NCBI RefSeq assembly: GCF_054482525.1
Contig: NZ_CM137006.1
DNA length: 64,000 bases
Strand: one strand, 5' to 3'
Shown here: in pieces, positions 1 through 64,000 of the stretch
How the letters are laid out: each line of letters opens with the position of its first letter
Position numbering within the stretch: the stretch's first letter is position 1
Made by a program: the position numbers and the translations under genes
The notes under the pieces: generated by a model
Databases searched by the model: none
Told to the model about the DNA's origin: nothing
The model's input: the letters and a program-made list of their open reading frames with translations, nothing else

Positions 1-1
1 A

Positions 2-481
<480 letters not shown>

Positions 482-555
482 ACTCCAGGCAAGTTAGTTT
501 TAAAAAATGACTCACAGGGACATCACGTCCTCAATTCAACTCGGGAAGAAATGCA

Positions 556-1143
556 ATGAAAAAAAAGGTTCTGGCAATAGCTCTGGTAACGGTGTTTACC
601 GGCATGGGTGTGGCGCAGGCTGCTGACGTAACAGCTCAGGCTGTAGCGACCTGGTCGGCAACAGCCAAAAAAGACACCACCAGTAAACTGGTTGTGACGC
701 CACTCGGTAGCCTGGCGTTCCAGTATGCCGAAGGCATTAAAGGTTTTAACTCACAGAAAGGTCTATTTGACGTAGCTATCGAGGGTGACTCAACGGCTAC
801 CGCCTTTAAACTGACCTCACGTCTTATAACCAACACCTTAACCCAGTTGGATACCTCAGGTTCCACACTGAATGTGGGCGTGGATTATAACGGCGCGGCA
901 GTCGAAAAAACTGGCGATACCGTGATGATCGATACCGCCAACGGCGTACTGGGCGGCAACCTTAGCCCACTGGCTAACGGTTACAATGCCAGCAATCGTA
1001 CCACCGCACAGGATGGTTTCACTTTCTCCATCATCAGCGGCACCACCAATGGTACCACCGCAGTAACCGATTACAGCACTCTACCGGAAGGCATCTGGAG
1101 CGGCGACGTTAGCGTACAGTTCGACGCTACCTGGACCAGTTAA
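556..1143 (+). CDS. ecpA: E. coli common pilus major subunit EcpA (MatB)
   Basis: 195 aa, signal peptide [22 protein letters not shown], Thr/Ser/Gly-rich pilin-like body; first structural gene after ecpR. Confidence 0.88.
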
Positions 1144-1199
1144 TTTCTCTGATGTACCAGCAGGGGTACCCCCCTGCTTTATTCCTGGACGGAATTGTT

Positions 1200-1868
1200 A
1201 TGAAAAAGCACCTTCTGCCTCTCACTCTGCTGTTTTCCGGAATATCTCCGGCCCAGGCGCTGGATGTCGGCGATATATCATCGTTTATGAACAGTGACAG
1301 CAGCACGCTGAGCAAAACGATCCAAAACAGTACCGACAGTGGCCGCCTCATCAATATCCGTCTCGAACGGCTCTCTTCACCGCTTGACGACGGGCAGGTT
1401 ATCGCAATGGACAAGCCGGATGAGTTGCTACTCACTCCCGCCAGCTTGCTGCTACCCGCCCAAGCCAGCGAAGTGATCCGCTTCTTCTATAAGGGACCAG
1501 CAGATGAAAAAGAGCGCTACTACCGCATTGTCTGGTTTGATCAGGCCCTCAGTGATGCGCAGCGCGATAATGCCAACCGTAGCGCTGTGGCCACTGCTTC
1601 CGCCCGCATCGGCACCATTCTGGTCGTCGCACCCCGCCAGGCGAACTACCACTTTCAGTACGCCAACGGCTCCCTGACAAATACAGGAAATGCGACGCTG
1701 CGGATCCTCGCCTACGGCCCCTGCCTGAAAGCCGCCAATGGTAAGGAGTGTAAAGAGAATTACTACCTGATGCCGGGCAAGTCGCGTCGTTTTACCCGCG
1801 TGGACACGGCGGATAACAAAGGACGGGTTGCACTTTGGCAGGGTGATAAGTTCATTCCCGTGAAATAG
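1200..1868 (+). CDS. ecpB: Periplasmic pilus chaperone EcpB
   Basis: Start trimmed to [20 protein letters not shown] signal peptide inside ORF 1152..1868; operon position; paralogous to ecpE (shared YYRI motif). Confidence 0.82.
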
Positions 1869-1893
1869 ATAGCTGTGCAGATGGATAACGACA

Positions 1894-4419
1894 ATGCCTT
1901 TACGACGGTTCTCCCCAGGACTGAAAGCCCAGTTTGCCTTCGGCATGGTCTTTTTGTTCGTTCAGCCCGATGCCAGCGCTGCTGACATAAGTGCGCAGCA
2001 AATAGGTGGGGTGATTATTCCGCAGGCCTTCAGTCAGGCGCTTCAGGACGGCATGAGCGTCCCGCTCTATATTCATCTTGCCGGTAGCCAGGGTCGCCAG
2101 GACGATCAGCGAATCGGCAGCGCTTTTATCTGGCTGGATGATGGACAGCTACGCATCCGGAAAATACAGCTTGAAGAGAGTGAAGATAACGCCAGTGTCA
2201 GCGAACAAACTCGACAACAGCTGATGGCTCTGGCGAACGCCCCGTTCAATGAGGCCCTTACCATCCCCCTGACTGACAACGCGCAGCTGGATCTCAGCTT
2301 GCGCCAACTGCTGCTGCAGCTGGTGGTCAAGCGCGAAGCGCTGGGCACTGTACTACGCTCACGTAGCGAAGACATCGGGCAGTCCAGTGTTAACGCCCTC
2401 AGCAGTAATCTGAGCTATAACTTCGGCATCTATAACAACCAGTTGCGTAACGGCGGGAGCAACACATCCAGCTATCTGTCGCTGAATAACGTTACAGCAC
2501 TGCGCGAACATCATGTGGTGCTCGACGGCTCGCTGTATGGGATCGGTAGCGGTCAACAGGACAGTGAATTATATAAAGCGATGTATGAACGCGATTTTGC
2601 TGGTCACCGATTTGCCGGTGGAATGCTCGACACCTGGAACTTGCAGTCCTTAGGGCCGATGACCGCCATTTCAGCAGGGAAGATTTACGGCCTTTCCTGG
2701 GGAAACCAGGCCAGCTCCACCATCTTCGACAGCAGCCAGTCAGCCACGCCAGTGATCGCCTTTTTACCGGCGGCGGGCGAAGTACATCTCACCCGTGATG
2801 GGCGGCTACTAAGCGTTCAGAACTTCACCATGGGCAATCATGAAGTGGATACCCGGGGTCTACCGTACGGTATTTACGATGTGGAAGTTGAGGTGATCGT
2901 TAACGGTCGCGTGATCAGCAAACGCACTCAACGGGTCAATAAGCTGTTTAGCCGGGGGCGCGGCGTCGGTGCACCACTGGCGTGGCAGATATGGGGTGGT
3001 AGCTTTCATATGGATCGCTGGTCGGAAAACGGGAAAAAGACGCGACCAGCTAAAGAGAGTTGGCTGGCAGGTGCCTCGACCTCCGGCTCACTGAGTACGC
3101 TTAGCTGGGCGGCAACGGGATATGGATACGATAATCAGGCGGTGGGTGAAACCCGTCTGACGCTGCCGCTTGGGGGAGCGATCAACGTTAACCTGCAAAA
3201 TATGCTGGCCAGTGACAGCTCATGGAGCAACATCGCCAGCATCAGCGCCACTCTACCGGGAGGCTTTAGTTCGCTGTGGGTTAACCAGGAAAAAACCCGC
3301 ATTGGCAATCAATTGCGACGTAGCGATGCCGACAACCGTGCAATCGGCGGCACACTCAACCTGAACTCACTGTGGTCGAAGCTGGGCACATTCAGCATCA
3401 GCTACAATGATGACCGCCGTTACAACAGCCATTATTACACGGCAGATTACTATCAAAATGTCTACAGCGGTCCCTTTGGTTCGCTTGGCCTGCGGGCCGG
3501 TATTCAGCGCTATAACAACGGCGACAGCAGCGCCAATACAGGGAAATATATCGCTCTCGATCTCTCGCTACCACTGGGCAACTGGTTTAGCGCAGGGATG
3601 ACCCATCAAAACGGCTACACCATGGCAAACCTGTCAGCACGCAAACAGTTTGATGAAGGAACCATTCGCACTGTTGGTGCCAATCTGTCACGAGCCATCT
3701 CCGGCGATACCGGTGATGACAAAACCCTCAGCGGTGGGGCGTATGCACAGTTCGACGCTCGTTACGCCAGCGGAACGCTGAACGTCAATAGCGCGGCGGA
3801 CGGCTACATCAATACCAATTTGACCGCCAACGGCAGCGTCGGCTGGCAAGGTAAAAACATCGCTGCCAGCGGGCGGACCGATGGCAATGCTGGGGTGATA
3901 TTCGACACTGGCCTGGAGAACGATGGTCAGATCAGCGCCAAAATCAACGGGCGGATTTTCCCGCTTAACGGCAAGCGTAACTATCTCCCGCTCTCTCCCT
4001 ATGGAAGATATGAGGTGGAGTTACAGAACAGCAAAAACTCACTCGACAGTTACGATATCGTCAGCGGTCGCAAAAGCCATCTGACTCTCTATCCAGGCAA
4101 TGTCGCTGTCATTGAGCCAGAGGTGAAGCAGATGGTTACCGTCTCCGGTCGTATCCGTGCGGAAGACGGCACACTGCTGGCTAACGCACGGATTAACAAC
4201 CATATCGGCCGAACCCGAACCGATGAAAACGGCGAGTTTGTCATGGACGTGGACAAGAAATACCCCACTATCGATTTTCGCTACAGTGGCAATAAAACCT
4301 GCGAAGTGGCACTGGAACTCAACCAGGCGCGCGGTGCCGTCTGGGTCGGTGATGTGGTCTGCAGCGGCCTCTCATCGTGGGCGGCGGTGACGCAGACAGG
4401 AGAAGAGAATGAGAGTTAA
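1894..4419 (+). CDS. ecpC: Outer-membrane usher EcpC
   Basis: 841 aa, signal peptide, usher-like size and Gly/Ser/Tyr-rich beta-barrel composition; operon position. Confidence 0.85.
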
Positions 4420-6052
4420 CCTACTGATAGCGATGATAATCTTTGCGCTAATCTGGCCTGCAACCGCGCTCAGAGCGGCAGTGAGCAAAACAACCTGGGC
4501 GGATGCTCCGGCACGCGAGTTTGTGTTTGTCGAAAACAACTCAGACGACAACTTTTTCGTCACGCCTGGCGGGGCGCTGGATCCGCGCCTGACCGGTGCC
4601 AACCGCTGGACCGGTTTAAAATACAATGGTTCAGGAACCATCTATCAGCAAAGTCTCGGCTACATTGATAACGGTTACAACACCGGCCTTTATACCAACT
4701 GGAAGTTTGATATGTGGCTGGAAAATTCACCAGTTTCATCTCCTTTAACTGGCTTGCGCTGCATCAACTGGTACGCAGGGTGTAATATGACCACCAGTCT
4801 TATCCTGCCGCAAACCACCGACGCCAGTGGATTTTATGGCGCGACGGTGACCAGCGGCGGCGCGAAGTGGATGCACGGCATGTTGTCAGACGCGTTTTAC
4901 CAGTATCTGCAACAAATGCCCGTCGGCAGCAGCTTTACAATGACCATCAATGCCTGCCAGACCTCTGTGAACTATGACGCCAGCAGCGGCGCACGCTGTA
5001 AGGATCAGGCCTCCGGCAACTGGTATGTTCGCAACGTCACCCATACGAAAGCAGCAAATCTGCGGTTGATAAATACCCACTCGCTGGCGGAAGTATTTAT
5101 CAACAGCGACGGAGTACCGACTCTGGGCGAAGGGAACGCCGACTGCCGGACGCAAACCATCGGCAGCCGTTCAGGATTAAGTTGTAAGATGGTTAACTAT
5201 ACCCTGCAAACAAACGGACTCAGCAACACCTCAATCCATATATTCCCGGCGATCGCCAACTCGTCGTTAGCCTCGGCCGTCGGGGCGTACGATATGCAGT
5301 TCAGTCTGAATGGCAGTTCATGGAAACCGGTGAGCAATACCGCCTATTACTACACCTTCAACGAGATGAAGAGCGCAGACTCGATCTATGTTTTCTTCTC
5401 GAGCAACTTCTTTAAGCAGATGGTGAACCTCGGGATCAGCGATATCAACACCAAAGATCTATTCAACTTTCGCTTTCAGAACACCACATCACCGGAGTCT
5501 GGCTGGTATGAATTTTCTACCTCCAACACGCTGATTATCAAACCCCGTGATTTCAGCATCAGTATTATCTCCGATGAATATACTCAGACACCGTCGCGGG
5601 AGGGATATGTCGGCAGCGGCGAGTCGGCACTCGATTTCGGCTATATCGTAACCACCAGCGGTAAAACAGCTGCCGACGAAGTGCTGATCAAGGTGACCGG
5701 ACCCGCGCAGGTGATTGGCGGACGCTCCTATTGTGTCTTCAGCTCCGATGACGGTAAGGCGAAAGTACCGTTCCCGGCGACGCTTTCCTTTATTACCCGC
5801 AACGGAGCTACAAAAACCTACGATGCCGGGTGCGATGATAGCTGGCGGGATATGACCGATGCGCTGTGGCTGACTACACCGTGGACTGATATCTCTGGCG
5901 AAGTGGGGCAGATGGATAAGACCACTGTCAAATTTTCGATTCCAATGGATAACGCCATTTCGCTGCGTACGGTAGATGATAACGGCTGGTTTGGCGAAGT
6001 CAGCGCTTCAGGAGAGATTCATGTTCAGGCGACGTGGCGTAACATTAACTAA
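4409..6052 (+). CDS. ecpD: Pilus tip adhesin EcpD
   Basis: 547 aa with signal peptide; overlaps ecpC stop (translational coupling); operon position. Confidence 0.82.
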
Positions 6053-6731
6053 GGCCCTGCTGACAGCGGTCTGTATGCTGGCGGCACCTTTGACACAGGC
6101 GATTTCGGTCGGCAATCTGACATTTTCGCTGCCGTCCGAGACTGACTTTGTCAGCAAACGTGTAGTGAATAACAACAAAAGCGCACGGATATACCGTATT
6201 GCCATCAGTGCTATTGATAGCCCGGGCAGCAGTGAATTGCGCACCCGACCGGTGGATGGTGAACTACTTTTCGCCCCCCGCCAGCTGGCGTTGCAGGCTG
6301 GTGAGAGCGAGTATTTTAAATTTTACTATCATGGTCCACAGGATAACCGCGAGCGCTACTACCGGGTCTCATTTCGCGAGGTCCCCACTCGCAACCAGAC
6401 AAGACGCAGCCCAACCGGCGGCGAGGTCAGCACGGAGCCGGTGGTGGTGATGGATACCATTCTGGTAGTACGACCACGTCAGGTTCAGTTTAAATGGTCC
6501 TTCGACCAGGTGACAGGAACGGTAAGTAACACCGGCAACACGTGGTTTAAGCTACTGATTAAACCAGGATGTGATTCGACCGAAGAGGAAGGCGACGCCT
6601 GGTATCTACGTCCGGGAGACGTTGTTCATCAGCCTGAGTTACGTCAGCCGGGGAATCATTATCTGGTCTATAACGACAAATTCATTAAGATTAGCGATTC
6701 CTGTCCGGCTAAGCCCCCTTCGGCGGACTAA
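6021..6731 (+). CDS. ecpE: Pilus chaperone EcpE
   Basis: Start trimmed to [27 protein letters not shown] inside ORF 5976..6731; paralog of EcpB. Confidence 0.78.
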
Positions 6732-7043
6732 GACTTATCCATCGGTCGAGGGAAGAACTCCACCTCAGAGACTCAAAAATCGTTTAAATAATGTGGAAGC
6801 GATCGTCAATGTCACCTGTAACGATGGGCTTTCTCATATGTACACCATAGTGTTCAGGAGACACGGAAAGGTACCAGGCAGCCTGCTAACGAGTGGTTTA
6901 TTCACGAATTAGTACGTAAAATCGGTAACGGCTGGAAATCATTCAATACTCACACTATCGAAAGTTCCCCAGCCAACCGCGGTACGTTCTTACATACGAT
7001 GTACCGCTGTTCTCTTTACGATTTAAAGCTGTACTGGTGAATT

Positions 7044-7373
7044 ATGAGCAATCTGAATCCATGCATGACGTGTGGTGCCTGTTGTGCATTTTTCCGCGTC
7101 TCTTTTTACTGGGCCGAAGCCGACGATGCTGGCGGTACCATTCCCGCCAGGCTCACGGAACAAATATCCCCTTTTCACCGATGCATGAGCGGTACCAATC
7201 AGAAAAACCCCCGATGTATTGCCCTTGCAGGAACACCGGGCAAAAATGCCTGCTGCACGATATATAAAAATCGATCGTCCACGTGCAGAGAATTCGCCAT
7301 GTCTGGTGAGAACGGAGTCGTCAATGAGGCTTGCAATCGTGCAAGAGCTAAATACGGGCTGACACCGTTATAA
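7044..7373 (+). CDS. ykgJ: Cys-rich UPF0153-family putative Fe-S/zinc protein YkgJ
   Basis: 109 aa with CxxCxxCC motif ([10 protein letters not shown]) and later CC pair; conserved position between ecp and yagU. Confidence 0.78.
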
Positions 7374-7396
7374 ATATGCAATAATTAATTGCACTG

Positions 7397-7430
7397 CCCC
7401 GCCAGCTATAATCGCGGGGCTTCGTTTTTC
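7397..7430 (+). terminator. Rho-independent terminator after ykgJ
   Basis: GC stem ccccgc...gcgggg followed by cttcgttttt. Confidence 0.5.
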
Positions 7431-7579
7431 AGGGATAACAAAACCCGAAACTTCTTCCATCTGCCAGCAACAATGCCTCTTCCTCTATAGTGTTCTCCGG
7501 ATCTACAGCATCCTGAAGTAGCGCGATGTACTCACTAGCTATCTGTTTCAGAAAGTAAAAAGCAATGTTTTTAACCTAT

Positions 7580-7612
7580 AAAAATGGCGCTGTATTTGCG
7601 CCATTTTTATTA
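7580..7612. terminator. Hairpin terminator downstream of yagU, probably bidirectional
   Basis: aaaaatggcgc-tgtatt-tgcgccattttt: perfect stem flanked by A-run and T-run. Confidence 0.5.
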
Positions 7613-7621
7613 TTCAATGCA

Positions 7622-8236
7622 TTATCTGTTTGAGCCTAAAGGGATCTCAGGGTCTGGCTCATGAGTAATTCTGTTTCGTAAATCTCTGCGAATAATTTCA
7701 ATGGACCAGAACCAGACTAAATGTCCAAAAATTTCAGAAACATTCTCATACCACGGGAGATCAAACAGAGGTGGCGTCAGTCCCATGAGAGGGAATGAAA
7801 TCATATGAACAAAAAGTTGGGCTAAAGCACCTGCCAGTAAGCCCTGCCAGAGTTTAATTTTTGGAAATACTTCAGCGACCACACAATAACCGACAGCAAA
7901 CACTATCGAAAAGATAATGTGCGTAACACCAACCCAGTTAAAGACATGCCCGGCAAAGGTATAAACAGCCGCATTGGGATCTGTCAGTCCCAACCAATCC
8001 CGAAGAAAAATGTACGGAGGATTGAGAAAGTTACGGGAGCAATCAATTTGGCCTGCAGCCCTGATTAATGATTCCGGGCCACACGCTGCATTAAACATAT
8101 CCACCGGGCTACGTGGCGGCAATGGAACTTCAGCCCCCCACTTCACAAATGCGGAAACAACGCCAGCAATCAGCCCAATGAATGCAGCAAGACCATAACG
8201 TCTGCGGTTCGGTGGAGTTTGTTCAAATATATTCAT
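7622..8236 (-). CDS. yagU: Inner-membrane protein YagU (DUF1440)
   Basis: 204 aa with several hydrophobic helices; matches remembered YagU; conserved position next to the pao operon. Confidence 0.82.
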
Positions 8237-8642
8237 ATCTACCCTGCTTGTACCATTATGTTATACACCTCTTCAGGAGTATTCATAAAACAAGACAAAT
8301 GTAAAGAACTGTATTGTTTTGTATAACAAAATAGTTTCCTAATCGCCAATGAATATAAGCACCATCATTTCTCCCTATTTTTATGTTAGAAGTGACAAAG
8401 ATTTGTAGGGTGATGCAGAGCTGACAATCACAGGTTTCCTTATCGGTTTTTGCATCGCACAACTAAAGCAATAAACGAGCTCCCGTCATCGGCGAATATG
8501 AATTAATTAGCCGGGCTCATAGCTGCATTCGCGTTTTAAGAATAATCCTCCTGCTCTCACCGACTATGCTTAACATTTAAAAAAGCATCAGCACTCTCGC
8601 AACGCTCTCTTATTTTCCCCTTTAGAATACCGGAGGCCTGGT

Positions 8643-9332
8643 ATGAGCAACCAAGGCGAATACCCCGAAGATAATCGGGTTGGGAAGCACGAGCCGCACG
8701 ATTTTAGTTTGACCCGTCGCGATCTGATTAAAGTCAGCGCCGCAACGGCGGCGACCGCCGTGGTTTATCCTCATTCTACGCTTGCAGCAAGCGTTCCGGC
8801 AGCTACACCCGCGCCCGAGATAATGCCCCTGACACTTAAGGTGAACGGCAAAACCGAGCAGTTGGACGTTGATACCCGAACCACGCTACTGGACGCTTTG
8901 CGTGAAAATCTGCATCTGATCGGTACCAAGAAAGGTTGCGATCACGGGCAGTGCGGAGCCTGTACCGTGCTGGTCAATGGTCGCAGGCTTAATGCCTGCC
9001 TGACGCTTGCAGTCATGCATCAGGGGGCAGAGATCACCACCATTGAAGGCCTGGGTTCACCAGAGAATCTTCACCCCATGCAGGCGGCCTTTATCAAGCA
9101 TGATGGCTTCCAGTGCGGCTACTGCACCTCCGGGCAAATTTGCTCATCAGTTGCGGTGCTAAAAGAGATTCAGGACGGCATTCCCAGTCACGTCACGGTC
9201 GATTTGGTTTCCCCTCCAGAAAGAACGGCCGATGAGATCCGTGAACGTATGAGCGGCAACATCTGTCGCTGTGGTGCATACGCTAACATCCTTGCCGCCA
9301 TTGAAGATGCTGCGGGGGAGATAAAATCATGA
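8643..9332 (+). CDS. paoA: Periplasmic aldehyde oxidoreductase 2Fe-2S subunit PaoA
   Basis: Tat signal ([16 protein letters not shown]), ferredoxin-type cysteine motifs ([24 protein letters not shown]). Confidence 0.9.
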
Positions 9333-10285
9333 AGGCGTTTACCTATGAACGAGTGAACACCCCGGCCGAGGCGGCACTTAGCGCTCAGCGCGTACCCGGC
9401 GCAAAATTTATCGCTGGCGGGACCAATCTGCTGGACCTGATGAAGCTGGAAATTGAAACGCCAACCCACCTTATCGATGTGAACGGGCTCGGGCTCGATA
9501 AGATTGAAGTGATCGACGCGGGTGGGCTGCGCATCGGCGCACTGGTACGGAACACCGACCTGGCAGCTCACGAGCGCGTGCGTCGTGATTACGCGGTACT
9601 CTCCCGCGCCCTGCTCGCTGGCGCGTCTGGTCAGTTACGCAATCAGGCAACCACCGCAGGTAATCTGCTCCAGCGCACGCGCTGCCCCTATTTTTACGAC
9701 ACCAATCAGCCCTGCAATAAGCGCCTGCCCGGGAGCGGCTGCGCGGCACTTGAAGGCTTTAGCCGTCAGCACGCGGTGGTAGGCGTAAGCGAAGCCTGCA
9801 TTGCCACCCATCCGAGCGATATGGCGGTCGCAATGCGGTTGCTGGATGCGGTGGTGGAAACCATCACGCCGGAGGGAAAGACTCGCAGTATCACACTGGC
9901 TGATTTTTATCACCCTCCGGGAAAAACGCCGCACATTGAAACCGACCTGCTTCCCGGTGAGCTTATCGTTGCGGTGACGTTACCTCCGCCGCTCGGCGGA
10001 AAACATATTTACCGTAAGGTGCGCGATCGCGCCTCCTACGCCTTTGCCCTGGTATCGGTCGCAGCGATTATTCAGCCTGACGGCAGCGGGCGCGTCGCGC
10101 TGGGCGGAGTAGCACATAAGCCCTGGCGCATTGAGGCTGCGGATGCTCAGCTATCCCAGGGGGCGCAGGCCGTATATGACGCGCTGTTCGCCAGCGCCCA
10201 TCCCACCGCTGAAAACACCTTTAAACTCCTGTTGGCGAAGCGAACGCTTGCCTCCGTACTGGCTGAAGCGAGGGCACAGGCATGA
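9329..10285 (+). CDS. paoB: Aldehyde oxidoreductase FAD-binding subunit PaoB
   Basis: 318 aa, start overlaps paoA stop; FAD-binding CO-dehydrogenase-like medium subunit ([13 protein letters not shown]). Confidence 0.9.
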
Positions 10286-12480
10286 AATTTGATAAACCCG
10301 CAGGGGAAAACCCGATCGATCAGCTGAAGGTTGTCGGTCGTCCCCATGACCGCATCGACGGACCGCTGAAAACTACCGGCACGGCACGCTACGCCTACGA
10401 ATGGTATGAAGAAGCTCCCAACGCCGCCTATGGCTATATCGTCGGTTCCGCCATTGCCAAAGGACGCCTCACCGCCCTCGATACGGACGCCGCGCAAAAA
10501 GCGCCGGGCGTACTGGCTGTCATTACCGCCAGTAACGCCGGGGCACTCGGCAAAGGCGACAAAAACACCGCCAGCCTGTTAGGCGGCCCCACTATTGAGC
10601 ACTATCATCAGGCCATTGCGCTGGTAGTGGCTGAGACCTTCGAACAGGCGCGAGCGGCGGCCTCGCTGGTGCAGGCGCACTATCGCCGTAATAAAGGAGC
10701 TTACTCCCTGGCGGACGAAAAACAGGCCGTCAGTCAGCCGCCGGAAGACACGCCCGATAAAAACGTTGGTGACTTTGACGGGGCTTTCACCTCCGCTGCG
10801 GTGAAGATTGATGCTACCTACACGACCCCGGACCAGAGCCATATGGCGATGGAGCCGCATGCCTCGATGGCCGTCTGGGATGGAAATAAGCTTACCCTCT
10901 GGACCTCAAATCAGATGATTGACTGGTGCCGCACCGATCTGGCAAAAACGCTGAAAGTGCCCGTGGAGAATGTGCGTATTATCTCCCCGTATATCGGTGG
11001 AGGGTTTGGCAGCAAGCTGTTCCTGAGAAGCGATGCGCTGCTGGCGGCCCTCGCCGCCCGTGCGGTGAAACGTCCGGTTAAAGTGATGCTCCCCCGCCCC
11101 ACTATTCCCAATAACACCACGCACCGCCCCGCCACCCTTCAGCACTTGCGTATCGGTGCCGACCAGAGCGGGAAAATCACTGCTATCTCACATGAAAGCT
11201 GGTCCGGAAACCTGCCCGGCGGCACGCCGGAAACGGCGGTACAGCAAAGCGAATTTCTTTACGCAGGGGCGAATCGTCATATCGGCCTGCGGCTCGCCAC
11301 GCTTGATTTGCCGGAAGGGAACGCCATGCGTGCGCCCGGCGAAGCCCCCGGTCTGATGGCGCTCGAAATCGCGATCGATGAACTGGCGGAAAAAGCGGGC
11401 ATCGATCCCGTCGAGTTTCGCATCCTGAATGACACTCAGGTTGACCCCGCCGACCCGACGCGCCGCTTCTCTCGCCGTCAGCTTATCGAGTGCTTGCGCA
11501 CCGGAGCGGATAAATTTGGCTGGAAGCAGCGCAACGCCACACCCGGACAGGTACGCGACGGAGAGTGGCTAGTCGGCCACGGCGTCGCGGCGGGCTTTCG
11601 CAATAATCTGCTGGAAAAATCGGGGGCTCGGGTTCACCTCGAACCAAACGGCACCGTTACCGTGGAAACGGACATGACCGACATTGGCACCGGCAGCTAC
11701 ACCATTCTGGCCCAGACGGCAGCGGAAATGCTTGGCGTACCGCTGGAGCAGGTTGCGGTTCACCTCGGCGATTCCAGTTTCCCGGTTTCTGCGGGGTCTG
11801 GTGGACAATGGGGCGCAAATACCTCCACCTCCGGCATTTACGCCGCCTGTGTGAAGCTTCGCGAAATGATTGCCTCGGCAGTCGGGTTTGATCCTGAGCA
11901 GTCGCAGTTTGCCGACGGCAAGATTACCAACGGTACCCGAAGCGCCATGCTACATGAGGCCACCGCAGGCGGCAGACTGACAGCGGAAGAGAGCATTGAA
12001 TTCGGAACACTGAGCAAGGAGTACCAGCAGTCGACCTTTGCCGGGCATTTTGTGGAGGTCGGCGTGCATAGCGCGACGGGAGAAGTTCGGGTCCGGCGTA
12101 TGCTCGCTGTGTGTGCTGCAGGACGCATCCTGAATCCGAAAACTGCACGCAGCCAGGTCATTGGCGCAATGACTATGGGCATGGGTGCGGCACTGATGGA
12201 GGAGCTGGCGGTGGATAACCGTTTGGGCTACTTCGTTAATCACGATATGGCGGGGTATGAGGTGCCGGTCCATGCGGATATCCCAAAACAGGAGGTGATT
12301 TTCCTGGATGATACCGACCCCATCTCCTCCCCGATGAAGGCCAAAGGTGTCGGTGAGCTGGGCCTGTGCGGCGTGAGCGCGGCTATCGCCAACGCGGTGT
12401 ATAACGCCACCGGTATTCGGGTACGGGATTATCCCATCACTCTGGATAAGCTGCTCCATAAACTGCCGGATGTGGTTTAA
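10282..12480 (+). CDS. paoC: Aldehyde oxidoreductase molybdopterin subunit PaoC
   Basis: 732 aa xanthine-dehydrogenase-family large subunit; start overlaps paoB stop. Confidence 0.9.
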
Positions 12481-12489
12481 GGAGGAACA

Positions 12490-13446
12490 ATGTCATACTC
12501 GCTTTTTGACAAAGACGAGCACTGGCATAAGCCAGAGCAGGCGTTTCTCACCGATGACCACCGGACCATTCTGCGCTTCGCCGTAGAGGCGCTAATGTCC
12601 GGTAAAGGAGCGGTGCTGGTGACGCTGGTGGAGATACGCGGCGGCGCGGCGCGCCCGCTCGGGGCTCAGATGGTGGTGCGCGAAGATGGTCGTTACTGCG
12701 GTTTTGTCTCTGGCGGCTGCGTGGAGGCCGCTGCCGCTTTTGAAGCGCTGGAGATGATGGGCTCAGGCCGCGATCGCGAAATTCGCTATGGCGAAGGTTC
12801 GCCGTGGTTTGACATCGTTCTGCCCTGCGGCGGTGGGATCACGCTGACGCTCCATAAACTACGCTCGGCACAGCCTCTGCTCGCCGTGCTGAACCGCCTG
12901 GAACAGAGAAAACCGGCGGGTCTGCGCTACGATCCGCAAGCACAATCGTTGGTGTGCCTGCCCACGCAAACCCGGACGGGCTGGAATCTCAATGGCTTTG
13001 AGGTGGGGTTCAGGCCATGCGTCAGGCTGATGATTTACGGACGTTCTCTTGAGGCGCAGGCAACCGCGAGTCTTGCAGCAGCCACAGGCTATGACAGCCA
13101 TATCTTCGATCTTTTTCCGGCCTCAGCCAGCGCTCAGATCGATACCGATACGGCGGTCATTTTGCTGTGCCATGATCTCAACCGGGAGCTGCCAGTGTTG
13201 CAGGCCGCGCGAGAAGCAAAACCCTTTTATCTCGGCGCATTGGGCAGCTATCGAACCCACACTTTACGTCTGCAAAAGCTCCACGAGCTGGGATGGTCCA
13301 GGGAGGAGACAGCGCAAATCCGGGCACCCGTCGGGATATTCCCCAAAGCCCGGGATGCGCATACTCTGGCACTCTCCGTGCTGGCAGAAGTCGCCTCTGT
13401 ACGTCTCCATCAGGAGGAGGATTCATGCCTGCCCCCGTCGTCCTGA
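12490..13446 (+). CDS. paoD: Molybdenum cofactor insertion chaperone PaoD (XdhC family)
   Basis: 318 aa XdhC/CoxI-like; last gene of the pao operon. Confidence 0.85.
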   Translation: MSYSLFDKDEHWHKPEQAFLTDDHRTILRFAVEALMSGKGAVLVTLVEIRGGAARPLGAQMVVREDGRYCGFVSGGCVEAAAAFEALEMMGSGRDREIRYGEGSPWFDIVLPCGGGITLTLHKLRSAQPLLAVLNRLEQRKPAGLRYDPQAQSLVCLPTQTRTGWNLNGFEVGFRPCVRLMIYGRSLEAQATASLAAATGYDSHIFDLFPASASAQIDTDTAVILLCHDLNRELPVLQAAREAKPFYLGALGSYRTHTLRLQKLHELGWSREETAQIRAPVGIFPKARDAHTLALSVLAEVASVRLHQEEDSCLPPSS

Positions 13447-13520
13447 TCCTTGCGGCCGGGCGTGGAGAGCGCTTTCTCGCCTCCGGGGGAAATACCCATA
13501 AATTAAGAGAAAAATCTGCA
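13437..13520 (+). pseudogene. N-terminal remnant of a MobA/MocA-like molybdenum cofactor nucleotidyltransferase
   Basis: Frame starting at ATG 13437 reads MPAPVVLILAAGRGERFLASGG (LAAGxGxR nucleotidyltransferase signature), then loses similarity and terminates; overlapped by 3' end of the convergent MFS gene. Confidence 0.35.
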
Positions 13521-13625
13521 GTAGCCGTTTTAGAAAATCACCTAAATCGTTTAAAAGAGCACCCAACCCATAGTGGGCGCTCATCGCCTTGTGTAACTTA
13601 TTCAGCAACGCGCGCCCTCGCCGGA

Positions 13626-14819
13626 CTAAAGCGCACCGGCCTTCTGGCGTGCGGTAACAAAGGTCAGTACGCCAGCGCAAAGGAGCAGCACGCTACTCAT
13701 AGCAAACGTGCTCTGCCAGCCAAGGCGGTCAAATACGATGCCTCCTGCTGTTGATCCAAGGGCGATGGAGAGCTGAATCACCGCGACCATGAGCCCGCCT
13801 CCGGCTTCGGCGTTGTCAGGCAACGTACGCGCAATCCATGTCCACCATCCGGTTGGCGCGGCGGTGGCCAGCATGCCCCAGAGTCCTAACAGCAGCGAGA
13901 CCGTCCAGACGTGATGCCCGGTCAGCATCAGACCGATAGCAATGACGGCCATCAGTCCGGGTATGGCCATCAGCGTGGGGTAGAATTTTCTGTTGAGAAA
14001 TGCCGAAACAACCAGCGTGCCAATAAAACCGGCCACGCCGATAATCAGCAAAATCAACGACAAGCCTAAGGAATTAACCCGTGTCACCGACTCCAGAAAC
14101 GGGCGCACATAGGTGAATAGTGCAAACTGCCCCATGAAAAACAGGCAGCAGGCTATCATGCCGACCACAACCATGCGGCGGCTAAATAAGCGGAATACCG
14201 CGCCACATGAAGTGTGGCTTTTATTCGCATCCATGCTTGGCAGGCTGATGCACTGCCAGATAAAGGCGACAACCGCGATGGGCACCAGGCACAAGAAAGC
14301 GCCTCGCCATCCGACCGTAGCCCCCAGATAGCTTCCCAGCGGTGCGGCCACGACCGTCGCCAGCGCATTACCGGCGTTGAAAATTGCCAGCGCACGCGTG
14401 ACCTGATGCTGCGGCACCAGACGAATCGCCGTTGCCGCTGACATCGACCAGAATCCGCCAATAGCCACACCAATCATCGCACGACCGACCATATACATCA
14501 GATAACTGGAAGCCAGCGCAATAATAAGCCCCGATACGGCCATCAGAACCGTCATCCCCAGCAGCAGGAACTTACGATTCATCTTTCCAGCTAGCGTTGA
14601 AAGCGTCAGGCTGGTCAGAACCGCCAGCGCGCCGGAGATAGCAATCCCCTGCCCTGCCAGCCCCTCCGTCACGCCTAAATCGCGGGTAATCGGCGTGAGC
14701 AGGCTGACGGGCATAAATTCAGAAGCAATCAGCACAAACACGCACAGGGTCATGGCAAAAATACCGCCCCAGTATGCGCGCTGATGATGAGGTGATAGTG
14801 TTTGGCTTAGTGTCGACAT
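13626..14819 (-). CDS. MFS family transporter, about 12 TM
   Basis: 397 aa, highly hydrophobic with regularly spaced helices, MFS-like motifs. Confidence 0.8.
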   Translation of the reverse strand: MSTLSQTLSPHHQRAYWGGIFAMTLCVFVLIASEFMPVSLLTPITRDLGVTEGLAGQGIAISGALAVLTSLTLSTLAGKMNRKFLLLGMTVLMAVSGLIIALASSYLMYMVGRAMIGVAIGGFWSMSAATAIRLVPQHQVTRALAIFNAGNALATVVAAPLGSYLGATVGWRGAFLCLVPIAVVAFIWQCISLPSMDANKSHTSCGAVFRLFSRRMVVVGMIACCLFFMGQFALFTYVRPFLESVTRVNSLGLSLILLIIGVAGFIGTLVVSAFLNRKFYPTLMAIPGLMAVIAIGLMLTGHHVWTVSLLLGLWGMLATAAPTGWWTWIARTLPDNAEAGGGLMVAVIQLSIALGSTAGGIVFDRLGWQSTFAMSSVLLLCAGVLTFVTARQKAGAL

Positions 14820-14894
14820 AGTGAAATTTCACAAAGATCAGGATAAAAGCCACCAGCCTATGGCCGGTGGCTTTGCATCAATTCAGGAGAGGTT

Positions 14895-16031
14895 TTATTT
14901 CAGTTTGGTCTGGAAAAATTGTTCGAACTTCGCGAAAGGTATTTTTCCGGCCACGTTATCGTACAGGTCCACGTGATTTGCCCCTGGTACCACCACCAGC
15001 TCTTTGTCGTTACTGCCAACCACCTTGTAAGCATCTTCAGCAAAATAGCGTGAATGCGCTTTCTCACCGGTCACAATCAGCGTCGGGATGGTGATTTCAC
15101 TGGCGTAGCTCAACAGCGGCATATTCATAAATGACAGCGGCATCGTTGCCGTCCACGCCCCGGTAGAGTTAACGGAACGTTCGTGGAAGCCGCGCGGCAT
15201 GCGATAGTAGTCAAAGAACTCTTTCAGTACCGGATGAGGATTTGCCGGCAGCGTTTCTGGCAGAATGCGCTCGCCCGCACTGACCTTGCCGTTGCTGTCG
15301 ACATTAATATCATGACCACCGTGAGCGAACGTTCCGCTCTGCGCATCCTTCCAGCGCTGTTCATTCAGATATTGCAGAACGGCACGACGGTCGGCGGTAG
15401 AATAACGGTCTTTGCCATCCCCCACACCATGACCCATCGCCCGGCTCATGTCATACATCACGCTGGTAGCTACCGCTTTAACGCGGGTATCCATCGCCAC
15501 GTCGTTCAGCGCCATGCCGCCCCAGCCACAAATACCGAGCAGCCCGATACGGTTGCGATCTACCTCTTTTTGCAGCCCTAAGAAATCCACCGCCGCGCTG
15601 AAATCTTCAGTGTTGATATCCGGTGAGGCGACGTTTCGCGGATAGCCGCCGCTTTCCCCGGTGTAAGAAGGATCGAACGCCAGGGTAACAAACCCTCGTT
15701 CCGCCAGCGTCTGCGCATACAAGCCGCTGGATTGCTCTTTCACCGCGCCAAATGGCCCACTGACCGCAATCGCCGCCAGCTTGCGATCGCCACGGTCTTT
15801 AGGCAGGTAAAGATCGCCCACTAAGGTGATGCCATATCGGTTCGGGAACGAGACTTTACGGTGATCGACTTTCTGGCTCTCGGCGAACGTTTTATCCCAT
15901 TTATCTGCCATGGACACAGGGGCATTAGGATTGGTTGAATCAGCATAACTCATTGTCGTGACTCCACTTAATGATGCGAAAAGCAGCATGGTCGGCATCG
16001 CGGTTTTTAGCGTGCGGGTGAAGGCTTTCAT
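14895..16031 (-). CDS. Secreted alpha/beta-hydrolase fold protein
   Basis: Start trimmed to MKAFTRTL signal peptide; GxCxWGG nucleophile-elbow-like motif (GICGWGG); 378 aa. Confidence 0.65.
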   Translation of the reverse strand: MKAFTRTLKTAMPTMLLFASLSGVTTMSYADSTNPNAPVSMADKWDKTFAESQKVDHRKVSFPNRYGITLVGDLYLPKDRGDRKLAAIAVSGPFGAVKEQSSGLYAQTLAERGFVTLAFDPSYTGESGGYPRNVASPDINTEDFSAAVDFLGLQKEVDRNRIGLLGICGWGGMALNDVAMDTRVKAVATSVMYDMSRAMGHGVGDGKDRYSTADRRAVLQYLNEQRWKDAQSGTFAHGGHDINVDSNGKVSAGERILPETLPANPHPVLKEFFDYYRMPRGFHERSVNSTGAWTATMPLSFMNMPLLSYASEITIPTLIVTGEKAHSRYFAEDAYKVVGSNDKELVVVPGANHVDLYDNVAGKIPFAKFEQFFQTKLK

Positions 16032-16218
16032 AAAAATCCCCATAAAAAACAACAGAGAGATACAGGTTTCCGACGGACAACGCTGCGGTGCTTTACTTTG
16101 ATGGGGTCATTATAGTGAGCAGAATTAGTGCTGATTAGGGGGCGATTAATGCTAAGATTAATACCATATTGTTATAAATTAATGCGGAGATTGCCGGCAT
16201 GAAGGGGGGGATGTTTCA

Positions 16219-17103
16219 ATGGCGAAAAGGGAGAACTACAACGAGCTGTACCTGTTTATGCAGGTGGTGCGGGAAGGCAGCTTTACCGCAGCGGCTCAGC
16301 GGCTGGGTCTTGCTCAGTCAGGAGTCAGCCGTTCTGTTCGCGAGCTTGAAGAAAGGCTGGGCGTCCAGCTGCTAGTGCGCACCACGCGTAAACTGTCGCT
16401 GACACAAGCAGGCGAGCAGCTCTACCAGAAGACGGCATCTGGATTTGAAATGTTAGATCTTGGGCTTGCCACGCTGGCGCACTATCGAGAGACGCCCTCC
16501 GGCACGGTGCGTATCAATGCCAGCCAGCACGCGATTGATAAATGCCTGCTGCCAAAGCTGGCGGTATTTAAACAGAGATATCCTGATATCCGGCTTGAAC
16601 TGATAAATGAGAGCCGGTTCGTCGATATCATCGAGGAAAGATTCGATGCAGGTGTCCGCCTGGGGCCTGAAGTCGGCCAGGGTATGGTCGCGGTACGCAT
16701 CACGCCCGATATGGAGATGGCAATTGTGGGGACTCCGGAACATTTTCGTCGTTATGGTTTTCCGCAAACCCCGGCGGATTTAAAGGCGCATCCCTGTATC
16801 GCCTATCAGTTTGCCGACGGCAGCGTATACCAGTGGGAACTCAATCAGGATGATAAAAAAATCACTCATCGCCCTGAAGGGCAATGGGCCCTATCCGACA
16901 GCTATATGGAAGCAGAAGCCGCCCGGCTGGGCCTCGGATTGGCCTATGTTCCTGTTGAACTGGTCGCGGATGATTTAGAACACGGTAACCTTATCAGGGT
17001 GTTGCAGCGTTACAGCCTGCGAATGGAGGGATTGTTTCTCTATTACCCTCATCGCAACGTCTCCCCCGCTCTGCGGATGGTCATTGATACATTGAAAATC
17101 TGA
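16219..17103 (+). CDS. LysR-family transcriptional regulator
   Basis: N-terminal HTH (FMQVVREGSFTAAAQRLGLAQSGVSRSVRELEERLGVQLLVR), 294 aa; divergent from the hydrolase gene. Confidence 0.85.
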   Translation: MAKRENYNELYLFMQVVREGSFTAAAQRLGLAQSGVSRSVRELEERLGVQLLVRTTRKLSLTQAGEQLYQKTASGFEMLDLGLATLAHYRETPSGTVRINASQHAIDKCLLPKLAVFKQRYPDIRLELINESRFVDIIEERFDAGVRLGPEVGQGMVAVRITPDMEMAIVGTPEHFRRYGFPQTPADLKAHPCIAYQFADGSVYQWELNQDDKKITHRPEGQWALSDSYMEAEAARLGLGLAYVPVELVADDLEHGNLIRVLQRYSLRMEGLFLYYPHRNVSPALRMVIDTLKI

Positions 17104-17793
17104 ACGTTAACAACGACCGACTCTTTACTGTGCAAAATTGTGTCAGGTAGTCCCTCTGCGTTCAATTCCAGGGTCTGTACACCCTGCTTTGAGCGAGAAA
17201 GAGGGGACTATCCAGCAATGGAGATCACCCAAAAGAAAAAACCACCTGGCTCCCTCGACAACCTTCATCCAGGCATTTAGCCTCAATCAACATTTTTATA
17301 TCTGTCAGGTTACTTCATGATGAAAACTGATCATTATCGTTGTTTTTGTTGCAATAGTAGAATACGCGTATTTATTCCTCCATCTCTATTAATAACGGCA
17401 ATAAACTGTTCACTTCACTGATATTTAAAATATGTATCCTTTTCAAGCTGTTCAGCGGCGTAAGAAAAAGCATTAATTATGAATTCGACGATTTAACCAT
17501 TTCAGTCTGATTGGTAATCATCTGTGATTAATGCTGGTCTATTGATTACGCCAGCATTAACCGCTTAGGGATGTATTCTTCCTGTTCATATAGCCCTCGA
17601 AAAAGAGAGAAAATAAAACTGTGTCCAATATTAATTTACCACTCCAGACCGAAGCATCGGTGGGATTAGCAGGACGACTGGTACAGAAGGATGGTATAGC
17701 GTCATTTGTCGGGCATTCCATTGCCATAATAATGACAATTTTGAATCAATAGACATGCTTCTTGATCATGTCTTAAAAATTAGACCATGAGCC

Positions 17794-18024
17794 TTACGAA
17801 GCATCATTTTTACTGACTGGTATTAACTTTGCTATCATATAAACTCTATTCTTAAAAAACGCGCCCAGAATTTTATATGATTTTCCTTGTTTTGCTGCCT
17901 GTAAAGAAATTTCTTTTTCAGTGCTGTCGATGGTTGAACCGACGGCAGTAATCGTTTTGGCGACGCTACTGAAGGATATTAAAGACAGTGTAACCACAAC
18001 AATTAAAGAATAGATAATATTCAT
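17794..18024 (-). CDS. Small secreted DUF1471 (YhcN/BhsA-like) protein
   Basis: Start trimmed to MNIIYSLIVVVTLSLISFSSVA signal peptide; about 76 aa; AT-rich context. Confidence 0.4.
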   Translation of the reverse strand: MNIIYSLIVVVTLSLISFSSVAKTITAVGSTIDSTEKEISLQAAKQGKSYKILGAFFKNRVYMIAKLIPVSKNDAS

Positions 18025-18239
18025 GCTAATTCTCCTGACAATTGAGAGGATGAGTTTTATATACAAAGGCATTAAATATGAGTCATGTTTACTCCCTGTG
18101 AAAATAATCTTACTGTAATTAAACCTTCATCTCCTTCGGAGTGAGCAATGCATAATATAATGCATCTTGCTATTCAAAACAGTGGATATAAATTTTCCTT
18201 CCGACCTATTTAATAAAACGTGAATATAAAAGTTATTCT

Positions 18240-18791
18240 TCAGTTTGCAGATGCAGTAGGTCTGATGGTAATTTCGGTTGTATCAACGCTTTCGGGAGAT
18301 TCAATAATATGCCTTACAGCACGGGCAATATCCGCGGGTTGAAGTGCAACAGAACGGTAGGCGTCTATTGACTTCATGGTTTCCACATGGGTAATGGTTG
18401 AAGCCAGTTCACTTTCTACAACCCCAGGATTTACGCAGGTCACACGGATTTTCGAGCTTTCCTGCCGTAAGCCATCCGAAATAGCCCGTACTGCAAATTT
18501 TGACGCGCAATAGACTGCGCCTGTGGGCACAACAGAAAGGGCACCAATAGAACCAAGATTGATTATCTGACCGGAACCCTGTGCTTCCATCACCGGAAGT
18601 ACAGCGCCAATTCCCCAAAGTACACCTTTGATATTCACGTCAATAGTGAGTTCCCATTCATCTTGTTTTCCTGCTGCAAGCGGTGAAAGCGGCATAACGC
18701 CCGCATTATTGATAAGAACATCAACTCGCCCCCAGCTATCCAGCGCTGCTTGCACGAAATCTGCCATGGACTGTCGGTCTGTGACATCCAA
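18240..18791 (-). pseudogene. 5'-truncated short-chain dehydrogenase/reductase (SDR)
   Basis: Carries central and C-terminal SDR motifs (NNAG, catalytic YxxxK as YCASK) but lacks the N-terminal TGxxxGxG Rossmann segment; abuts the integrase fragment. Confidence 0.7.
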
Positions 18792-18796
18792 CTTGC

Positions 18797-18962
18797 ATTT
18801 TCAGAAATGGGAGGCTGGGAGTCTATCGAAATGGTTCGTCGATATGCTCACCTCGCGCCTAATCACCTTACCGAACACGCACGGCAAATAGACTCAGTCC
18901 TGAACCCATCGGTCCCAAATTTGTCCCAGTCAAAAAAAAAGGAAGGTACTAATTATGTGTAA
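18797..18962 (+). pseudogene. C-terminal fragment of a tyrosine integrase
   Basis: [28 protein letters not shown] matches the conserved integrase C-terminus (catalytic Tyr in RYAHL); only about 55 codons remain. Confidence 0.6.
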
Positions 18963-18970
18963 CTTATTGA

Positions 18971-18992
18971 TTTAAATGGTGCGATAATAGGA
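18971..18992. repeat. Distal att-like direct repeat (degenerate copy of tRNA-Thr 3' end)
   Basis: tttaaatggtgcgataatagga matches tttgaaatggtgccgataatagga at 42535..42558 with two single-base gaps. Confidence 0.5.
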
Positions 18993-19170
18993 ATATAACA
19001 CACCACATATATTCTTTGATAAATATGACTATTTTCTTGTTTCATCTTTATAAATGCCCCCTTTTGTGCCCCCACCTTGTTTTTCATGCGACTCGATGAG
19101 ACTTTCATCGAGTCGTTAATCTCATCAAATTCTTCACGTATCGTGGAAACCTTCGCAGATCTCCATCCCC

Positions 19171-19539
19171 TCACAGCCGTGATCGGCTAAGAACAATATT
19201 ACTTACCTCCCTGTAAGAACACCGGCTCATCAGCCCGCACGCTTTCCTGGCTTGAAGAATGTCTGTCGCAGTCAAATATGGTGCTTGTACCTGAGAGGTA
19301 AATCCATTGCGATCAATACGAACTAACTCATATTTCTCTACCAGAAAGTTAACGGCATTAGCCAGAGTGATACCGGCATCGATATGCTCCTTTATAACGG
19401 TTTCATCGCTAAAAGGTGTGTCGCTTAGCATTAGGCCATAGTGCTGCTCAAGCAGACGAGTAAGTAACATTTGCCAGATTGCAACGGGCGACAGACAGGG
19501 CTTCGCCGCCCGCGAAATTGTAGCAGGTAGATTTTTCAT
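19171..19539 (-). CDS. cbtA: CbtA/YeeV/YkfI-family toxin (type IV TA)
   Basis: Start trimmed to [36 protein letters not shown], closely resembling remembered CbtA/YeeV; ATGA overlap with upstream antitoxin. Confidence 0.8.
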
Positions 19540-19877
19540 GTTTGCTCTCGTGAAATTTGTTTGCGCTGAGGGGGATAAATGGCGATGTATACGTAGCCGC
19601 AACTACCAAGGGTATCGGCTTCGCAGGTGAAACCGTTGTGGTACAGGGTGACACAGTGGGCATGGCGGGGATTCATTTCACCAGTGGTCAGCATCGATTC
19701 CATCTGACTGATAAAATGTGGAAATACGACATCCAACTTCAGGCTTTCGGCATCACTAAACTTACCGGTGATACTTGCCCGGTCAGCCAGATAGTGCAGC
19801 CGGTTGCCCTCCTGCACCAGACGTGCTCCCAGGCACGGCGTGATATCCCGCTGCAGGCCCCATGTGGGGTTGCTCAT
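19536..19877 (-). CDS. cbeA: CbeA/YeeU/YfjZ-family antitoxin
   Basis: 113 aa; [20 protein letters not shown]...[14 protein letters not shown] matches the YeeU family. Confidence 0.8.
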
Positions 19878-19894
19878 TTATAACCTCTTTATTG

Positions 19895-20116
19895 TCAGTT
19901 CAGGGTAATACTCACCAGACAGGTATAAGGTCCGTTGCGATCCTGGCGGCGTTCGACGTATACCGCCAGCACACTGGAAATGTCAGGAACCACCTTAACG
20001 GTGTATTGACAGACACTGCCATGCCACTGGTATCTGCCAGTGCAGAATCGAACAATGCGGGAGGCCGGATGCTGACGGTAAATCGTCATCGCCAGGCGTT
20101 TACTGATAATTTTCAT
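19895..20116 (-). CDS. DUF987 protein (YeeT/YkfH-like)
   Basis: MKIISKRLAMTIYRQHP...YQWHGSVCQYT resembles YeeT; conserved position upstream of cbeA. Confidence 0.65.
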   Translation of the reverse strand: MKIISKRLAMTIYRQHPASRIVRFCTGRYQWHGSVCQYTVKVVPDISSVLAVYVERRQDRNGPYTCLVSITLN

Positions 20117-20124
20117 GTAATACC

Positions 20125-20604
20125 TCAAAGCAGACCATGTTCAGCGAACGACAATATCTGCGTACCACCGACGATAAGGTGGTCGAGCACCCGGATCTCC
20201 ACCAGCATCAGTGCATGTAACAGTCGTTGAGTGATAGCCTTGTCGGCCTGGCTTGGAGTCACTTCTCCGGACGGGTGGTTATGGGCAAATATCACCGCCG
20301 CCGCATTAAAGTACAGCGCGCGTTTCACCACCTCGCGAGGATGAACCTCAGTGTGACTGATGGTGCCGGTAAAGAGCGTTTCGTGGGCAAGCAGCTGGTT
20401 CTGGTTATTGAGGTACAACACGACAAACACTTCGCGCTCAAGGGGGCCCATTTTCAGCCTGAGCCAGTCGCGGGCAGCCTGAGTCGAGGTGAATGCCACA
20501 CCCGGTTCTAGCAAGTGCTGGTCAAGCAGAACCAAGGCTCGCTTAATGGTACGCAGTGCTGGTAACGGCAGTTCAGGTGTAAACATAGTCAGTTGTTTCG
20601 CCAT
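20125..20604 (-). CDS. RadC-like JAB-domain protein (YeeS/YkfG-like)
   Basis: JAMM-like motif HNHPSGEVTPSQADKAIT; 159 aa. Confidence 0.75.
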   Translation of the reverse strand: MAKQLTMFTPELPLPALRTIKRALVLLDQHLLEPGVAFTSTQAARDWLRLKMGPLEREVFVVLYLNNQNQLLAHETLFTGTISHTEVHPREVVKRALYFNAAAVIFAHNHPSGEVTPSQADKAITQRLLHALMLVEIRVLDHLIVGGTQILSFAEHGLL

Positions 20605-20980
20605 AGCAAATATCCTTAATTAAAGGTGGTGAGAATGACACTGGATTCGGCACGACAGGCGTGATGGTCGTATTCGAGTAGGAAGATGGTAATATGATTG
20701 CGGAATGCATGAGGAAACGAAGCCAGCAATGACCCAGTGACTCACACCCAATCACAGTGTTAAAAATAAAAAAATCCCGCAATCCAGCGAGGATTGCATT
20801 GGGATAATATCTATCTGTAATTATTTAGAAAAAATGTTTTTTTTCTGAGGTCTATTATAAATTTTTTTCGTTCAGAAACTTCTCGGATATGATCATCTGC
20901 TGAGTACCAAGAACGGACATTGTACCCAATAGTGAGTTAATCATTGGAACGTTGATCACCCCAATTGAAAATTTTCACAA

Positions 20981-21003
20981 TATCCAATATCCAATATCCA
21001 ATA
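20981..21003. repeat. Short tandem repeat (tatccaa x3)
   Basis: tatccaatatccaatatccaatat read directly from sequence. Confidence 0.6.
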
Positions 21004-21032
21004 TATCGGTGTAGAGGGCTTCTCTCTTAAAC

Positions 21033-22230
21033 TGATCCTACCCGCGTAATGTGGACACGCTCCTAAGCGAGATTCTGGTTTTCAAACTGTTTCGGGCTGA
21101 GGCCGCCATAATCGCTGTGACGCCGCCAGCGATTGTAATCGCACTTAATCCGCCGTCCGCATGATTTCCCGGCTGATAAAGCGTTCTCCGTGGATACACT
21201 CGACTTTTAACGAGTGTAAGAAGCTTTCCGCACAGGCATTATCATAACAGCAACCTTTTGCGCTCATGCTGCCATGCAGATTATGTCGTTTCAGCAGAGC
21301 CTGATAATCCGCTGAGCAGTACTGCCCGCCACGGTCGGTGTGAATTCGCCGCCACAGCGCCATCTGCAGTGCATCACAGGCAAGTTCTGCCGTTATTTGC
21401 GAGGACACCAACTAGCCAATAATAGCACGCGACCACCAGTCTATAACCACGGCAAAGTATAACAAGCTTTCATCGATGCGAAGGTACGTGATGTCACCAG
21501 CCCACTTCTGGTCCGAGCCACTAGATCTGAAGTCCTGCTTCAGCAGATTCTCCGGCACTGGCTGGTCGTGAGCACAGTAGATTAACGGGCTGAACAGACG
21601 TGAGGTTTTTGCCCGCAGGCCCTGACGACGCGAACTGTTGCTATCGTTTTGATGTTGTATTCCGGCGGCTCGTCTGCAAGACGAGCCGCACCATAACGCT
21701 GTTTTGCCTCAACGAATACCTTACAGACAGCTTCATTGAAGACGCACCGGAACTGTTGCCGATGGCTCAGTTGGGGACGACGCAGACACCAGGTATACCA
21801 GCAGCTGTGCGCCACGCACAGCACCCGACACATAGCTTTGATACTGAACTCAACCTGATATTTTTCGATAAAGATATACTTCATTTCAGGCGCTACGCGA
21901 AGTATGTCGCGCCCTTTTGGAGAATAGCCAACTCATTATCCCGCTCAGCCAGTTGACGTTTGAGGCAGGCAATCTCCGCTGCTTGTGCGCTCTCTCTCAG
22001 AGGATATTGTCTGGTGCAGTTGTTTGTAGAGCTGGGAATCGTAAAGGCTGAGTTCACGGGCGGTAGTGGCCACACCGAGACGTTCGGCCAACTTAAGGGC
22101 TTCTTCACGAAATTCAGGCGTGTGTTGTTTGCGTGACTTTTGTTGATTGATGCTGATTTTGTCATGTGAGCTACCTCTGATTGAGAGTTTACTCGCTTAG
22201 TCCCGTGTCCACTATTGGTGGGTAGGATCA
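21033..22230 (-). mobile_element. Degraded IS3-family insertion sequence (frameshifted orfA, interrupted orfB)
   Basis: Terminal inverted repeats tgatcctaccc (21033) and gggtaggatca (22220); ORFs 21893..22231, 21582..21884 and 21145..21411 match InsE C-terminus ([23 protein letters not shown]) and InsF N- and C-terminal parts, but not as continuous frames. Confidence 0.75.
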
Positions 22231-22579
22231 TTATTGATCAAAGATCAAGATGTGCAAAAATTCCCAAGTAAAGCCTTATCTGAACCTTCCGTTTTGTTAG
22301 CACATCTGACATTATTATTCAGTCAAATCCCTTCAGTTGATTGAGTTCAAAGGCGGTAGCTATGCTGATTTGCATTACTGTAAAACTTTTAAAGCAGAGG
22401 TTTATATAGAATTGCTCTGTTGAATAAATTAGTAGGTTCACATGGATTTTGAGTTCACCAAGCATGACAACTTGCGTTCTTCAAGCGATCCTGAGAAGCC
22501 TATTATATTAGTGTACAAGATGCCTCACGTGGCACCACTGAATTTTACATTAGACTCTATCCATTAAAACGATAAAATT

Positions 22580-24313
22580 ATGTACATAGCAAAAATTAAA
22601 TTTACAAATTTCAAATCATTCAAAGAGATGTCTTTTGAGTGCAATGATAAATTCAACATAATTGTTGGTGAAAATAATATTGGTAAAAGCACATTATTTG
22701 AGGGGGTAAGTTTATGGAAATATGCTTATGACAACCTTATTCAAGAAAAAAACAAAAACAAATTCTACAAAGCTTCAACTAACTACTACATTACCTATTC
22801 TACACTCGATCAAATAAGACTTGTTGACGATATTGATATTTTTAACGACCCAAAGAATAGCTCCGCATCAATATGCATTACAATTAAAGATGAACAAAAT
22901 GAATTTGATTTAGAGATTAGATTTGAAAAGCCAGGGATTAAAAATTCATACTTACGGATATTTAATAGCAATGGTTCTGATAATGACACACAGTTTTCAA
23001 ACTTTGAACGATTCTCAAACTATATAAAAGAAAAGGATTGCACTCTAAAAGATGCCATTTACATTTACCAAACAAGACCAATATCAACTATTTTTAGAGA
23101 TGAGCCATTTTACAATAATGCGCAGATAGAGAAAAAAATAAATATTGGAAAGTCACATGATGTCTTAAGGAATAAAATATTAAAAACCGAAAATACTCAA
23201 GCCACAAGGGTTGCACAAAAATTTGAAAATCTTGAGATTCGCCTACAAAAAGTCCTTGGTGAAAACTATATCTTAAAATTTAAGAATAGAAATCGAATCG
23301 ATGATGAGTATGTTAAAATAACTGCAACAAAGGAAAACGGGAAAGAATTGGAAATATCACTTATGGGTAGTGGTTTTTTGCAAGTCTTAGAGATATTTTC
23401 AACAATTGAGTATATGGAAAAGAATTCAACCGGTATTAACCTCATTCTTATCGATGAGCCTGATTCACATATCCACTCAAATTTACAAGCAAATTTAATT
23501 GACGAACTAAAGCAACAAACAGCATGTCAAATTTTTGTCATAACACATAATGACAGACTAACATCAAAAGCTAATGAAGGTGAGCTTTTTTATCTAAATC
23601 AGATAGTTAAGGATCTTGGTTTATTGTCTCACCTTGAAATATCTGATTATTCAAAAGTTAAAGATGGTCTAGCTAATGTACTAACAGCTATAAATGATGG
23701 AGATGAAACACCCATTGTTATAACTGAAGGAAAAACGGACCAGAAAATTTTAACAACTGCTTGGGAAAAGCTAAACCCAGGAACTCCTATGCCTTTTAAA
23801 ATAATTTCATCCGGCATTCAAATTGAAGAGGAAAAAAGAACTGGGTGCGCAGAGGCAGTTAGAAGATCTTTAGAATACATTTCAACATTAACTGATAGAA
23901 CAATTATCGGTTTATTTGATAATGATCGGGAGGGAAATGAGCAGTTCAAAGGATTAAATCGTTCTATTTTTGAACCTCATGACCTGCAAAATAACTCCCG
24001 AAAACATCAGATAAAAAATATCTATGGGCTTATTCTTCCCGTTCCTGTGCATAGAGAACGTTTTGTACAAAACAATTCTTTAACGCAGCGTTACTTCGTA
24101 ATTGAACAATATTTCCAAGATGAAATATTACTACAGCATAACATGAAAGGTGAGTCAATATTAGGTACTGAGGTATTTTTTGTTAATGACTCAAGAAAGA
24201 ATGAGTTTTCAGAGTCAACCAATGACCTTCCGGTAGAATGCTTTGGGGATTTTAGTATTTTATTCGATAAAATTTCCGATTTATTGGCTAACAATAGACC
24301 AGAAAACACTTGA
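22580..24313 (+). CDS. OLD-family ATP-dependent endonuclease (ABC-type ATPase + C-terminal TOPRIM)
   Basis: Walker A GENNIGKST, Walker B/H-loop LILIDEPDSHIH, TOPRIM glutamate IVITEGKTD and DxD motif FDNDREG; 577 aa; strongly AT-rich codon usage. Confidence 0.7.
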   Translation: MYIAKIKFTNFKSFKEMSFECNDKFNIIVGENNIGKSTLFEGVSLWKYAYDNLIQEKNKNKFYKASTNYYITYSTLDQIRLVDDIDIFNDPKNSSASICITIKDEQNEFDLEIRFEKPGIKNSYLRIFNSNGSDNDTQFSNFERFSNYIKEKDCTLKDAIYIYQTRPISTIFRDEPFYNNAQIEKKINIGKSHDVLRNKILKTENTQATRVAQKFENLEIRLQKVLGENYILKFKNRNRIDDEYVKITATKENGKELEISLMGSGFLQVLEIFSTIEYMEKNSTGINLILIDEPDSHIHSNLQANLIDELKQQTACQIFVITHNDRLTSKANEGELFYLNQIVKDLGLLSHLEISDYSKVKDGLANVLTAINDGDETPIVITEGKTDQKILTTAWEKLNPGTPMPFKIISSGIQIEEEKRTGCAEAVRRSLEYISTLTDRTIIGLFDNDREGNEQFKGLNRSIFEPHDLQNNSRKHQIKNIYGLILPVPVHRERFVQNNSLTQRYFVIEQYFQDEILLQHNMKGESILGTEVFFVNDSRKNEFSESTNDLPVECFGDFSILFDKISDLLANNRPENT

Positions 24314-25088
24314 TACTGTACTGCATTTTCCATATCGAGCTAAAACGGACCATTCGCTTTTAAAGTGATTACGGCATACGGGACAGATTTTCCTTAAAGC
24401 AAACGTCTCCTTCACGCCCTGAGACATTCGACATTAAGTAAGAACGGGGGTGCGCCTCGAGTGCCAGCAAATATTTTGCTTCGTCGTAGCGGGTTCTGGT
24501 CATCCAGCAGCTGTAAATGATCCTTATCCATTTATACGCCAGAGCCCAAATGGCTGATTGATGCGATTTTCCTTTTCTTCGCAGCTCTTACTAATAAAGT
24601 CTGGCCCAGAATGATGAGTTAATCGTCTTTGCAGCCCATTCCACGAATGTCTGTCGGACGAGCTCCGCACATTGCCAACATCAGTGTACCCAAGATTTCT
24701 GGCCGCTTTGTTCTGTCACCGGAAAAATACCTGCGTAGTTTTGAATTTCTTCAGCGCAGTTTAACTGGTCACGGTTACTTGAAGAAAGAAACTGACCACT
24801 GCGCTCGTCGTTCGGAAGTGCCAGGGCTATCGGTGGATATTAAGGGAAACCTGACAGCCGGAGGTAATCAGGGTTATTAATGCCGTCAGTGTGGGCCCCG
24901 CTACCAGTGAAACACTAATGTATTGATTAAGTTTCATATTCTTCCTTAATGAAAATAAGCATGTTTTCTTTTGCTAAATCAGTCGTCGTTGGCGATGAAA
25001 CCGGCTCACACATCACGCGATTGTTAAATGAAAAAGCCCCTATTGCGTGAGCAACAGGGGCTATATTTATTTTGTGTCTATAGAGGCA

Positions 25089-25499
25089 TCAGTAACCAGT
25101 TTTAACCTTGTACATCAATAGTGTTTTACTGCCCCGGACAATTTTCACATACAGGGCATTATCTTTCGTGCCTCGCACAAAACCGGCCTGCACATCGCCC
25201 TTACAGTCACCACCGTCGTAAGGAATATTGACACCTGTCTGACGCACCAGATCAATAACCCCGAAGCTTAAGTCCTCACAGGCCGGGCCCGGCAGGTCCT
25301 GAATCAGGGCAAATTTATGGTCGTCGCTGACACCGGTCAGTGAGCACATGGAGGTATTGATGTCGTTTCCCTGGCACCAGTACTCCTGACCGGGATTATC
25401 TTTATCCATCAGACTTGCCGGAAGCTGAGCGGCACCGGCACTGAAGGCGGCAAGTGACAGAATGAGGGCGGGTACAGCAGAGGTCATTATTTTCAGCAT
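25089..25499 (-). CDS. Hypothetical secreted Cys-containing protein
   Basis: Signal peptide MLKIMTSAVPALILSLAAFSAGAA; 136 aa. Confidence 0.5.
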   Translation of the reverse strand: MLKIMTSAVPALILSLAAFSAGAAQLPASLMDKDNPGQEYWCQGNDINTSMCSLTGVSDDHKFALIQDLPGPACEDLSFGVIDLVRQTGVNIPYDGGDCKGDVQAGFVRGTKDNALYVKIVRGSKTLLMYKVKTGY

Positions 25500-25565
25500 G
25501 GTTTTCTTCCTGAATTAATCCAGCCCGCTGTCGGGCAAAATGAGGGAGGTTGGTATCGGGTATTA

Positions 25566-26003
25566 TCAGAAGCGCCGGTAGCGAAACAGCTCTTTGCCCT
25601 GGTAAAGTGCCACCAGGTCGTCATATTCCGGCTTCTTCTGGTTGGGCTTAAAGGTCACTACCGTGCCCGGACGGCACAGATCTTTTACGGTGAGACCGAA
25701 TTTCCTATCCGGAGTAATGGTGAATCCCTTCGACACATCGTTGTGCATGATAGTTATCCAGCCCCACAGGCCGCCTTCGCAGTCCTTAAAGGGTGCTGAA
25801 CGAACTGTTACCATCCCACCCAGGCGGTCAACAGACATGGCTTCACATTTTCCGGTAACCTGTCGATGCGCATCACACCAGAAAATATTCCCGTTGTTGT
25901 CATTGACGACTGCAGGTAGCGTTCGGTTATAAGGCTGAGCCTGAGCGCCCACACAGAGCAGAAGGCTGCCGGTAATACCCAGTACTTTAATCAGTGTTTT
26001 CAT
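25566..26003 (-). CDS. Hypothetical secreted Cys-containing protein (possible paralog of 25089..25499)
   Basis: Start trimmed to MKTLIKVLGITGSLLLCVGAQA signal peptide; similar size and Cys/Trp spacing to the neighbour. Confidence 0.5.
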   Translation of the reverse strand: MKTLIKVLGITGSLLLCVGAQAQPYNRTLPAVVNDNNGNIFWCDAHRQVTGKCEAMSVDRLGGMVTVRSAPFKDCEGGLWGWITIMHNDVSKGFTITPDRKFGLTVKDLCRPGTVVTFKPNQKKPEYDDLVALYQGKELFRYRRF

Positions 26004-26044
26004 TACGTTGGTCCTTAACAGAGAAAGAATCAGGTAGCAGTCAT

Positions 26045-26581
26045 TCAGGCCCAGACGGTCAGGCCCAGCATCAAAAGCCATACCCAGAAGTAAGCCGGTT
26101 TCTGACCGAGAGTTTTCGCCCGCCGCCACAAATAGAACGGCACCAGCCAGGCCAGTTTGCCGAACGTGGTAGTGTCCACTCCGGCCTTACGAAGGCGTCG
26201 TTCATCGAGATACCCCAGAGCGATATTGAGCAGCAGCGTGATAAACCAGTACTGCCCACCCGAGACGGCATCATATGCCTCGTCAAATGACATCCCGCTC
26301 AATCCTGCAGTCCACAACTCCAGCGCGTAGCCAATGAAGGGAGCAAATGCAAGCGTCCACACAACGCCACCCGGAATGCGGTTCCCCGTCAGCGCTGGCG
26401 GTGTGGTGCTGTGGAGCAGCGCCGAAGCCAGCGGGGTGGCGGAGACCGGTTGCCAGTCCGGCATGCCCTGTCGCCACACCAGCGTGGCAGCGGTGAGTTC
26501 ACCGCGCTTAATCAGGTTAGTGATGTCGTCTTCGGTCACATTGTCGTGACGTATGCCATTTTTCTCGTAATGCCAGGTCAT
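26045..26581 (-). CDS. Membrane protein with N-terminal DUF4339/GYF-like domain
   Basis: N-terminus WHYEKNGIRHDNVTEDDITNLIKRGELTAATLVWRQGMPDWQPV followed by hydrophobic helices. Confidence 0.5.
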   Translation of the reverse strand: MTWHYEKNGIRHDNVTEDDITNLIKRGELTAATLVWRQGMPDWQPVSATPLASALLHSTTPPALTGNRIPGGVVWTLAFAPFIGYALELWTAGLSGMSFDEAYDAVSGGQYWFITLLLNIALGYLDERRLRKAGVDTTTFGKLAWLVPFYLWRRAKTLGQKPAYFWVWLLMLGLTVWA

Positions 26582-26606
26582 TGTTTTTCCTTCTTAACAG
26601 AGGTAA

Positions 26607-27317
26607 TTAAATCAGTGTATTGCCATGCTCCTCCTCAGAGGGCCCATGAGACAGGACTTCGCGAATACAGCTGAAGTGCGGAAGAGCCCGAATAAAGCCC
26701 GCCTGTGTGGTTAACTGGCTGAGACGTTTTCGCGGGGTAAAAGTGGTGTTCAGGACTGTCACCGCATGGATGGTCGCCAGAGGGTGCACAGTGATATGCC
26801 CGTTAAGTTCACCGGTGAGGTACCAGCAGCCGTCGAGTGATATCAGGCGGTACGGAGCCAGCCCGTCACAGCGCTCTCCCTCGGCCAGCAGCAGTACCCG
26901 CTGGCAGGCGGTAATGGCACTGACGAGACGGTAGAACACCAGTGAGATGGTCGGTGACACAGACTGTGGCGGCTGCCATACCAGACACGGCATCCCTCCC
27001 GCAGTGAGCAACATGCCCGCCAGACGCCGGTCCAGCCCCGGAAAAATATCGGCCAGTCCGGCCCGGTGTGCGAAGGTCAGCGCATCAAGCTCCCCCTGTA
27101 CGCCCCCACCGGTGCTGCGCAGGCGGCATTGCCCCCGTCGATACTCAAGGTCGAGGTACATCAGCCGTTCGCGAAAATCCCGTCGCAGGGTACGGACTGA
27201 CACACCAAACTCTGCAGCCAGCCGCGCCATGTTCAGCGTTTCACCGGCAACCAGGCGGCTGATTATCAGTGACAGCCTGACAGCCAGCCGGTCATGACGG
27301 CGATCTGCCTGTGTCAT
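26607..27317 (-). CDS. HTH + WYL-domain transcriptional regulator
   Basis: N-terminal HTH (LNMARLAAEFGVSVRTLRRDF) and WYL motif (LISLDGCWYLTGE). Confidence 0.7.
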   Translation of the reverse strand: MTQADRRHDRLAVRLSLIISRLVAGETLNMARLAAEFGVSVRTLRRDFRERLMYLDLEYRRGQCRLRSTGGGVQGELDALTFAHRAGLADIFPGLDRRLAGMLLTAGGMPCLVWQPPQSVSPTISLVFYRLVSAITACQRVLLLAEGERCDGLAPYRLISLDGCWYLTGELNGHITVHPLATIHAVTVLNTTFTPRKRLSQLTTQAGFIRALPHFSCIREVLSHGPSEEEHGNTLI

Positions 27318-27525
27318 CTTAAATCTCCGTAATAATTAACTGACTGAATATGAAATGATTCTAAAGAGGGGGGCGGACAGGGTATGGACACGGAATGAAC
27401 TATTTTTTATCTGCCACCGGAAGCAGGTCTGACGCGGTGCTCCGTGAAATACGATGAAAAAACACCCAATCAAATGGAGGTAAAACGGACAGGGAGTGTC
27501 CTTTCCCAACATACTGATAACAAGC

Positions 27526-28365
27526 TCAGGACTGAAATCCACTCAACATCGCTTCTGCCATCACCCAGAGAGCCCGGTTGAGCTTCACATCTCCGTCGAT
27601 ACCACGCACGGCGCGGGTATGCGTTCGCCCGCCTTTCGCACTCCGACCACTGAGCCCGCCCTTAATCAGGTTCTCCTGAATACGCTGATATGTGGTCCAC
27701 AGATCATTGCTCTCATCCTGCCAGCGGCGTGGGGAGAGTATCTGAGGTGCTGTCACTGGCTGGTGGTCCTCACCGAAACGGTACGTCAGTGCAGCCTGTG
27801 CCAGAGCCTGTTGTGCAGGTGGCGGCAGCATCAGCGACTGCATGGCATCCCGCTTCTCTTCCACACGGTCAAAAATACCCAGTACTTCATACGCCCCCTC
27901 AATCACCTGACTCACAACATCTCCTTTGTGCGGCACACGCACCTCGCCAAACGACTCACCGCAGACAAGCCCGTTCTGGCATACCGCGCGGAATAATCCC
28001 GGCAGCATCTGATACGAGCTGGTGCCGTCATGAGAGTTGAGCAGAATGATTTCCGGGACTTGCTTGCCGGTAATTTGCCCCTCCCGACGCAGGCGCAGCA
28101 TGTGCTTTGTGTGGTCGCGGCGACCTGGGTCACGCACTCTGGTCTGACAGGCAAAGAAGGGCTGAAAGCCTTCGCGCTGCAGACTGTCGAGGAGAGAAAT
28201 CGTGGGTATATATGTGTACCGTTCACTGCGAGATTCGTGTTTGTCCTCGCTGAAAACACTGGGCACTACACGAAATAGCTCTTCGCGGGTTAACGGACGG
28301 TCACGACGGATAAGATTTGATGCGCCAAAGCGCGAAGCCAGACGGGTCATAAGCAGACTCCTCAT
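27526..28365 (-). CDS. DUF932-family protein (YfjQ/YafZ-like)
   Basis: 279 aa; resembles the CP4-type prophage proteins YfjQ/YafZ; sits next to the YfjP-like GTPase as in CP4-57. Confidence 0.55.
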   Translation of the reverse strand: MRSLLMTRLASRFGASNLIRRDRPLTREELFRVVPSVFSEDKHESRSERYTYIPTISLLDSLQREGFQPFFACQTRVRDPGRRDHTKHMLRLRREGQITGKQVPEIILLNSHDGTSSYQMLPGLFRAVCQNGLVCGESFGEVRVPHKGDVVSQVIEGAYEVLGIFDRVEEKRDAMQSLMLPPPAQQALAQAALTYRFGEDHQPVTAPQILSPRRWQDESNDLWTTYQRIQENLIKGGLSGRSAKGGRTHTRAVRGIDGDVKLNRALWVMAEAMLSGFQS

Positions 28366-28445
28366 GATGGGAAAATAAAGACAGAAAAGCCCTACCGCTC
28401 AATCGCGGCAGGGCTCAGGAAACTACGGGTTAGAAGGGTTAATGT

Positions 28446-29309
28446 TCAGAAGAAGAAGTTCCAGACTGCACGAGCGACCGATACCACGATGTCGCGTACA
28501 GACTGGATGACAGTCCGAACCGGGGACGGTATCAGGGGCATGGAACTTACTGTATCCAGTACCGAGCCGACCGTTTCACCAAAATCGTCGCGGGCTTTTT
28601 TATTAATGGCATCGGTACGAAGTGGATCACTAAGCTGTACCGCCACCGGACTACTGGCCTCCCGCGGCAGGCAATGAATCATCCGTTCAGCCATTACCCG
28701 CAGCCCCCATTGCAAACGTACCGACACCGCACAGACAGGGTTAACAGGTTGGAACAACTCATGCAGTAGACAGATTTTGCGGCTGATATTTTGTTTCTGC
28801 TCTGTAGACAGCTTTTCACCACCGCTGGTGGGTTCAACCTTGTCGGACTGACTGATAACAAACAACACCTTATGCCGGTATGCTTCACCAATCACCTGCA
28901 GGTAAAAATGTTCATCCACCGCTAGTGCTCGATCATCGGCCTTAATCAGCCACAGTACCAGATCGAGTTGCGTCAGTTGCTGGCGATACATCGCAGCATA
29001 TTCCGCATCACGACTTTTGCTTTCACCGACACCGGGCAGATCTACTATGGTCATAAAGCGTTCGCCAACTTGCAGGCGAAAGCGCAAAGGTTCGCGTGTG
29101 CAGGCGCTCACATCGCTGACCGGAGAGATTTTTCCGGCAAACAGCGCATTACAGAGTGATGATTTACCCGACCCGGTTTTCCCCATAATGCCGATCACCG
29201 GCTCATAGTGAGTAAGCTGGTTTACCTGTTGCAGAATACGCTCTGATGCCCACTGCGGCAGGCCAGAAAGCGATTGCTGCAGCGACTGCAAACCTTCAGA
29301 TTTTTTCAT
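28446..29309 (-). CDS. GTPase, YfjP/YkfA/YeeP family
   Basis: P-loop GIMGKTGSGKSSLCNALF, DLPG switch motif; start trimmed to MKKSEGL. Confidence 0.75.
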   Translation of the reverse strand: MKKSEGLQSLQQSLSGLPQWASERILQQVNQLTHYEPVIGIMGKTGSGKSSLCNALFAGKISPVSDVSACTREPLRFRLQVGERFMTIVDLPGVGESKSRDAEYAAMYRQQLTQLDLVLWLIKADDRALAVDEHFYLQVIGEAYRHKVLFVISQSDKVEPTSGGEKLSTEQKQNISRKICLLHELFQPVNPVCAVSVRLQWGLRVMAERMIHCLPREASSPVAVQLSDPLRTDAINKKARDDFGETVGSVLDTVSSMPLIPSPVRTVIQSVRDIVVSVARAVWNFFF

Positions 29310-29431
29310 CACGGTTCCTCTGAAATAAAAAAAACGGCAGAACAATGGAGTTCAGCCGTTAATGAGGTATGTTCAGGGTAATGATATATATCTGTTTCTT
29401 TTTCAGATAAACCCGCGCAATCGATTAGAGA

Positions 29432-30490
29432 TCAGGAATGCGCCCTGACTTTTTCTGTTTTTACCATTAATCCGGCATACTCACGTTCAATAAGTGAGGA
29501 CATTAAATCTGACTCAGACTCACCATATATTTCTGACAGTCTGGCGAGTTTCTTTTTAGTTCTGGCTGAAATTTTTATTGTCATATCGTTCTCTTTAGAC
29601 TGTCTGCGAAACAGTTTCTGATCCCAGGCTTTTTGCAGTTCACCCATCAGGACTGCTTTATGTCGCAGGGGAGAGCGCGGAAGCGTCAGTAAATCAGCGA
29701 AGTTCTGACTCATTTTTTTTCGATTTCCCTTTAAATAACTCAGTTGCTCATGAGTCCAGCCCTCCCACTGATCAAAAGTAGCACAAATAAAAAGCCAGCG
29801 TTGATAGTTATTCAGCGGATTTATCGGAGGGCAAACCGCCTTCTTTTTCATCAGGTTCCATACCCACAAGCACTGTTTTTCATCATTGATATCCAGCCAT
29901 GAAAAAGCTTCAGGAAAGTCACCACAGGCCTGTCCCCATGCAGTATTTATTGCTTTTATTAGCTTGCGCCGGGTTTCAGTTTCTGCATCACAGAGTTCTC
30001 TTAATACACACTCAAAAACATCATCAACTCCAGTTGCCATTTCCCTCATGAATGGTGAGTAAATCCCATTGGCGTAATAAAAATCTGGCGGCATCATCTT
30101 TTTTGGAGTGGACATTTTACCCAGGGTTGATTTTTCAGAAGCTGATTCAAGGTTTGTGTTTAATATGTTTTCTAACAGCTCATCACCTTCATAACCCTTA
30201 CCTTCATTTGTTTGATTAAAATTAAATTCTGGCATCATTCCTGGAAGTGTTGCTGCTTTATTTTTTTCAATACTTAGCTCAATTGACTCCGTCCCCAGAG
30301 CCCTAGCAGATATCTGACTGGGTTCGTCTATATGATCCTGGCGAACAACTGCTGACCTCCACTCACTCAGAAAACGAGCAATATAGAAAAAATAGAAACA
30401 TGCGGCACGGGGATTTTTATCAAGCCACCTCAGCTTCTTTTTTAATAACTTGTATTTTTCTTGAGCGCCCAGCGCCTTCTCTTTGCTCAT
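29432..30490 (-). CDS. Hypothetical protein with C-terminal ribbon-helix-helix-like segment
   Basis: 352 aa; C-terminus MTIKISARTKKKLARLSEIYGESESDLMSSLIEREY looks like a CopG/RHH fold; no other recognisable motif. Confidence 0.45.
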   Translation of the reverse strand: MSKEKALGAQEKYKLLKKKLRWLDKNPRAACFYFFYIARFLSEWRSAVVRQDHIDEPSQISARALGTESIELSIEKNKAATLPGMMPEFNFNQTNEGKGYEGDELLENILNTNLESASEKSTLGKMSTPKKMMPPDFYYANGIYSPFMREMATGVDDVFECVLRELCDAETETRRKLIKAINTAWGQACGDFPEAFSWLDINDEKQCLWVWNLMKKKAVCPPINPLNNYQRWLFICATFDQWEGWTHEQLSYLKGNRKKMSQNFADLLTLPRSPLRHKAVLMGELQKAWDQKLFRRQSKENDMTIKISARTKKKLARLSEIYGESESDLMSSLIEREYAGLMVKTEKVRAHS

Positions 30491-31466
30491 TATTCACCCA
30501 GATTCAGTTTCCATTAATGATGTCATTATGATGTAAAACCATAGGCAATCAACAGGAAAAAATGTAATTTCAAGAGTGAGTAATGATGAATCAATGTATT
30601 TTTTTCGTAGTAGATTCGTAGTAAGATATCGCGTGGCAAAACACTAATTATCAACAGGTTGTAAGTGCTCCCTTCCTCAGACTACCATTACCAATATGGG
30701 ACTGCAGTATGAAGACCCTGGCATGTGAAGTTAAACAACAACGACATGACATTCGTGATGTTGCCATGCGTTGGGGAGTGCAAATCAAACGACCTGCGTC
30801 ATTCCTTCATCAGGATTTCTGCTACCCTGATAGGGTCAGCACCTCCGCACACTTCGTGACAATCGCAACATCAGATGACACCCGATGCGATTGCTGATAT
30901 CGCATTCGTGTTGTTTTCGATAATTAAGGTTAATTAATAATATAGTGCATAGTGCCTGCCCTTTCTCATCCATGCCCCATTTTACCCTTGGACCGTGTTT
31001 CAACATATTTACATTCAGTACCTGTTTCTCCACGCGCTATCTTCCCTGCAAAAAAAAACAGTACCAGGCAATCCTTTGAGCAAAAACCAAAGGATTACTG
31101 AAATACAAAAACACTACCCATCTTTCCAGAATATTATCCCTGATGATTGCCTTCTCAACATGATTAATCACCACCTTAATCAGATGCTGGAACGTTACTC
31201 AAAGATTCTGGCTTTTCGCATGGACTTCAGTTACCGGAAAGGAATCAATAGGTATATCCGTAATTCCGCCCTTGAAATATAGGATGTTCTTCGCGAGTTA
31301 ATGCCATCCATTTTAACCAAAGATGCGTCTGTGGCTGTTTTTGGGCGTTAGAATGGACAAGAGAAGGTGCAGTGCACTCACATGCCATTTTTTATATCAA
31401 TGGACAAAATCATAAGAAATCATTCCCTTTTGTACTGGAGGCAAAAAGCATGTGGTTAAAAATCTC

Positions 31467-31490
31467 GAAGGAAGAAGGAAGAAGGAAGAA
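31467..31490. repeat. Tandem hexamer repeat (gaagga x4)
   Basis: gaaggaagaaggaagaaggaagaa read directly, in the non-coding region upstream of alpA. Confidence 0.6.
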
Positions 31491-31783
31491 TAAAATGGTG
31501 TCCGGCGGATAGTTATCACAGGGATACTATAAACAGAATAGTGGAATAAAAAAATGAGGTTGATGTGCAGAGTTTGAGACGGATAGCCAGCTATCAGACA
31601 AAAGAAGACCAGAAATATGGATTACCAATATGGGGATACAACGAAATTAATTTGCCCGCCAGACAGGGCAGACCGAGGAAGTTTAGTTAGTTTTTTACAG
31701 CAGCACCGGTTGCTATGCCGGAGTGGGTAGTAGTAATTCATCACTGGACTCCGGTACTTATTTAGCTACCGGAGAATCAAATC

Positions 31784-31996
31784 ATGACCAGTAAACCTTC
31801 CTTGTCCGAAGACCAGTTCGTTGATATGGCTTTTATCACCCGCCTGCTGGGGGTCAGCGATAAATGGATTTACCGACTCATTAAGGATGGCATATTTCCA
31901 AAACCCATCAAACTGGGACGAAGCTCCCGCTGGTTACAAAGCGAAGTCGAAGCCTGGCTGCAGGCCCGTATTGATGCATCCCGCCCTCAACACTAA
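31784..31996 (+). CDS. alpA: AlpA-family phage regulatory protein / excisionase-like
   Basis: 70 aa; VDMAFITRLLGVSDKWIYRLIKDGIFPKPIKLGRSSRW is the classic AlpA HTH. Confidence 0.8.
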   Translation: MTSKPSLSEDQFVDMAFITRLLGVSDKWIYRLIKDGIFPKPIKLGRSSRWLQSEVEAWLQARIDASRPQH

Positions 31997-32097
31997 ACCC
32001 TTTCCCGTTCGTTAACAAACAAGTGCGCCATCTCATATCCGCTCCTTGCGGAGGCTTACGTCTGCATGTCAGTTACTCATTAAAGGAATATCAGAAA

Positions 32098-32630
32098 TGA
32101 ACAATTCACCCTTACTCAACCATTACCAGGCCTGGCTGGATGATTTTACCCGCGTCAGTCTGTTCCACGGTTTATGCCAGAAGCACATCTCGCAGTGGCA
32201 CAGGCTGGCGATAACCGCCTGCCCGATGCCAGGCAGTAGCGTAACAGAAGTCGTCATTCCACAGTGTCTGCTGCCGGTTACCCGCACCAGTCGACTGGGA
32301 TCATGTACTGTCGCCCCCGGTCTGACTAAACACATCGATTATGCCCTTCTGCCCGGTGTGCTGCTCAGCGAATGTTATCGACTGGGGAAAAGTCGGCTGG
32401 CAGACCAGTTACAGATGTTATTCCGGCTTAATGTACAGTCCGGTATGCGCCAGGCGCTGATCCTGCTGTGCTGGTGTGAGCTGGCAACAGGTAAGGATAT
32501 GGAGGAATGGTATGCGCTGCATCTGCCACTGCCTGACACGCTGACGCAATGGTTGGCAGTAAAACAGCGGGCATACCGGGGACTGAAGACGCTGACTGAC
32601 GGTTACATTCGTGCCACCCAGCCGATGTGA
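32098..32630 (+). CDS. Hypothetical protein
   Basis: ORF with start trimmed to MNNSPLLNHY; no recognisable domain; operonic with alpA. Confidence 0.4.
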
Positions 32631-32640
32631 GGGACGGATA

Positions 32641-33024
32641 ATGCTGATACCAAAATGCTATATTGCACAGCGTAAAACCGGTGAGATTTTCGCTGTCAGC
32701 CAACTGAATTCAGGCGATGAAGAGTGGTTCTGCCATCACTGCCAGTGCCCGTTGATTTTCCATTCCCCCACCATAACGTCACCGCCCTGGTTCGAACACG
32801 ACATACTTCAGGGACAACCAGAAGCACTGTTGCAATGCCCCTATCTGGCCCCCGTCAATGCAAAGCCTTCAGCGGTGGCTAAGCTACAGCGCCTTCTGGC
32901 ACAACTCCCACCGGTCATCACGACCACACAATGGCAATGTACCATGTGCGGCCTGTCATATTGCGGCGAGAAGTGCTGCCCTCAATGTAGAAAAGGGATA
33001 TATAGTCGGGAGATACGAATTTAG
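32641..33024 (+). CDS. Cys-rich putative zinc-ribbon protein
   Basis: CHHCQC and CTMCG...CCPQC cysteine pairs; 127 aa. Confidence 0.4.
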   Translation: MLIPKCYIAQRKTGEIFAVSQLNSGDEEWFCHHCQCPLIFHSPTITSPPWFEHDILQGQPEALLQCPYLAPVNAKPSAVAKLQRLLAQLPPVITTTQWQCTMCGLSYCGEKCCPQCRKGIYSREIRI

Positions 33025-33351
33025 TGATACGTACCAGGCAATCATGGGATTGATTGGTACACCAGAAAGTTATTATATGGGGGCATATAACTTCGGAGTA
33101 AAAATCAATCACTTTCTATCATCCGGCCCCTGGTGCTTGTGGATTCGTAATTCATAAACCATGACGGGTTGGTAATATTAATTAACCAACTGATATATAA
33201 ACAATATTATCTCATTGTCACGCTCATATACGGTTACTCATACACGACAGCCTTAATTGCTGGCATCACCCTTTAAATCCTTAATCCCTTTAACAGCCCA
33301 TTGCGGGTAAGGCTTTGCCCTGCCCGTAATTTATTACCCAAGGAAAATTAT

Positions 33352-33963
33352 ATGTTTGACAATATCTGTCTCGATAGACGGCATGCACCATTCAACACCA
33401 CTTACCTACAGCGTATTCTACGCGTTATAGATAACGCGACTGCAGAGCATGCACGGACGATGGCAGTTCGGGTAGACCTGCGTCTTCCTGACAATATGCT
33501 CATTAACCGACAGGGCCTGATATCTCGTTTCATTGAATCCCTTGATGCAAAGATTGCAGCGCGCTACAGAAGTAAGTTGAAGCAGGGTAAACGAACATAT
33601 CCATGCCACCTTCGCGATGCCTGGGTTCGGGAGGTGGGTGAGATTAATCAGAAATCGCATTACCACATGGTGTTGTTCGTGAATAACGATACATTCAATG
33701 GGCTGGGGAGTTACAAAGAAGATGGGACGGGCCTGGCGTCCTTGATACGAGAGGCCTGGCTGAGTGCTTTACAGCTTAGTCACCGCCCAGAGCACTGGAC
33801 GCTAGCCCACTATCCCGATAATCCACTTTATTTTCTGGATATTAATTCCGCTGGCTACAAAGAGTCTTATGACCAACTGACGTTTCGGTTAAGTTATTTT
33901 GCGAAGGAACGCACCAAAGATTACAACAGGGAGGAACGTTCATTCGGATGTAGCCAGGGCTGA
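33352..33963 (+). CDS. YagK/YfjJ-family (inovirus Gp2-like) protein
   Basis: Start trimmed to MFDNICLD; resembles CP4-57 YfjJ / CP4-6 YagK. Confidence 0.55.
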   Translation: MFDNICLDRRHAPFNTTYLQRILRVIDNATAEHARTMAVRVDLRLPDNMLINRQGLISRFIESLDAKIAARYRSKLKQGKRTYPCHLRDAWVREVGEINQKSHYHMVLFVNNDTFNGLGSYKEDGTGLASLIREAWLSALQLSHRPEHWTLAHYPDNPLYFLDINSAGYKESYDQLTFRLSYFAKERTKDYNREERSFGCSQG

Positions 33964-34753
33964 ATTCGGTACATCGTTTTGCTGGTGGCACTATATTTGC
34001 GCCACAACGCCATAGTGTGTCAACCACACCGCTATTCCCCTCACAATACCGTTAAACCATTCAACCACATGGCGTCAGTCTGCCCATCAAGGGCGGCTTA
34101 CACCTGCTTGCAGAAGTCGGATTATATTTGACGCCAACGACGGTAATAGTCGTTTGACGAGCGCCAGAACGGTACAGAAAGATATATAGTATCGTAGGCA
34201 GGCTTGATACCCCTGTTATCGTGCAGTCTTGGCACTGCGCTTGGTTCGGATACCATTACTAGGGCAAAAAGCACTGTGTGGTCTGTGGTATCGGGAAATA
34301 TAGCACGGAAGAATCAAACTGGCTGATGAATGACACCAGAGCGCCTGCGTGAGGTCCACCGTATTTCCTCCAACCAACACAGAGAAAAAATCATAATGAG
34401 CTACCACCAGTTAATCATCACAAATACAAAGTCGGCGGACAGTGCACGCATTCACCACGTATTACAGCAACCCGGATGGTTTCGAAATACAATTGGCAGC
34501 GTTGAAAGAGGTTGCATTGCAAATGGTTTTTTCAGTGATGACTGCCTGCAGTGACCTGTTTAAATGATCACTGTCACGTTATCTGGATTGCGCAGTTGCT
34601 TGGGTTGCAGTATGTCTCATCTTAGACTGTGTTGATGTTATTGTTGAGATCAGCACTCCGGCAGATGGCCAAATTCAGTAAACCACTTCAAAAGGCACAT
34701 TTATGCAACCTCATCAGCGGTGACCCGTAAAAATTGCAAATTAAGGAGCAATA

Positions 34754-36853
34754 ATGAACCGAGAGCAAGCCCAACAACTGCTGCAGACTGCTTTGGCTAA
34801 CCCTGCTGCTGAATTTCGTGATGGTCAGTGGGAAGCCATTGATGCATTGGTTAATCGTCGTCAGAAACTACTGGTTGTACAGCGTACCGGCTGGGGTAAG
34901 AGCTCGGTTTATTTTATTAGTACTAAAATCTTCCGTGACCGCGAGATGGGGCCTACGATTATTGTATCGCCACTGCTTGCATTAATGCGTAACCAGATTG
35001 ATTCAGCGCAGCGTTTGGGAATAGTTGCCGAAACAATGAATTCGGCTAATAGGGAGGATTGGCAGGCTGTAACTCAACGAATTCTCAATAACCAAATAGA
35101 CTGTTTGCTCATTTCCCCAGAGCGGCTAGCAAATGATACCTTTATTGAGACGGTCCTTCAGCCCATTGCCGATCGAATCGCCCTAATGGTAATTGACGAA
35201 GCACACTGTATTTCAGATTGGGGTCATGATTTTCGTCCTGATTATCGCCGTATCGTAAATATCCTTCGTCAATTGCCCGCCAACACCCCAGTACTAGGTA
35301 CGACTGCAACTGCCAATAACCGAGTTGTTGACGATATCCAAGCCCAGCTTGGGGATATACAAATCCACCGAGGTCCTCTTACTCGCGAAAGCCTCGCTCT
35401 GCATACAATGTCTTTACCCGATCAGGCATCTCGTTTAGCTTGGCTCGCCCAAGTTATTCCGATGCTACATGGAACAGGCATTATTTACGCATTAACAGTT
35501 CGTGATGCCGAGCAGGTGGCAGAATGGTTGAGCATGCACGGTATAGTTGCCATGGCATACCACGGTAGCATCGAGGCTGAAGGTTTTGAGAACAGCAATG
35601 CTTACCGTCAGTACTTAGAAGAATTGTTACTTAACAACCAGCTTAAGGTTTTAGTAGCAACGACCGCGTTGGGTATGGGTTATGATAAACCTGATTTAAG
35701 TTTTGTAATCCATTACCAAGCTCCGAGTTCAATTGTTGCATACTACCAGCAGGTGGGTCGGGCTGGGCGCGGTATTGCTCATGCAACAGGTGTACTGATG
35801 TCGGGGATAGAAGATAACGACATCCATGATTTTTTCCGTGATTCTGCATTTCCATCGGAGGATCAAGTTAACGATATTCTTCGAGTGTTGGAAAATAATG
35901 ATGGTCTATCACTCCGCAACATCGAGGAAAAAACTAACCTACGCCACGGCCAGATTGAGAAAGTACTTAAGTTACTGAGTGTAGAAAATCCAGCCCCCAT
36001 CATTAAAAATGAAAATCGTTGGGTTAGGACCACAGTTCGCTATCAAATGGATCATGCCCGAATTGCTCATTTGACAGGACAACGTATTCAGGAATGGGAA
36101 GAGGTTCAAGCGTACCTTACCGACACTGGATGCAAAATGGCATTTCTACGTCGTTCTCTGGACGATCTCGACCCAACTCCATGTGGTAAATGCTCGTCCT
36201 GTATTGGTCAACCAATTATAAATCAAATCATTGACCCTGCTTTGGTACATCGTGCAGGGACTTTCCTAAAACATGCAGAAATGCCGATTACTCCAAAAGC
36301 TCAGGTAGCAGCTAATGCTTTTTTGCAATATGGCTTCAGCGGCAATTTGCCACAGCAGATTAGAGCACAAGAAGGTCGAGTGTTGTCTCGCTGGGGAGAT
36401 GCTGGTTGGGGACGGTTAGTAGCCGATAATAAACGTGCAGATCACTTTGATGATGAGCTAGTGGTTGCTATGGCCGAGATGATTCAGCAGCGTTGGCAAC
36501 CGAATCCAGCGCCACAATGGGTATGCTGTGTACCTTCACGCAATCATGTACAATTAGTCCCTGATTTCGCTCGCCGCTTGGCGGCATGTTTGAGGTTGCC
36601 TTTTTTCAATGCCATCAGCAAGGTTAGAGATAACCAACCTCAAAAGGGGCAACAAAACCGTTTCCATCAATGCCGCAATCTGGACGGTGCTTTTGAGATA
36701 AATCAACCTCTACCTAACACACCGGTTCTACTTGTAGATGACATTGTAGATTCAGGCTGGACGTTAACTGTCATCGCAGCACTCCTACAACGCGCAGGTA
36801 GTGGTAAAGTATACCCTGTTGCACTTGCTTCATCTTCGGTAAAAGACTCATGA
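34754..36853 (+). CDS. RecQ-family helicase fused to a C-terminal phosphoribosyltransferase-like domain (PsyrT-like)
   Basis: Helicase motifs GWGKS (I), DEAH (II), TATA (III), QQVGRAGR (VI); C-terminal type-I PRTase motif VLLVDDIVDSGWTLT. Confidence 0.8.
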   Translation: MNREQAQQLLQTALANPAAEFRDGQWEAIDALVNRRQKLLVVQRTGWGKSSVYFISTKIFRDREMGPTIIVSPLLALMRNQIDSAQRLGIVAETMNSANREDWQAVTQRILNNQIDCLLISPERLANDTFIETVLQPIADRIALMVIDEAHCISDWGHDFRPDYRRIVNILRQLPANTPVLGTTATANNRVVDDIQAQLGDIQIHRGPLTRESLALHTMSLPDQASRLAWLAQVIPMLHGTGIIYALTVRDAEQVAEWLSMHGIVAMAYHGSIEAEGFENSNAYRQYLEELLLNNQLKVLVATTALGMGYDKPDLSFVIHYQAPSSIVAYYQQVGRAGRGIAHATGVLMSGIEDNDIHDFFRDSAFPSEDQVNDILRVLENNDGLSLRNIEEKTNLRHGQIEKVLKLLSVENPAPIIKNENRWVRTTVRYQMDHARIAHLTGQRIQEWEEVQAYLTDTGCKMAFLRRSLDDLDPTPCGKCSSCIGQPIINQIIDPALVHRAGTFLKHAEMPITPKAQVAANAFLQYGFSGNLPQQIRAQEGRVLSRWGDAGWGRLVADNKRADHFDDELVVAMAEMIQQRWQPNPAPQWVCCVPSRNHVQLVPDFARRLAACLRLPFFNAISKVRDNQPQKGQQNRFHQCRNLDGAFEINQPLPNTPVLLVDDIVDSGWTLTVIAALLQRAGSGKVYPVALASSSVKDS

Positions 36854-38175
36854 ATGTATCTAACTTATTGTCAAAAACAGCCCAGGCGACCTTACTTCTG
36901 ACTAGTTATTTTTCTAAAGCAACTAGCGAAAACGCCAAACCACTTTCCAACGCCGAATGGGGACGTTTTGCGCTATGGTTGAAAGAAAAAGCAGTTACGC
37001 CAGCTGACTTGTTGGACTCTGATCCTCAAACCTTACTGAATGGCTGGTACGACTCCCGTATCAGTACGGATCGGATCATTGAGTTGATGAATCGAGGACA
37101 TAGCCTCGCTTTGGCTATGGAGAAATGGCAACGGGCAGGCTTGTGGGTAGTGACACGTTCTGATCCAGAATATCCATGGAGATTAAAACATCGGCTTAAA
37201 ACAGACTCTCCCCCTGTTTTATTTGGCTGTGGCAATAAAGCCTTATTAAATAGAGGGGGATTGGCTGTCATTGGTTCTCGAAATGCCAATGCATCAGACC
37301 TTACTTTTACTGATCACATCGGCGTTAAAGCTGCGGACGAAAATATAGCTGTTGTATCTGGTGCTGCACGTGGAGTAGACGAAACAGCCATGTTAGGTGC
37401 AATGAGGCAAGGTGGAGTTGTAATCGGGATTTTGGCAGATAGCCTGTTAAAAGCTGCGACTAGTGCCAAATGGCGCAAGGGGCTTATGAATGACCATGTT
37501 GTGCTAATATCCCCTTTTTACCCTGAGGCTGGTTTCTATGCGGGAAATGCCATGGCTCGCAATAAATATATCTATTGCTTGTCGGATAGTGCATTGGTTA
37601 TTCATTCTGGTCGAAAAGGTGGAACAATTAGTGGGGCAGAGGAAAATCTTAAGAAAGGATGGGTGCCACTATGGGTCAATCCAACAACCGATCTAGATTC
37701 AGCTAATGCTGACTTAGTGAGCAAAGGGGGACATTGGTTGCCAAGTGATAGTAATGGCCTATCCATCGAGAATTTGCTTAAAAATAATGACAGATCAAAA
37801 ATGCAGTTAAAAGCAGAGCCCCAAGATCTTTTTTCAGAATTGTCGCATCCAGAATTAATTATTGGATCTGCAGAGAAATCGTCAACTCAAGCTCTCGAAA
37901 AAGATTGGACTGCTACTATTAATGAAGAAACTCCCAACCTAATAACTACGGAAAAAAAATTAGAGGAAAAAGAGTTAGATGTAAATCCTATAGACTTTTA
38001 TCTGCTATTCAGGACAGAATTACAGCGATTGGCCGAACATCCAATTACAGTAGATAGGTTGACAGAAGTCACTGGGTTGAATAAATCGCAAGTGCTTGAT
38101 TGGTTGAAACGTGCTGAACAAGATGGTTTGGTAAAAAAACTAAACCGTCCTACAAGATATCAATTAAATGAGTAG
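36850..38175 (+). CDS. DprA/Smf-like Rossmann-fold protein with C-terminal winged helix (PsyrA/ShosA-like)
   Basis: DprA core LAVIGSRNA...VVSGAARGVDETAMLGA...GGTI; ATGA start/stop overlap with the upstream helicase gene. Confidence 0.75.
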   Translation: MNVSNLLSKTAQATLLLTSYFSKATSENAKPLSNAEWGRFALWLKEKAVTPADLLDSDPQTLLNGWYDSRISTDRIIELMNRGHSLALAMEKWQRAGLWVVTRSDPEYPWRLKHRLKTDSPPVLFGCGNKALLNRGGLAVIGSRNANASDLTFTDHIGVKAADENIAVVSGAARGVDETAMLGAMRQGGVVIGILADSLLKAATSAKWRKGLMNDHVVLISPFYPEAGFYAGNAMARNKYIYCLSDSALVIHSGRKGGTISGAEENLKKGWVPLWVNPTTDLDSANADLVSKGGHWLPSDSNGLSIENLLKNNDRSKMQLKAEPQDLFSELSHPELIIGSAEKSSTQALEKDWTATINEETPNLITTEKKLEEKELDVNPIDFYLLFRTELQRLAEHPITVDRLTEVTGLNKSQVLDWLKRAEQDGLVKKLNRPTRYQLNE

Positions 38176-38356
38176 TAACAGGCTTTAATGAAGCAACTAT
38201 AACCGGTTTGGCCTTAATGATTTTTAGTTAAGCTTGGGCATATAAAAGTTTAGAATTGATATAATGGTATTCAATTACATTAGTGTTGAGCTAATGTAAT
38301 TGATCCTGATTTAAATATCATCTATCAGAATTGAACAATTTTACATAGTTTATACT

Positions 38357-39346
38357 TTATGTCTTTCTTTCAAGTGCAACTCCTAGATCCGCTGCCATTT
38401 TTTGGATTAGCCTCCAATCTAGCGGCCATTCTTTTTCTAAAGTAGATCTCCGTCTTTTGATTAACCAGTAAACGAAAATAACAACGCTTTGTTCAAAGAA
38501 ACTACTCCCTTCTTTGCCATCCTGAATTAGTAGTTCGAGCTCAGGAGTCTCTTCTATAAATTGATGTAATCTTTCTATCGTATCGGGTTTGATCACTTCT
38601 TTAAATGTATCTAGAATTAATAAAGTCGATTTTTGATTGTTTGGTTTATTCTTTGTTAAAGCTATGTAGATATTATCTAAAGTTCGCTGAATTCCTGCGT
38701 AACCATCAGATGCTGCGTTAATTGCTTTCGATACTGAACAGAAAAAATCATCCGTAGTTTCTATTAACGCCATGCTTTTTGCTACAGTTCTATGTATATC
38801 TGGTTCAACTATAGTTTTTGCTTTATATATGGCATCATGAGTTAACTCGGCATAGGCATGTTGTAATAAAGATCTAACCTGTATCTCACATGGAATGCCT
38901 TGTTCAATGATAACTCCATTATAATCAAAGGATTCTTTTGCAGTTACTATAAAATGTACGGATTGATACGTGAAAATTAATGGTGTATTTAATCTTTCTT
39001 CTTCGTAGTGTCTTGATGTCTTATAATGCCATTTATTACTACTTTTTATTATTTCACATATTTCATCTATATCTGAAGTAAGTAAAACGACAAACCTGAT
39101 GCCAACTTTATCTTCAATCTCTTGGTAGGGGTTTTTGTATGATTTTTCTTTTCGATGAAAAGCTTTATCGATTAGAGATGTCTTTTCTTTTATTCTCGGT
39201 GTCGCAGGTTGCTTGAGAAAGCTATTGAGGTCCCGCTCTTTATTTTCTGAGAGTTCTTTGCAAATATTTGAGACGACAAAATCTCCCCATGCTTTATACA
39301 TGGGTAGTTCTTTTTCCCAAAGTTGCGAAAACTCTAATTCATTCAT
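38357..39346 (-). CDS. RelA/SpoT-fold nucleotidyltransferase (toxSAS-like)
   Basis: Synthetase-domain signature PRIKEKTSLIDKAFHRKE, GIRFVV, YQSVHFIV and CEIQVRSLLQHAYAELTHDAIYK (EIQIRT..QHxWAE..H..YK); AT-rich. Confidence 0.7.
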   Translation of the reverse strand: MNELEFSQLWEKELPMYKAWGDFVVSNICKELSENKERDLNSFLKQPATPRIKEKTSLIDKAFHRKEKSYKNPYQEIEDKVGIRFVVLLTSDIDEICEIIKSSNKWHYKTSRHYEEERLNTPLIFTYQSVHFIVTAKESFDYNGVIIEQGIPCEIQVRSLLQHAYAELTHDAIYKAKTIVEPDIHRTVAKSMALIETTDDFFCSVSKAINAASDGYAGIQRTLDNIYIALTKNKPNNQKSTLLILDTFKEVIKPDTIERLHQFIEETPELELLIQDGKEGSSFFEQSVVIFVYWLIKRRRSTLEKEWPLDWRLIQKMAADLGVALERKT

Positions 39347-39354
39347 TAATTAGC

Positions 39355-40446
39355 TCATTCCTGAAGGGTTATCTTGTCCTTGATGAGGATTGTTGTCCAC
39401 TCAGCAGGTTTACCATCTTTATCGAGTTCACCTATAGTAGATTCAATTACAATATGGCTTTTAAAAACTTCCGCAGGGGCTGTGATTTTTATATTTTTAC
39501 TAAAGTTAAGCTTTCTTGTTTTTAATTTGCTTTCAATATGCTCGTTGTCTCTTGTGAAAGAGGTTTGTGGTATACCAGATTCATGAGCATACTCAAGATA
39601 AAGATCCTTAATACTATCATCAAAAAATCTTTCAGCATAATCTTTAGCTGAAATTACATCCGATTTTTCATGTTTAAGATATGTAACTAATGCATTTTTA
39701 AGCACATTTTTCTTTTCCTCGCTGACATCCAATTCATTAAGAAATTCACTCGTTTTTTCATAGAAATTCTTTGTTGTGCGGGCACTTGTTTCTGGGTAAC
39801 CGCAACCTAAAAAATTTTGATAAAAATATTGTGCTGCAGCTTTACCATCCGACTTACTGATTTGATAGTCAGAAATCATCACATCCCAAGATTTATTAAG
39901 ATCAGTATTATCAAGAGAATTGGTTGATTGGAAAAAACCGGCAGTTTTATAAAGTTTTGTGGATGGTGTAAGTAATATTTCTTCAACGAATTTTAATGAT
40001 ATTTGGCCCGTTTTATCGTCGATTACTTTTTCATATGCACTATAAATATCAGCCTTGATAATTCCAATGAATTTTCTTTTATTTACACCATAGTCGCCAG
40101 AAAAGATTACTACAATTCCGCCTGGAATTGCTCGTCTTGTCTGCGCATCTGCCAGTTTATTAGCTATTGTGTAAGTCTCATCAATATAATCCTCTCCCTC
40201 TTTATCAATTAAAGTTGTAGCAATATAAGGAACATAATCTTTTCCATGCTCCTTTATTTGCATTTTTACGGCTTTAGAACCATCACCTAAAGCGTCGATT
40301 ACTCGTGATTTAAAACCTTGCAAGGCATCAGCATCAAATTTTATAAATGAAGAACCTCTTGTTGGTTCTATTTTGTTTCCTTCTTCGTCGCGCTGATGAA
40401 TTTGGTGGATAATTATTTTGTTAATATTCATTTTGCTGATATTCAT
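39355..40446 (-). CDS. NA37-family nucleoid-associated protein homolog (YejK/NdpA-like)
   Basis: Similarity along the whole length to remembered YejK: N-terminus INKIIIHQIHQRDE vs INQIALHQLIKRDE, and central and C-terminal blocks; AT-rich. Confidence 0.65.
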   Translation of the reverse strand: MNISKMNINKIIIHQIHQRDEEGNKIEPTRGSSFIKFDADALQGFKSRVIDALGDGSKAVKMQIKEHGKDYVPYIATTLIDKEGEDYIDETYTIANKLADAQTRRAIPGGIVVIFSGDYGVNKRKFIGIIKADIYSAYEKVIDDKTGQISLKFVEEILLTPSTKLYKTAGFFQSTNSLDNTDLNKSWDVMISDYQISKSDGKAAAQYFYQNFLGCGYPETSARTTKNFYEKTSEFLNELDVSEEKKNVLKNALVTYLKHEKSDVISAKDYAERFFDDSIKDLYLEYAHESGIPQTSFTRDNEHIESKLKTRKLNFSKNIKITAPAEVFKSHIVIESTIGELDKDGKPAEWTTILIKDKITLQE

Positions 40447-40463
40447 TTCTGTGTAGTTCCATC

Positions 40464-40931
40464 TTATTGATTATCTGATTTTATATTTTTGCTTTCAATA
40501 TATTCTTTGTGAATATTATTCCATTCTTGACTGTCTTTTTCCCAAATAGATTTATATTCATCAAAAAGACTATCAATATCTGACTGGGTTACATCTTCTT
40601 TGGATTTTAAGTAATTAACTTTGTTTCTAAGTTGATACATGGCTAGCAAAGTAGCTTTTTGCCTAAACCATAATTTTTGATAATCAAATCTTGCAGTCCA
40701 CCCACTAACTAGAGTAAGACAGGCACTCACAATAAGAGCAGAATTTTTCTGTATTTTTTCATATCCAGATAAATCGAAGGCTAATATCAGTGTAGTAATA
40801 GTGCTCAAAAATATAGTCATGAAAAAAAATATTTTTAATTTTTTTTTATTCCATTTCGCCTTGCACTTTATTATGTTGATACTTTTATGGATTTCATCCA
40901 GTAAAAACTGTTGAGAAGATGTTATAGACAA
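40464..40931 (-). CDS. Small 2-TM membrane protein, SLATT-like
   Basis: Two hydrophobic helices (FFFMTIFLSTITTLILAF, ALIVSACLTLVSGW) followed by a charged helical tail; first gene of the three-gene operon. Confidence 0.5.
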   Translation of the reverse strand: MSITSSQQFLLDEIHKSINIIKCKAKWNKKKLKIFFFMTIFLSTITTLILAFDLSGYEKIQKNSALIVSACLTLVSGWTARFDYQKLWFRQKATLLAMYQLRNKVNYLKSKEDVTQSDIDSLFDEYKSIWEKDSQEWNNIHKEYIESKNIKSDNQ

Positions 40932-41175
40932 TTATCTCACCTGAAATATTTTCACATTGGTAATAAAACTACTCGCACTAACTGGTATGAGCTCATACCA
41001 GTTAGTGCGAGCATGGCTACCGCATTTGATGTGCTCAACAGCTTTGTATTGAGATACTTTTAACAATGTTGTATTTAACTAGCTGATACTATTAATTATA
41101 AATGAGAATCAGAGCAAAAACGAGCGGTAGGTAAGATATAGACCGAAAGCATATAAAACCATAAATATCAAATCA

Positions 41176-42378
41176 TTACACTACCGCATGTAAGATTCTA
41201 CGTACAGAGTGTAGATCAATCAAATAGTCTGAATACCACTGCATCATCTCTCTTCGCCCCTCCAGATATTGCGCATGGTTGTACGTCCCACGAATCGCAT
41301 TCTTATCGACATGCGCAAGCTGGGTTTCAATCCATGCCGTGTTGAACCCTTCCTCGTGCAAAATCGTACTCATCGTGTGACGGAAACTATGCCCCGTTAC
41401 CTTCCCCGTATACCCAATCCGTTTGAATACCTGATTAATACTCGCTTCACTCATCGTTTTACGTGGATCATTGCGCCCTGGGAACACCAAAGGATATTGC
41501 CCGGACATTACTTTGAGCTGTTGTACGATTTCTAGCGCTTGGGTAGAGAGGGGTACAAGATGGGGCCGTTTCATCTTCATACGCTCTGCAGGTATTTCCC
41601 ACACCGCTTTCTCAAGATCAAACTCACTCCAGAAAGCACCTCGAAGCTCGCCAGTACGAACTCCCGTAAGGATAAGCAGACGAGCGGCAAGAACAACTAA
41701 CGGGCTTCCTGTATAACCTGCGAGAGCTTTAAAGAAGTCTGGTAACTCCTCTACTGACAGGAAGGGATAATGCTTCGATTCATGCCCTGACATCGCGCTG
41801 GTTAGGTCCGCTGCAGGATTGTATTCCGCGCGACCTGTAACGATGGCATAACGAAAGACTTCGCTGCAGCGCTGGCGAACCTTCTTGGCCTTCTCTGTCG
41901 CGCCACGGCTTTCGATTCGACGCAGCACATTAAGCAGAACCAGCGGTTTGATTTCATTCACTGGCAGTTGGCCGATATAGGGGAAAATATCTTTATTGAA
42001 GGCTTCGATAATATCGGAGGCATAGCCTTCTGACCACCGGCTCACCTTAGTACCGTGCCACTCAAGCGCCACAGACTGGAACGTGTTGTTGAGCTGCACA
42101 TCGCGAACCAGCTTTTCTTCTTTCTTTGCGAAAGACGGGTCGATACCCTCGGCCAGCTTTTTCTTGGCTTCATCACGCAGAGCCCTCGCTTGTGCAAGGG
42201 AAACAGCCGGATAGACCCCAAAAGCCATACGCTTCTCTTTTCCATTGAAGCGATATTTCATTCGCCAGTATCGAGAACCAGAGGGAACGACTTCAAGATA
42301 CAAGCCAGCACCATCTGCCAGCTTATAGGCTTTCTCTTTGGGTTTAGCAGCGTCTACCTGTCGCGCATTAAGCTTCAT
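41176..42378 (-). CDS. P4-type tyrosine integrase
   Basis: Start trimmed to MKLNARQV; catalytic motifs GVRTGELRG, HSFRHT, LAHVD..RGTYNH; immediately adjacent to the tRNA-Thr 3' end. Confidence 0.85.
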   Translation of the reverse strand: MKLNARQVDAAKPKEKAYKLADGAGLYLEVVPSGSRYWRMKYRFNGKEKRMAFGVYPAVSLAQARALRDEAKKKLAEGIDPSFAKKEEKLVRDVQLNNTFQSVALEWHGTKVSRWSEGYASDIIEAFNKDIFPYIGQLPVNEIKPLVLLNVLRRIESRGATEKAKKVRQRCSEVFRYAIVTGRAEYNPAADLTSAMSGHESKHYPFLSVEELPDFFKALAGYTGSPLVVLAARLLILTGVRTGELRGAFWSEFDLEKAVWEIPAERMKMKRPHLVPLSTQALEIVQQLKVMSGQYPLVFPGRNDPRKTMSEASINQVFKRIGYTGKVTGHSFRHTMSTILHEEGFNTAWIETQLAHVDKNAIRGTYNHAQYLEGRREMMQWYSDYLIDLHSVRRILHAVV

Positions 42379-42534
42379 TGGGGGCATCTCCCTGGACCGA
42401 ACACAGAATGCCCCCACTTATGCCCCCAACTGCGACTTGATTTCGGTTGAGTCCAGTTGATAACAGGAGATAAGATACGGGCCAGAAACCGCAGTATACG
42501 GGCTTTTAGTTGATTTCGGTAGACTTGGGAAGAG

Positions 42535-42558
42535 TTTGAAATGGTGCCGATAATAGGA
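42535..42558. repeat. Proximal att-like repeat overlapping the tRNA-Thr 3' end
   Basis: tttgaaatggtgccgataatagga; partner at 18971..18992. Confidence 0.5.
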
Positions 42559-42617
42559 GTCGAACCTACGACCTTCGCATTACGAATGCGCTGCTCTACC
42601 AACTGAGCTATATCGGC
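42542..42617 (-). tRNA. thrW: tRNA-Thr (anticodon CGU)
   Basis: Reverse complement reads GCCGATATAGCTCAGTTGGTAGAGCAGCGCATTCGTAATGCG...TTCGACTCC...CACCA: cloverleaf arms, CGT anticodon in the loop, encoded CCA. Confidence 0.85.
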
Positions 42618-42731
42618 CCTGAAAGGACATGTTCACGAACGTGAATCACGGTGGACAAGGTTAAAACTAACCGGGCGATGCGTCAATGGCCTTGTGAATC
42701 AAATGGCTACTTTTGCATCACCCGATTTTAT

Positions 42732-43985
42732 TTACGCACGAATGGTGTAATCACCAATGCCGATCCACTTGTAAGTGGTCAGCGCTTCCAGCCCCATTGG
42801 GCCACGCGCGTGGAGTTTTTGTGTGCTTACCGCCACTTCCGCGCCCAGTCCAAACTGGCCGCCGTCGGTAAAACGCGTAGAGGCGTTAACGTAAACAGCG
42901 GATGAATCTACTTCATTAACAAAACGCTGGGCGTTGCGCATATCGCGGGTCAGGATCGAATCGGAGTGTTGTGTGCCGTGTTCACGAATATGAGCGATGG
43001 CATCGTCAAGATCGCTGACGATTTTGACGTTCAAATCTAATGACAGAAACTCATCGTCATACTCTTCAGCTTTAACAGCAACCACCTTCGCGGGACCTGC
43101 CTGCAATTGCGTCAGTGCGGTAGCATCGGCGTGTAACGTCACACCGCTTTCAGCCATCTGTTTGCTTAACACAGGCAGGAAGCTATCGGCGATGTTTTTA
43201 TTCACCAGCAACGTTTCTACCGTATTACATGTGCTCGGACGCTGAGTTTTCGCGTTGACGATTACTTTCAGGGCTTCAGCGATCTCTGCACTTTCATCAA
43301 CGTAAATATGGCATACGCCTATACCGCCTGTGATCACCGGGATTGTCGACTGTTCGCGGCACAGCTTATGCAGGCCAGCGCCTCCACGCGGGATCAGCAT
43401 GTCGATGTATTTATCCATACGCAGCATTTCACTGACCAGCGCGCGGTCAGGATTATCAATCGCCTGTACTGCACCTGCCGGTAAACCACAAGAGTTCAGG
43501 GCGTCCTGAATCACCGCCACCGTTGCAGCGTTAGTGCGGCAGGTTTCTTTGCCACCACGCAGGATCACCGCGTTACCCGTTTTCAGGCACAGCGAAGCGA
43601 CATCAACCGTCACGTTCGGGCGCGCTTCATAAATCACGCCAATCACCCCCAGCGGTACGCGACGACGCTCCAGACGCAGACCGCTGTCCAGCACACTACC
43701 ATCAATCACCTGCCCCACCGGATCGGCGAGATTACACACCTGGCGCACATCGTCGGCGATGCCTTTCAGCCGTGCGGGCGTCAGTGCCAGACGGTCAAGC
43801 ATCGCTTCGCTAAGGCCATTGGCACGCGCGTCAGCAACATCCTGGGCGTTAGCGTTGAGGATGATTTCGCTTTGAGCTTCCAGTTCATCGGCGATTTTTT
43901 CCAGCACACGATTTTTTTCGCGGCTGGAGAGTTGCGCTAATTTATACGAGGCTTGCTTCGCGGCAATGCCCATTTGTTCCAGCAT
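42732..43985 (-). CDS. proA: Gamma-glutamyl phosphate reductase
   Basis: 417 aa aldehyde-dehydrogenase-like; matches ProA; adjacent to proB. Confidence 0.9.
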
Positions 43986-43996
43986 CGGCCTGCTCC

Positions 43997-45100
43997 TTAA
44001 CGGGTAATCATGTCATCACGGTGAACGGCAACCGGGCCGTATTCATATCCCAGTATTGCATCAATTTCTTGCGAGTGGTGTCCGGCAATGCGGCGTAATG
44101 CATCGCTGTTGTAACGACTGACGCCGTGGGCGATATCGCGACCTTCGAGGTTGCAAATGCGGATGACTTCACCACGCGAGAAATTGCCAGTCACGCTTTT
44201 AATACCTTTCGGCAACAGGGAGCTGCCGCGTTCAAGAATGGCGGCGGTTGCCCCTTCATCTACCGTGATTTCACCCGCAGGTGGTGCACCGAAAATCCAG
44301 CGTTTACGGTTTTCAAGCGGAGTCGCCTGGGCATGAAACAGCGTACCGACGGAAATGCCTTCCATCACATCACCAATAACGCCCGGCTTGCTGCCCGCGG
44401 CAATAATGGTGTCGATACCCGCACGGCAAGCCACGTCCGCGGCCTGCAATTTGGTACTCATGCCGCCAGTTCCGAGGCCTGAAACGCTGTCACCGGCAAT
44501 CGCGCGCAGTGCGTCATCAATGCCGTAAACATCTTTAATCAGTTCTGCCTGCGGATTGCTGCGCGGGTCAGCGGTATACAAACCTTTTTGATCGGTCAGC
44601 AGCAACAGTTTATCGGCACCCGCCAGAATCGCCGCCAGCGCAGAAAGGTTATCGTTATCGCCGACCTTAATCTCTGCAGTAGCGACAGCATCGTTCTCAT
44701 TGATCACCGGAACGATATTGTTATCGAGCAACGCACGCAGGGTGTCGCGGGCGTTCAGGAAGCGTTCACGGTCTTCCATATCAGCACGGGTCAGCAGCAT
44801 TTGCCCGACGTGAATGCCATAAATAGAAAACAGCTGTTCCCACAGTTGAATCAGTCGACTCTGCCCTACCGCCGCCAGCAGTTGTTTCGAGGCGATAGTC
44901 GCTGGCAGTTCCGGGTAACCCAGGTGCTCACGTCCGGCGGCGATCGCGCCCGACGTCACAATAACAATCCGATGCCCGGCGGCATGTAACTGCGCGCACT
45001 GGCGAACAAGTTCAACGATATGGGCACGGTTCAGACGGCGCGATCCGCCTGTTAGCACACTGGTGCCGAGTTTTACCACCAGCGTCTGGCTGTCACTCAT
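43997..45100 (-). CDS. proB: Glutamate 5-kinase
   Basis: 367 aa amino-acid kinase domain with C-terminal PUA; matches ProB. Confidence 0.9.
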
Positions 45101-45387
45101 GATTCTCTGCCATTCAATTTTAGGAAAAATGATATCAAACGAACGTTTTAGCAGGACTGTCGTCGGTTGCCAACCATCTGCGAGTAAAGCATGGTGTTTT
45201 GTTGCGCGGGATCAGCAAGCGTAGCGGCAGTTGTTTACGCTTTTATTACAGATTTAATAAATTACCACATTTTAAGAATATTATTAATCTGTAATATATC
45301 TTTAACAATCTCAGGTTAAAAACTTTCCTGTTTTCAACGGGACTCTCCCGCTGAATATTCGCGCGTTAATTAAAATCAGGAATGAAA

Positions 45388-46443
45388 ATGAAAAAGAGCA
45401 CTCTGGCATTAGTGGTGATGGGCATTGTGGCATCTGCATCCGTACAGGCCGCAGAAATATATAACAAAGACGGTAATAAACTGGATGTCTATGGCAAAGT
45501 TAAAGCCATGCATTATATGAGTGATAACGACAGTAAAGATGGCGACCAGAGTTATATCCGTTTTGGTTTTAAAGGCGAAACACAAATTAACGATCAACTG
45601 ACGGGTTATGGTCGTTGGGAAGCGGAGTTTGCCGGTAATAAAGCGGAGAGTGATACTGCACAGCAAAAAACGCGTCTCGCTTTTGCCGGGTTGAAATATA
45701 AAGATTTGGGTTCTTTCGATTATGGTCGTAACCTGGGCGCGCTGTATGACGTGGAAGCCTGGACCGATATGTTCCCGGAATTTGGTGGCGACTCCTCGGC
45801 GCAGACCGACAACTTTATGACCAAACGCGCCAGCGGTCTGGCTACTTACCGTAACACTGACTTTTTCGGCGTTATCGATGGTCTGAACTTAACCCTGCAA
45901 TATCAAGGGAAAAACGAAAACCGCGACGTTAAAAAGCAAAACGGCGATGGCTTCGGCACGTCATTGACATATGACTTCGGCGGCAGCGATTTCGCCATCA
46001 GTGGGGCCTATACCAACTCCGATCGCACCAACGAGCAGAACCTGCAAAGCCGTGGCACAGGCAAGCGTGCAGAAGCATGGGCAACAGGTCTGAAATACGA
46101 TGCCAATAATATTTATCTGGCAACTTTTTATTCTGAAACGCGTAAAATGACGCCAATCTCTGGCGGCTTTGCCAATAAGACACAGAACTTTGAAGCGGTC
46201 GCCCAATACCAGTTTGACTTTGGTCTGCGTCCGTCGCTGGGTTATGTCTTATCGAAAGGGAAAGATATTGAGGGCATCGGTGATGAAGATCTGGTTAATT
46301 ATATCGACGTCGGTGCTACGTATTATTTCAACAAAAATATGTCGGCATTTGTTGATTATAAAATAAACCAACTGGATAGCGATAATAAGCTGAACATCAA
46401 TAATGATGATATTGTCGCGGTTGGCATGACCTATCAGTTTTAA
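45388..46443 (+). CDS. phoE: Outer-membrane phosphoporin PhoE
   Basis: Signal peptide [37 protein letters not shown] porin N-terminus, C-terminal F. Confidence 0.9.
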
Positions 46444-46450
46444 TGGATAT

Positions 46451-46473
46451 TGCCGGATGTGATGCATCCGGCA
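46451..46473. terminator. REP-like hairpin between convergent phoE and crl
   Basis: tgccggatg-tgat-gcatccggca palindrome; no clear T-run. Confidence 0.35.
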
Positions 46474-46481
46474 CATTTCAC

Positions 46482-46940
<459 letters not shown>

Positions 46941-48185
46941 TTAACACAAACGTTTTTCGATCCAGTCTGTGATTTCCTGAAGACCTTTGTCAAAATTCCG
47001 ATACACCGGGTTAAATGGGATCTCTAATAATTTACCGTCAGCAGATGATGAGGTGATTAAGCGTGAGTCCTCTTCCGGGCTGAACGGATCGTTCTTCCAG
47101 TAGCCTGATAACATTGGCGTTGGGCAGCGACGCCCCAGCAATCCTTGCACTTTTAATGAATAACGATTCAGCTCCACGCGTAACGCTTCGTCGGAAGCAT
47201 CATGCATCCCCAAACGACTCGCCAGAACGTCAAGATACATTTCCGGCACCTGTTGCTGGCACTTAAAATCACTCAACAGGGTATGAACTACCGGACCAAG
47301 ACAGGCAACCGCTTTCAGACGCGGCGATTCAAGGTATGCCAGACGCACGGCAACGTTAGCGCCGAAACGGAAACCAAAGGCCGCGACGCGAGTATGATCT
47401 ACCCACGGTACGTTAGGCAGCGCCTTTAAGACGTGCTGATGCAACAGGCTGGAGTCCTGGGTGAGCTTCCATTTTGAAGAAAAGCCCACCGACGGCATAT
47501 CAATAGTCAGCATCGCAATGCCGCGCGGCGCAAAATAACGTTCATACAGGCTGTAATAGTCCGTCTGCATCGCATCCAGACCACCACACATTAATACTGT
47601 CGGGAACGGGCCATCGCCTTTCGGCATATGCAAAAAGCCGGTGATGGGCGCACCGCCGGGTACGGTAAACTCCATCTGCCGCATCGTGCCCGGCAGACGT
47701 TGGGCGGCCTCTTCATAGGCACGGTTTGACAAAGCCTGCGCTTGCTCGGCCAGATCATCTCCTTTCAGATGAGGATAGGCGGCAATGTTGTACAACGTAG
47801 CCGCATGCAACCAGTGACGACCACTGAGTTGCGGATCTTCTTCCGCACAGGCTTTTTGTTGCCACACCATCGCCTGGGTGGCCCACTCATAAATCCAGTT
47901 GCCGCCGCGGTAGCCAATTACCGTATCGTATAAATCATCGTCGGTACGTTCGGCATCGCTCATCACAATACGCGCCTGGACGTCGAGGATTTCACGTGGG
48001 TCAATGCCGCGCCAGATCCACATCAGACGGTTAATCATGCGATACCAGTGAGGGATGGTTTTACCATCAAGGGCCGACTGCACAGGCGGTTGTGCGCCGT
48101 GATTAAAGCGGCGAACTAGCGTCGAGGTTTCAGGATGTTTAAAGCGGGGTTTGAACAGGGTTTCGCTCAGGTTTGCCTGTGTCAT
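46941..48185 (-). CDS. frsA: Esterase FrsA
   Basis: 414 aa alpha/beta hydrolase; matches FrsA; conserved synteny. Confidence 0.85.
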
Positions 48186-48276
48186 GGATGCAGCCTCCAG
48201 AATACTTACTGGAAACTATTGTAACCTGCCTGAAGTTAAAAAGAACAACGCCCGGCAGTGCCAGGCGTTGAAAAGA

Positions 48277-48735
48277 TTAGCGACCGGAGATTGGCGGGAC
48301 GAATACGACGCCCATATCCCACGGCTGTTCGATCCAGGTATCTTGCGGGATATCAACAACATAATCATCAACCAGCGGGCGACCGGCCGGTTTTGCGAAG
48401 ATGGTGACAAAGTGCGCTTTTGGATACATTTCACGAATCGCAACCGCAGTACCACCGGTATCCACCAGGTCATCAATAACGATGAAGCCTTCGCCATCGC
48501 CTTCTGCACGTTTCAGCACTTTAAGCTCGCGCTGGTTGTCGTGATCGTAGCTGGAAATACAAACGGTATCGACATGACGAATACCCAGTTCACGCGCCAG
48601 TAACGCACCCGGTACCAGACCGCCACGGCTTACGGCAATAATGCCTTTCCATTGTTCAGAAGGCATCAGTCGGCTTGCGAGTTTACGTGCATGGATCTGC
48701 AACATGTCCCAGGTGACGATGTATTTTTCGCTCAT
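48277..48735 (-). CDS. gpt: Xanthine-guanine phosphoribosyltransferase
   Basis: 152 aa; PRTase motif [13 protein letters not shown]. Confidence 0.9.
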
Positions 48736-48995
48736 GTGAAGTGTCCCAGCCTGTTTATCTACGGCTTAAAAAGTGTTCGAGGGGAAAATAGGTTGCGCGA
48801 GATTATAGAGATCTGGCGCACTAAAAACCAGTATTTCACATGAGTCCGCGTCTTTTTACGCACTGCCTCTCCCTGACGCGGGATAAAGTGGTATTCTCAA
48901 ACATATCTCGCAAGCCTGTCTTGTGTTGACAACATTTTCTGCTAACCCTGTGACCTGCAATACTGTTTTGCGGGTGATCGACAAGGAGACTTAAC

Positions 48996-50453
48996 GTGTC
49001 TGAACTGTCTCAATTATCTCCACAGCCGCTGTGGGATATTTTTGCCAAAATCTGTTCTATTCCTCACCCGTCCTATCATGAAGAGCAACTCGCTGAATAC
49101 ATTGTTGGTTGGGCAAAAGAGAAAGGTTTCCATGTCGAACGCGATCAGGTAGGTAATATCCTGATTCGTAAACCTGCTACCGCAGGTATGGAAAATCGTA
49201 AACCGGTCGTCTTGCAGGCCCACCTCGATATGGTGCCGCAGAAAAATAACGACACCGTGCATGACTTCACTAAAGATCCTATCCAGCCTTATATTGATGG
49301 TGAATGGGTTAAAGCGCGCGGCACCACGCTGGGTGCGGATAACGGCATTGGTATGGCGTCTGCGCTGGCGGTTCTGGCTGACGAAAACGTGGTTCACGGC
49401 CCGCTGGAAGTGCTGCTGACCATGACCGAAGAAGCCGGTATGGACGGTGCTTTTGGCTTACAGAGCAACTGGTTGCAGGCTGATATTCTGATTAACACCG
49501 ACTCCGAAGAGGAAGGTGAAATCTACATGGGTTGCGCGGGGGGTATCGACTTCACCTCCAACCTGCATTTAGATCGTGAAGCGGTTCCAGCTGGTTTTGA
49601 AACCTTCAAGTTAACCTTAAAAGGTCTAAAAGGCGGTCACTCCGGCGGTGAAATCCACGTTGGCCTGGGTAATGCCAACAAACTGCTGGTGCGCTTCCTG
49701 GCGGGTCATGCGGAAGAGCTGGACCTGCGCCTTATCGATTTCAACGGTGGCACACTGCGTAACGCCATCCCGCGTGAAGCCTTTGCGACGATTGCTGTCG
49801 CAGCTGATAAAGTCGACGCACTGAAATCTCTGGTGAATACCTATCAGGAGATCCTGAAAAACGAGCTGGCAGAGAAAGAGAAAAATCTGGCATTGCTGCT
49901 GGACTCTGTTGCGAACGATAAAGCTGCCCTGATTGCGAAATCTCGCGATACCTTTATTCGTCTGCTGAACGCTACCCCGAACGGTGTGATCCGCAACTCC
50001 GACGTGGCAAAAGGTGTGGTCGAAACCTCCCTGAACGTCGGTGTGGTGACCATGACTGACAATAACGTAGAAATTCACTGCCTGATCCGTTCTCTGATCG
50101 ACAGCGGTAAAGACTACGTGGTGAGCATGCTGGATTCGCTGGGTAAACTGGCTGGCGCGAAAACCGAAGCGAAAGGCGCGTATCCAGGCTGGCAGCCGGA
50201 CGCTAATTCTCCGGTGATGCACCTGGTGCGTGAAACCTATCAGCGTCTGTTCAACAAGACGCCGAACATCCAGATTATCCACGCGGGCCTGGAATGTGGT
50301 CTGTTTAAAAAACCGTATCCGGAAATGGACATGGTTTCTATCGGGCCAACCATCACCGGTCCGCACTCTCCGGATGAGCAGGTTCATATCGAAAGCGTTG
50401 GTCATTACTGGACACTGCTGACTGAACTGCTGAAAGAAATTCCGGCGAAGTAA
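48996..50453 (+). CDS. pepD: Cytosol non-specific dipeptidase PepD
   Basis: 485 aa M20-family peptidase; GTG start. Confidence 0.9.
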   Translation: MSELSQLSPQPLWDIFAKICSIPHPSYHEEQLAEYIVGWAKEKGFHVERDQVGNILIRKPATAGMENRKPVVLQAHLDMVPQKNNDTVHDFTKDPIQPYIDGEWVKARGTTLGADNGIGMASALAVLADENVVHGPLEVLLTMTEEAGMDGAFGLQSNWLQADILINTDSEEEGEIYMGCAGGIDFTSNLHLDREAVPAGFETFKLTLKGLKGGHSGGEIHVGLGNANKLLVRFLAGHAEELDLRLIDFNGGTLRNAIPREAFATIAVAADKVDALKSLVNTYQEILKNELAEKEKNLALLLDSVANDKAALIAKSRDTFIRLLNATPNGVIRNSDVAKGVVETSLNVGVVTMTDNNVEIHCLIRSLIDSGKDYVVSMLDSLGKLAGAKTEAKGAYPGWQPDANSPVMHLVRETYQRLFNKTPNIQIIHAGLECGLFKKPYPEMDMVSIGPTITGPHSPDEQVHIESVGHYWTLLTELLKEIPAK

Positions 50454-50509
50454 TTATTTGATTTGCTGCCGGATGGCGTTTAATCGCCTTCCGGCAGTTT
50501 CATCCTTCA

Positions 50510-50767
50510 TTATCCTTCGATAAAAGCCATCCCTGTAAATGTCCGTCGCGGGTTGCCACGTTCAATTTGATGATGGAACATTCGCCACTGCGATTTCAGC
50601 GCCGCGCTATTTTCCTGTTGCTGTTGTTCCAGCTTCCAGGCAATCAGCAATCGCGCCAGCCGCTTGTTAGCATGCCCAGAAACCAGTTTTTGCGCCCATG
50701 ATGAGGCCGATACGGACTCGGACAAATCCACTGAATAGTGCCGCACCAACTTTCGCTTAATGCCCAT
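50510..50767 (-). pseudogene. prfH: Possible release-factor-homolog (prfH-like) fragment
   Basis: Short ORF in the position where K-12 carries truncated prfH; no GGQ motif seen, so assignment is positional. Confidence 0.3.
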
Positions 50768-50809
50768 GCGTTATCGCCATCCAGAGAAATCAGCGCCGAA
50801 CGCAGCGTG

Positions 50810-51076
50810 TCAGAGTAGCGGCCCGTTTCTGTTTCCAGCACCGTTACCGCGACGTCTTGCCGGGTAAAAACGGCCTGCGGAGAAGAACGCTGCGCCAATC
50901 GGGTAGCCGCGTCCGGGGTGTAAATCTGGCATCCCTACTACGCGCTGCATGTTGGGTAAATTTGCCGTGGTGTGTAATTGTTGGATCGCTAAACTCTCGA
51001 TCCACAGGCCATCAGATGCGATGGTAAATACCGCATCGGATAAGGGACGAATAGATTTGCCCATGTACCATCCCAT
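50810..51076 (-). pseudogene. ykfJ: RtcB-like RNA ligase fragment (ykfJ-like)
   Basis: [17 protein letters not shown] resembles a conserved RtcB active-site segment; ORF only 88 codons. Confidence 0.5.
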
Positions 51077-51308
51077 TTATACTCGTCATACTTCAAGTTG
51101 CATGTACTGCGACTCGAATTATTTAGAGTATATAAATATAAAAATCAGGAAATGGCAGACGAATCCAGGGCAAGAAAAAAGAATTAATCCTGGAAAGGTC
51201 TGCAAAGAGTCATTGATAAAGGATTTGTCATGATTTACCTCCTTGCAGTTTGTGGAATAAGAAAACGCGCACATACCAGGCGGGTGTTATTTTCATTGCA
51301 AGCTGAAT

Positions 51309-51761
51309 TTAATGTTGCGGTTTATATCGCATAGAAAAATTAGTAAACCACGCTCCCCTGCATTCAACGCGCTGCTGCTTAACTGTCTGAAAACCATAAC
51401 GTTCAAAAAAGGGTTTTGCGGTTATGCTTGCGTCCACCGTAAGTTCGGATTCAGACTTAATCAAAGGTTTTAACAAAGCGCTGGCAACCCCACGGCGGGT
51501 GTATTCAGGGTCAACAAATAACATATCGATATAGTGTTCAATGCGGGAAATAAAACCAACCGGTTGTGCATTAATGATCGCAACCCATACTTGTGATTTC
51601 GCGAGTTTCTCCTTCCAGCGAGATTCGTCAATCTGCGCCCAGGCGGCAATTTGTTGTGGTGAATAATGCTGACTGGCGGTCATCGTAACCGCTCTAAGGA
51701 AAATAGCGCATAGTTGCTGAAAATCGCCAGGCTGATAGTTTCTTATTTGTATGTTATTCAT
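51309..51761 (-). CDS. yafP: GNAT acetyltransferase YafP
   Basis: 150 aa GNAT fold; conserved dinB-yafNOP position. Confidence 0.8.
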   Translation of the reverse strand: MNNIQIRNYQPGDFQQLCAIFLRAVTMTASQHYSPQQIAAWAQIDESRWKEKLAKSQVWVAIINAQPVGFISRIEHYIDMLFVDPEYTRRGVASALLKPLIKSESELTVDASITAKPFFERYGFQTVKQQRVECRGAWFTNFSMRYKPQH

Positions 51762-51770
51762 AATATAAAT

Positions 51771-52169
51771 TCAAAAACGCATGCGAAACGCTTCTGCCAT
51801 TTTCCCAATTTTATGCATTTGGTTGTTATCTCGAGCCAGTTTATGAGGTTCAGGTTTCAGAATGGCAATGAGCAACCATGCTTGCTCATCAAACGCACCC
51901 TGACAATATACCAAATGCGCTTCGTCATTCGTTCTGCTGAATTGGCGCAACTGTGGCGGAAATGGATTATTCACATTTGCCAGATGAATATGAGCAACTC
52001 GCTCAAATTTGATTAATGGCCAGGTAAACGAGTCGTCGTAGAGTGCATCGCGACCAAATATATCTGGCAAAACACCGTCACGCTTATAGGAAATAAAATC
52101 CGCCGTTAACGCATCAAGTTCCTCTGCTGTAAGTTGCAGGCAAATAAGTTTTGTTTTGAATACCCGCAT
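51771..52169 (-). CDS. yafO: Ribosome-dependent mRNA interferase toxin YafO
   Basis: 132 aa; matches YafO; follows yafN. Confidence 0.8.
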   Translation of the reverse strand: MRVFKTKLICLQLTAEELDALTADFISYKRDGVLPDIFGRDALYDDSFTWPLIKFERVAHIHLANVNNPFPPQLRQFSRTNDEAHLVYCQGAFDEQAWLLIAILKPEPHKLARDNNQMHKIGKMAEAFRMRF

Positions 52170-52171
52170 CC

Positions 52172-52465
52172 TTATTCCTTAAAGTCATTGAAATCATCAT
52201 CCGTCATATCATTAAGATATTGTTCAGCGCGGCGTGTAATTTCCTCTAATCTTGCGGCACTCGGACGGAAGCGCGCCTTAACCAGTTTTTTCTCCTCTTG
52301 TTCAGCAAGCATGTCCATTAACGCTTCGAATGCGCTGGCACTTAAGAGATATCCTGCGGGGCGATTATTAGAAAGAACCGCAACTGGTTGATCAATAAAG
52401 TATTTAGCTGGGTTTTTACGTAACTCAGTGATATTGACCGATTTTTCAGCGAGAATTCGATGCAT
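52172..52465 (-). CDS. yafN: Antitoxin YafN (Phd/YefM family)
   Basis: 97 aa; N-terminal Phd-like fold. Confidence 0.8.
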   Translation of the reverse strand: MHRILAEKSVNITELRKNPAKYFIDQPVAVLSNNRPAGYLLSASAFEALMDMLAEQEEKKLVKARFRPSAARLEEITRRAEQYLNDMTDDDFNDFKE

Positions 52466-52516
52466 ACAGTGATCCCCTCATAATAATGCACATCAGAATA
52501 GACATAATAGTATACA

Positions 52517-53572
52517 TCATAATCCCAGCACCAGTTGTCTTTCCATTTGAGGGTCAAGCAACGTCACATGCAGCCCCACCAGTCGCACACCGCGCCCGCC
52601 GCGGCGTTCATCCCAGGTTTTACGCGCGGTGGCGATTAGATCAGCTTTATTCAGCCGCGGCCAGACGTGCTCCTGAGTGGTTTGCTGAAAATCATCAAAC
52701 TTTAATTTCACCCCCTGGCGAGCAATCAGTAAATCAGGTTTCACCTTTGCCAGACGGCGTTCAAGTTCCGGATACAGCCGCTCGATAATCGCTTCACATT
52801 CAGACCAGTGATGAATATCTTCCGCCATCGTGCGTTCCACGCCGACGGATTTTCGCAACCGTTCGCTGTTAACATCGCGTTCGTCAATCCCCTGACTACG
52901 CTCCCACAAAATGCGGCCAAATTTGCCAAAGCGTTTAAGCAGCATCACCAGATCACACTTTTGTACATCACCGCAGGTCCGCAGCCCCATCGCTTCCAGT
53001 TTTGCCGCCGAGACTTTGCCGACGCCGGGGATTTTTGCCAGTGGTAAGGTTTGTAAAAATGCCGGAACTTCTGCCGGCGTAATCACAAACTGGCCGTTGG
53101 GTTTATTCATGTCGGAGGCGATTTTGGCGAGAAACTTTACTGGTGCCACGCCCGCAGACGCCGTCAGTTGCAGCTCGCTGAAAATCGTCTGGCGGATTTC
53201 CTGGGCGATGAGGGTCGCAGAACCGTGGCAATGGACGCTATCAGTGACATCGAGATAGGCTTCATCCAGTGACAACGGTTCAATACGCGAGGTGTAGCGC
53301 GAGAAGATTTCACGGATATGATTTGAGGCTTCTTTGTAGGCGTCAAAGCGCCCCGGAAGCAAGGTGAGATGTGGGCATAATTTGAGCGCCATCCCTGTCG
53401 GCATAGCGCTACGTACGCCAAATTTACGCGCGGGATAATTGGCGGTGCTGATCACCCCCCGACGTTCGCGGCTGCCGCCAATAGCAATAGGGATATCGCG
53501 CAGGGCGGGATTGTCGCGCATCTCCACCGCTGCGAAAAAGCAGTCCATATCCACATGAATGATTTTACGCAT
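52517..53572 (-). CDS. dinB: DNA polymerase IV
   Basis: 351 aa Y-family polymerase, N-terminal [19 protein letters not shown]. Confidence 0.9.
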
Positions 53573-53586
53573 TGCTCACCTCTCAA

Positions 53587-53606
53587 CACTGGTAAAGTAT
53601 ACAGTG
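53587..53606 (-). promoter_or_regulatory. LexA (SOS) box upstream of dinB
   Basis: Minus-strand reading cactgtatactttaccagtg fits CTGT-N8-ACAG with one mismatch. Confidence 0.6.
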
Positions 53607-53642
53607 ATTTCAGGGTTTGAGAAATGCGTAAAGATTCAGCAT

Positions 53643-54533
53643 CTAGCGCGTTCGCTGCGAATGCACCTGCTGCTTATCCAGCTTTTGCACCAGCGGCTGC
53701 ACCACTTTATCCCCATGCTGACCAAAGTATTGATACAGCGTATCGGACGCACTTTTGGTCAGCACCATAATCTCAATGCGTCGGTTGCCCGCGCTTTGCG
53801 GATTTTTCGCGTCCAGCAGCATCTGGTCCGCCATCGCGCTCACCTGCATCACTTTATCTTCCGGCATTCCGGCCTCTTCCAGCACCCGACGAGCCGAAAG
53901 CGCGCGATCGCCCGAAAGGTTCCAGTTGTTGTAGATATTGTTTTTGTAGGCCATCGCATCGGTATGCCCGGTAATAATAATTTTGTTATCGAGCGAGTCG
54001 AACACTGGCGCGAGCTCCACCAGCAAAGTTTTAAAGAACGGCATAATCTGTGCGCTGCCGCGTTCAAACATATTGCGGTTCTGGTCATCTTTAATCAGCA
54101 CGCGCAGTCCCTGGGGAACAATCTCCATCTCCAGATTCGCTTCCATATGTGCATCACGGGCAATGGTGTTGATACTGGTCGCCAGCTCGCCAAGCTCAGT
54201 GGCTGATTTCTTCTTCAGCAGCGCCGTTTTCTCATTGACGTCACGCGCTTTTTTCTCCGTCTCTTCCGGCACCGCCACGGTGGCAGGTTTTGGCGGATGA
54301 GACGGGCTGATTTTATTTAACGGCGACAACCCGCCGCCATTGAAAATCGACTGCCCGTGCAGCGCGGCGATAATGCTTTCACGCTCGGATTTACTGACGC
54401 TGTTGACAATCAACTTTATCGTCGTCACCAAAGGGGCCGAGCGTATTTCCGAGGTTTCTGCCCGCTTTACCTTAGACGCGATGCCCGGTAAACAGATGGC
54501 GATTGACGCCGATCTTAACGCTGGGTTGATCAA
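53643..54533 (-). pseudogene. lafU: Flag-2 lateral flagellar motor MotB-like relic (lafU)
   Basis: OmpA/MotB-like C-terminal domain present but N-terminal TM segment absent; 5' end runs into the lfhA fragment. Confidence 0.6.

Positions 54534-64000: not shown

Follow-up and report, generated by a model that had tools for sequence, protein, structure and literature searches.

A probable ISEsa2-like IS110-family relic beside an OLD-like ATPase gene in a CP4-57-like island

The 64-kb stretch of DNA analysed here (the window) contains a gap of 775 bp, at 24314-25088, between an OLD-like ATPase gene and a gene for a signal-peptide protein. Sequence comparison makes it very probable that the centre of this gap is the right-hand quarter of an ISEsa2-like insertion sequence of the IS110 group. 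With much the same confidence we regard the gap as non-functional, inert scar DNA today, with no overlooked gene inside. The stop codons of the two neighbouring genes bound it exactly (Table 1), its GC content is 45% and the longest ORF inside it has 83 aa. The initial annotation had reported that no convincing gene lies here, and this agrees both with the exact coordinates and with the small size of the ORFs. The gap is made up of three parts: the 3' flank of the OLD-like gene, the IS110-family relic and a spacer of a CP4-57-like island. The recombinase-like translations obtained from it are explained by the dead IS110-family fragment.

Table 1. Coordinates of the gap, its neighbours and the features within it (window positions)
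Feature	Position	Strand	Details
OLD-like ATPase gene	22580-24313	+	Stop at 24313
3' flank of the OLD-like gene	24314-24404		AT-rich; abutted by the IS right end
Probable ISEsa2-like IS110-family 3'-terminal relic, ~373 bp	24405-24777	-	blastn, tblastn, Pfam, PGAP pseudogene
Damaged C-terminal codons and right end	24405-24452	-	Alignment to ISEsa2
In-frame stop TAA	24588-24590	-	Replaces Gln359 (Q359)
In-frame stop TAG	24591-24593	-	Replaces Tyr358 (Y358)
In-frame stop TGA	24681-24683	-	Replaces Trp327 (W327)
Putative deletion junction, relic/island backbone	24775-24777		Last aligned IS position 24777, first aligned backbone position 24775
CP4-57-like island backbone spacer, 311 bp	24778-25088	-	Downstream of the 136-aa gene
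36-aa ORF	24827-24937	-	AAGGAAG upstream; probably spurious
Decayed second intrinsic terminator	24840-24885	-	Stem mutated, U-run deleted; z -1.6
Predicted intrinsic terminator of the 136-aa gene	25035-25062	-	12-bp stem, 7 GC pairs, 4-nt loop, then TTTTTCATTT
Signal-peptide gene, 136 aa	25089-25499	-	Stop at 25089

Homology of the relic to IS110-family elements

ISEsa2, a member of the IS110 group of the IS110 family first named from Cronobacter (Enterobacter) sakazakii, was defined as the 1,517-bp span matched between two E. coli copies in unrelated contexts. Its 412-aa ORF, coding for a DEDD/Tnp bridge-type recombinase, lies between a left end of 243 bp and a right end of 35 bp, which is the layout of the IS110 group. 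The intact protein carries a DEDD_Tnp_IS110 domain at residues 11-165 and a Transposase_20 domain at residues 275-359 (Pfam). Intact IS110-family elements insert site-specifically with a bridge RNA as guide. In the IS110 group, the long non-coding left end encodes this bridge RNA (PMC11208160).

The relic has 79.5% nucleotide identity to the last ~375 bp of the two E. coli copies of ISEsa2 (megablast/blastn; L003, L004) and 84.6% to a copy on K. pneumoniae IncFIB plasmids (L009). All of these alignments share the end points 24402/24405 and 24777, and the nucleotide homology extends into the right terminus of the element. Residues 295-404 of the 412 in ISEsa2-type transposases align to 24782-24453 on the minus strand without a gap (tblastn), with 86-88 of 110 residues identical (78-80%, E about 1e-56). 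For the ISEsa2 transposase itself the number of identical residues is 86, with E-values of 2e-56 in a search of a 1-kb region and 5e-51 in a search of the window as a whole. What is left is the last ~110 codons of the transposase together with a shortened right end.

The conceptual translation of the relic also matches the Pfam family Transposase_20 (PF02371; E 4e-6, with 27.6 bits above the gathering cut-off of 21.3), within profile positions 28-82 of 87. PF02371 is the Tnp domain of IS110-family bridge recombinases. The Ser-Gly of this domain is kept in the relic as TEQSGQKS, an assignment made by motif position, with no direct alignment to IS621. In IS621, the serine of the Tnp-domain Ser-Gly is the catalytic nucleophile (PMC11208158).

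The transposase pseudogene is already known, being annotated in RefSeq. In E. coli SCU-102, PGAP places the transposase pseudogene HHJ21_RS04070 on the minus strand at the equivalent of window 24453-24776 and labels it 'frameshifted; internal stop; missing N-terminus and C-terminus'. PGAP annotates nothing else within the gap. The initial annotation had suggested that the remains of a lost recombinase-like gene may lie here. This is borne out by the PF02371 match, by amino-acid identities of 78-80% and nucleotide identities of 80-85%, and by the independent pseudogene call; a lack of similarity to any protein family had been set beforehand as the refuting outcome, and the match to an IS110-family transposase is strong. 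The same account described decayed, recombinase-like ORF fragments, which is right as to a minus-strand remnant with stops, but this remnant spans only ~373 of the 775 bp. The peptide offered there as an example of recombinase-like sequence, LAMCGARPTDIRGM, does exist at 24678->24637 on the minus strand but belongs to the wrong reading frame. Its frame is shifted by 2 nt from the homologous one, which gives CWQCAELVRQTFVEW over the same bases, so its recombinase-like look is accidental.

Like ISEsa2, the relic includes the right terminus of the element, has 78% amino-acid identity over residues 295-404 and keeps the TEQSGQKS motif. Unlike ISEsa2, it has no left end, no DEDD domain and no start codon, and it bears three stops and two deletions. 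The divergence is too great for ISEsa2 itself to be the source, and the relic therefore derives from a related isoform or a sister IS. The K. pneumoniae plasmid element (transposase WP_049183940.1, e.g. NZ_CP049605.1) is the closest intact relative found and has 80% amino-acid identity over the same segment. It encodes an intact protein of 412 aa, whereas the copy in the window is a truncated, mutated orphan. Between the plasmid copy and ISEsa2, identity is 92.6% at the nucleotide and 96% at the protein level.

E. coli S43 carries three different IS110-family transposase genes, those of IS4321, ISEsa2 and another IS110, within 4.5 kb (L003 548-1552, 2474-5006). This trio belongs to one resistance-region context and is unrelated to the window.

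Lesions, end points and missing parts

The transposase frame is interrupted by three stops (Table 1) and damaged by two deletions in 24405-24452, and its N-terminus is absent. A 1-bp deletion frameshifts the final 8 transposase codons, and a 13-bp deletion has taken the native stop codon together with some of the 35-bp right end. The right terminus of the relic, at about 24405, is where two independent ISEsa2 copies also cease matching each other; it is placed within ~3 bp, from three intact copies only. One intact copy has a flank similar to the sequence beyond this terminus (GTTTG...).

At the other side, ~1,140 bp of the element are lost, comprising the left end, the DEDD/RuvC-like domain, a coiled coil and the first part of the Tnp domain. 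Only ~25% of the element is present, and the other three quarters are physically absent. Transposase residues 1-294, with the DEDD domain (PF01548), have no match in the gap or elsewhere in the 64-kb window, and no homology to the element's left end was found anywhere in the window. Rfam detects no bridge-RNA family in the left end of intact ISEsa2, and the absence of a bridge RNA here therefore rests on lack of homology, not on an RNA model. Since the DEDD domain, the left end and an intact ORF are all lacking, the relic is the remains of an IS110-family member and not a functional member.

In general, a gene that is really intact may seem to have stops and frameshifts through errors of sequencing or assembly. 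The chance of this here is practically nil, since three quarters of the element are missing and the gap is identical at 775 of 775 positions in four assemblies, namely SCU-102, a further two from NCBI and a metagenome scaffold from ENA. This identity refutes an origin in errors and establishes that the lesions are real; they are fixed in this lineage. For SCU-102 (NZ_CP051753.1), the identity is 100% over 901 bp (24250-25150) and over 2,189 bp (22232-24420), the two stretches that were searched. The relic could also retain a role if its solo right end served as a half-site for a bridge recombinase acting in trans, which would allow RNA-guided rearrangement at the slot. The right terminus and its GTT(T) flank do resemble those of intact copies, and IS110 recombinases act on short sequences set by the bridge RNA (PMC11208160, PMC11208158). 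However, SCU-102 has no intact ISEsa2-like copy, and a search for a second copy in that genome found none at a sensitivity that finds copies of 80-83% in 42 other genomes. The right end of the relic has the 13-bp deletion and is ~15-20% diverged, the single hybrid junction has no partner site, and the arrangement is the same in every contig examined. We consider such a role extremely unlikely, and the wider use of the relic is as a historical marker only.

Spacer, terminators and small reading frames

The 91 bp between the OLD-like gene and the relic resemble the OLD-like gene in their AT-rich composition. They have no homology to ISEsa2 copies past 24405, and are absent from every other complete E. 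coli genome searched. Scans for terminators, promoters, tRNAs and Rfam families gave nothing above chance in them. Because the right end of the IS abuts here, this sequence is presumed to be the original target flank. The promoter scan returned two matches against 1.7 expected, both outside the gap at ~24157-24186, within the OLD-like gene. A scan for tRNA and tmRNA gave no match, and an Rfam scan of 23800-25600 at a permissive E-value gave only a sub-threshold PyrR match that corresponds to the terminator hairpin itself. A repeat search of 20600-25300 found none that is relevant in the gap, the only repeats being the inverted repeats of an IS3-family element.

On the far side of the relic, 24778-25088 is 82-84% identical to an unannotated stretch of E. 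coli NCTC9064 (L002 4001-4326). Part of it, 24784-24879, has 76% identity to the spacer that follows yfjT in the cryptic prophage CP4-57 of K-12, a spacer that occurs in 364 genomes and is unannotated in NC_000913.3. The homology with K-12 takes in a terminator hairpin and the next ~70 nt. In K-12 this hairpin is intact and directly follows yfjT, whereas in the window it comes 210 bp after a different gene, its U-run is gone and the IS relic lies next to it on the far side.

The spacer contains a predicted intrinsic terminator of the 136-aa gene, which is strong and working as far as folding and conservation indicate. The hairpin, with its U-run, begins 27 nt after the stop of that gene, folds with -22.1 kcal/mol (z -6.4) and is conserved in NCTC9064. 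The second hairpin has decayed, and a 12-bp deletion in the window removes its U-run. Its homologs are terminator-like, with 13 bp and a U-run in NCTC9064 (L002 4075-4113; z -4.7 for the whole 76-nt stretch folded, hairpin included) and 11 bp and a U-run in K-12 (L005 3065-3100).

Two small ORFs, the 36-aa ORF and an 83-aa ORF at 24629-24880 on the plus strand, could point to a real small gene hidden in the gap. Both are predicted by one metagenome gene caller, and the 36-aa ORF has an AAGGAAG Shine-Dalgarno sequence 5 nt before its ATG and a hydrophobic, lipobox-like N-terminus that ends in TSGC (...LITSGC). However, the 36-aa ORF reads through sequence that is the terminator hairpin in the homologs. 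Its counterpart in NCTC9064 has 68 aa and differs at 10 of the first 31 residues, mostly through non-synonymous substitutions, and its start is missing in K-12. It has no Pfam match, and the PGAP and K-12 reference annotations both leave it out. The 83-aa ORF runs antisense to the IS relic and across the deletion junction, and so cannot predate the deletion. A hidden gene is therefore very unlikely, and the 36-aa ORF, as far as its sequence tells, is probably spurious. A functional sRNA or a recombination site marking the cargo slot of CP4-57-like islands could instead be sought in the ~100 nt at 24784-24879 that are common to 366 E. coli genomes. These are 76% identical to the K-12-type yfjT spacer and 84% to NCTC9064, and they lie at the edge of a slot with differing cargo in three island types. 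Against this, the backbone genes next to them show at least the same identity, half of the stretch is the yfjT-type terminator that is broken in the window, and there is no Rfam match. Homology between K-12 and NCTC9064 furthermore runs 37 bp past the break in the window, which thus marks a deletion private to this sequence rather than a shared site. We judge a functional element to be quite improbable and read the stretch as inert backbone spacer.

A small lipoprotein or toxin was also considered for the 36-aa ORF and was rejected on its poor conservation and its overlap with the terminator.

The cargo slot and a possible history of the relic

Comparison with NCTC9064 delimits a variable cargo slot at window 20924-24774 in a CP4-57-like island, with radC on one side and the yfjT-side genes on the other. 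The cargo here consists of an IS3-family element, the OLD-like ATPase gene and the IS110 relic. In NCTC9064 the slot holds a YiiX-like hydrolase gene and a 392-aa gene, and in K-12 the yfjU/yfjV arsenic-gene remnants.

The most likely course of events begins with an ISEsa2-like element that would have inserted immediately 3' of the OLD-like ATPase gene, itself acquired horizontally. An illegitimate deletion across the 3-nt microhomology TAA, which the IS and the backbone have in common at 24775-24777, may then have removed ~1,140 bp of the element. The overlap at this junction is as expected of such a deletion. The event would have taken the bridge-RNA-encoding left end, the DEDD/RuvC-like domain and the first part of the Tnp domain, along with any DNA that separated the element from the island backbone. 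What was left, an orphan tail, would then have drifted neutrally, gaining the three stop codons and the two small deletions. We infer this order and the deletion mechanism; the homology, end points, lesions, missing parts, terminators and the identity of the gap across assemblies are observed. Neither an empty site nor another copy of the OLD-like module turned up in a search of 5,426 complete E. coli genomes and of PLSDB, and the original insertion junction and the order of events are therefore reconstructed indirectly. The IS might equally have arrived already broken, inside an imported block of cargo.

The OLD-like gene is flanked by a pseudogenised IS3-family element on one side and by the IS110 relic on the other. 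The relic might be the footprint of a delivery or exchange of defence cargo, mediated by a bridge recombinase at a preferred island site, although we hold this to be very improbable; if it were true, such events could usefully be traced through solo IS110 ends. On the preferred reading of insertion and deletion, the relic and the IS3-family pseudogene together suggest that IS activity and deletion reshaped the slot of a rare, AT-rich OLD-like gene.

The IS3-family element (21033-22230) keeps both of its 39-nt inverted repeats (21033-21071 and 22192-22230), which are 79% complementary. Its transposase is a pseudogene (PGAP: frameshifted, internal stop).

The OLD-like gene encodes an ABC-ATPase/OLD-like protein of 577 aa, has ~30% GC and is without a partner gene. 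The module occurs in one of the 5,426 complete E. coli genomes, and among PLSDB plasmids there is only a 67% match, from Pseudoalteromonas. Pfam detects AAA_21 and AAA_15 only, and the best PADLOC matches are NsnB, GajA and fused AriAB. The gene may be a rare single-gene defence candidate.

Follow-up and report, generated by a model that had tools for sequence, protein, structure and literature searches.

Two predicted exported paralogs in a CP4-type island of Escherichia coli belong to a family of small proteins also found in jumbo phages

The CP4-type genomic island of E. coli SCU-102 carries two adjacent genes, termed A and B here, whose products belong, on the strength of sequence comparison, to an undescribed family of small exported proteins for which neither Pfam nor NCBIfam holds a model. 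Jumbo phages carry members of the same family in tandem arrays, and in the island the two genes form the end of an apparent operon that also encodes a membrane protein, C, and an ortholog of the regulator YfjR. As regards function, which we infer throughout, our best guess is an envelope-protecting role in which the proteins would bind or inhibit a target. The explanation as a whole, an exported paralog pair common to jumbo phages with a role of this kind, is the one we favor, tentatively and at somewhat less than even confidence.

Results

Organization of the locus

The window, by which we mean the whole 64,000-nucleotide stretch of DNA analyzed here, matches E. coli SCU-102 at 100% identity. 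The CP4-type island of SCU-102 is located at thrW (tRNA-Thr), adjoining proA, the same thrW site that is occupied by CP4-6 in K-12, and it also encodes toxin-antitoxin and defense genes; the genomic-island placement proposed in an earlier note that had been made from the DNA letters is right. Positions 25089–26581 hold three minus-strand open reading frames, and the same three are present in the RefSeq annotation of SCU-102. Gene A (25089–25499, minus strand; 136 aa, WP_000912998) encodes a Sec-type signal peptide followed by a mature domain of ~113 aa with four invariant cysteines, gene B (25566–26003, minus strand; 145 aa, WP_000853946) encodes its signal-peptide paralog of the B type, and gene C (26045–26581, minus strand; 178 aa, WP_000219796), annotated as DUF4339, encodes a GYF_2 domain and a membrane region. 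The annotated start of B, MKTLIK, differs from that of the longest open reading frame, which extends to 26129.

Upstream of C lies the gene for the YfjR ortholog (26607–27317, minus strand), a 236-aa helix-turn-helix (HTH) and WYL regulator that is 58% identical to K-12 YfjR. With this gene (R) first, the apparent operon has the order R-C-B-A and intergenic gaps of 25, 41, and 66 bp. An AGGA-type ribosome-binding site can be read from the sequence 6–8 nt 5′ of the ATG in A, B, and C, and a strong terminator-like hairpin (25035–25062, minus strand; a stem of 12 pairs that includes 7 G-C, with a T run behind it), which ends 27 nt 3′ of the A stop codon, probably marks the operon end. A simple scan found no sigma-70-like promoter. 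The regulator matches the PADLOC WYL model (2e-19, residues 10–225) and Pfam HTH_DeoR (3e-4), with a weak match to Pfam WYL (0.2). In gSELEX, the only reported target of YfjR is its own operon (PMC8249747), and R-C-B-A is presumably regulated as an operon.

Paralogy of A and B

The N-termini of A and B each display positive charge, then a hydrophobic core, then an AxA-type site, with cleavage predicted between AGA and AQ in one and between AQA and QP in the other; the signal peptides of A, B, and the family were assigned from the sequences. Lipoprotein status was considered and rejected from the sequences, despite the label “Lipoprotein” on one relative in AFDB: the signal peptide of A contains no cysteine, and in B the residues before Cys17 are LLL and make no lipobox, and Cys17 is unconserved in the family.

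The mature domains share four cysteines, C42, C52, C74, and C99 in A and C43, C53, C75, and C110 in B, all of which align, the insert between the third and the fourth being longer in B. These residues are invariant in both families and their phage relatives, in alignments of 17, 43, and 49 sequences, and define a framework of N-terminal signal peptide plus C1-x6-9-C2 … C3 … C4. Their invariance suggests two disulfides, which would form after export of the predicted precursors.

Direct comparison of A with B gives a BLASTP E of 8e-5 and an hhalign probability of 89–91% (E about 1e-6). Phage intermediates raise the support to 98–99.9%: island A matches phage A at 99.9% (E 2e-34), island B matches phage B at 99% (E 1e-17) and phage A at 98% (E 3e-13), and phage A matches phage B at 98.4%. 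The likeness exceeds chance, and by these comparisons A and B are distant paralogs. The proposal of two paralogous secreted proteins with similarly placed Trp-Cys and Cys residues, made in the earlier note before any pairwise alignment, thus stands. Searches of A and B against Pfam, NCBIfam, and PADLOC gave no match, and the PADLOC defense-system models likewise matched none of A, B, and C.

Relatives in jumbo phages

Protein A is an A-type member that matches phrog_8968 with E 9e-31, and B matches phrog_8968 (1e-7) and phrog_17072 (3e-6). A tblastn search returned 48–49 phage records, all of them jumbo phages of ~200–250 kb with Erwinia, Salmonella, Escherichia, or Proteus hosts, and the closest phage relative of A is gp204 of Erwinia phage ChrisDB (53% identity). 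In SPN3US-like and Erwinia jumbo phages the members form tandem arrays of 3–5 paralogs (X-B-A-D), examples of which are SPN3US_0180-0183, ChrisDB gp203-205, and Asesino gp201-204 (PHROGs 9424, 17072, 8968, and 5248). The phage proteins have the signal peptide and four-cysteine framework of the island proteins, and the B-then-A order is common to the island and SPN3US, Asesino, SPAsTU, and SNUABM_29. The arrays differ from the SCU-102 island in their X and D types, which the island lacks, whereas the GYF_2 membrane protein and the WYL regulator are absent from the phages; no phage homologs of C were found. A scan of IMG/VR with the A family returned only island-like proviruses.

Which phage genus comes closest differs from one island lineage to the next: A of the window shares 53% identity with a protein of Machinavirus, the B-like protein of strain 1008S19 shares 49–51% with Seoulvirus and Erskinevirus proteins, and the A-like protein of UMNK88 shares 43% with a protein of Erskinevirus. 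The family genes have therefore moved more than once between jumbo phages and islands.

As the earlier note had stated, no member of the trio has an obvious function: every relative is annotated as hypothetical and every matching PHROG as “unknown function.” The genes flanking the phage array match PHROGs of unknown function except for one SbcC-like protein, and no lysis cassette was found near the array. SPN3US_0180-0183 go unmentioned in the main text of the study on SPN3US essential genes and virions, and our search found no literature on the function of yfjS/yfjT, of DUF4339 in such a context, or of SPN3US gp180-183.

The membrane protein C

Residues 3–50 of C match Pfam GYF_2 (PF14237; E 9.9e-13, profile positions 1–48 of 50). 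A Pro-rich linker connects this domain to the C-terminal membrane region, in which three strong hydrophobic segments are found (residues 69–91, 108–127, and 162–178), so that the GYF-like domain on a membrane anchor anticipated from the DNA is confirmed. Protein C has no signal peptide, and the GYF_2 domain is for this reason presumed to be cytoplasmic; the predicted periplasmic loop is short.

Each of the four C sequence classes sampled from E. coli has a member of the A/B family within one gene, and the genome counts point the same way, with family members in 78 + 46 + 25 genomes and C in 145–164. B-type genes are also found without C and without A, which implies no fixed A-B-C complex; C is a frequent but non-obligatory partner of the family.

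Distribution and selection

Of 5426 complete E. coli genomes, about 150, with O157 strains and ATCC 8739 among them, have a family member next to a DUF4339 gene; 25 of the 5426 have the A type and 18 the B type. Over E. coli and Yersinia copies (dS about 0.75), dN/dS comes to 0.115 (A), 0.094 (B), and 0.168 (C), values that indicate maintenance of all three genes by purifying selection. Neither A nor B exhibits gene-wide diversifying selection. This result counts against an inhibitor engaged in an arms race, which might be expected to show it.

These values bear on the idea that A, B, and C are decaying passenger genes without current function, or misannotated open reading frames. The rarity of the A and B types in E. 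coli, the truncated A fragments fused to IS3 in some genomes, and the lack of a promoter by simple scan would fit decay; however, a dN/dS of about 0.1, reading frames that are intact across Enterobacterales, the invariant cysteine framework, good ribosome-binding sites, and a confident fold prediction (see below) make this idea scarcely credible.

The same data speak to the suggestion in the earlier note that the periplasmic pair might be an effector and its immunity protein, one of A and B acting as a toxin in the periplasm and the other neutralizing it. Adjacent, co-oriented genes for two predicted exported proteins, in an island with toxin-antitoxin and defense genes, are what such a pair would look like. 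However, A and B are homologs of one fold family that align end to end on the same cysteine framework, Pfam, NCBIfam, and PADLOC detect no toxin or enzyme domain in either, other islands have A without B and B without A, jumbo phages carry 3–5 paralogs in tandem, and selection on both genes is of the ordinary purifying kind with no sign of diversification. The suggestion is not sustained, and we regard an effector/immunity pair as very improbable.

The CP4-type island slot

In the island, R-C-B-A fills the slot of ypjK-yfjS-yfjT in K-12 CP4-57 and of yafY-ykfB in CP4-6, the context being GTPase-DUF932-YfjR-[membrane protein]-[two small exported proteins]-...-RadC-YeeU-CbtA. Backbone synteny is kept in Yersinia and E. 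coli islands, and the operon belongs to this conserved backbone. The yfjR-ypjK-yfjS-yfjT genes of CP4-57 and the yafY-ykfB genes of CP4-6 thus share island type and slot with the operon described here. They differ from it in that YfjS and YafY are lipoproteins, whereas A and B are predicted to be exported in the SPase I manner, in that YfjS has two cysteines as opposed to four in A and B, and in that the membrane partner is the 79-aa YpjK in K-12 and a GYF_2 protein here. In strain 1008S19, an IrmA-family gene lies beside the DUF4339 gene in this slot; IrmA, a secreted protein, was considered as a family member and rejected, as it has no similarity to the A/B family.

A direct relationship of A or B with YfjS or YfjT of K-12 was rejected as well (hhalign probability below 3%). 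YfjS matches PF20494 with 1.7e-68, whereas the PF20494 profile does not match A and matches none of 43 family members at E ≤0.001 (best 0.09). The phage D type, however, aligns with YfjS/YafY over its full length (124 columns, E 3e-6) with an hhalign probability of 88%, which is below conventional confidence, and the alignment pairs the third and fourth cysteines. Foldseek also gives a weak match to YfjS/YafY (E 0.08, TM 0.5). The YfjS/YafY lipoproteins are probably a remote branch of the A/B family.

This probable kinship and the IrmA neighbor lend some weight to the view that A and B are cargo for envelope physiology or host interaction with no anti-phage role, acting in envelope stress in the manner of YafY and Cpx or on an animal host in the manner of IrmA. 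Overproduction of YafY activates Cpx, and deletion of yafY has no phenotype in the reported assays (PMC6538781). Activation on overproduction, however, is not a physiological function, the deletion result counts the same way, IrmA is dissimilar to the family, and the presence of the family in lytic jumbo phages that infect Erwinia, Salmonella, and Proteus is hard to reconcile with an animal-host factor. We consider a cargo role of this sort rather unlikely.

Predicted fold

A first model, from a 16-sequence alignment with B as query, had a pLDDT of 50 and was unusable; an AlphaFold model of A, based on 43 aligned sequences and using A itself as query, took its place and has a pLDDT of 88. The all-beta fold predicted for A looks like a pair of beta-propeller blades, and the model matches two-blade pieces of propellers, including 6r5x, in which four 2-bladed fragments give an 8-bladed propeller, and a designed Pizza protein. 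Foldseek against viral structures and AFDB returned only uncharacterized relatives and generic propeller domains, and a sequence search of the PDB with the family profile returned only noise (e.g., transferrin and glucokinase; E > 0.4).

Matches of this type raise the possibility of an oligomeric propeller or lectin-like assembly, in which the two-blade units (island A and B, or phage X, B, A, and D) would close into a propeller of 4–8 blades with an envelope glycan or protein as its ligand, in a structural or sensory rather than an inhibitory role and perhaps with C as its membrane anchor. The paralogs do occur nearly always in tandem, and C co-occurs with family members. However, single family members are found alone, the paralog number varies from 1 to 5, contrary to a fixed stoichiometry, the predicted periplasmic loop of C is short, and C is absent from phages; we judge such an assembly unlikely.

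In terms of known proteins, the model recalls three periplasmic inhibitors of peptidoglycan hydrolases that are partial propellers, Tsi1, PliI, and X-Tfi (PMC3391265, PMC10933484): Tsi1 is a type VI secretion (T6SS) immunity protein, PliI is an inhibitor of i-type lysozyme, and X-Tfi (XAC2610) is from Xanthomonas. None of the three is among the fold matches listed, and none has sequence similarity to the family. Tsi1 is built of three sheets and the model of A of two blades, and the partner of these inhibitors is encoded by an adjacent effector gene, whereas no effector or hydrolase gene adjoins A and B. The resemblance serves as a lead and does not place A and B among these inhibitors. By analogy, because known hydrolase inhibitors are partial propellers, a role of A and B as inhibitors, which the earlier note also raised, or in superinfection exclusion, is plausible.

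Discussion

The reading that we favor, an exported paralog pair with an envelope-protecting function, can be laid out as a sequence of steps. A and B would be exported to the periplasm, where their disulfides would form, and would then act as non-enzymatic binding modules. The most likely target would be an incoming or envelope-damaging protein, which A and B would bind and block; candidates are peptidoglycan hydrolases, among them the muralytic enzyme in the tail of a superinfecting phage. The outcome would be protection of the phage- or island-carrying cell, in the form of superinfection exclusion or an immunity-like effect. Protein C, by way of a GYF domain presumed to face the cytoplasm, may tether the activity of A and B at the inner membrane or couple it there.

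A function of this kind has a precedent in phage T4. Its Spackle protein (Sp) acts in superinfection exclusion and, in the periplasm, inhibits the tail lysozyme gp5. Like the family described here, Spackle is small, periplasmic, and phage-encoded, and has a signal peptide; its fold is largely helical and unrelated to the family, and the comparison is functional only, with no claim of homology.

On a broader and more speculative scheme, which we offer with considerable doubt, A, B, SPN3US gp180-183, and possibly YfjS/YafY would make up a new class of periplasmic anti-invader factors. These would be disulfide-braced partial propellers that block superinfecting phages at their muralytic or penetration machinery, or else block peptidoglycan-hydrolase toxins as they come in. 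Lytic jumbo phages and defense-laden CP4-type islands would have exchanged them repeatedly; in the islands, a WYL regulator that detects single-stranded DNA or DNA damage would turn them on, and they would be coupled to the cytoplasm through a GYF-domain membrane protein.

The YfjR operon slot, represented in K-12 by ypjK, yfjS, yfjT, yafY, and ykfB, has gone without an assigned function for decades. The variant of the slot described here carries a distinct family of exported proteins that jumbo phages keep as conserved tandem arrays, and the YfjS/YafY lipoproteins that give the slot its named members are probably distant relatives of this family. The fold model and the defined gene sets, R-C-B-A and SPN3US_0180-0183, make envelope-level protection or superinfection exclusion a testable hypothesis. 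If the function is protective, the family would add a periplasmic layer to the defense content of CP4-type islands and would be a documented case of genes passing between chromosomal islands and jumbo phages of the lytic kind.

Two paralogous signal-peptide proteins and a GYF membrane protein

The window matches the chromosome of Escherichia coli SCU-102 at 100%, where RefSeq annotates the identical three genes: A (25089–25499, minus strand, 136 aa, hypothetical protein), B (25566–26003, minus strand, 145 aa, hypothetical protein), and C (26045–26581, minus strand, 178 aa, DUF4339 protein). These are the three ORFs in 25089–26581, tightly packed on the minus strand, each with an AGGA-type ribosome-binding site a few bases 5′ of its ATG; a strong hairpin and T run lie directly 3′ of A. 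By sequence, the N-termini of A and B are typical Sec signal peptides with an AxA-type end site. The mature proteins have four cysteines apiece at nearly equal spacing, with the first three placed identically (C-x9-C-x21-C); A has 24 residues between the third and fourth, and B has 34. C carries a Pfam GYF_2 domain at residues 3–50 (E = 1e-12) and three strongly hydrophobic segments. The earlier note had described signal peptides, similarly placed cysteines, and a GYF-like membrane protein, and that description is accurate.

The same note proposed that A and B are paralogs, and both pairwise and profile alignment bear this out. Direct BLASTP gives E = 8e-5 across 62 residues, and profile–profile comparison of the two families gives 89–91% probability (E about 1e-6) with all four cysteines matched. 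MAFFT aligns the families end to end, with invariant LP, G, WC, C, P, C, G, G, D, C, V, and Y. At the level of sequence comparison, paralogy becomes conclusive because relatives found later, the jumbo-phage members described below, bridge island B to phage A type (98%, E = 3e-13) and phage A to phage B (98.4%, E = 5e-15).

A protein family common to islands and jumbo phages

Neither A nor B has a match in Pfam, NCBIfam, or PADLOC, and their close homologs, every one annotated hypothetical, are confined to Enterobacterales. Searching all 1.8 billion representatives with HMMER and a combined A+B profile yielded about a dozen full-length distant members, on contigs where small signal-peptide genes stand in runs of three to five. 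These runs are explained by tblastn, which places the family in jumbo phages: A and a second query protein, P0136, matched 48–49 GenBank phage records, all of them jumbo phages of roughly 200–250 kb with Erwinia, Salmonella, Escherichia, or Proteus as hosts, in the genera Seoulvirus (SPN3US), Machinavirus (ChrisDB, Caitlin), and Erskinevirus (Asesino).

The jumbo phages conserve a tandem array of four member types, X, B, A, and D, that lies a few genes ahead of an SMC/SbcC-like gene; in SPN3US it comprises SPN3US_0180 to 0183 (locus L014, 4084–5793). In jumbo phages infecting Salmonella, Erwinia, and Proteus, the conserved tandem array consists of three to five such small signal-peptide paralogs, with further arrays at L015 (4611–5792) and on the metagenomic contig L009 (991–2608), where five paralogs follow one another. 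Profile alignment makes phage A the ortholog of island A (hhalign 99.9%, E = 2e-34), with ChrisDB gp204 sharing 53% identity, and phage B the ortholog of island B (99%, E = 1e-17). By the same measure, type D is clearly related to the family (95–97.5%) and type X possibly so (78%). PHROGs assigns A to phrog_8968, D to phrog_5248, and X to phrog_9424, while B has matches in both phrog_8968 and 17072; each of these four clusters is labelled "unknown function".

As in the island, the B-like gene immediately precedes the A-like gene in Seoulvirus and Erskinevirus. The island of strain 1008S19 encodes a 150-aa B-like protein with 49–51% identity to the Asesino and SPN3US B proteins, and UMNK88 and O157 strains encode a 137-aa A-like protein with 43% identity to Asesino A. 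Because separate island lineages have their nearest relatives in separate phage genera, the sequences point to repeated exchange of family genes between jumbo phages and islands.

The earlier note also suggested that the secreted pair might be an effector and its immunity protein. This is very improbable, because A and B are homologous, neither has a catalytic domain, the two occur apart from each other, and the phages carry multi-paralog arrays.

The 3′ end of A (25089–25230, ~142 bases) recurs at ~90% identity inside "IS3 family transposase" features in at least five E. coli genomes; up to 17 of 42 genomes matching this end have no full-length copy, and a Raoultella "transposase" protein (P0104) also bears an A fragment. 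These fragments are what is left of A where IS3 inserted into it, now subsumed under transposase annotations.

Predicted structure and a remote link to YfjS/YafY

A first structure model from a shallow alignment was poor (pLDDT 50); a model of mature A from 43 diverse sequences reached pLDDT 87.7 and pTM 0.80. The predicted protein is all-beta, with seven main strands and short N-terminal strands, and its modeled fold corresponds best to a propeller-like unit of two blades, with disulfides probably pairing C1–C2 and C3–C4. Foldseek searches of AFDB and viral structures turned up nothing beyond generic propeller domains and relatives that are themselves uncharacterised. That the proteins assemble into a hetero-oligomeric propeller or lectin-like complex is unlikely.

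A small set comprising YfjS, YafY, and one further homolog, once aligned, matches phage type D over its full length (hhalign 88%, E = 3e-6), including cysteines 3 and 4 and the motifs C-E/P-x-G-[SY]-Y-Y, and the A model gives weak Foldseek matches to proteins labelled "Lipoprotein YfjS/YafY domain" (E = 0.08, TM about 0.5). Pfam PF20494 recognises YfjS at 2e-68 but gives no significant match to any member of the A, B, or D sets. A and B were therefore kept out of that family, with YfjS/YafY regarded as a probable remote relative. Overproduction of YafY, a lipoprotein of the inner membrane, activates Cpx (PMC6538781). For A and B, a role as cargo for envelope stress or host interaction is decidedly unlikely.

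Island setting and operon

The host element is a CP4-type integrative island at tRNA-Thr (thrW), adjoining proA, the insertion site also used by the K-12 cryptic prophage CP4-6. The local gene order is a YeeP-like GTPase, DUF932, a 236-aa regulator (R), C, B, and A. The gaps R–C, C–B, and B–A are small (25, 41, and 66 bp) and a terminator follows A, so from sequence R-C-B-A looks like a single operon.

R shares 58% identity with K-12 YfjR and matches a WYL-regulator model (PADLOC 2e-19). The sole YfjR target listed by gSELEX is the yfjR operon itself (PMC8249747), and a ChIP-exo study found no YfjR binding under the conditions used (PMC8464067). BrxR/CapW-type WYL regulators are described as controlling defence genes and sensing ssDNA; a WYL regulator would fit a protective operon, on circumstantial grounds. 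In K-12 CP4-57, yfjR is followed by ypjK (small membrane protein), yfjS (lipoprotein), and yfjT (exported protein); the two operons are alike in having a regulator, a membrane protein, and two exported proteins, but the occupants differ.

The block from GTPase to A is kept in sibling islands of E. coli and Yersinia. What comes 3′ of it is DUF905-antirestriction-RadC-DUF987-YeeU-CbtA in some and, in others, variable defence cargo (for example HNH with a NERD helicase, or CBASS). In the window, the stretch after A is broken up by a transposase remnant, an OLD/GajA-like nuclease, and an IS3 copy. The nuclease, a 577-aa GajA/AriA-like ATP-dependent enzyme of the OLD family (22580–24313, plus strand; PADLOC GajA 3e-20, NsnB 2e-22), sits between the remnant and a frameshifted IS3 (flanks 24453–24776 and about 21063–22165), exactly where siblings have DUF905 and the antirestriction gene. 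No GajB or AriB partner is annotated beside it, and it looks like defence cargo put in by an IS-mediated event.

Elsewhere in the island, the integrase gene has three neighbours (about 38357–40931; 33458–36032 in locus L001) with the look of a candidate module for defence or abortive infection; they encode a RelA/SpoT-like GTP pyrophosphokinase, a SLATT-domain protein, and a nucleoid-associated protein. The island also contains overlapping genes for a RecQ-family helicase and DprA (about 34754–38175; L001 29855–33276), an unusual pairing for island cargo.

Membrane protein C and variants of the slot

Among 5426 complete E. coli genomes, 145–164 carry C, which falls into several sequence classes, and an exported-family member lies within one gene of C in all four classes inspected. 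Gene order differs between them, as do the companions, among which are YfjS/YafY, IrmA, and exported proteins of 188 or 211 aa. The UMNK88-type gene occurs in 78 genomes, the 1008S19 type in 46–49, and the A type in 25; their sum roughly equals the number of C-carrying genomes, in agreement with a family member near C in each class. B-type genes also occur without C: some immediately follow a WYL regulator, some adjoin a resolvase, and others stand by themselves ahead of RadC. No C homolog was found in the jumbo phages. C is thus a frequent island partner outside the family's core function.

In 1008S19 (locus L027, 3480–3932), and also in ATCC 8739-type islands, an IrmA-family secreted protein gene adjoins the DUF4339 gene, in a slot shared with genes for a B-like member, a YfjS/YafY lipoprotein, and a 211-aa exported protein that ends in Cys; the slot appears to collect diverse exported proteins. 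The 188- and 211-aa proteins (L028 3383–3949; L027 5534–6169) are related to each other and unrelated to the A/B family, sharing N-terminal W..M....W.SADGYDD and C-terminal LQQW...QSL.ELC.RTGNC; in other islands they take the B or post-regulator position. The commonest E. coli variant (78 genomes; UMNK88 and O157-type islands; L026 4641–8516) pairs DUF4339 with an A-like partner, lacks the YfjR regulator, and has dynamin-family, RdcB-family, and patatin-like phospholipase genes upstream.

Selection and proposed role

Gene-wide Nei–Gojobori estimates over eight loci (six from E. coli and two from other sibling islands; dS about 0.4–0.8) gave dN/dS of 0.115 for A, 0.094 for B, 0.168 for C, 0.152 for the regulator, 0.055 for DUF932, and 0.127 for the GTPase. 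A, B, and C are kept by purifying selection, as is the rest of the island backbone; these gene-wide estimates give no arms-race signal. That the ORFs are non-functional is scarcely credible.

The sequence data show a real family of putatively exported proteins, predicted to have two disulfides, common to lytic jumbo phages and CP4-type islands, where its members sit in the YfjR operon. We hold the descriptive parts (family, paralogy, phage link, and operon slot) with high confidence; the whole statement, which adds a binding or inhibitor role shielding the envelope, is tentative. We favor such a role because phage and island would share one periplasmic interest: both would gain by protecting the envelope of an occupied cell from competitors.

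The CP4-type YfjR operon slot and its YfjS/YafY occupants were already known, as uncharacterised. Pfam, NCBIfam, PADLOC, PDB, and the searchable literature hold no description of A or B, which PHROGs places in unknown-function clusters. A family spanning CP4-type islands and jumbo-phage arrays, with a predicted propeller-like fold, is apparently unreported, and the function inferred for A and B would offer a clean and testable hypothesis.

Follow-up and report, generated by a model that had tools for sequence, protein, structure and literature searches.

The closest described counterparts of the locus analysed here are two regions of Escherichia coli K-12 for which 'cryptic prophage' is the historical name: CP4-57, with the genes yfjP-yfjQ-yfjR(-ypjK-yfjS-yfjT), and CP4-6, with ykfA-yafZ(-ykfK pseudogene). 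The yfjP-yfjQ-yfjR module is already known, and its genes have been annotated and catalogued in K-12 for decades. Their function is still unclear, as the preliminary description of the locus had stated: in the literature, functional work on YfjP, YkfA or YeeP was not found, and searches covering DUF932, yfjP/Q/R and ykfA/yeeP/yafZ brought up no mechanistic work on the genes of chromosomal location. With regard to YfjR, the reports on DNA binding conflict, the 'yfjR operon' being listed as a YfjR target by gSELEX (PMC8249747), whereas no YfjR binding sites were detected by ChIP-exo in K-12 (PMC8464067). The yfjR gene of K-12 has no predicted promoter, yet it is strongly expressed (PMC9308461).

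Two further groups of described proteins are relevant for comparison. The first comprises the WYL regulators CapW and BrxR, which are repressors of CBASS and BREX systems, and DriD and PafBC, which are activators that are themselves activated by ssDNA. For CapW, DriD, and PafBC, ssDNA has been demonstrated as the ligand (PMC11662680, PMC9186387). The C-terminal WCX domain of such factors, of ~100 residues, serves in dimerisation and completes the pocket for the ligand; it corresponds to residues 193-297 in CapW (PMC11662680) and contributes to the pocket for ssDNA in CapW and DriD (PMC11662680, PMC9186387). The second is YgeA of the F plasmid, encoded in the leading region, together with its IncF/IncI homologues. 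The synthesis of YgeA after plasmid entry is early, transient, and dependent on Frpo1, Frpo being an ssDNA promoter; deletion of ygeA gave 3.9% transconjugants versus 92.6% (PMC9849209).

The window, i.e. the whole 64-kb stretch of DNA that was analysed, contains at 26607-29309, on the minus strand, three intact ORFs encoding a GTPase, a DUF932 protein, and a regulator (Table 1); the bounds of this span correspond exactly to the stop codon of the regulator gene and the ATG of the GTPase gene. For the DUF932 gene, the ORF list gives an ATG at 28365, whereas RefSeq and the alignments of homologues give the start used in Table 1. E. coli SCU-102 (NZ_CP051753.1) carries a 100% identical copy of the region, for which the RefSeq products are 'GTPase family protein', 'DUF932 domain-containing protein', and 'DeoR family transcriptional regulator'. 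All three proteins are full-length orthologues of YfjP, YfjQ, and YfjR, in the K-12 order and strand relation: the GTPase is 82% identical to YfjP and 79% to YkfA, the DUF932 protein 94% to YfjQ and 96% to YafZ, and the regulator 58% to YfjR. The gene identities given in the preliminary description (WYL regulator, DUF932, and YfjP-like GTPase) were borne out, and the recurrence of the GTPase/DUF932 pair in CP4-57 (yfjP/yfjQ) and CP4-6 (ykfA/yafZ) was confirmed.

Table 1. Features of the locus and of the presumed yfjR operon, with coordinates in the window
Feature	Coordinates	Strand	Basis or remark
yfjP/ykfA-like Era/dynamin-type P-loop GTPase, 287 aa	28446..29309	-	Pfam, identity to YfjP/YkfA, G motifs
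Intrinsic-terminator-like hairpin between GTPase and DUF932	28387..28416	-	Terminator scan, predicted; conserved
yfjQ/yafZ-like DUF932 protein, 274 aa, homologue of F ygeA	27526..28350	-	PF06067, identity to YfjQ/YafZ
Distal candidate YfjR operator O1, perfect palindrome GGACA-N5-TGTCC	27487..27501	.	About -150 to -136 from inferred start
Conserved A-tract (ATAAAAAATAG), UP-element-like, promoter role inferred	27400..27410	-	About -59 to -49
Proximal candidate YfjR operator O2 (TGTCCATACCCTGTCC)	27375..27390	-	About -39 to -24, at -35 position
Inferred -10 TAGAAT (family consensus TAAAAT)	27358..27363	-	Invariant alignment columns
yfjR-like regulator, 236 aa	26607..27317	-	Pfam HTH, PADLOC, profile, family alignment, AlphaFold
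GYF_2/DUF4339 protein, 178 aa, first cargo gene of presumed yfjR operon	26045..26581	-	PF14237, E 4.4e-13
145-aa protein, N-terminal hydrophobic signal-like segment 4-22	25566..26003	-	Hydropathy; phrog_8968, E 1.2e-7
136-aa protein, N-terminal hydrophobic signal-like segment 1-26, last of presumed operon	25089..25499	-	phrog_8968, E 8.8e-31
Strong terminator-like hairpin (12-bp stem + TTTTTCATTT) closing presumed yfjR operon	25035..25062	-	Terminator scan, predicted

The host element is a thrW-integrated CP4-type genomic island: in the annotation of SCU-102, the surroundings comprise thrW, a P4-type integrase, AlpA, RadC, DUF987, and CbeA/CbtA, and the tRNA-Thr lies at 42542-42617 of the window. 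As a 25-nt probe revealed no attR copy of the 3' end of thrW, the distal boundary of the island is approximate. The insertion site is that of CP4-6, yet the regulator is intact and CP4-57-like. The K-12 regions share with this locus the boxes, the -10, and the terminator hairpin, and the spacers are similar, with ~91 bp in K-12 vs 95 bp here between GTPase and DUF932 and ~216 bp vs 208 bp between DUF932 and regulator. The label of prophage was considered and set aside, since the 2.7-kb region gave zero DNA matches against 50,697 phage records and the annotation of the island contains no virion genes. An Rfam scan of 24000-32500 gave only sub-threshold matches to CyaR and sroE.

Based on these comparisons and on the evidence given below, we consider it probable that the three genes are backbone genes of thrW CP4-57/CP4-6-type islands that belong to at least three expression units, with an autoregulating YfjR, a DUF932 protein acting as an establishment factor, and a stand-alone GTPase, rather than one system. 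The spacer of 208 bp precedes yfjR, only short gaps of 25, 41, and 66 bp follow it, and a strong terminator stands at the end of the series; the transcription start of yfjR, the -10, and the terminators are predictions. The spacer comprises, at the putative promoter of the regulator gene, palindromic boxes whose position and spacing are fixed in nine loci; they are candidate operators. O1 is conserved at -173 to -181 from the ATG in nine diverged loci, and the exact palindrome occurs once per locus, in every case 181-187 nt ahead of the yfjR homologue, while within the intergenic alignment no block is better conserved than O2 (column identity 0.91); each is the sole exact match in the window. 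The O1-O2 spacing is 110-112 bp in 9/9 loci, with the DNA in between ~50-60% conserved, and the repeat CGGACAGGG recurs 112 bp apart. Within the window alone, box patterns with 1-2 mismatches occur no less often than chance would give, so that the argument for the boxes is based on their conservation across loci. The AAAATA columns of the A-tract are invariant in the intergenic alignment, as are the columns T, A, A, and T of the -10 (positions 168/169/171/173 of the first sequence). No -35 element was recognisable before the inferred -10, and a sigma-70 consensus scan found no full promoter upstream of yfjR.

YfjR probably binds, as a dimer, to a pair of GGACA-N5-TGTCC boxes upstream of its own gene, of which the proximal one occupies the -35 site of a putative promoter with conserved -10 and A-tract. 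The distance between the boxes is about ten helical turns, so that looping would be possible. Given the layout of boxes and promoter upstream of yfjR, YfjR most likely autoregulates the operon that it heads. The listing of the yfjR operon by gSELEX speaks for this reading, as does the strong expression of a gene with no predicted sigma-70 promoter, and the ChIP-exo result speaks against it. This layout would fit class-II-type activation, as for DriD and PafBC, or promoter occlusion, as for CapW and BrxR, and activation is slightly favoured because the -35 is missing. A proximal box in place of the -35 resembles the promoter layout of PafBC and DriD.

The preliminary description had implied that the WYL gene regulates the DUF932/GTPase pair. 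This is not supported: the regulator gene lies downstream of both, behind its own promoter-like spacer with boxes, and a conserved predicted terminator separates the GTPase from DUF932. The boxes were found neither in the rest of the island nor elsewhere in 19 related loci, and are thus present upstream of yfjR only, with no comparable site upstream of the GTPase or DUF932.

With regard to the GTPase, the reference is the YfjP/YkfA/YeeP group of Era/dynamin-like TRAFAC GTPases, and Pfam matches were obtained with MMR_HSR1 (E 1.5e-15) and Dynamin_N (E 9e-11). The protein exhibits G1 (GKTGSGKS at 43) and G3 (DLPG at 90) motifs and a hydrophobic tail at its C-terminus; G4 is degenerate or non-canonical, with SQSD at 153 vs [NT]KxD. 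Among solved structures, Era, Der, and MnmE are the closest to it, and these matches span at most approximately residues 35-170 of the 287. The hairpin following the gene exhibits a 12-bp stem with 8 G-C pairs and then a T-rich tract; it is kept in seven loci, with compensatory changes in three pairs. The GTPase is probably a stand-alone Era/dynamin-like P-loop protein that opens the conserved arm of such islands, its unit being closed by this conserved predicted terminator.

The alternative in which GTPase, DUF932, and WYL regulator form one co-regulated system, be it a defence, anti-defence, or transfer module under the switch of the WYL protein, has to be weighed against this arrangement. 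In E. coli, Pantoea, Dickeya, and two Citrobacter plasmids, the three genes are neighbours on one strand. Almost all of the loci examined have the GTPase ahead of the regulator, and for this reason the two may be functionally linked. In addition, the terminator is only ~40 nt from the start of DUF932 and a promoter scan found none in this interval, so DUF932 may depend on read-through from the GTPase, which would couple these two genes. Nevertheless, the conserved terminator after the GTPase and the restriction of the candidate operator boxes to yfjR argue against a single system, as does the distribution of the genes. Klebsiella and Yersinia have DUF932 behind the operon of the regulator, and the Photorhabdus and Plesiomonas loci lack it. 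Among plasmid records (PLSDB), homologues of DUF932 occur on at least 5000, 88% of which are conjugative, vs 58 records with the regulator and 75 with the GTPase, and DUF932-bearing conjugative plasmids are abundant without the regulator. The tie between DUF932 and the regulator that the preliminary description had implied is therefore not upheld. As to defence, PADLOC gave no match for DUF932 and only weak partial matches of the GTPase to LeoBC and LeoA (E 1.9e-6 and 2.1e-4), and the regulator matched only its generic WYL accessory model. We thus consider a single co-regulated system unlikely.

The match of the DUF932 protein to PF06067 is strong (E 5.3e-53, 180.6 bits vs a cutoff of 23), and it is 68% identical over 265 residues to the F plasmid ORF 64438-65259 (273 aa), which is of the same length and Pfam family. 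In F, this ORF lies between a 95-aa ORF and an oppositely oriented SLT gene adjoining oriT, which is the position of ygeA in PMC9849209; YgeA is accordingly taken to be the DUF932 protein on the grounds of gene order and orientation rather than of a sequence given there. The AlphaFold model of the island protein has a pLDDT of 94.1, and no relatives of the predicted fold were found in the PDB. The alignment of the family was built from homologues of a representative library. In phages, the protein has 27 records, at 38-43% identity only and mostly from jumbo phages.

Like the plasmid copy, the island DUF932 shares its element with RadC and toxin-antitoxin genes, and islands related to this one also carry antirestriction genes. 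In contrast to F, no Frpo-like ssDNA promoter was found at the island gene when the F leading region was compared with the window by blastn, the DUF932 coding sequence being the sole similarity; no relaxosome, ssb, or psiB genes are annotated in its neighbourhood, no oriT was recognised there, and a terminator hairpin precedes the island copy. As a Frpo-like promoter was not found, the island DUF932 may be expressed otherwise than F YgeA. From its homology to YgeA, the island DUF932 protein is most plausibly an establishment factor for DNA arriving by conjugation.

The regulator is a WYL protein despite a sub-threshold Pfam score: it matched PF13280 with 13.2 bits vs 21.8 (E 0.093), over the second half of the model only, so the WYL call is based on profile, family, and structure evidence. 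The PADLOC WYL model PDLC01457 matched with an E value of 2.2e-19 (residues 10-225 to positions 1-218 of 229), the top profile match was PafBC (6sj9; E 2.3e-4), and homologues at 55-65% identity carry PF13280; phmmer against the PDB gave nothing meaningful for the regulator. The triad W165-Y166-L167 is invariant in the family alignment. The AlphaFold model (pLDDT 81.5 overall, >90 over the five-strand barrel 139-192) exhibits a winged HTH at 1-66 (helices 3-51 and a beta-hairpin at 57-66), a helical linker at 72-136, the WYL beta-barrel at 139-192, and C-terminal helices at 197-223, and all of its top 20 PDB matches with Foldseek are HTH-WYL regulators, including PafBC, CapW, DriD, and BrxR. 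HTH_DeoR was matched with 22.1 bits vs a cutoff of 21. Across genera, at an overall identity of 55%, the HTH hardly varies, whereas the C-terminal two-thirds are divergent from K-12 YfjR; a C-terminal F-x3-L-P-H-F motif is invariant in the YfjR family.

This architecture bears on the possibility that YfjR is a BrxR/CapW-type repressor of a neighbouring anti-phage system, released by ssDNA arising from infection or DNA damage. The predicted fold matches those of CapW, BrxR, DriD, and PafBC, and it shares with them the winged HTH, linker, SH3-like WYL barrel, and W-Y-L; ssDNA is, as stated above, a demonstrated ligand within this group. However, the regulator has 236 aa vs ~270-330 for wHTH-WYL-WCX factors, and the WCX domain is absent, since only helices 197-202 and 206-223 follow the barrel in the model before the end at 236. 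The usual ssDNA-contacting arginines, as mapped by sequence alignment only, are not present in the family alignment. The context of the triad is x-W-Y-L-[TVIA] in the YfjR family, the CapW/BrxR counterpart being RWHVR, so that the flanking arginines are replaced by C/x and T/V/I; the following strand reads V-x-[FH]-[TP]-L-x-x-I vs R-x-F-R-L-D-R in PafBC, a strand of the R-x-F-R type being present in DriD as well. The WYL domain of YfjR would gate DNA binding on a ligand, and, in view of the absence of WCX and of several arginines that contact ssDNA, this ligand cannot be assumed to be ssDNA. The two-domain short architecture is shared with short CRISPR-associated HTH-WYL proteins (PDLC01457), to which the match is full-length; no CRISPR-Cas locus was found near the regulator, which stands instead in an island backbone.

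Variable defence genes do occur next to the module in several loci: CBASS-like genes and Lit in pNDM-CIT, AbpAB and RnlAB in K-12, a methylase/helicase pair at locus L013, and an OLD-type nuclease in this island. However, these genes vary by locus, sit in other transcription units, and lie mostly beyond the GTPase, whereas those that are always close behind the regulator (in overlap with it or at most ~270 bp downstream, the distance being 25 bp for the GYF_2/DUF4339 gene here) encode mostly small envelope or secreted proteins and, across loci, no known defence systems. Unlike the genes controlled by CapW, BrxR, DriD, and PafBC, they form no recognised defence or DNA-damage regulon. The three cargo proteins of this island had zero matches in PADLOC, no matches in a relaxed Pfam search, and no BLAST matches to ypjK, yfjS, yfjT, yafY, or ykfB of K-12, so that the cargo is unrelated to that of CP4-57; the 145-aa protein is a weak paralogue of the 136-aa protein. 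The cargo is variable and mostly directed to the envelope, with a GYF-domain protein and two putative signal-peptide proteins in this island, and YpjK/YfjS/YfjT, IrmA-like proteins, or an AIDA-type autotransporter at other loci. The role of defence-gene regulator implied for the WYL gene in the preliminary description is hence not supported by its close downstream genes, and we regard a BrxR/CapW-type repressor as improbable.

That the three genes are decaying, functionless remnants of a dead mobile element, as the 'cryptic prophage' naming in K-12, the ~62-67 regulator codons kept in CP4-6, the IS fragments and pseudogenes annotated by RefSeq near the module in the SCU-102 region, and the ChIP-exo result (PMC8464067) might suggest, is very unlikely, since all three ORFs are intact, the HTH is near-invariant, the noncoding boxes and their spacing are conserved, the terminator is conserved with compensatory changes, and DUF932, which is 94-96% identical from island to island, has a homologue on plasmids for which a strong conjugation phenotype is reported.

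Beyond the preferred reading of separate backbone units, a bolder proposal can be made, to which we give only a small probability: YfjR would represent a distinct minimal WYL class, devoid of WCX, poor in the usual arginines, and marked by the invariant F-x3-L-P-H-F motif, that senses a signal other than canonical ssDNA and activates a swappable envelope cassette through two phased boxes at a promoter lacking a -35, and DUF932 would be a new-fold enzyme that protects or processes incoming conjugative DNA, so that its chromosomal copies would influence plasmid establishment in E. coli. If this were true, the envelope cassette could act in surface exclusion, in the masking of phage receptors, or in the formation of biofilms.

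The layout of candidate operators and promoter upstream of yfjR bears on the conflict between gSELEX and ChIP-exo. Of the uncharacterised genes that conjugative plasmids of enterobacteria carry, DUF932 is one of the most frequent, as its PLSDB records indicate, and its F homologue has one of the strongest leading-region conjugation phenotypes reported (PMC9849209). The chromosomal copies present in many E. coli strains, at 94-96% identity, could matter for plasmid spread.

Three intact ORFs, all on the minus strand, occupy window positions 26607-29309 and are transcribed in the order GTPase, DUF932 protein, regulator (see table). The E. coli SCU-102 chromosome contains a 100% identical region, in which RefSeq names the products GTPase family protein, DUF932 domain-containing protein, and DeoR family transcriptional regulator. 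The genes and coordinates of the preliminary description are thus borne out by the reading frames, the domain matches and this annotation. The GTPase shares 82% identity with YfjP and 79% with YkfA, the DUF932 protein shares 94% with YfjQ and 96% with YafZ, and the regulator shares 58% with YfjR. Judged by sequence, the three proteins are orthologues or paralogues of the K-12 genes, and their order is exactly that of the K-12 island CP4-57. The surrounding 24 kb correspond to an island integrated at the tRNA-Thr gene thrW, which is the attachment site of the K-12 island CP4-6, and include P4-type integrase, AlpA-like and Gp2/YfjJ-like genes and a RadC-DUF987-CbeA-CbtA arm. In CP4-6, the pseudogene ykfK (6768-6968 of that locus) is all that is left of a yfjR homologue, namely its first 62-67 codons (97% identity to YfjR), so the K-12 ykfA/yafZ pair has lost its WYL regulator. 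As no phage DNA match to the 2.7-kb region was found in 50,697 phage genomes, the label 'prophage' is historical.

Features of the trio, its upstream DNA and the surrounding island (window coordinates)
Feature	Position	Strand	Details
P-loop GTPase, 287 aa	28446-29309	-	MMR_HSR1 E 1.5e-15, Dynamin_N E 9e-11
DUF932 protein, 274 aa	27526-28350	-	PF06067 E 5.3e-53
HTH protein (regulator), 236 aa	26607-27317	-	WP_000189396.1; HTH_DeoR 22.1 bits, barely over cutoff
Regulator motif F-x3-L-P-H-F	~26673-26696		residues 208-215
Terminator-like hairpin, GTPase-DUF932 interval	28387-28416	-	12-bp G+C-rich stem, then T-tract
O1, distal candidate YfjR operator box	27487-27501		perfect palindrome GGACA-N5-TGTCC
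O2, proximal candidate YfjR operator box	27375-27390		TGTCCATACCCTGTCC; left arm is a degenerate GGACA
Inferred -10	27363-27358	-	TAGAAT, 11 bases 3' of O2; T, A, A, T positions invariant
thrW (tRNA-Thr)	42542-42617
RadC-DUF987-CbeA-CbtA arm	19171-20586	-
IS3 pseudogene	21063-22165
OLD/Gabija-like ATP-dependent nuclease, 577 aa	22580-24313	+	AAA_21; GC 32-35%
Transposase fragment	24453-24776
352-aa ORF	29432-30490	-	just 5' of the GTPase gene
RecQ-family helicase (699 aa) and DprA	34754-38175	+	4-bp overlap
GTP pyrophosphokinase, nucleoid-associated and SLATT-domain genes	38357-40931	-	GC 31-34%

The regulator misses the Pfam threshold for the WYL domain (PF13280, 13.2 bits against 21.8), and its identity as a WYL protein, proposed in the preliminary description, is upheld by several other lines of evidence. 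It aligns over its full length with the PADLOC WYL model (E 2.2e-19), and PF13280 is present in homologues of 55-65% identity whose alignment covers 94% of the protein. In a 36-sequence alignment of the YfjR family, W165, Y166 and L167 are invariant, and the best solved match of the resulting profile is to the WYL domains of PafBC. The AlphaFold model (pLDDT 81.5, above 90 over residues 130-220) exhibits a winged HTH, a helical linker and a five-strand barrel, and all of its top 20 Foldseek matches in the PDB are HTH-WYL regulators, including PafBC, CapW, DriD and BrxR. In CapW, BrxR and DriD, the barrel is followed by a WCX domain of about 100 residues, which forms part of the ssDNA pocket (PMC11662680, PMC9186387). 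In the model of the regulator, only two small helices follow the barrel before the chain ends at residue 236, which makes it a predicted short-form WYL protein without a WCX domain. Moreover, neither the arginines flanking the triad in CapW and BrxR (RWHVR) nor the arginine-rich strand following it in PafBC are conserved in the YfjR family, which explains the weak Pfam score. ssDNA is the established ligand of CapW, DriD, and PafBC (PMC11662680, PMC9186387); given the missing WCX domain and the unconserved arginines, this ligand is not simply transferable to YfjR. At the position of the WCX domain in other regulators, the barrel is followed by the motif F-x3-L-P-H-F, which is invariant in all 36 YfjR-family sequences.

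The preliminary description placed the regulator beside the DUF932/GTPase pair in a way that implied control of these neighbours. With regard to this point, the evidence says that the three genes do not form one unit. The GTPase and DUF932 genes are separated by 95 bp containing a terminator-like hairpin, which is kept in seven loci (the window and the related loci L002, L003, L012, L017, L019, and L023, L003 being K-12 CP4-6) with compensatory changes at three pairs. A further 208 bp separate the DUF932 gene from the regulator gene. The regulator gene is followed at intervals of 25, 41, and 66 bp by a gene for a GYF-domain protein and by two short ones encoding 145 and 136 aa, and a second such hairpin, after the 136-aa gene, closes this downstream block. 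The transcript ends predicted from the two hairpins lie near 28385 and 25033. Among the loci carrying regulator homologues, the GTPase gene is almost always 5' of the regulator gene, while the position of the DUF932 gene varies: it separates these two genes in E. coli, Pantoea, Dickeya, and two Citrobacter plasmids, it follows the regulator's operon in Klebsiella and Yersinia, adjoining antirestriction or RadC genes, and it is absent from the Photorhabdus and Plesiomonas loci. DUF932 homologues are found on at least 5000 plasmid records, 4378 of those listed being conjugative, compared with 58 records for the regulator and 75 for the GTPase.

The GTPase exhibits a canonical P-loop and DxxG motif and a degenerate G4 motif, SQSD. 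Among solved structures it comes closest to Era, Der, and MnmE, with matches limited to about residues 35-170 of 287; the C-terminal part has no match among solved relatives. The PADLOC models of the dynamin-like LeoA and LeoBC gave weak partial matches, and no functional literature on YfjP/YkfA-type GTPases was found. The GTPase gene belongs to the backbone and is uncharacterised. It often lies directly behind a variable stretch of defence genes, and its constant location 5' of the regulator gene is the one association that could reflect a functional link. The 352-aa ORF just 5' of it has no family match besides a weak one to the BfmA/BtgA mobilisation N-terminal domain (E 0.029), which falls on its ribbon-helix-helix-like C-terminus; at the equivalent position, other loci have unannotated ORFs of 275-377 aa.

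The DUF932 protein shares 68% identity with a 273-aa ORF of the F plasmid (64438-65259) that comes last in the leading region and is flanked by a 95-aa ORF and by an oppositely oriented SLT gene near oriT and traM; the genes are arranged alike in the IncFIA plasmid pHNEC46. According to Couturier et al. (PMC9849209), ygfA, in opposite orientation, is nearest to oriT and ygeA comes next; Frpo1 lies 5' of ygeA and ygeB. As position and orientation match this gene order, the F ORF is, by position, ygeA. YgeA is made transiently, in a Frpo1-dependent manner, while the plasmid is single-stranded, and the transconjugant frequency falls from 92.6% to 3.9% when ygeA is deleted (PMC9849209). On the most economical reading, the DUF932 genes of islands are related to a factor for conjugative establishment, DUF932 being an independent gene of this kind. 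In contrast to F ygeA, no Frpo-like DNA was found at the island DUF932 gene, which starts about 40 nt behind the terminator hairpin with no visible promoter between. P30, C124, N126, H141, E226, and G231 are invariant, together with an NSHDG motif, which may hint at an active or metal-binding site. DUF932 also occurs in 27 phage records at 38-43% identity, most of them from jumbo phages about 355-368 kb in size; in those jumbo-phage records that were listed, its distance from the record start is about 2-18 kb (e.g. 10292-11113 in Yersinia phage fHe-Yen9-04; records H78-H89). Such a position would fit a role early after DNA entry.

Several other genes of the island were observed. The OLD/Gabija-like nuclease, which matches NsnB, GajA, and AriAB in PADLOC, sits between an IS3 pseudogene and a transposase fragment and probably represents a defence cargo of one gene that was inserted into the island. 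The RelA/SpoT-like GTP pyrophosphokinase, nucleoid-associated protein, and SLATT-domain genes lie in series directly adjoining the integrase gene and are candidates for a toxic small-alarmone-synthetase or defence module. The pairing of RecQ and DprA is unusual for a mobile element. The RadC arm adjoins IS3 remnants, and it lacks the KlcA/YfjX-type antirestriction gene that related islands normally have 5' of RadC.

The upstream DNA of nine diverged yfjR homologues was aligned, and its conservation is concentrated in two blocks, O1 and O2, the rest being about 50-60% conserved. On a Citrobacter plasmid both boxes are clean xGACA-N5-TGTCx palindromes, and their spacing is 110-112 bp in all loci aligned. 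The exact palindrome occurs once per locus of 8-25 kb, always 181-187 nt 5' of the regulator ATG, and no comparable box was found upstream of the GTPase or DUF932 genes. Of the preliminary description, the observation and the WYL identity stand, and the interpretation is right only in part. An invariant A-tract lies just 5' of O2, and the -10-like hexamer of the window reads TAAAAT in most loci. No match to a -35 was found upstream of the regulator gene, and a sigma-70 consensus scan returned no promoter; K-12 yfjR likewise has no predicted promoter yet is strongly expressed (PMC9308461). With a predicted start near 27351, O2 would lie at about -39 to -24, a position compatible with either a class-II activator or a promoter-occluding repressor.

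The genes closely 3' of the regulator gene differ by locus and are mostly envelope-directed; they either overlap it or follow at a distance of up to about 270 bp. They include YpjK/YfjS/YfjT, IrmA-like proteins, and an AIDA-type autotransporter; in the window they encode a GYF_2 protein and two phrog_8968 proteins, the latter with N-terminal signal-like segments. From the layout of boxes and genes, the regulator most likely controls its own operon, whose envelope cargo is swappable. This agrees with the gSELEX compilation of Ishihama, which lists the 'yfjR operon' as the YfjR target (PMC8249747); as a caveat, a ChIP-exo study observed no YfjR binding under its conditions (PMC8464067). The trio is an already known and annotated module of little novelty; what interest remains attaches to an atypical WYL regulator without a WCX domain, to a candidate operator layout that is directly testable, and to the biochemistry of DUF932/YgeA.

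Follow-up and report, generated by a model that had tools for sequence, protein, structure and literature searches.

The window analysed here, a stretch of 64,000 nucleotides (NCBI RefSeq assembly GCF_054482525.1, contig NZ_CM137006.1), shows in reverse complement a genomic island located at the tRNA-Thr beside proA, that is, at the CP4-6 site. Islands of the CP4-57/CP4-6 type are common enterobacterial carriers of defence and toxin-antitoxin cargo, and their regulation and mobility are poorly understood. Their gene set comprises a P4-like integrase, AlpA, a Gp2-like Rep, a GTPase, DUF932, antirestriction, RadC and CbtA/CbeA. Starting from the integrase, the present island exhibits SLATT, nucleoid-associated and RelA/SpoT-like proteins; DprA and RecQ; a Gp2-family Rep; a zinc-ribbon protein; a hypothetical protein; and AlpA. 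After a 1.3-kb gap come the gene under study, here termed X, the GTPase, DUF932, a DeoR/WYL regulator, further genes and then RadC, DUF987 and YeeU/CbtA.

Several of the other genes deserve mention. The RecQ-like helicase (34754-36853, + strand) and the DprA-like protein (36850-38175, +), which RefSeq labels merely as RecQ and DprA, match very strongly PsyrT (1045 bits) and PsyrA (E 7e-170), a toxin-antitoxin/defence system. The three-gene cluster adjoining the integrase (38357-40931, -) encodes SLATT (2TM effector match, E 4e-6), a 'nucleoid-associated protein' with no PADLOC match, and a RelA/SpoT-like 'GTP pyrophosphokinase' matching PDC-S33 (2e-9). By its content the cluster resembles a signalling defence system, for which it is a candidate. 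A stand-alone 'ATP-dependent nuclease' of 577 residues (22580-24313, +), with moderate matches to the NsnB, GajA, AriA and PtuA models, sits between transposase pseudogenes (an IS3 pseudogene lies at ~21063-22165) and has no obvious partner gene. Most related islands also keep two genes located after alpA and ahead of the intact Gp2-like rep, which encode a 194-residue hypothetical protein (32046-32630, +) and the zinc-ribbon protein (32611-33024, +); neither matches PHROG, and both add to the uncharacterised backbone genes of this island class.

The 352-residue hypothetical ORF singled out by an earlier, sequence-only reading of this DNA is a real gene that belongs to an unnamed, unannotated and sparse gammaproteobacterial family. 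Its product is identical to a 'hypothetical protein' of E. coli SCU-102, and a conserved GGTGA-type ribosome-binding site precedes its ATG. The DNA carrying X is present in one of 5426 complete E. coli genomes (SCU-102 only), and the exact protein is found on 318 contigs of public assemblies, annotated 'hypothetical' every time. Its homologues form 19 clusters at 90% identity, and at 50% identity the family comes down to 63 representatives in a set of 1.8 billion proteins. Relatives occupy ten loci among 100,044 species genomes, in Citrobacter, Brenneria, Yersinia, Serratia, Hafnia, Kluyvera, Photorhabdus, Enterobacter and two Vibrio; one further homologue belongs to Marinobacterium. A scan of viral contigs found no relative, and a phage collection gave no match. 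Three plasmid matches were obtained, one in a Klebsiella record and two in IncF records, both of which resemble island fragments, the first (L026) with Gp2/AlpA genes, the second (L027) largely unannotated. No match of X to a family of Pfam, NCBIfam, PADLOC or PHROG was significant. No study of the gene was found in the literature on YfjP, YfjQ, YfjJ and DUF932.

Table 1. Features of the X gene, of its protein product (residue numbers of X) and of the surrounding control region. Positions are those of the window, except for the last line.
Feature	Position	Strand	Basis and remarks
YkfA/YfjP-like GTPase	28446..29309	-	122 nt downstream of X; the coding strand in between has no terminator-like site
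X (working name)	29432-30490	-	352 codons, ATG start; product WP_000031617.1
RHH domain, residues 301-345	29456..29590	-	strand TIKIS, helix KKKLARLSEIY, G-E-S turn, helix SDLMSSLIEREYAG
Seven-helix bundle, residues 143-300	29591..30064	-	second, complete module FSWLDINDEKQCLWVWNLMKKK
Variable linker, predicted disordered, residues 53-142	30065..30334	-	pLDDT, conservation
Truncated first Trp-rich three-helix module, residues 6-45	30356..30475	-	LRWLDKNPRAACFYFFY; hhalign and motif positions
Predicted sigma-70-like promoter, TTGATT-16-CATAAT	30525..30552	-	consensus scan; ~35-60 nt upstream of X ATG
Tandem CTACG-N5-ACTAC repeat	30607..30621	-	candidate operator or activator site
16-bp palindrome TAATTAA-CC-TTAATTA	30921..30936	.	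divergent control region
Gp2-like rep remnant	31103..31282	+	first 59 codons, 78% identity, BLASTP E 1e-34
alpA-family excisionase/regulator	31784..31996	+	PHROG excisionase matches, RefSeq; no intact gene of the divergent operon precedes it
'Inovirus Gp2 family' (YagK/YfjJ-like) putative rolling-circle Rep, intact	33352..33963	+	
RHH-less paralogue WP_001547760.1	4968-5894 of locus L011 (E. coli CX07)		slot of X, divergent from alpA and ahead of the GTPase

The members of the X family are built of a duplicated, Trp-rich three-helix module of ~75 residues, a linker predicted to be disordered, a seven-helix bundle and, usually, a ribbon-helix-helix (RHH) domain. Family alignments reveal invariant Trp-rich motifs: WL-x4-RA at the N-terminus, a central F-x-WLD-x2-DE-x-QC-x-W-x-W, A-x-FD-x-W, and KAW-x-QK-x-R, after which comes the strand-helix-helix segment. 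When the profile of the family's N-terminal region is compared with the C-terminal domain, it aligns to helices one to three (hhalign probability 97.1%, E 4.7e-11), which indicates that the family was built by tandem duplication of the module; in the X of the window the first copy is shortened to residues ~6-45. The seven-helix bundle, which harbors the complete copy, also contains the helices ATFDQW and KAWDQKLFRR, the latter basic. In the full-length AF2 model, pLDDT falls below 50 at residues 49-142 and the remainder is confident; the linker is also the least conserved region of the family (alignment A1). The model of residues 143-352, which was built from 42 homologues, reaches a mean pLDDT of 91.5 and displays the seven-helix bundle, an extended segment and two helices. 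As modelled, the helical domain is a non-enzymatic all-alpha bundle. A Foldseek search of the PDB with the full-length, low-confidence X model returned nothing at E<1.

The C-terminus of X is a genuine RHH by sequence, fold and motif, as the sequence-only reading had suspected. The structure prediction that it called for, made for the monomer, does end in a strand and two helices with the RHH topology, a unit of ~45 residues, and the turn opening helix 2 (G323-E324-S325) conforms to the G-x-S/T/N pattern, which is retained in many, not all, members of the family. Significance of the profile matches is reached at the family level, whereas the X of the window alone gives just E 0.029. Among PDB sequences, the family profile (A3) matches MatP, CopG-family and CopG chains. 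Members of the family match RepB-RCR_reg (PF10723, 2-5 members) and RHH_3 (PF12651) in Pfam, and RepA2/CopB (PRK13702, 2.8e-6), BrnA and BfmA in NCBIfam, all these RHH-subfamily matches being under the family cut-offs, and those to RepB-RCR_reg and RepA2/CopB far under the curated ones (27 bits vs 87). The residues of the RHH strand differ between lineages, which fits the expectation for lineage-specific operators.

The genomic neighbourhood was compared by running the family HMM and the window neighbour proteins against six-frame ORFs of every retrieved locus, complemented by gene calls. All 18 distinct loci that include an upstream flank share one arrangement: a cluster with alpA and/or a Gp2-like rep, a spacer of 0.4-1.3 kb, and then X as the first gene transcribed in the divergent direction. 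The GTPase directly follows X at 13 of these 18 loci, all from Enterobacterales. X stands without it at the Vibrio loci, at L008 and at L014, the latter organised as int-X|rep-RadC-alpA with DarTG cargo; the reverse case, a GTPase with no X, is seen in K-12 CP4-57 and strain AF22. The rep remnant of the window has its intact equivalent in Enterobacter (L005), where this rep lies divergently right beside X; no relation links it to the intact Gp2-family gene (taken there as 33301-33963) further along the divergent operon.

The window GTPase is 78-80% identical in nucleotide sequence to K-12 ykfA and yfjP, and in CP4-57 the rnlAB genes lie directly upstream of yfjP. The sequence-only reading was thus correct in placing X in the rnlAB slot, and equally so in seeing no resemblance to RnlA: X gave no match to RnlA or RnlB in Pfam, NCBIfam or PADLOC, and none of the CP4-57 six-frame ORFs, rnlAB included, matches the X family HMM. 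Unlike the cargo gene rnlAB, X is a conserved backbone gene beside rep/alpA. YfjH (318 amino acids, divergent from alpA) was considered as the K-12 counterpart of X and rejected (hhalign probability 0.1%). The gene, its RHH fold, domain architecture, internal duplication and conserved synteny are established here. The RHH itself is a known domain type; the duplicated Trp-rich module, the architecture of X and its fixed position in this island class are undescribed so far.

X and the spacer upstream form a trough of 39-43% GC between neighbours at 52-59%, and several candidate cis-elements are found in it. The TTGATT block of the predicted X promoter is conserved in four of five relatives. Further upstream, 10 enterobacterial loci including the window, which represent about 3-4 independent lineages, have a tandem CTAC[G/A]-N5-6-CTAC in the same strand orientation, -121 to -142 from the X start codon. 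The CTAC-N5-7-CTAC motif is not over-represented in the window, and therefore its positional conservation alone counts. The palindrome occurs once in the window, with 0 copies expected by chance, and is found identical in Enterobacter L005 and at the remote locus L008/L009. It lies there some 430-465 bp upstream of X, the distance to the start of rep being 100-200 bp. To note, an exact 14-nt direct repeat, ATTACCAATATGGG, at 30687-30700 and 31621-31634 (934 bp apart), flanks the palindrome and the rep remnant and may be the sign of a duplication or insertion by which a spacer of about 650 bp grew to 1.3 kb. Besides this repeat, no repeat family of obvious function was found in the 1.3-kb spacer, the sequence of which is confined to one E. 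coli genome. Rfam models, run on both the region and the entire window, detect no RNA near X, the weak CyaR and sroE matches being noise; an IS009 element (7416-7616, -; 186 bits) lies outside the island and is unrelated to X.

Taken at its divergent control region and with its genuine RHH, X is most likely a regulator of the island rather than a toxin-antitoxin fusion. From these features we infer DNA binding by X, its target sites and its regulatory outcome. The reading that we favor, to which we give about an even chance, is that X works at the divergent control region as a dimeric, sequence-specific DNA-binding protein of the RHH type, which would regulate its own gene as well as the excision/replication operon, much as CopG or CopB do. 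X would thus be a backbone protein of islands of the P4-integrase/AlpA/Gp2-Rep type (CP4-6/CP4-57-like). Two C-terminal RHH domains would pair, and the resulting two-stranded β-sheet would enter the DNA major groove. The target sites would lie in the AT-rich control region dividing, in island orientation, the leftward alpA/rep operon from the rightward X operon (X-GTPase-DUF932-WYL and further genes). By analogy with CopG and CopB/RepA2, which act on plasmid rep, X would both autoregulate and set the expression of the island excision and replication genes. The duplicated Trp-rich modules and the disordered linker may provide extra DNA contacts, an oligomerisation interface or a signal-sensing surface.

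Several lines of evidence argue for this regulator reading: the RHH matches of family members are replication or transfer regulators (RepB-RCR_reg, RepA2/CopB, BfmA); the divergent alpA/rep synteny is invariant across the loci, and in the window the rep remnant still abuts the spacer; the spacer possesses conserved cis-elements (palindrome, CTAC repeats and promoter) and the GC trough; and the family profile finds MatP, a site-specific RHH protein. CopG and CopB (RepA2), of the 'RepB-RCR_reg' type, share with X the RHH domain, a gene beside the replication initiator and a common control region. They differ from it in size and topology, being 45-85 amino acids long and made of the RHH alone, whereas proteins of the X family are large and helical, 300-380 amino acids long, with the RHH as their C-terminal part.

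The main caveat to the regulator reading comes from an RHH-less paralogue. WP_001547760.1, a 308-residue 'hypothetical protein', has its gene between alpA and the GTPase in 32 of 5426 E. coli genomes, CX07 among them, and its 90% cluster gathers 549 member sequences, including some from Kluyvera, Citrobacter, Enterobacter and Yersinia. It is homologous to X (hhalign probability 99.7%, E 1.3e-26), occupies the same slot and possesses the same duplicated module, although just ~14% of aligned positions are identical; unlike X, it stops right after the KAWxQ helix, without the RHH. The existence of such members implies that the helical modules have a function of their own.

An alternative that we consider unlikely, though deserving of consideration ahead of the others, is that X is an origin or oriT accessory factor and not a transcription regulator. 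X would bind and bend the spacer DNA and help the Gp2-like HUH Rep to nick the excised island and to process it, be it for replication or for mobilisation, as do TraM, TraY, MbeC or BfmA at oriT, or the origin-binding auxiliaries of rolling-circle replicons. The matches of X to RHH proteins of this kind are under the cut-offs and not specific to transfer, since CopB, BrnA and MatP score equally or better; furthermore, the RHH of the relaxosome proteins TraM and BfmA/BtgA is N-terminal. No nick site and no oriT, relaxase or conjugation gene was found in the island, and the rep copy beside X in the window is a dead remnant while X is intact.

It is rather improbable that X acts as a partner of the YfjP/YkfA-like GTPase, as its adaptor, regulator or sensor, for example within a defence or anti-defence module in which the bundle would serve as a death-fold-like assembly domain. 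The comparison of loci (18 of 18 for the divergent cluster, 13 of 18 for the GTPase) and the GTPase-only islands indicate that the invariant partner of X is the rep/alpA control region, not the GTPase, a point that the sequence-only reading had overlooked.

MatP, a chromosome organiser and site-specific DNA-binding RHH dimer, is the best sequence match to the X family among solved structures (PDB 4D8J, 3VEA and 7NYW), and leads to a further reading that we hold to be quite doubtful: X would be a true homologue of the four-helix-bundle-plus-RHH core of MatP and, like it, an organiser, which would bind repeated palindromic sites and bridge or condense the island DNA, or tether the excised circle for segregation. 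With the family profile, the three distinct MatP sequences of the PDB rank 1, 2 and 4 of 177,635 (E 8.2e-5, 0.0065 and 0.17), and the alignment spans the bundle and the RHH (MatP residues 10-131). Both proteins display a helical bundle, then a basic helix, then the RHH, with collinear helix order and a W-x-W-x-Y-L helix at an equivalent position; MatP-matS is also among 22 Foldseek hits. Profile-profile comparison (hhalign) with a 4-sequence MatP alignment gives a probability of 88.7% (E 2.5e-6, 103 columns). The helical part alone yields P 6e-4 and a probability of 28%, centred on QCxWxWxYLKK versus GWKWKYLVKK, with p 0.002-0.014 in a shuffle test. A more diverse, non-redundant alignment of 26 MatP sequences, collected from a Photorhabdus MatP query (the E. 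coli query gave just ~99%-identical sequences), gives a probability of 87% for the RHH alone (37 columns), and with this better profile the match of the bundle is no stronger. By sequence comparison, the RHH of X appears nearest to that of MatP, and of the MatP match this RHH part alone is robust; the homology of the helical bundles is suggestive but unproven. X lies outside the MatP family: none of 51 X family members matches the Pfam MatP families (PF06303, PF17414) at E<=0.1, and there is no NCBIfam MatP match. X ends 7-10 residues past RHH helix 2, without the C-terminal coiled coil of MatP, and instead of multiple matS-like sites the window contains its candidate palindrome as a single copy.

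Lastly, a toxin-antitoxin fusion or antitoxin-like module, with a toxic N-terminal part neutralised or autoregulated via the RHH, is very improbable: some RHH matches are antitoxins (ParD/PrpA, MazE4, TacA, BrnA), and X stands in a slot filled by rnlAB in CP4-57, within an island rich in toxin-antitoxin and defence cargo, but X exhibits no toxin, nuclease, defence or other enzymatic family or fold, its neighbours are the GTPase and alpA/rep, its RHH is C-terminal whereas that of antitoxins is typically N-terminal, its synteny is conserved as for a backbone gene and not variable as for cargo, and intact RHH-less homologues are maintained in 32 E. coli genomes, where an unneutralised toxin would not persist. 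The sequence-only reading had proposed an unrecognised regulator or such a fusion; the regulator is still the likeliest reading, and the fusion finds no support in the all-alpha bundle or in the RHH-less paralogues.

To our knowledge, no transfer mechanism has been described for islands of the CP4-57/CP4-6 type. A related class of Pseudomonas islands was recently demonstrated to move by jumbo-phage transduction (PMC12595487). By analogy with Stl of SaPI, it is conceivable, if improbable, that this island class has its master switch in X: a DNA binder derived from MatP, which would keep the divergent alpA/rep operon off, and whose fast-evolving helical modules and linker would sense a signal from a helper phage or conjugative element, thereby releasing the island for excision, rolling-circle replication and transfer.

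The duplicated Trp-rich helical module is newly defined and could merit a Pfam entry, and the link to MatP, if confirmed, would tie a chromosome-organising protein to a relative borne by mobile elements. Its fixed place at the divergent control region, together with a bona fide DNA-binding domain, makes X a concrete candidate for the regulator of the element; a role as master switch, if true, would offer a handle on the mobilisation of these widespread islands and of their defence cargo.

Follow-up and report, generated by a model that had tools for sequence, protein, structure and literature searches.

A dead Gp2-type gene and a divergent control region probably make up the largest gene-free stretch of a thrW genomic island

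AlpA-family proteins have been described in several settings that resemble the one considered here. In the CP4So island, AlpA is an excisionase and the alpA promoter is silenced by H-NS, according to passages of the report on that system (PMC5148205). In Pseudomonas aeruginosa, AlpA is an antiterminator; its binding element lies between the -35 and -10 hexamers, and an intrinsic terminator precedes the first gene (PMC7969949). Passages of a report on Pseudomonas tmRNA islands place a Gp2-like open reading frame (ORF) immediately before alpA in islands I23, I44, and I55, and propose Gp2-like protein plus AlpA as the likely core module of these islands (10.1101/2024.08.29.610337). The island studied here is similar to CP4-57/CP4So-type islands in that an AlpA-family gene is preceded by an AT-rich control region. 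It is inserted, however, at tRNA-Thr(CGT) rather than at ssrA. As in the P. aeruginosa AlpA system, an element (here an invariant one) is found in the spacer of a promoter-like site and terminator-like hairpins stand before the first intact gene. However, the box found here, AATTAAGGTTAATT, has no sequence relationship to GGGACGN5GGTA, the element of Pseudomonas, and the likeness is one of analogy only. Neither this box nor the alpA leader described below is mentioned in the passages of PMC5148205 and 10.1101/2024.08.29.610337 that a term search retrieved.

The DNA analyzed, hereafter the window, is 64,000 nt long and includes a genomic island that adjoins tRNA-Thr(CGT) at positions 42542 to 42617 (thrW island). 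Its segment 30400 to 31900 is 100% identical to the chromosome of Escherichia coli SCU-102, and the whole stretch from 30491 to 31783 is present in 1 of 5,426 complete E. coli genomes, that of SCU-102. The RefSeq record of this strain has zero annotated features between a 352-aa hypothetical gene and the 70-aa gene that follows the stretch. The initial annotation had described an AT-rich, non-coding stretch without a gene. Low GC content (40.8%, versus 44.5% in the island and 49.4% in the window) and the lack of any intact annotated gene between 30491 and 31783 bear this out, but "non-coding" is accurate only in the sense that no intact gene is left, since a full-length pseudogene takes up 45% of the stretch (Table 1). 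We conclude, with a probability of about 0.88, that the stretch consists of a divergent control region and a dead gene that is the first of the rightward Gp2-alpA module in this island.

Table 1. Positions of genes, lesions, and candidate control elements in and around the stretch (window coordinates)
Feature	Position	Strand	Basis or remark
352-aa hypothetical gene	29432-30490	minus	RefSeq; left border of the stretch
AT-rich, lineage-specific spacer in divergent intergenic region	30491-30916	.	No homologs
Candidate leftward promoter of 352-aa gene, TTGATT-16-CATAAT	30552..30525	minus	Promoter scan
Orphan ORF62, 62 codons	30709-30897	plus	No Pfam or NCBIfam match
Terminator-like hairpin	30884-30906	plus	Terminator scan
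Promoter-like site, TCGATA-18-TATAGT	30917-30946	plus	Promoter scan; sole plus-strand promoter-like site
Invariant box ATAATTAAGGTTAATT, a 16-mer, also given as AATTAAGGTTAATT	30920-30935	plus	Within the promoter spacer
Conserved end of 5' UTR: A-run, CAG, then 9-bp hairpin	31050-31102	plus	Alignment
5' UTR hairpin arms AATCCTTTG / CAAAGGATT	31070-31078 / 31088-31096	plus	Alignment
Gp2-type pseudogene (193-aa protein, REP_ORF2-G2P, HUH-like)	31103-31690	plus	tblastn, DNA alignments, synteny
Lesion 1, start codon ATG to ATA	31103-31105	plus	ATG in 9 of 9 orthologs aligned over the start
Lesion 2, Gln codon CAG/CAA to nonsense TAG	31280-31282	plus	Ends ORF 30995-31282
Lesion 3, 1-bp deletion outside a homopolymer, -1 frame	31321-31327	plus	Ortholog alignment, frame check
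Lesion 4, GAAGGAA x3.4 with one extra 7-bp unit, +1 frame	31467-31490	plus	TRF; 7-column gap in 5 of 5 orthologs
Lesion 5, TAT/CAC to nonsense TAA	31547-31549	plus	Ortholog alignment, frame check
alpA leader, 93 nt, from Gp2 stop to alpA ATG	31691-31783	plus	Alignments; order TTTTTTAC, ACCGGT, arm A, arm B, U-rich tail, arm C
Leader arm A TGCCGGAGT	31716-31724	plus	
Leader arm B ACTCCGGTA, followed by U-rich tail	31748-31756	plus	
Leader arm C TACCGGAG	31767-31774	plus	Contains the alpA ribosome-binding sequence
Intact alpA-like gene, 70 aa	31784-31996	plus	PF05930 Phage_AlpA, 38.3 bits (cutoff 21)
Integrase-sized ORF, 413 aa	41176-42417		Named by size only

The pseudogene is recognized by its end-to-end correspondence to intact genes. 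Residues 1 to 192 of the 193-aa ortholog from E. coli S43 match 31103 to 31684 in tblastn (E 8e-58), and DNA alignments to five orthologs reveal collinearity over all 193 codons, spread over two reading frames. Intact examples include WP_039026316.1 (E. coli S43) and WP_057107875.1 (E. coli Combat11I9); the product names of the orthologs are "inovirus-type Gp2 protein" or "rolling circle replication-associated protein." Synteny agrees with this assignment. A leftward hypothetical gene, an intact Gp2 gene, and alpA directly downstream of it occur in this order at 15 loci, namely those of E. coli S43, Combat11I9, Combat13F7, and FAM21845 and 11 loci from other genera. The latter were found in Enterobacterales by a pattern scan for the Gp2/leader/alpA layout in one genome per species, and they come from Yersinia, Hafnia, Serratia, Rahnella, Brenneria, Buttiauxella, Pectobacterium, Lelliottia, Cedecea, and Enterobacter. 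Two of the 13 hits of the genome scan, in Agathobacter (L008) and Saccharibacteria (L018), were excluded as chance matches.

Compared with the intact genes of the S43/Combat11I9 type, the window copy has the same length, position, invariant residues, upstream box, 5' UTR hairpin, and leader, but differs by five disabling lesions. Its repaired translation keeps all the residues that are invariant in the family (R39/D41, H92xH94, Y162xxK165E166, and GRPR) and shares with the orthologs the motifs FRMDF, HxH, YxxKE, and C-terminal GRPR. Among 5.8 billion clustered proteins, the best intact relative of the repaired protein is 73% identical to it (E 1.3e-94). Because even the nearest intact protein is only this similar after repair, the window copy represents a divergent Gp2-type lineage known only as a pseudogene. 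The initial annotation had suggested a decayed paralog of the YagK/YfjJ family, whose N-terminal region ORF 30995-31282 would resemble. The ORF exists and contains the peptide quoted there, and a decayed Gp2/YfjJ-like gene is indeed present; what the ORF holds, though, is just the N-terminal piece of a complete collinear copy.

The five lesions, identified by DNA alignments to five orthologs together with a frame check, are independent of one another and absent from all orthologs. The position of the 1-bp deletion is uncertain within about 31310 to 31327, one alignment putting the gap slightly upstream. Owing to the two indels (-1 and +7), the homology switches to the frame of ORF 31372-31512, in which the HUH-motif segment is read, and later resumes the original frame (net +6), which is that of ORF 31565-31690. 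The insertion responsible for the second shift coincides with what had been described as a gaagga x4 microsatellite. A perfect tandem repeat is real at that place, with a lag-7 match run of 17 compared with a longest run of 14 in 200 shuffles, but the repeat unit is 7 nt long and GAAGGA itself occurs three times. Nor is the repeat a separate feature, since it sits within the pseudogene and its extra unit, the third GAAGGAA, is the 7-bp frameshift. Removal of one unit yields the collinear protein KISKEEGRIKWC, to be compared with DITRSEGKIRWC in the nearest ortholog (L003), and the repeat was created by a 7-bp tandem duplication.

Assignment of the pseudogene to a protein family led away from YagK/YfjJ. 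The S43 ortholog matches Pfam PF23343 (REP_ORF2-G2P) at 28.9 bits, above the gathering cutoff of 27.8, and the repaired window translation scores 21.9 bits, under that cutoff. Neither protein matches PF11726 (YagK_YfjJ_C) at E ≤ 0.01, and the neighboring YfjJ-like gene at about 33352 to 33963 does so at 162.8 bits. The suggestion that the fragment belonged to the YagK/YfjJ family as a paralog of this neighbor, to be checked by alignment to the intact gene, was not sustained: BLASTP of the two proteins gave a nonsignificant E of 0.36, tblastn returned no significant plus-strand match, and the two proteins match different PHROG families. NCBIfam has no model for either Gp2-type protein. At the profile level, an hhalign match to the YfjJ-like protein is weak (E 0.0045, probability 7.7%) but collinear, with three motifs aligned, and a few members of the S43-type subfamily (P0009, P0015, and P0023) carry precomputed PF11726 hits. 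Since the pairwise tests are negative, the profile match is weak but collinear, and a few members have PF11726 hits, the pseudogene seems to represent a sister subfamily within a Gp2/HUH-like superfamily and not a recent paralog of the neighbor gene. The two types, the second of which (PF11726) is represented in K-12 by YfjJ of CP4-57 and YagK of CP4-6, share an NCBI product name class (inovirus Gp2 family), the three-motif layout in the profile comparison, and their occurrence in alpA-containing islands.

The histidines H92 and H94 of the HUH motif are invariant in the family; the motif reads HSH in the window, where it lies in the shifted frame, and mostly HAH in the orthologs. A YxxK tyrosine motif with invariant Y162, K165, and E166 is located C-terminal to it. 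Judged by its sequence, the Gp2-type protein would be HUH-like and a putative nuclease, which the window copy cannot encode. A sequence-profile search of solved structures with the Gp2-type protein gave no match, and the matches to HUH rolling-circle Rep endonucleases (SIRV1 ORF119, parvovirus NS1, AAV Rep, and Helitron) were found among generic alpha/beta folds of equal score, namely Thg1, GGDEF, and the reverse-transcriptase palm.

Two conserved elements precede the former Gp2 start. The first is the 16-nt box, which holds the palindrome AATTAA-GG-TTAATT and is found about 150 to 190 nt upstream of the Gp2 start. Of 10 aligned loci, 9 have it unchanged and Hafnia (L010) has one mismatch, and its flanks are unalignable. 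The exact 16-mer occurs in eight related loci, and the window has one exact copy (16/16), where 0.62 near-matches are expected by chance. Promoter-like sites are as frequent in this region as expected by chance (4 found, 3.8 expected). We infer from its conserved box that the sigma-70-like site at 30917 to 30946 is a candidate promoter/operator of the rightward Gp2-alpA unit. The second element is the 5' UTR hairpin, whose 3' arm includes the ribosome-binding sequence AAGGA (31090 to 31094). This hairpin belongs to the single-sequence MFE fold; 97.8% of its cells are paired in the alignment, and it has two compensatory pairs, with a covariation score reached by 3 of 500 shuffles. The compensatory changes represent essentially one clade event, and this covariation would also fit a palindromic DNA site.

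The third element, the alpA leader, is more conserved than coding DNA. Even where the Gp2 gene of an E. coli island is too diverged for blastn to detect, the leader is still 83 to 86% identical, and its arms do not vary among 13 distinct sequences that represent at least 10 genera. Arm B can pair either with arm A, to form a terminator-like hairpin (terminator scan call at 31743 to 31755), or with arm C, which would occlude the ribosome-binding sequence. Invariance of the arms leaves 0 compensatory pairs in the A:B and B:C hairpins, and for this reason the leader could be any of three things: a set of protein-binding DNA repeats, an intrinsic terminator, or an RNA switch. Its single-sequence fold z-score of -1.46 is not significant. 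Two further candidates within the leader were rejected: an outer stem proposed by RNAalifold, whose pairing the ACC/ACG variants disrupt with no compensating change, and a sigma-70 promoter with hexamers TTTACA and TATGCC just 14 nt apart. The alpA gene that follows is annotated in SCU-102 RefSeq as a helix-turn-helix gene and is 76 to 94% identical to alpA of the related loci. Among solved structures, the window AlpA comes closest to an AlpA-family protein, 8c3t (E 1.9e-4), and to 1z4h, which is the excisionase TorI (E 0.0036), and no antitermination-complex chain is named among its structure matches.

It had been proposed that the stretch carries the alpA promoter, and the conserved promoter-like box at 30917 to 30946 together with the leader makes this plausible. 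Where transcription of alpA begins bears on the strongest alternative to our reading, namely, that alpA is driven only from a promoter of its own, in or just upstream of the leader, and that the box is a relic of the dead Gp2 gene. In E. coli 2273-PO3 (L006), the leader is present without a Gp2 gene upstream, and the box there precedes a Gp2 gene at another place, so that alpA may be served by a promoter of its own. The terminator-like hairpin between Gp2 and alpA points in the same direction. However, the promoter scan found no acceptable sigma-70 hexamer pair in the leader, and the box still matches at 16 of 16 positions though the ORF has accumulated five lesions. The intact box is weak evidence against a relic, because little evolutionary time has passed since inactivation. 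Exclusive transcription of alpA from its own promoter is thus a possibility to be taken seriously, although we favor a rightward unit that begins at the box.

Since 31103 to 31690 is a pseudogene and conserved control regions flank it, the part of the stretch left without assignment shrinks to 30491 to 30916. A blastn search with 30491 to 31102 in complete genomes of E. coli and in plasmids and phages retrieved SCU-102 itself only, tblastx of 30491 to 30920 against 17 related loci found no match, and self-comparison in the window found no repeat. ORF62 has no Pfam or NCBIfam match. A HMMER search with it in 1.84 billion representatives returned only four giant tandem-repeat proteins by summed weak repeat matches, which were rejected as homologs. 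We infer that 30491 to 30916 is a lineage-specific spacer holding a candidate leftward promoter. An Rfam 15 scan of 28000 to 36000 (E ≤ 1) yielded nothing in the stretch and two sub-threshold matches, both outside it.

These results also bear on a reading close to that of the initial annotation, in which the stretch is a non-coding, AT-rich spacer where the promoter of alpA lies together with a microsatellite that is a feature in its own right, a short remnant of the N terminus of a YfjJ-like gene, and perhaps a small RNA. Such a spacer would agree with the featureless RefSeq twin and the low GC content, and the terminator-like hairpin upstream of the box could end a short transcript. Yet the Gp2 homology spans all 193 codons and so extends beyond the N terminus, the repeat falls within this homology and explains one frameshift, and the small RNA is unsupported, with no Rfam match and no conservation of 30491 to 30916 in any relative. 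We consider this reading very improbable.

With respect to the timing of inactivation, the dN/dS ratio of 0.074 relative to L003 is within the range of intact pairs (0.06 to 0.13), which shows purifying selection during most of the gene's history and relatively late inactivation. A small non-synonymous excess is seen in the window lineage (pN of 0.237 to 0.250, versus 0.214 to 0.221 for L003 with the same outgroups). It might be argued that the gene is still alive, either as a phase-variable gene switched by slippage of GAAGGAA or in the form of separate functional polypeptides that ORFs 30995-31282, 31372-31512, and 31565-31690 would encode. Heptanucleotide repeats are able to slip, the -1 and +7 indels jointly recover the original frame, and the three ORFs jointly span all the motifs. 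But in a contingency locus the repeat would be the sole obstacle to an open frame, and here four more lesions are found outside it that slippage cannot mend: the lost start codon (ATA), the nonsense codons at 31280 (TAG) and 31547 (TAA), and the deletion of 1 bp. Moreover, the repeat has only 3.4 units and is present in no ortholog, the HUH and tyrosine motifs would reside on separate peptides, and the fragments start with GTG, not ATG. A living gene is therefore scarcely credible. An assembly artefact leaving the gene intact in the organism is just as unlikely: the sequence is known from one assembly only (SCU-102, identical to the window) and indel errors do arise in long-read assemblies, but three lesions of the five arose by base substitution (start, TAG, and TAA), the 1-bp deletion is outside a homopolymer, a clean 7-bp tandem duplication is untypical of error, and the window lineage has the extra non-synonymous divergence given above.

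If the dead Gp2 gene and its control region are parts of one rightward unit, as we favor, a transcript from the box-bearing promoter would start near 30953 and run through the pseudogene toward alpA. The 5' UTR hairpin would occlude the ribosome-binding site ahead of the former Gp2 start, and the transcript would terminate at, or read through, the terminator-like hairpin of the leader before alpA, so that the two hairpins would gate translation or read-through. The cis elements were kept during decay of the ORF, probably because alpA and the downstream genes are still under their control. With the Gp2 ORF untranslated (a 590-nt pseudogene), read-through into alpA would probably be lowered by polarity, and reduced alpA read-through would favor a quiescent island.

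More speculatively, the invariant box AATTAAGGTTAATT in the promoter spacer, the nested and nearly invariant CCGG inverted repeats of the leader, and the HUH-like Gp2 protein with its GRPRK tail at the C terminus might form one conserved switch of a widespread class of Enterobacterales islands, an idea that we hold to be doubtful. On the basis of the positional parallel with the architecture of the Pseudomonas AlpA antiterminator, such a switch may be an antitermination loop in which AlpA is loaded in a Q-like manner and transcription reads through the leader hairpin. Alternatively, the leader may be a hairpin substrate (origin or nick site) of the HUH protein, coupling excision to rolling-circle replication. 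If a switch of this kind existed, the SCU-102 island would be a natural Gp2-null mutant.

To conclude, an unannotated 588-bp pseudogene accounts for the largest "empty" stretch of the island, and a supposed microsatellite and a small-RNA candidate are removed from its annotation. What the stretch records is the ordinary decay of an island gene, not a new element. The Gp2-type gene is dispensable for the chromosomal upkeep of the island, and the control elements that flank it persist. Three strongly conserved non-coding elements have come to light, i.e., the promoter box, the 5' UTR hairpin, and the alpA leader, and the number of genera that share an element ranges from 7 to at least 10. These elements provide targets for studying the regulation of Gp2-alpA modules, which passages of the literature note as a likely core of islands and leave uncharacterized.

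The invariant 16-mer box, AATTAAGGTTAATT, has variants in related islands. The variants GTTTAAGGTTAATT and ATTTAAGGTTGATT lie in reversed orientation, about 40-80 nt upstream of a leftward hypothetical gene, in islands that carry a more distant Gp2 subfamily. E. coli 2273-PO3 (locus L006) has a further variant, located upstream of a Gp2 gene that itself sits downstream of alpA. Judged from these placements, the box would act like a portable promoter/operator module. It was not found in the AT-rich gap of 330 bp (33022-33351; ~38% GC) upstream of the intact YfjJ-like gene.

The E. coli 2273-PO3 locus keeps the conserved alpA leader (within L006:2655-3093) and has no Gp2 gene between the leftward gene and alpA, which are separated by only 440 bp; this arrangement represents a naturally occurring variant of the Gp2-alpA module, produced by deletion or rearrangement. 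Homologs of the divergent 352-aa gene (29432-30490, minus strand), for which no family was found in Pfam or NCBIfam, occupy the equivalent divergent position with ~40% identity in this locus and in two other related loci, L016 and L017. Flanking the 352-aa gene is a weak covariance-model match to CyaR/RyeE (24.8 bits versus a gathering score of 47; E 0.45), which is probably due to chance.

Elsewhere in the island, genes for a GTP pyrophosphokinase and a nucleoid-associated protein precede an integrase-sized ORF and tRNA-Thr. Together with the RecQ-family helicase and DprA genes, they are unusual cargo for a CP4-type island. At 20978-21004 lies another perfect tandem repeat with a 7-nt unit, CAATATC x3.9.

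Features of the window and of related loci (coordinates without a locus handle refer to the window)
Feature	Position	Strand	Remark
GRPR(K) tail, window copy	31670-31687		translated
CyaR/RyeE-like match	29328-29409	-	between GTPase gene and 352-aa gene
RecQ-family helicase and DprA genes	within 34754-38175		after YfjJ-like gene, same orientation
Box variant	L004/L005:2070-2083	-	
Box variant	L007:379	-	
Box variant	L011:3717	-	
Box variant	L012:1283	-	
Box variant	L006:2730	-	
Box variant	L006:4401	+	
Damaged-looking Gp2-type gene copy	L014:6821-7402		Rahnella ecdela; in-frame TAG (...LNA*EHQ...)
Damaged-looking Gp2-type gene copy	L009:2371-2947		Yersinia artesiana; split tblastn match

Two other copies of the Gp2-type gene look damaged, and the tblastn match to the Yersinia artesiana copy falls into two pieces 4 nt apart near the C-terminus, which points to a frameshift. 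As read from these sequences, decay of the gene may be recurrent. Every member of the Gp2-type family carries GRPR(K) as an invariant C-terminal tail (ARQGRPRK; columns 187-190 of alignment A5) that resembles an AT-hook. Since the tail is AT-hook-like and the gene has an AT-rich conserved box upstream of it, it is conceivable that the Gp2-type protein regulates its own expression via this box.

Follow-up and report, generated by a model that had tools for sequence, protein, structure and literature searches.

What do the genes that follow alpA contribute to an Enterobacterales defence island? Anti-phage defence systems in Enterobacterales are carried to a large extent by islands of the CP4-57/CP4-6 type, which encode neither conjugation nor packaging genes. 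We approached the question through a block of three genes in a 64,000-nucleotide stretch of DNA (the window), which is 100% identical to the chromosome of E. coli SCU-102 (NZ_CP051753.1). PGAP annotation was taken from that record, and adding 11699 to a coordinate of locus L001 gives the window coordinate. Four plus-strand genes are annotated, as HTH/AlpA-like, a hypothetical protein of 177 aa (Hyp177), a 'putative zinc ribbon protein' (ZnR), and an 'inovirus Gp2 family protein' (the YfjJ-like protein). The original prediction had placed three genes after alpA on the plus strand at 32098-33963. PGAP coordinates agree with this arrangement and with the end at 33963 exactly, but the start was one base late, since the ATG lies at 32097. 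Our preferred reading, to which we give a probability of roughly 0.4, is that Hyp177, ZnR, and the YfjJ-like gene may belong to the core that serves the life cycle of a CP4-57/CP4-6-type island, ZnR being a putative DNA-binding partner of the HUH protein. The block is ordinary for its island class, and its protein families are already catalogued.

The host island and its AlpA-like gene

The host element of the block is a tRNA-Thr-integrated defence island of E. coli, about 23.6 kb long and of the CP4-57/CP4-6 type. A tyrosine integrase gene (41176-42378) is annotated next to tRNA-Thr, and an imperfect 21-22-nt direct repeat of the tRNA-Thr 3' end flanks the island at 18974-18994 and 42539-42560. 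The conserved yfjP/yfjQ/radC/cbtA arm is present, with genes annotated as GTPase, DUF932, DeoR-type regulator, RadC, DUF987, and YeeU/CbtA; the antirestriction arm lies on the strand opposite to the genes of the alpA/Gp2 side. The yfjP/yfjQ-type arm opens with a divergent, minus-strand YfjH-like gene (29432-30490, 352 aa), which marks the other flank of the alpA control region; among the 16 non-redundant loci with an upstream flank, 13 have it in the equivalent place. Its product weakly matches a C-terminal RHH-like mobilisation domain (NF041200, E 0.029). The cargo beyond the alpA block in the window is PsyrTA, with PsyrT and PsyrA matching PADLOC at E 0 and 7e-170, respectively. No Rfam match was found inside the block, and repeat scans of 30400-34800 gave nothing beyond short repeats at chance level.

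The AlpA-like HTH gene (31784-31996, plus strand) encodes a protein of 70 aa that matches Pfam Phage_AlpA (PF05930; E 1.2e-9, 38.3 bits against a cut-off of 21), HTH_17 (E 1.3e-9), and PHROG 66, 'excisionase and transcriptional regulator' (E 8.5e-13). With PF05930 above its cut-off and an integrase-bearing element around the gene, the protein is predicted to regulate excision and transcription. Upstream of alpA lies a degraded 'inovirus-type Gp2' (type B) pseudogene (31127-31678, plus strand). It is detected by tblastn with the Gp2(B) proteins of loci L003 and L002 (E 7e-16 and 1e-13) in one reading frame that several stops interrupt, and the same slot is filled by intact Gp2-like genes in L003, L011, L013, and L024.

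Domains and motifs of the encoded proteins

The last gene of the block (33352-33963, plus strand) encodes a YagK/YfjJ-type (Gp2 type A) protein of 203 aa. Its match to Pfam YagK_YfjJ_C (PF11726, formerly Inovirus_Gp2; E 9.3e-48, 162.8 bits against a cut-off of 25.8) bears out the earlier description of this gene as YfjJ-like. The protein has an intact HUH motif (HYH within KSHYHMVLFVN) followed by YxxK (SYFAK within LSYFAKERTK), and the HxH and S-Y-x-x-K motifs are kept in type A and type B Gp2 relatives, K-12 YfjJ included. Some type C Gp2 paralogues adjoining ZnR have lost both motifs, so catalysis cannot be a requirement of every ZnR-Gp2 pairing. The window protein matches REP_ORF2-G2P below the cut-off (E 1.2e-3, 19.5 bits against 27.8); a match is also found for 10 of 14 relatives, with a best E of 7e-7. 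Searches gave no relative in the PDB by sequence and no PADLOC match at E<=1e-3. From the motifs and these sub-threshold to moderate Pfam matches, the protein is predicted to be HUH-nuclease-like.

The three genes may form an operon. The middle gene (32641-33024, plus strand) starts 10 nt past the Hyp177 stop codon, behind a GAGGGA Shine-Dalgarno-like sequence, and encodes ZnR, a Cys-rich protein of 127 aa with two predicted zinc sites. It had been described as a zinc-ribbon protein with CHHCQC and CxxC...CCPQC motifs and no obvious family. The motifs are indeed present (CHHCQC at residues 31-36, CTMC at 100-103, and CCPQC at 112-116), but the protein does have a family: Pfam DUF7828 covers residues 5-86 (65.8 bits against a cut-off of 25.7), Zn_ribbon_11 covers residues 94-125 (42 bits against 24), and its RefSeq name is 'putative zinc ribbon protein'. 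Both domains are carried by 40 of 40 ZnR relatives. Across these relatives, whose identity falls to 22%, ligands C31, C34, H53, and C66 and ligands C100, C103, C113, and C116 are invariant, which indicates two predicted metal sites rather than chance cysteines. The ligand patterns of the 'putative zinc ribbon protein' family, C-x2-C...H...C and C-x2-C...C-x2-C, are both found in ZnR. The N-terminal domain is a predicted CoiA_N-like C2HC zinc finger, and the C-terminal domain a predicted C4 zinc ribbon.

CoiA_N itself is matched by 14 of the 40 relatives (best E 2.4e-7). The window ZnR has no CoiA_N match at E<=1, and the only Pfam families it matches at that threshold are DUF7828, Zn_ribbon_11, and Zn_ribbon_6. 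We rejected an identity as CoiA because the two zinc modules cover the 127 aa fully; the CoiA PD-(D/E)xK nuclease domain (PF06054) has no match in the window ZnR at E<=1 and is not among the top 25 families of the 40 relatives. An RPB9/TFS-type double-ribbon factor was likewise set aside. RPB9 is found by PDB profile search at E 1.9e-4, and Pfam Zn_ribbon_RPB9 in 2 of the 40 relatives; the match was judged to be driven by cysteine spacing, structure search lent it no support, and the first ZnR site is C2HC rather than C4. The 25 Pfam families that the 40 relatives match most often do not include Ogr_Delta. The structure model of ZnR is of moderate quality (pLDDT 68.5), and a structure search with it gave no informative neighbour.

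Run exhaustively against 1.84 billion representative proteins, HMMER placed the size of the ZnR family at 114 clusters, confined to Enterobacterales. Identity between clades is 22-40%, several paralogues are often present, and the window ZnR belongs to the beta clade. Diverse alignments of the family hold no sufficiently conserved stretch of 7-10 residues, and a close alignment used for locus retrieval gave 4 loci among 100,044 species genomes. No paper in the literature searched mentions DUF3279, DUF7828, or PF11682, and coverage of YfjJ/YagK, these three domains, and inovirus Gp2 consists of genome-annotation mentions, with the exception of a paper on Pseudomonas islands, discussed below.

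Hyp177 (32097-32630, plus strand, PGAP annotation) belongs to an orphan helical family of Enterobacterales. It has no PADLOC match at E<=1e-3 and no Pfam match even at E<=1, so we dismissed 'secretoglobin family protein' and 'malate transporter', the labels it is given in databases, as annotation carry-over. At some loci, such as L023 in Salmonella, Hyp177 occurs without ZnR.

Conservation, linkage, and candidate roles

The alpA, Hyp177, ZnR, and YfjJ-like genes are all under purifying selection, with dN/dS against orthologues of 0.05-0.29 in 15 of 16 comparisons (0.05-0.21 for the AlpA-like gene) and a single outlier of 0.57 for Hyp177 against a very close Hafnia copy. The order alpA-Hyp177-ZnR-YfjJ-like is repeated in Hafnia, Buttiauxella, Photorhabdus, and Citrobacter; Yersinia has the same order, broken by an insertion. 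Conservation of the reading frames in related islands, on which the original prediction depended, is thus borne out by both selection and gene order. These data bear on whether the block genes have lost their function and are mere remnants of a cryptic element in decay. Two related loci (L002 and L014) have a frameshift in ZnR, the Gp2 pseudogene adjoins alpA in the window, and the exact block is present in just 1 of 5,426 complete E. coli genomes. The window frames are intact, however, selection is purifying across genera, the metal ligands are invariant at the lowest identities, and synteny is kept over six Enterobacterales families; we regard decay as highly improbable.

For linkage we examined 20 non-redundant ZnR loci, drawn from large plasmids as well as from six Enterobacterales families. 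Each of the 20 has a same-strand Gp2/YagK/YfjJ-like gene no more than one or two genes away from ZnR, and alpA lies upstream on the same strand at 16 of the 18 loci with enough flank, in line with the co-occurrence that had been proposed as a check; all census loci were found via ZnR or Hyp177, which biases these counts towards seeing both in such a context. The Gp2/YfjJ-like neighbours usually carry the HUH and YxxK motifs. Gene adjacency by itself is no proof of a physical or functional partnership between ZnR and Gp2. The two genes are also co-amplified, in the orders alpA-Gp2-ZnR-psiZnR-Gp2-ZnR-ZnR (L019), ZnR-Gp2-ZnR (L018), and Gp2-alpA-ZnR-ZnR-Gp2 (L015). Where ZnR paralogues stand in tandem, they always belong to different old clades, alpha with beta or alpha with gamma, as would be expected of partner subunits. 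The K-12 islands contain YfjJ/YagK without ZnR, and together with the loci that have Hyp177 only, they imply that ZnR is dispensable for Gp2 proteins in general.

Downstream of the alpA-Gp2-ZnR region the loci are variable and mostly hold defence cargo, which at those examined includes PsyrTA, Dpd, type I restriction-modification, and a Gabija-like OLD/UvrD gene pair. The alpA-Gp2-ZnR/Hyp177 string is the most constant island feature beside the cargo site, and the linkage of ZnR to alpA and Gp2/YfjJ-like genes fits a core element function better than a cargo function. A regulatory or anti-defence role, suggested earlier for ZnR, gained no specific support from PADLOC (E<=1e-3), PHROGs, or NCBIfam, none of which ZnR matches, and ZnR is linked to alpA and Gp2 rather than to the antirestriction arm. 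As anti-defence or phage-interaction factors, ZnR and Hyp177 would be expressed early on island entry or induction and would neutralise host immunity or take advantage of a helper phage. Genes characteristic of establishment regions, namely antirestriction (ArdB/KlcA-type), RadC, and DUF932, are found in the same islands, the alpA-Gp2-ZnR module also occurs on large conjugative plasmids, phage transduction moves related Pseudomonas islands, and the small, taxonomically restricted, very divergent, and often multi-paralogue ZnR family would suit such a role. The lack of PADLOC and PHROGs matches and the absence of ZnR from 50,697 phage records speak against it, as do the position of the genes on the alpA/Gp2 side, on the strand opposite to the antirestriction arm, and a pattern of ordinary purifying selection (dN/dS ~0.1-0.2) with invariant metal ligands instead of diversifying selection. 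We consider this role quite unlikely.

The preferred reading, core life-cycle genes with ZnR as partner of the HUH protein, suggests the following scheme. AlpA, as a factor for excision directionality and transcription, would head the string of Hyp177, ZnR, and the Gp2/YfjJ gene. This same-strand string reaches the variable cargo region, and the block would be a core module and not part of the cargo. The YfjJ-like protein may act on the excised island in the manner of an HUH-type single-strand DNA nickase, either initiating rolling-circle replication or processing the DNA ahead of transfer. ZnR lacks a catalytic domain and could bind nucleic acid as an accessory to the HUH protein or as the partner that gives it specificity, with Hyp177 possibly an additional lineage-specific accessory in the same slot.

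A conserved non-coding spacer (33025-33351, plus strand) separates ZnR from the Gp2(A) gene. Its identity over five genera is 85-95%, against 74-79% at 4-fold sites of the adjoining gene (3 of 4 comparisons), and judged by these alignments the spacer is under constraint. It contains an invariant palindrome, GGTTGGTAATATTAATTAACCAAC (33167-33190), a possible operator or nick site, as well as a promoter-like site (33182-33210) that by itself is not above chance, and a hairpin (~33296-33326) directly ahead of the ribosome-binding site with one compensatory pair. A search of the spacer for an RNA element or structured origin found folding no better than in shuffled sequence (z -1.4) and covariation nearly absent. 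A 37-codon ORF (33044-33157) was rejected as a gene, its frame being broken by single-base indels in relatives.

Both Gp2-type genes in the window are preceded by AT-rich palindromes (33167-33190 and 30925-30942) that overlap promoter-like sites. Together with the constraint on the spacer, these palindromes would also suit a role for ZnR, and possibly Hyp177, as small transcription factors under AlpA control that switch island promoters (Gp2 genes, int, cargo) independently of the HUH protein, comparable to the zinc-finger activators of P2/P4. ZnR lies directly downstream of a regulator gene at most loci, and its zinc ribbons are joined by a helical linker and show weak RPB9 profile matches. 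We think this unlikely to be their role. We are similarly doubtful of a bolder form of the preferred reading, in which ZnR (three paired old clades), Hyp177, and the Gp2/YfjJ HUH proteins would form an undescribed Enterobacterales-specific machine for replication or transfer of excised integrase-only defence islands, with the zinc proteins as interchangeable specificity subunits directing the HUH nickase to the island origin or to helper element DNA. Knowing the roles of the HUH-like protein and its zinc partner would shed light on how the whole defence-island class moves.

Comparison with known systems

The closest known elements are the K-12 islands CP4-57 and CP4-6 (thrW). They share with the window island an integrase at a tRNA or tmRNA site, a divergent yfjH-like gene, and alpA with a YfjJ/YagK gene behind it on the same strand and defence cargo after that (AbpAB and RnlAB in K-12, PsyrTA here). 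The arm of GTPase, DUF932, DeoR-type regulator, RadC, DUF987, and YeeU/CbtA genes is common to both; an antirestriction gene occurs in the arm of CP4-57 and several relatives, whereas none is annotated in the window. The order in CP4-57 is intA-yfjH-alpA-yfjI-yfjJ ... yfjP-yfjQ ... cbtA-type toxin, so that the integrase adjoins alpA there but lies beyond the cargo in the window. Unlike the window, K-12 has yfjI (DUF3987) between alpA and yfjJ, and homologues of ZnR and Hyp177 are found in neither island, which may explain the scarcity of data on both. DUF3987 is a helicase-like domain of P4-type primase-helicases, and the slot between alpA and yfjJ would thus carry DNA-metabolism functions elsewhere.

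The individual proteins also have known counterparts. Ogr/Delta of P2/P4 and RPB9/TFS are small proteins with one or two Cys4 zinc modules, found on mobile elements or attached to RNA polymerase; ZnR is likewise a small zinc-module protein, with a first site that is C2HC and not C4. The YfjJ-like protein resembles the rolling-circle initiators of ssDNA phages (REP_ORF2-G2P, HUH endonucleases) in having HxH and then YxxK in the usual order. Unlike the genes for small ssDNA phage Reps, its gene has no phage genome context, and the upstream palindrome is a candidate site only. The nuclease CoiA acts on recombination D-loops (bioRxiv 10.1101/2024.02.06.579203). The N-terminal domain of ZnR (DUF7828) is like the CoiA N-terminal zinc finger in its CxxC...H...C signature; in contrast to CoiA, ZnR has neither a nuclease domain nor the CoiA C-domain, ends in a C4 ribbon, and is found in Enterobacterales islands rather than competence regulons.

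The Pseudomonas tmRNA islands I23, I44, and I55 have a likely core of IntY, AlpA, RadC, and an inovirus Gp2-like protein, hold variable defence cargo between the integrase and the conserved region, and lack transfer machinery of their own, with transfer by a jumbo phage shown (bioRxiv 10.1101/2024.08.29.610337). The word 'zinc' is absent from the main text of that paper. These islands differ from the window island in their host order and in that their phage transfer is proven, and they share with it the core of AlpA, RadC, and an inovirus Gp2-like protein.

Genes of the alpA-linked block

RefSeq annotates four genes in succession on the plus strand: an AlpA-like helix-turn-helix gene (31784-31996), the hypothetical protein Hyp177 of 177 residues (32097-32630), the 127-residue ‘putative zinc ribbon protein’ ZnR (32641-33024), and a 203-residue, YfjJ-like ‘inovirus Gp2 family protein’ (33352-33963). 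The original prediction placed three of these behind alpA, and this block is real; its end had been located exactly at 33963, while the start given, 32098, falls one base beyond the ATG. When the four genes were compared with orthologues from Hafnia, Yersinia, Buttiauxella, Photorhabdus, and other E. coli, dN/dS was 0.05-0.29 in 15 of 16 comparisons, the exception being Hyp177 against a very close Hafnia copy (0.57). Purifying selection thus acts on each of the four, and it is very improbable that the block is decaying. The window is 100% identical to the chromosome of E. coli SCU-102 (NZ_CP051753.1). In E. coli the block is rare: among 5,426 complete genomes, one has it exactly, and four others have an alpA-Hyp177-ZnR segment at 86% identity.

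Hyp177 is a true orphan, with no match in Pfam, NCBIfam, PHROGs, or PADLOC even at E<=1. A profile search gathers its family into 55 clusters, and every named one is from Enterobacterales. Relatives are called ‘secretoglobin family protein’ (many Enterobacterales) or ‘malate transporter’ (Salmonella) in RefSeq and nr, names without any profile support.

ZnR had been described as lacking an obvious family, which is incorrect: DUF7828 (residues 5-86) and Zn_ribbon_11 (residues 94-125) both match above the Pfam threshold, and the cysteine motifs originally quoted are found in the sequence. The family is small: HMMER, run exhaustively against 1.84 billion representative proteins, recovered only 114 clusters. 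Its named members are confined to Enterobacterales (Enterobacteriaceae, Morganellaceae, Yersiniaceae, Hafniaceae, Pectobacteriaceae, and Erwiniaceae). Eight residues are invariant among 40 full-length members with identities down to 22%. They form two ligand sets (C31, C34, H53, C66 and C100, C103, C113, C116), and ZnR therefore carries a predicted C2HC site and a predicted C4 zinc-ribbon site. CoiA_N is matched by 14 of the 40 members (best E 2.4e-7). In the competence nuclease CoiA this domain is the putative zinc finger at the N-terminus, joined to a D-loop-resolving PD-(D/E)xK nuclease (preprint 10.1101/2024.02.06.579203). No nuclease domain is present in ZnR. Its weak similarity to an RPB9 profile (E 1.9e-4) is best put down to common ribbon spacing. 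The AF2 model of ZnR is of moderate quality (pLDDT 68.5), and a structure search with it found no informative neighbour. DUF3279, DUF7828, and PF11682 are not mentioned in the literature searched.

The YfjJ-like protein has a clear YagK_YfjJ_C match (E 9e-48) and contains HUH (HYH) and YxxK (SYFAK) motifs, both kept in relatives including K-12 YfjJ. Ten of 14 relatives also match the rolling-circle Rep family REP_ORF2-G2P (best E 7e-7), for which the window protein is under threshold.

Constant pairing of ZnR and Gp2-like genes

We compared 20 non-redundant ZnR loci drawn from E. coli genomes, a one-genome-per-species scan, large IncHI1B and IncF plasmids, and metagenome and isolate contigs, the last with ZnR identities as low as 22-27%. 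The architecture is strikingly constant. Typically, a divergent yfjH-like gene is followed on one strand by Gp2, alpA, and one to three genes from the Hyp177/ZnR set, often then by another Gp2 and another ZnR, and finally by variable cargo. In every one of the 20 loci, ZnR has a Gp2-like gene at most two genes away; of the 18 loci with enough flank, 16 have alpA upstream of ZnR on the same strand. The Gp2-like proteins are of three kinds: type A (YagK/YfjJ), type B (‘inovirus-type Gp2’, both motifs present), and type C (degenerate, neither motif left). ZnR and Gp2 genes have multiplied jointly in three of the related loci (L019, L018, and L015). The ZnR paralogues divide into three old clades; the single window copy belongs to beta. 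Two intact copies at one locus are always from different clades, alpha+beta or alpha+gamma (L005, L015, L016, L018, L019, and L024).

A 327-bp non-coding spacer (33025-33351) separates ZnR from the type A Gp2 gene. Its identity across five genera, 85-95%, exceeds that of four-fold sites in the adjoining gene (just 74-79% in three of four comparisons), so the spacer is constrained. An invariant AT-rich palindrome within it, GGTTGGTAATATTAATTAACCAAC (33167-33190), overlaps a promoter-like site, and a hairpin with one compensatory change precedes the ribosome-binding site; no significant overall fold and no Rfam family match were found. A similar TTAATTAATA element is present at 30925-30942, upstream of a Gp2 pseudogene. 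Both elements are candidate operators or nick sites.

The surrounding island and its cargo

The island is ~23.6 kb long and ends in an imperfect direct repeat of the tRNA-Thr 3' end, AAATGGTGC(C)GATAATAGGA (18974-18994 and 42539-42560). A tyrosine integrase (41176-42378, minus strand) adjoins tRNA-Thr. Immediately outside the left repeat is an integrase C-terminal fragment (18803-18961), probably left over from an older element at the same site. An Rfam IS009 RNA match (186 bits; 7416-7616, minus strand) lies far outside the island.

The arm to the left of alpA is divergent and encodes YfjH-like, YfjP-type GTPase, DUF932, DeoR-type regulator, RadC, and DUF987 proteins and a YeeU/CbtA toxin-antitoxin pair. 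It is broken, at 22580-24313 (plus strand) and 21063-22165 (minus strand), by an ‘ATP-dependent nuclease’ gene with transposase pseudogenes, of the IS3 family and others, on its flanks; this is probably additional inserted cargo. The 352-residue YfjH-like protein (29432-30490, minus strand) has a C-terminal ribbon-helix-helix-like stretch weakly matching the BfmA/BtgA mobilisation domain (E 0.029), and its relative in locus L010 weakly matches RepB-RCR_reg; these matches hint at a function resembling that of a relaxosome or Rep regulator. Between the yfjH-like gene and alpA, a type B Gp2 pseudogene with several in-frame stops (31127-31678, plus strand) lies just upstream of alpA and takes up most of a 1.3-kb stretch that has no other annotation.

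Cargo separates the Gp2 gene from the integrase, beginning with a PsyrTA (RqlHI-type) defence/toxin-antitoxin pair (34754-38175, plus strand; PADLOC E 0 and 7e-170). PsyrT (699 residues) joins a RecQ-family helicase to a phosphoribosyltransferase domain, and the start of PsyrA, a DprA/SLOG-like protein of 441 residues, overlaps the helicase stop. Between PsyrTA and the integrase, a minus-strand trio (38357-40931) encodes a RelA/SpoT-like ‘GTP pyrophosphokinase’, an NA37-type nucleoid-associated protein, and a SLATT-domain protein. It matched no PADLOC system, with just weak matches to PDC-S33 and 2TM effectors, and may be an uncharacterised defence set. Across loci, the cargo behind the block is mostly recognisable defence (PsyrTA, Dpd, type I restriction-modification, a Gabija-like OLD/UvrD pair, and Mrr). 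No ZnR occurs in 50,697 phage records. We regard an anti-defence role, which the original interpretation had suggested, or a phage-interaction role as improbable; that interpretation is partly supported overall.

A proposed role and known islands

The conserved linkage suggests that the block genes belong to the core of the island's own life cycle rather than to its cargo. In the best joint reading, to which we give a probability of about 0.4, AlpA would control or head the gene string, and the YfjJ-type HUH protein would nick the island after excision, serving either rolling-circle replication or DNA processing. ZnR would be its nucleic-acid-binding accessory and Hyp177 a lineage-specific addition. 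A transcription-factor role independent of the HUH protein is unlikely. Here we infer partnership from linkage and activity from motifs. The constant ZnR-Gp2 pairing is the one lead reusable elsewhere.

The block consists of catalogued yet unstudied families in a familiar type of island. Among described elements, the island comes closest to the K-12 cryptic prophages CP4-57 and CP4-6, which share the conserved arm, and to tmRNA islands of Pseudomonas. K-12 has no ZnR, and yfjI (DUF3987) occupies its alpA-yfjJ slot. The Pseudomonas tmRNA islands have a core including IntY, AlpA, RadC, and a Gp2-like protein, and are moved by jumbo-phage transduction (10.1101/2024.08.29.610337).
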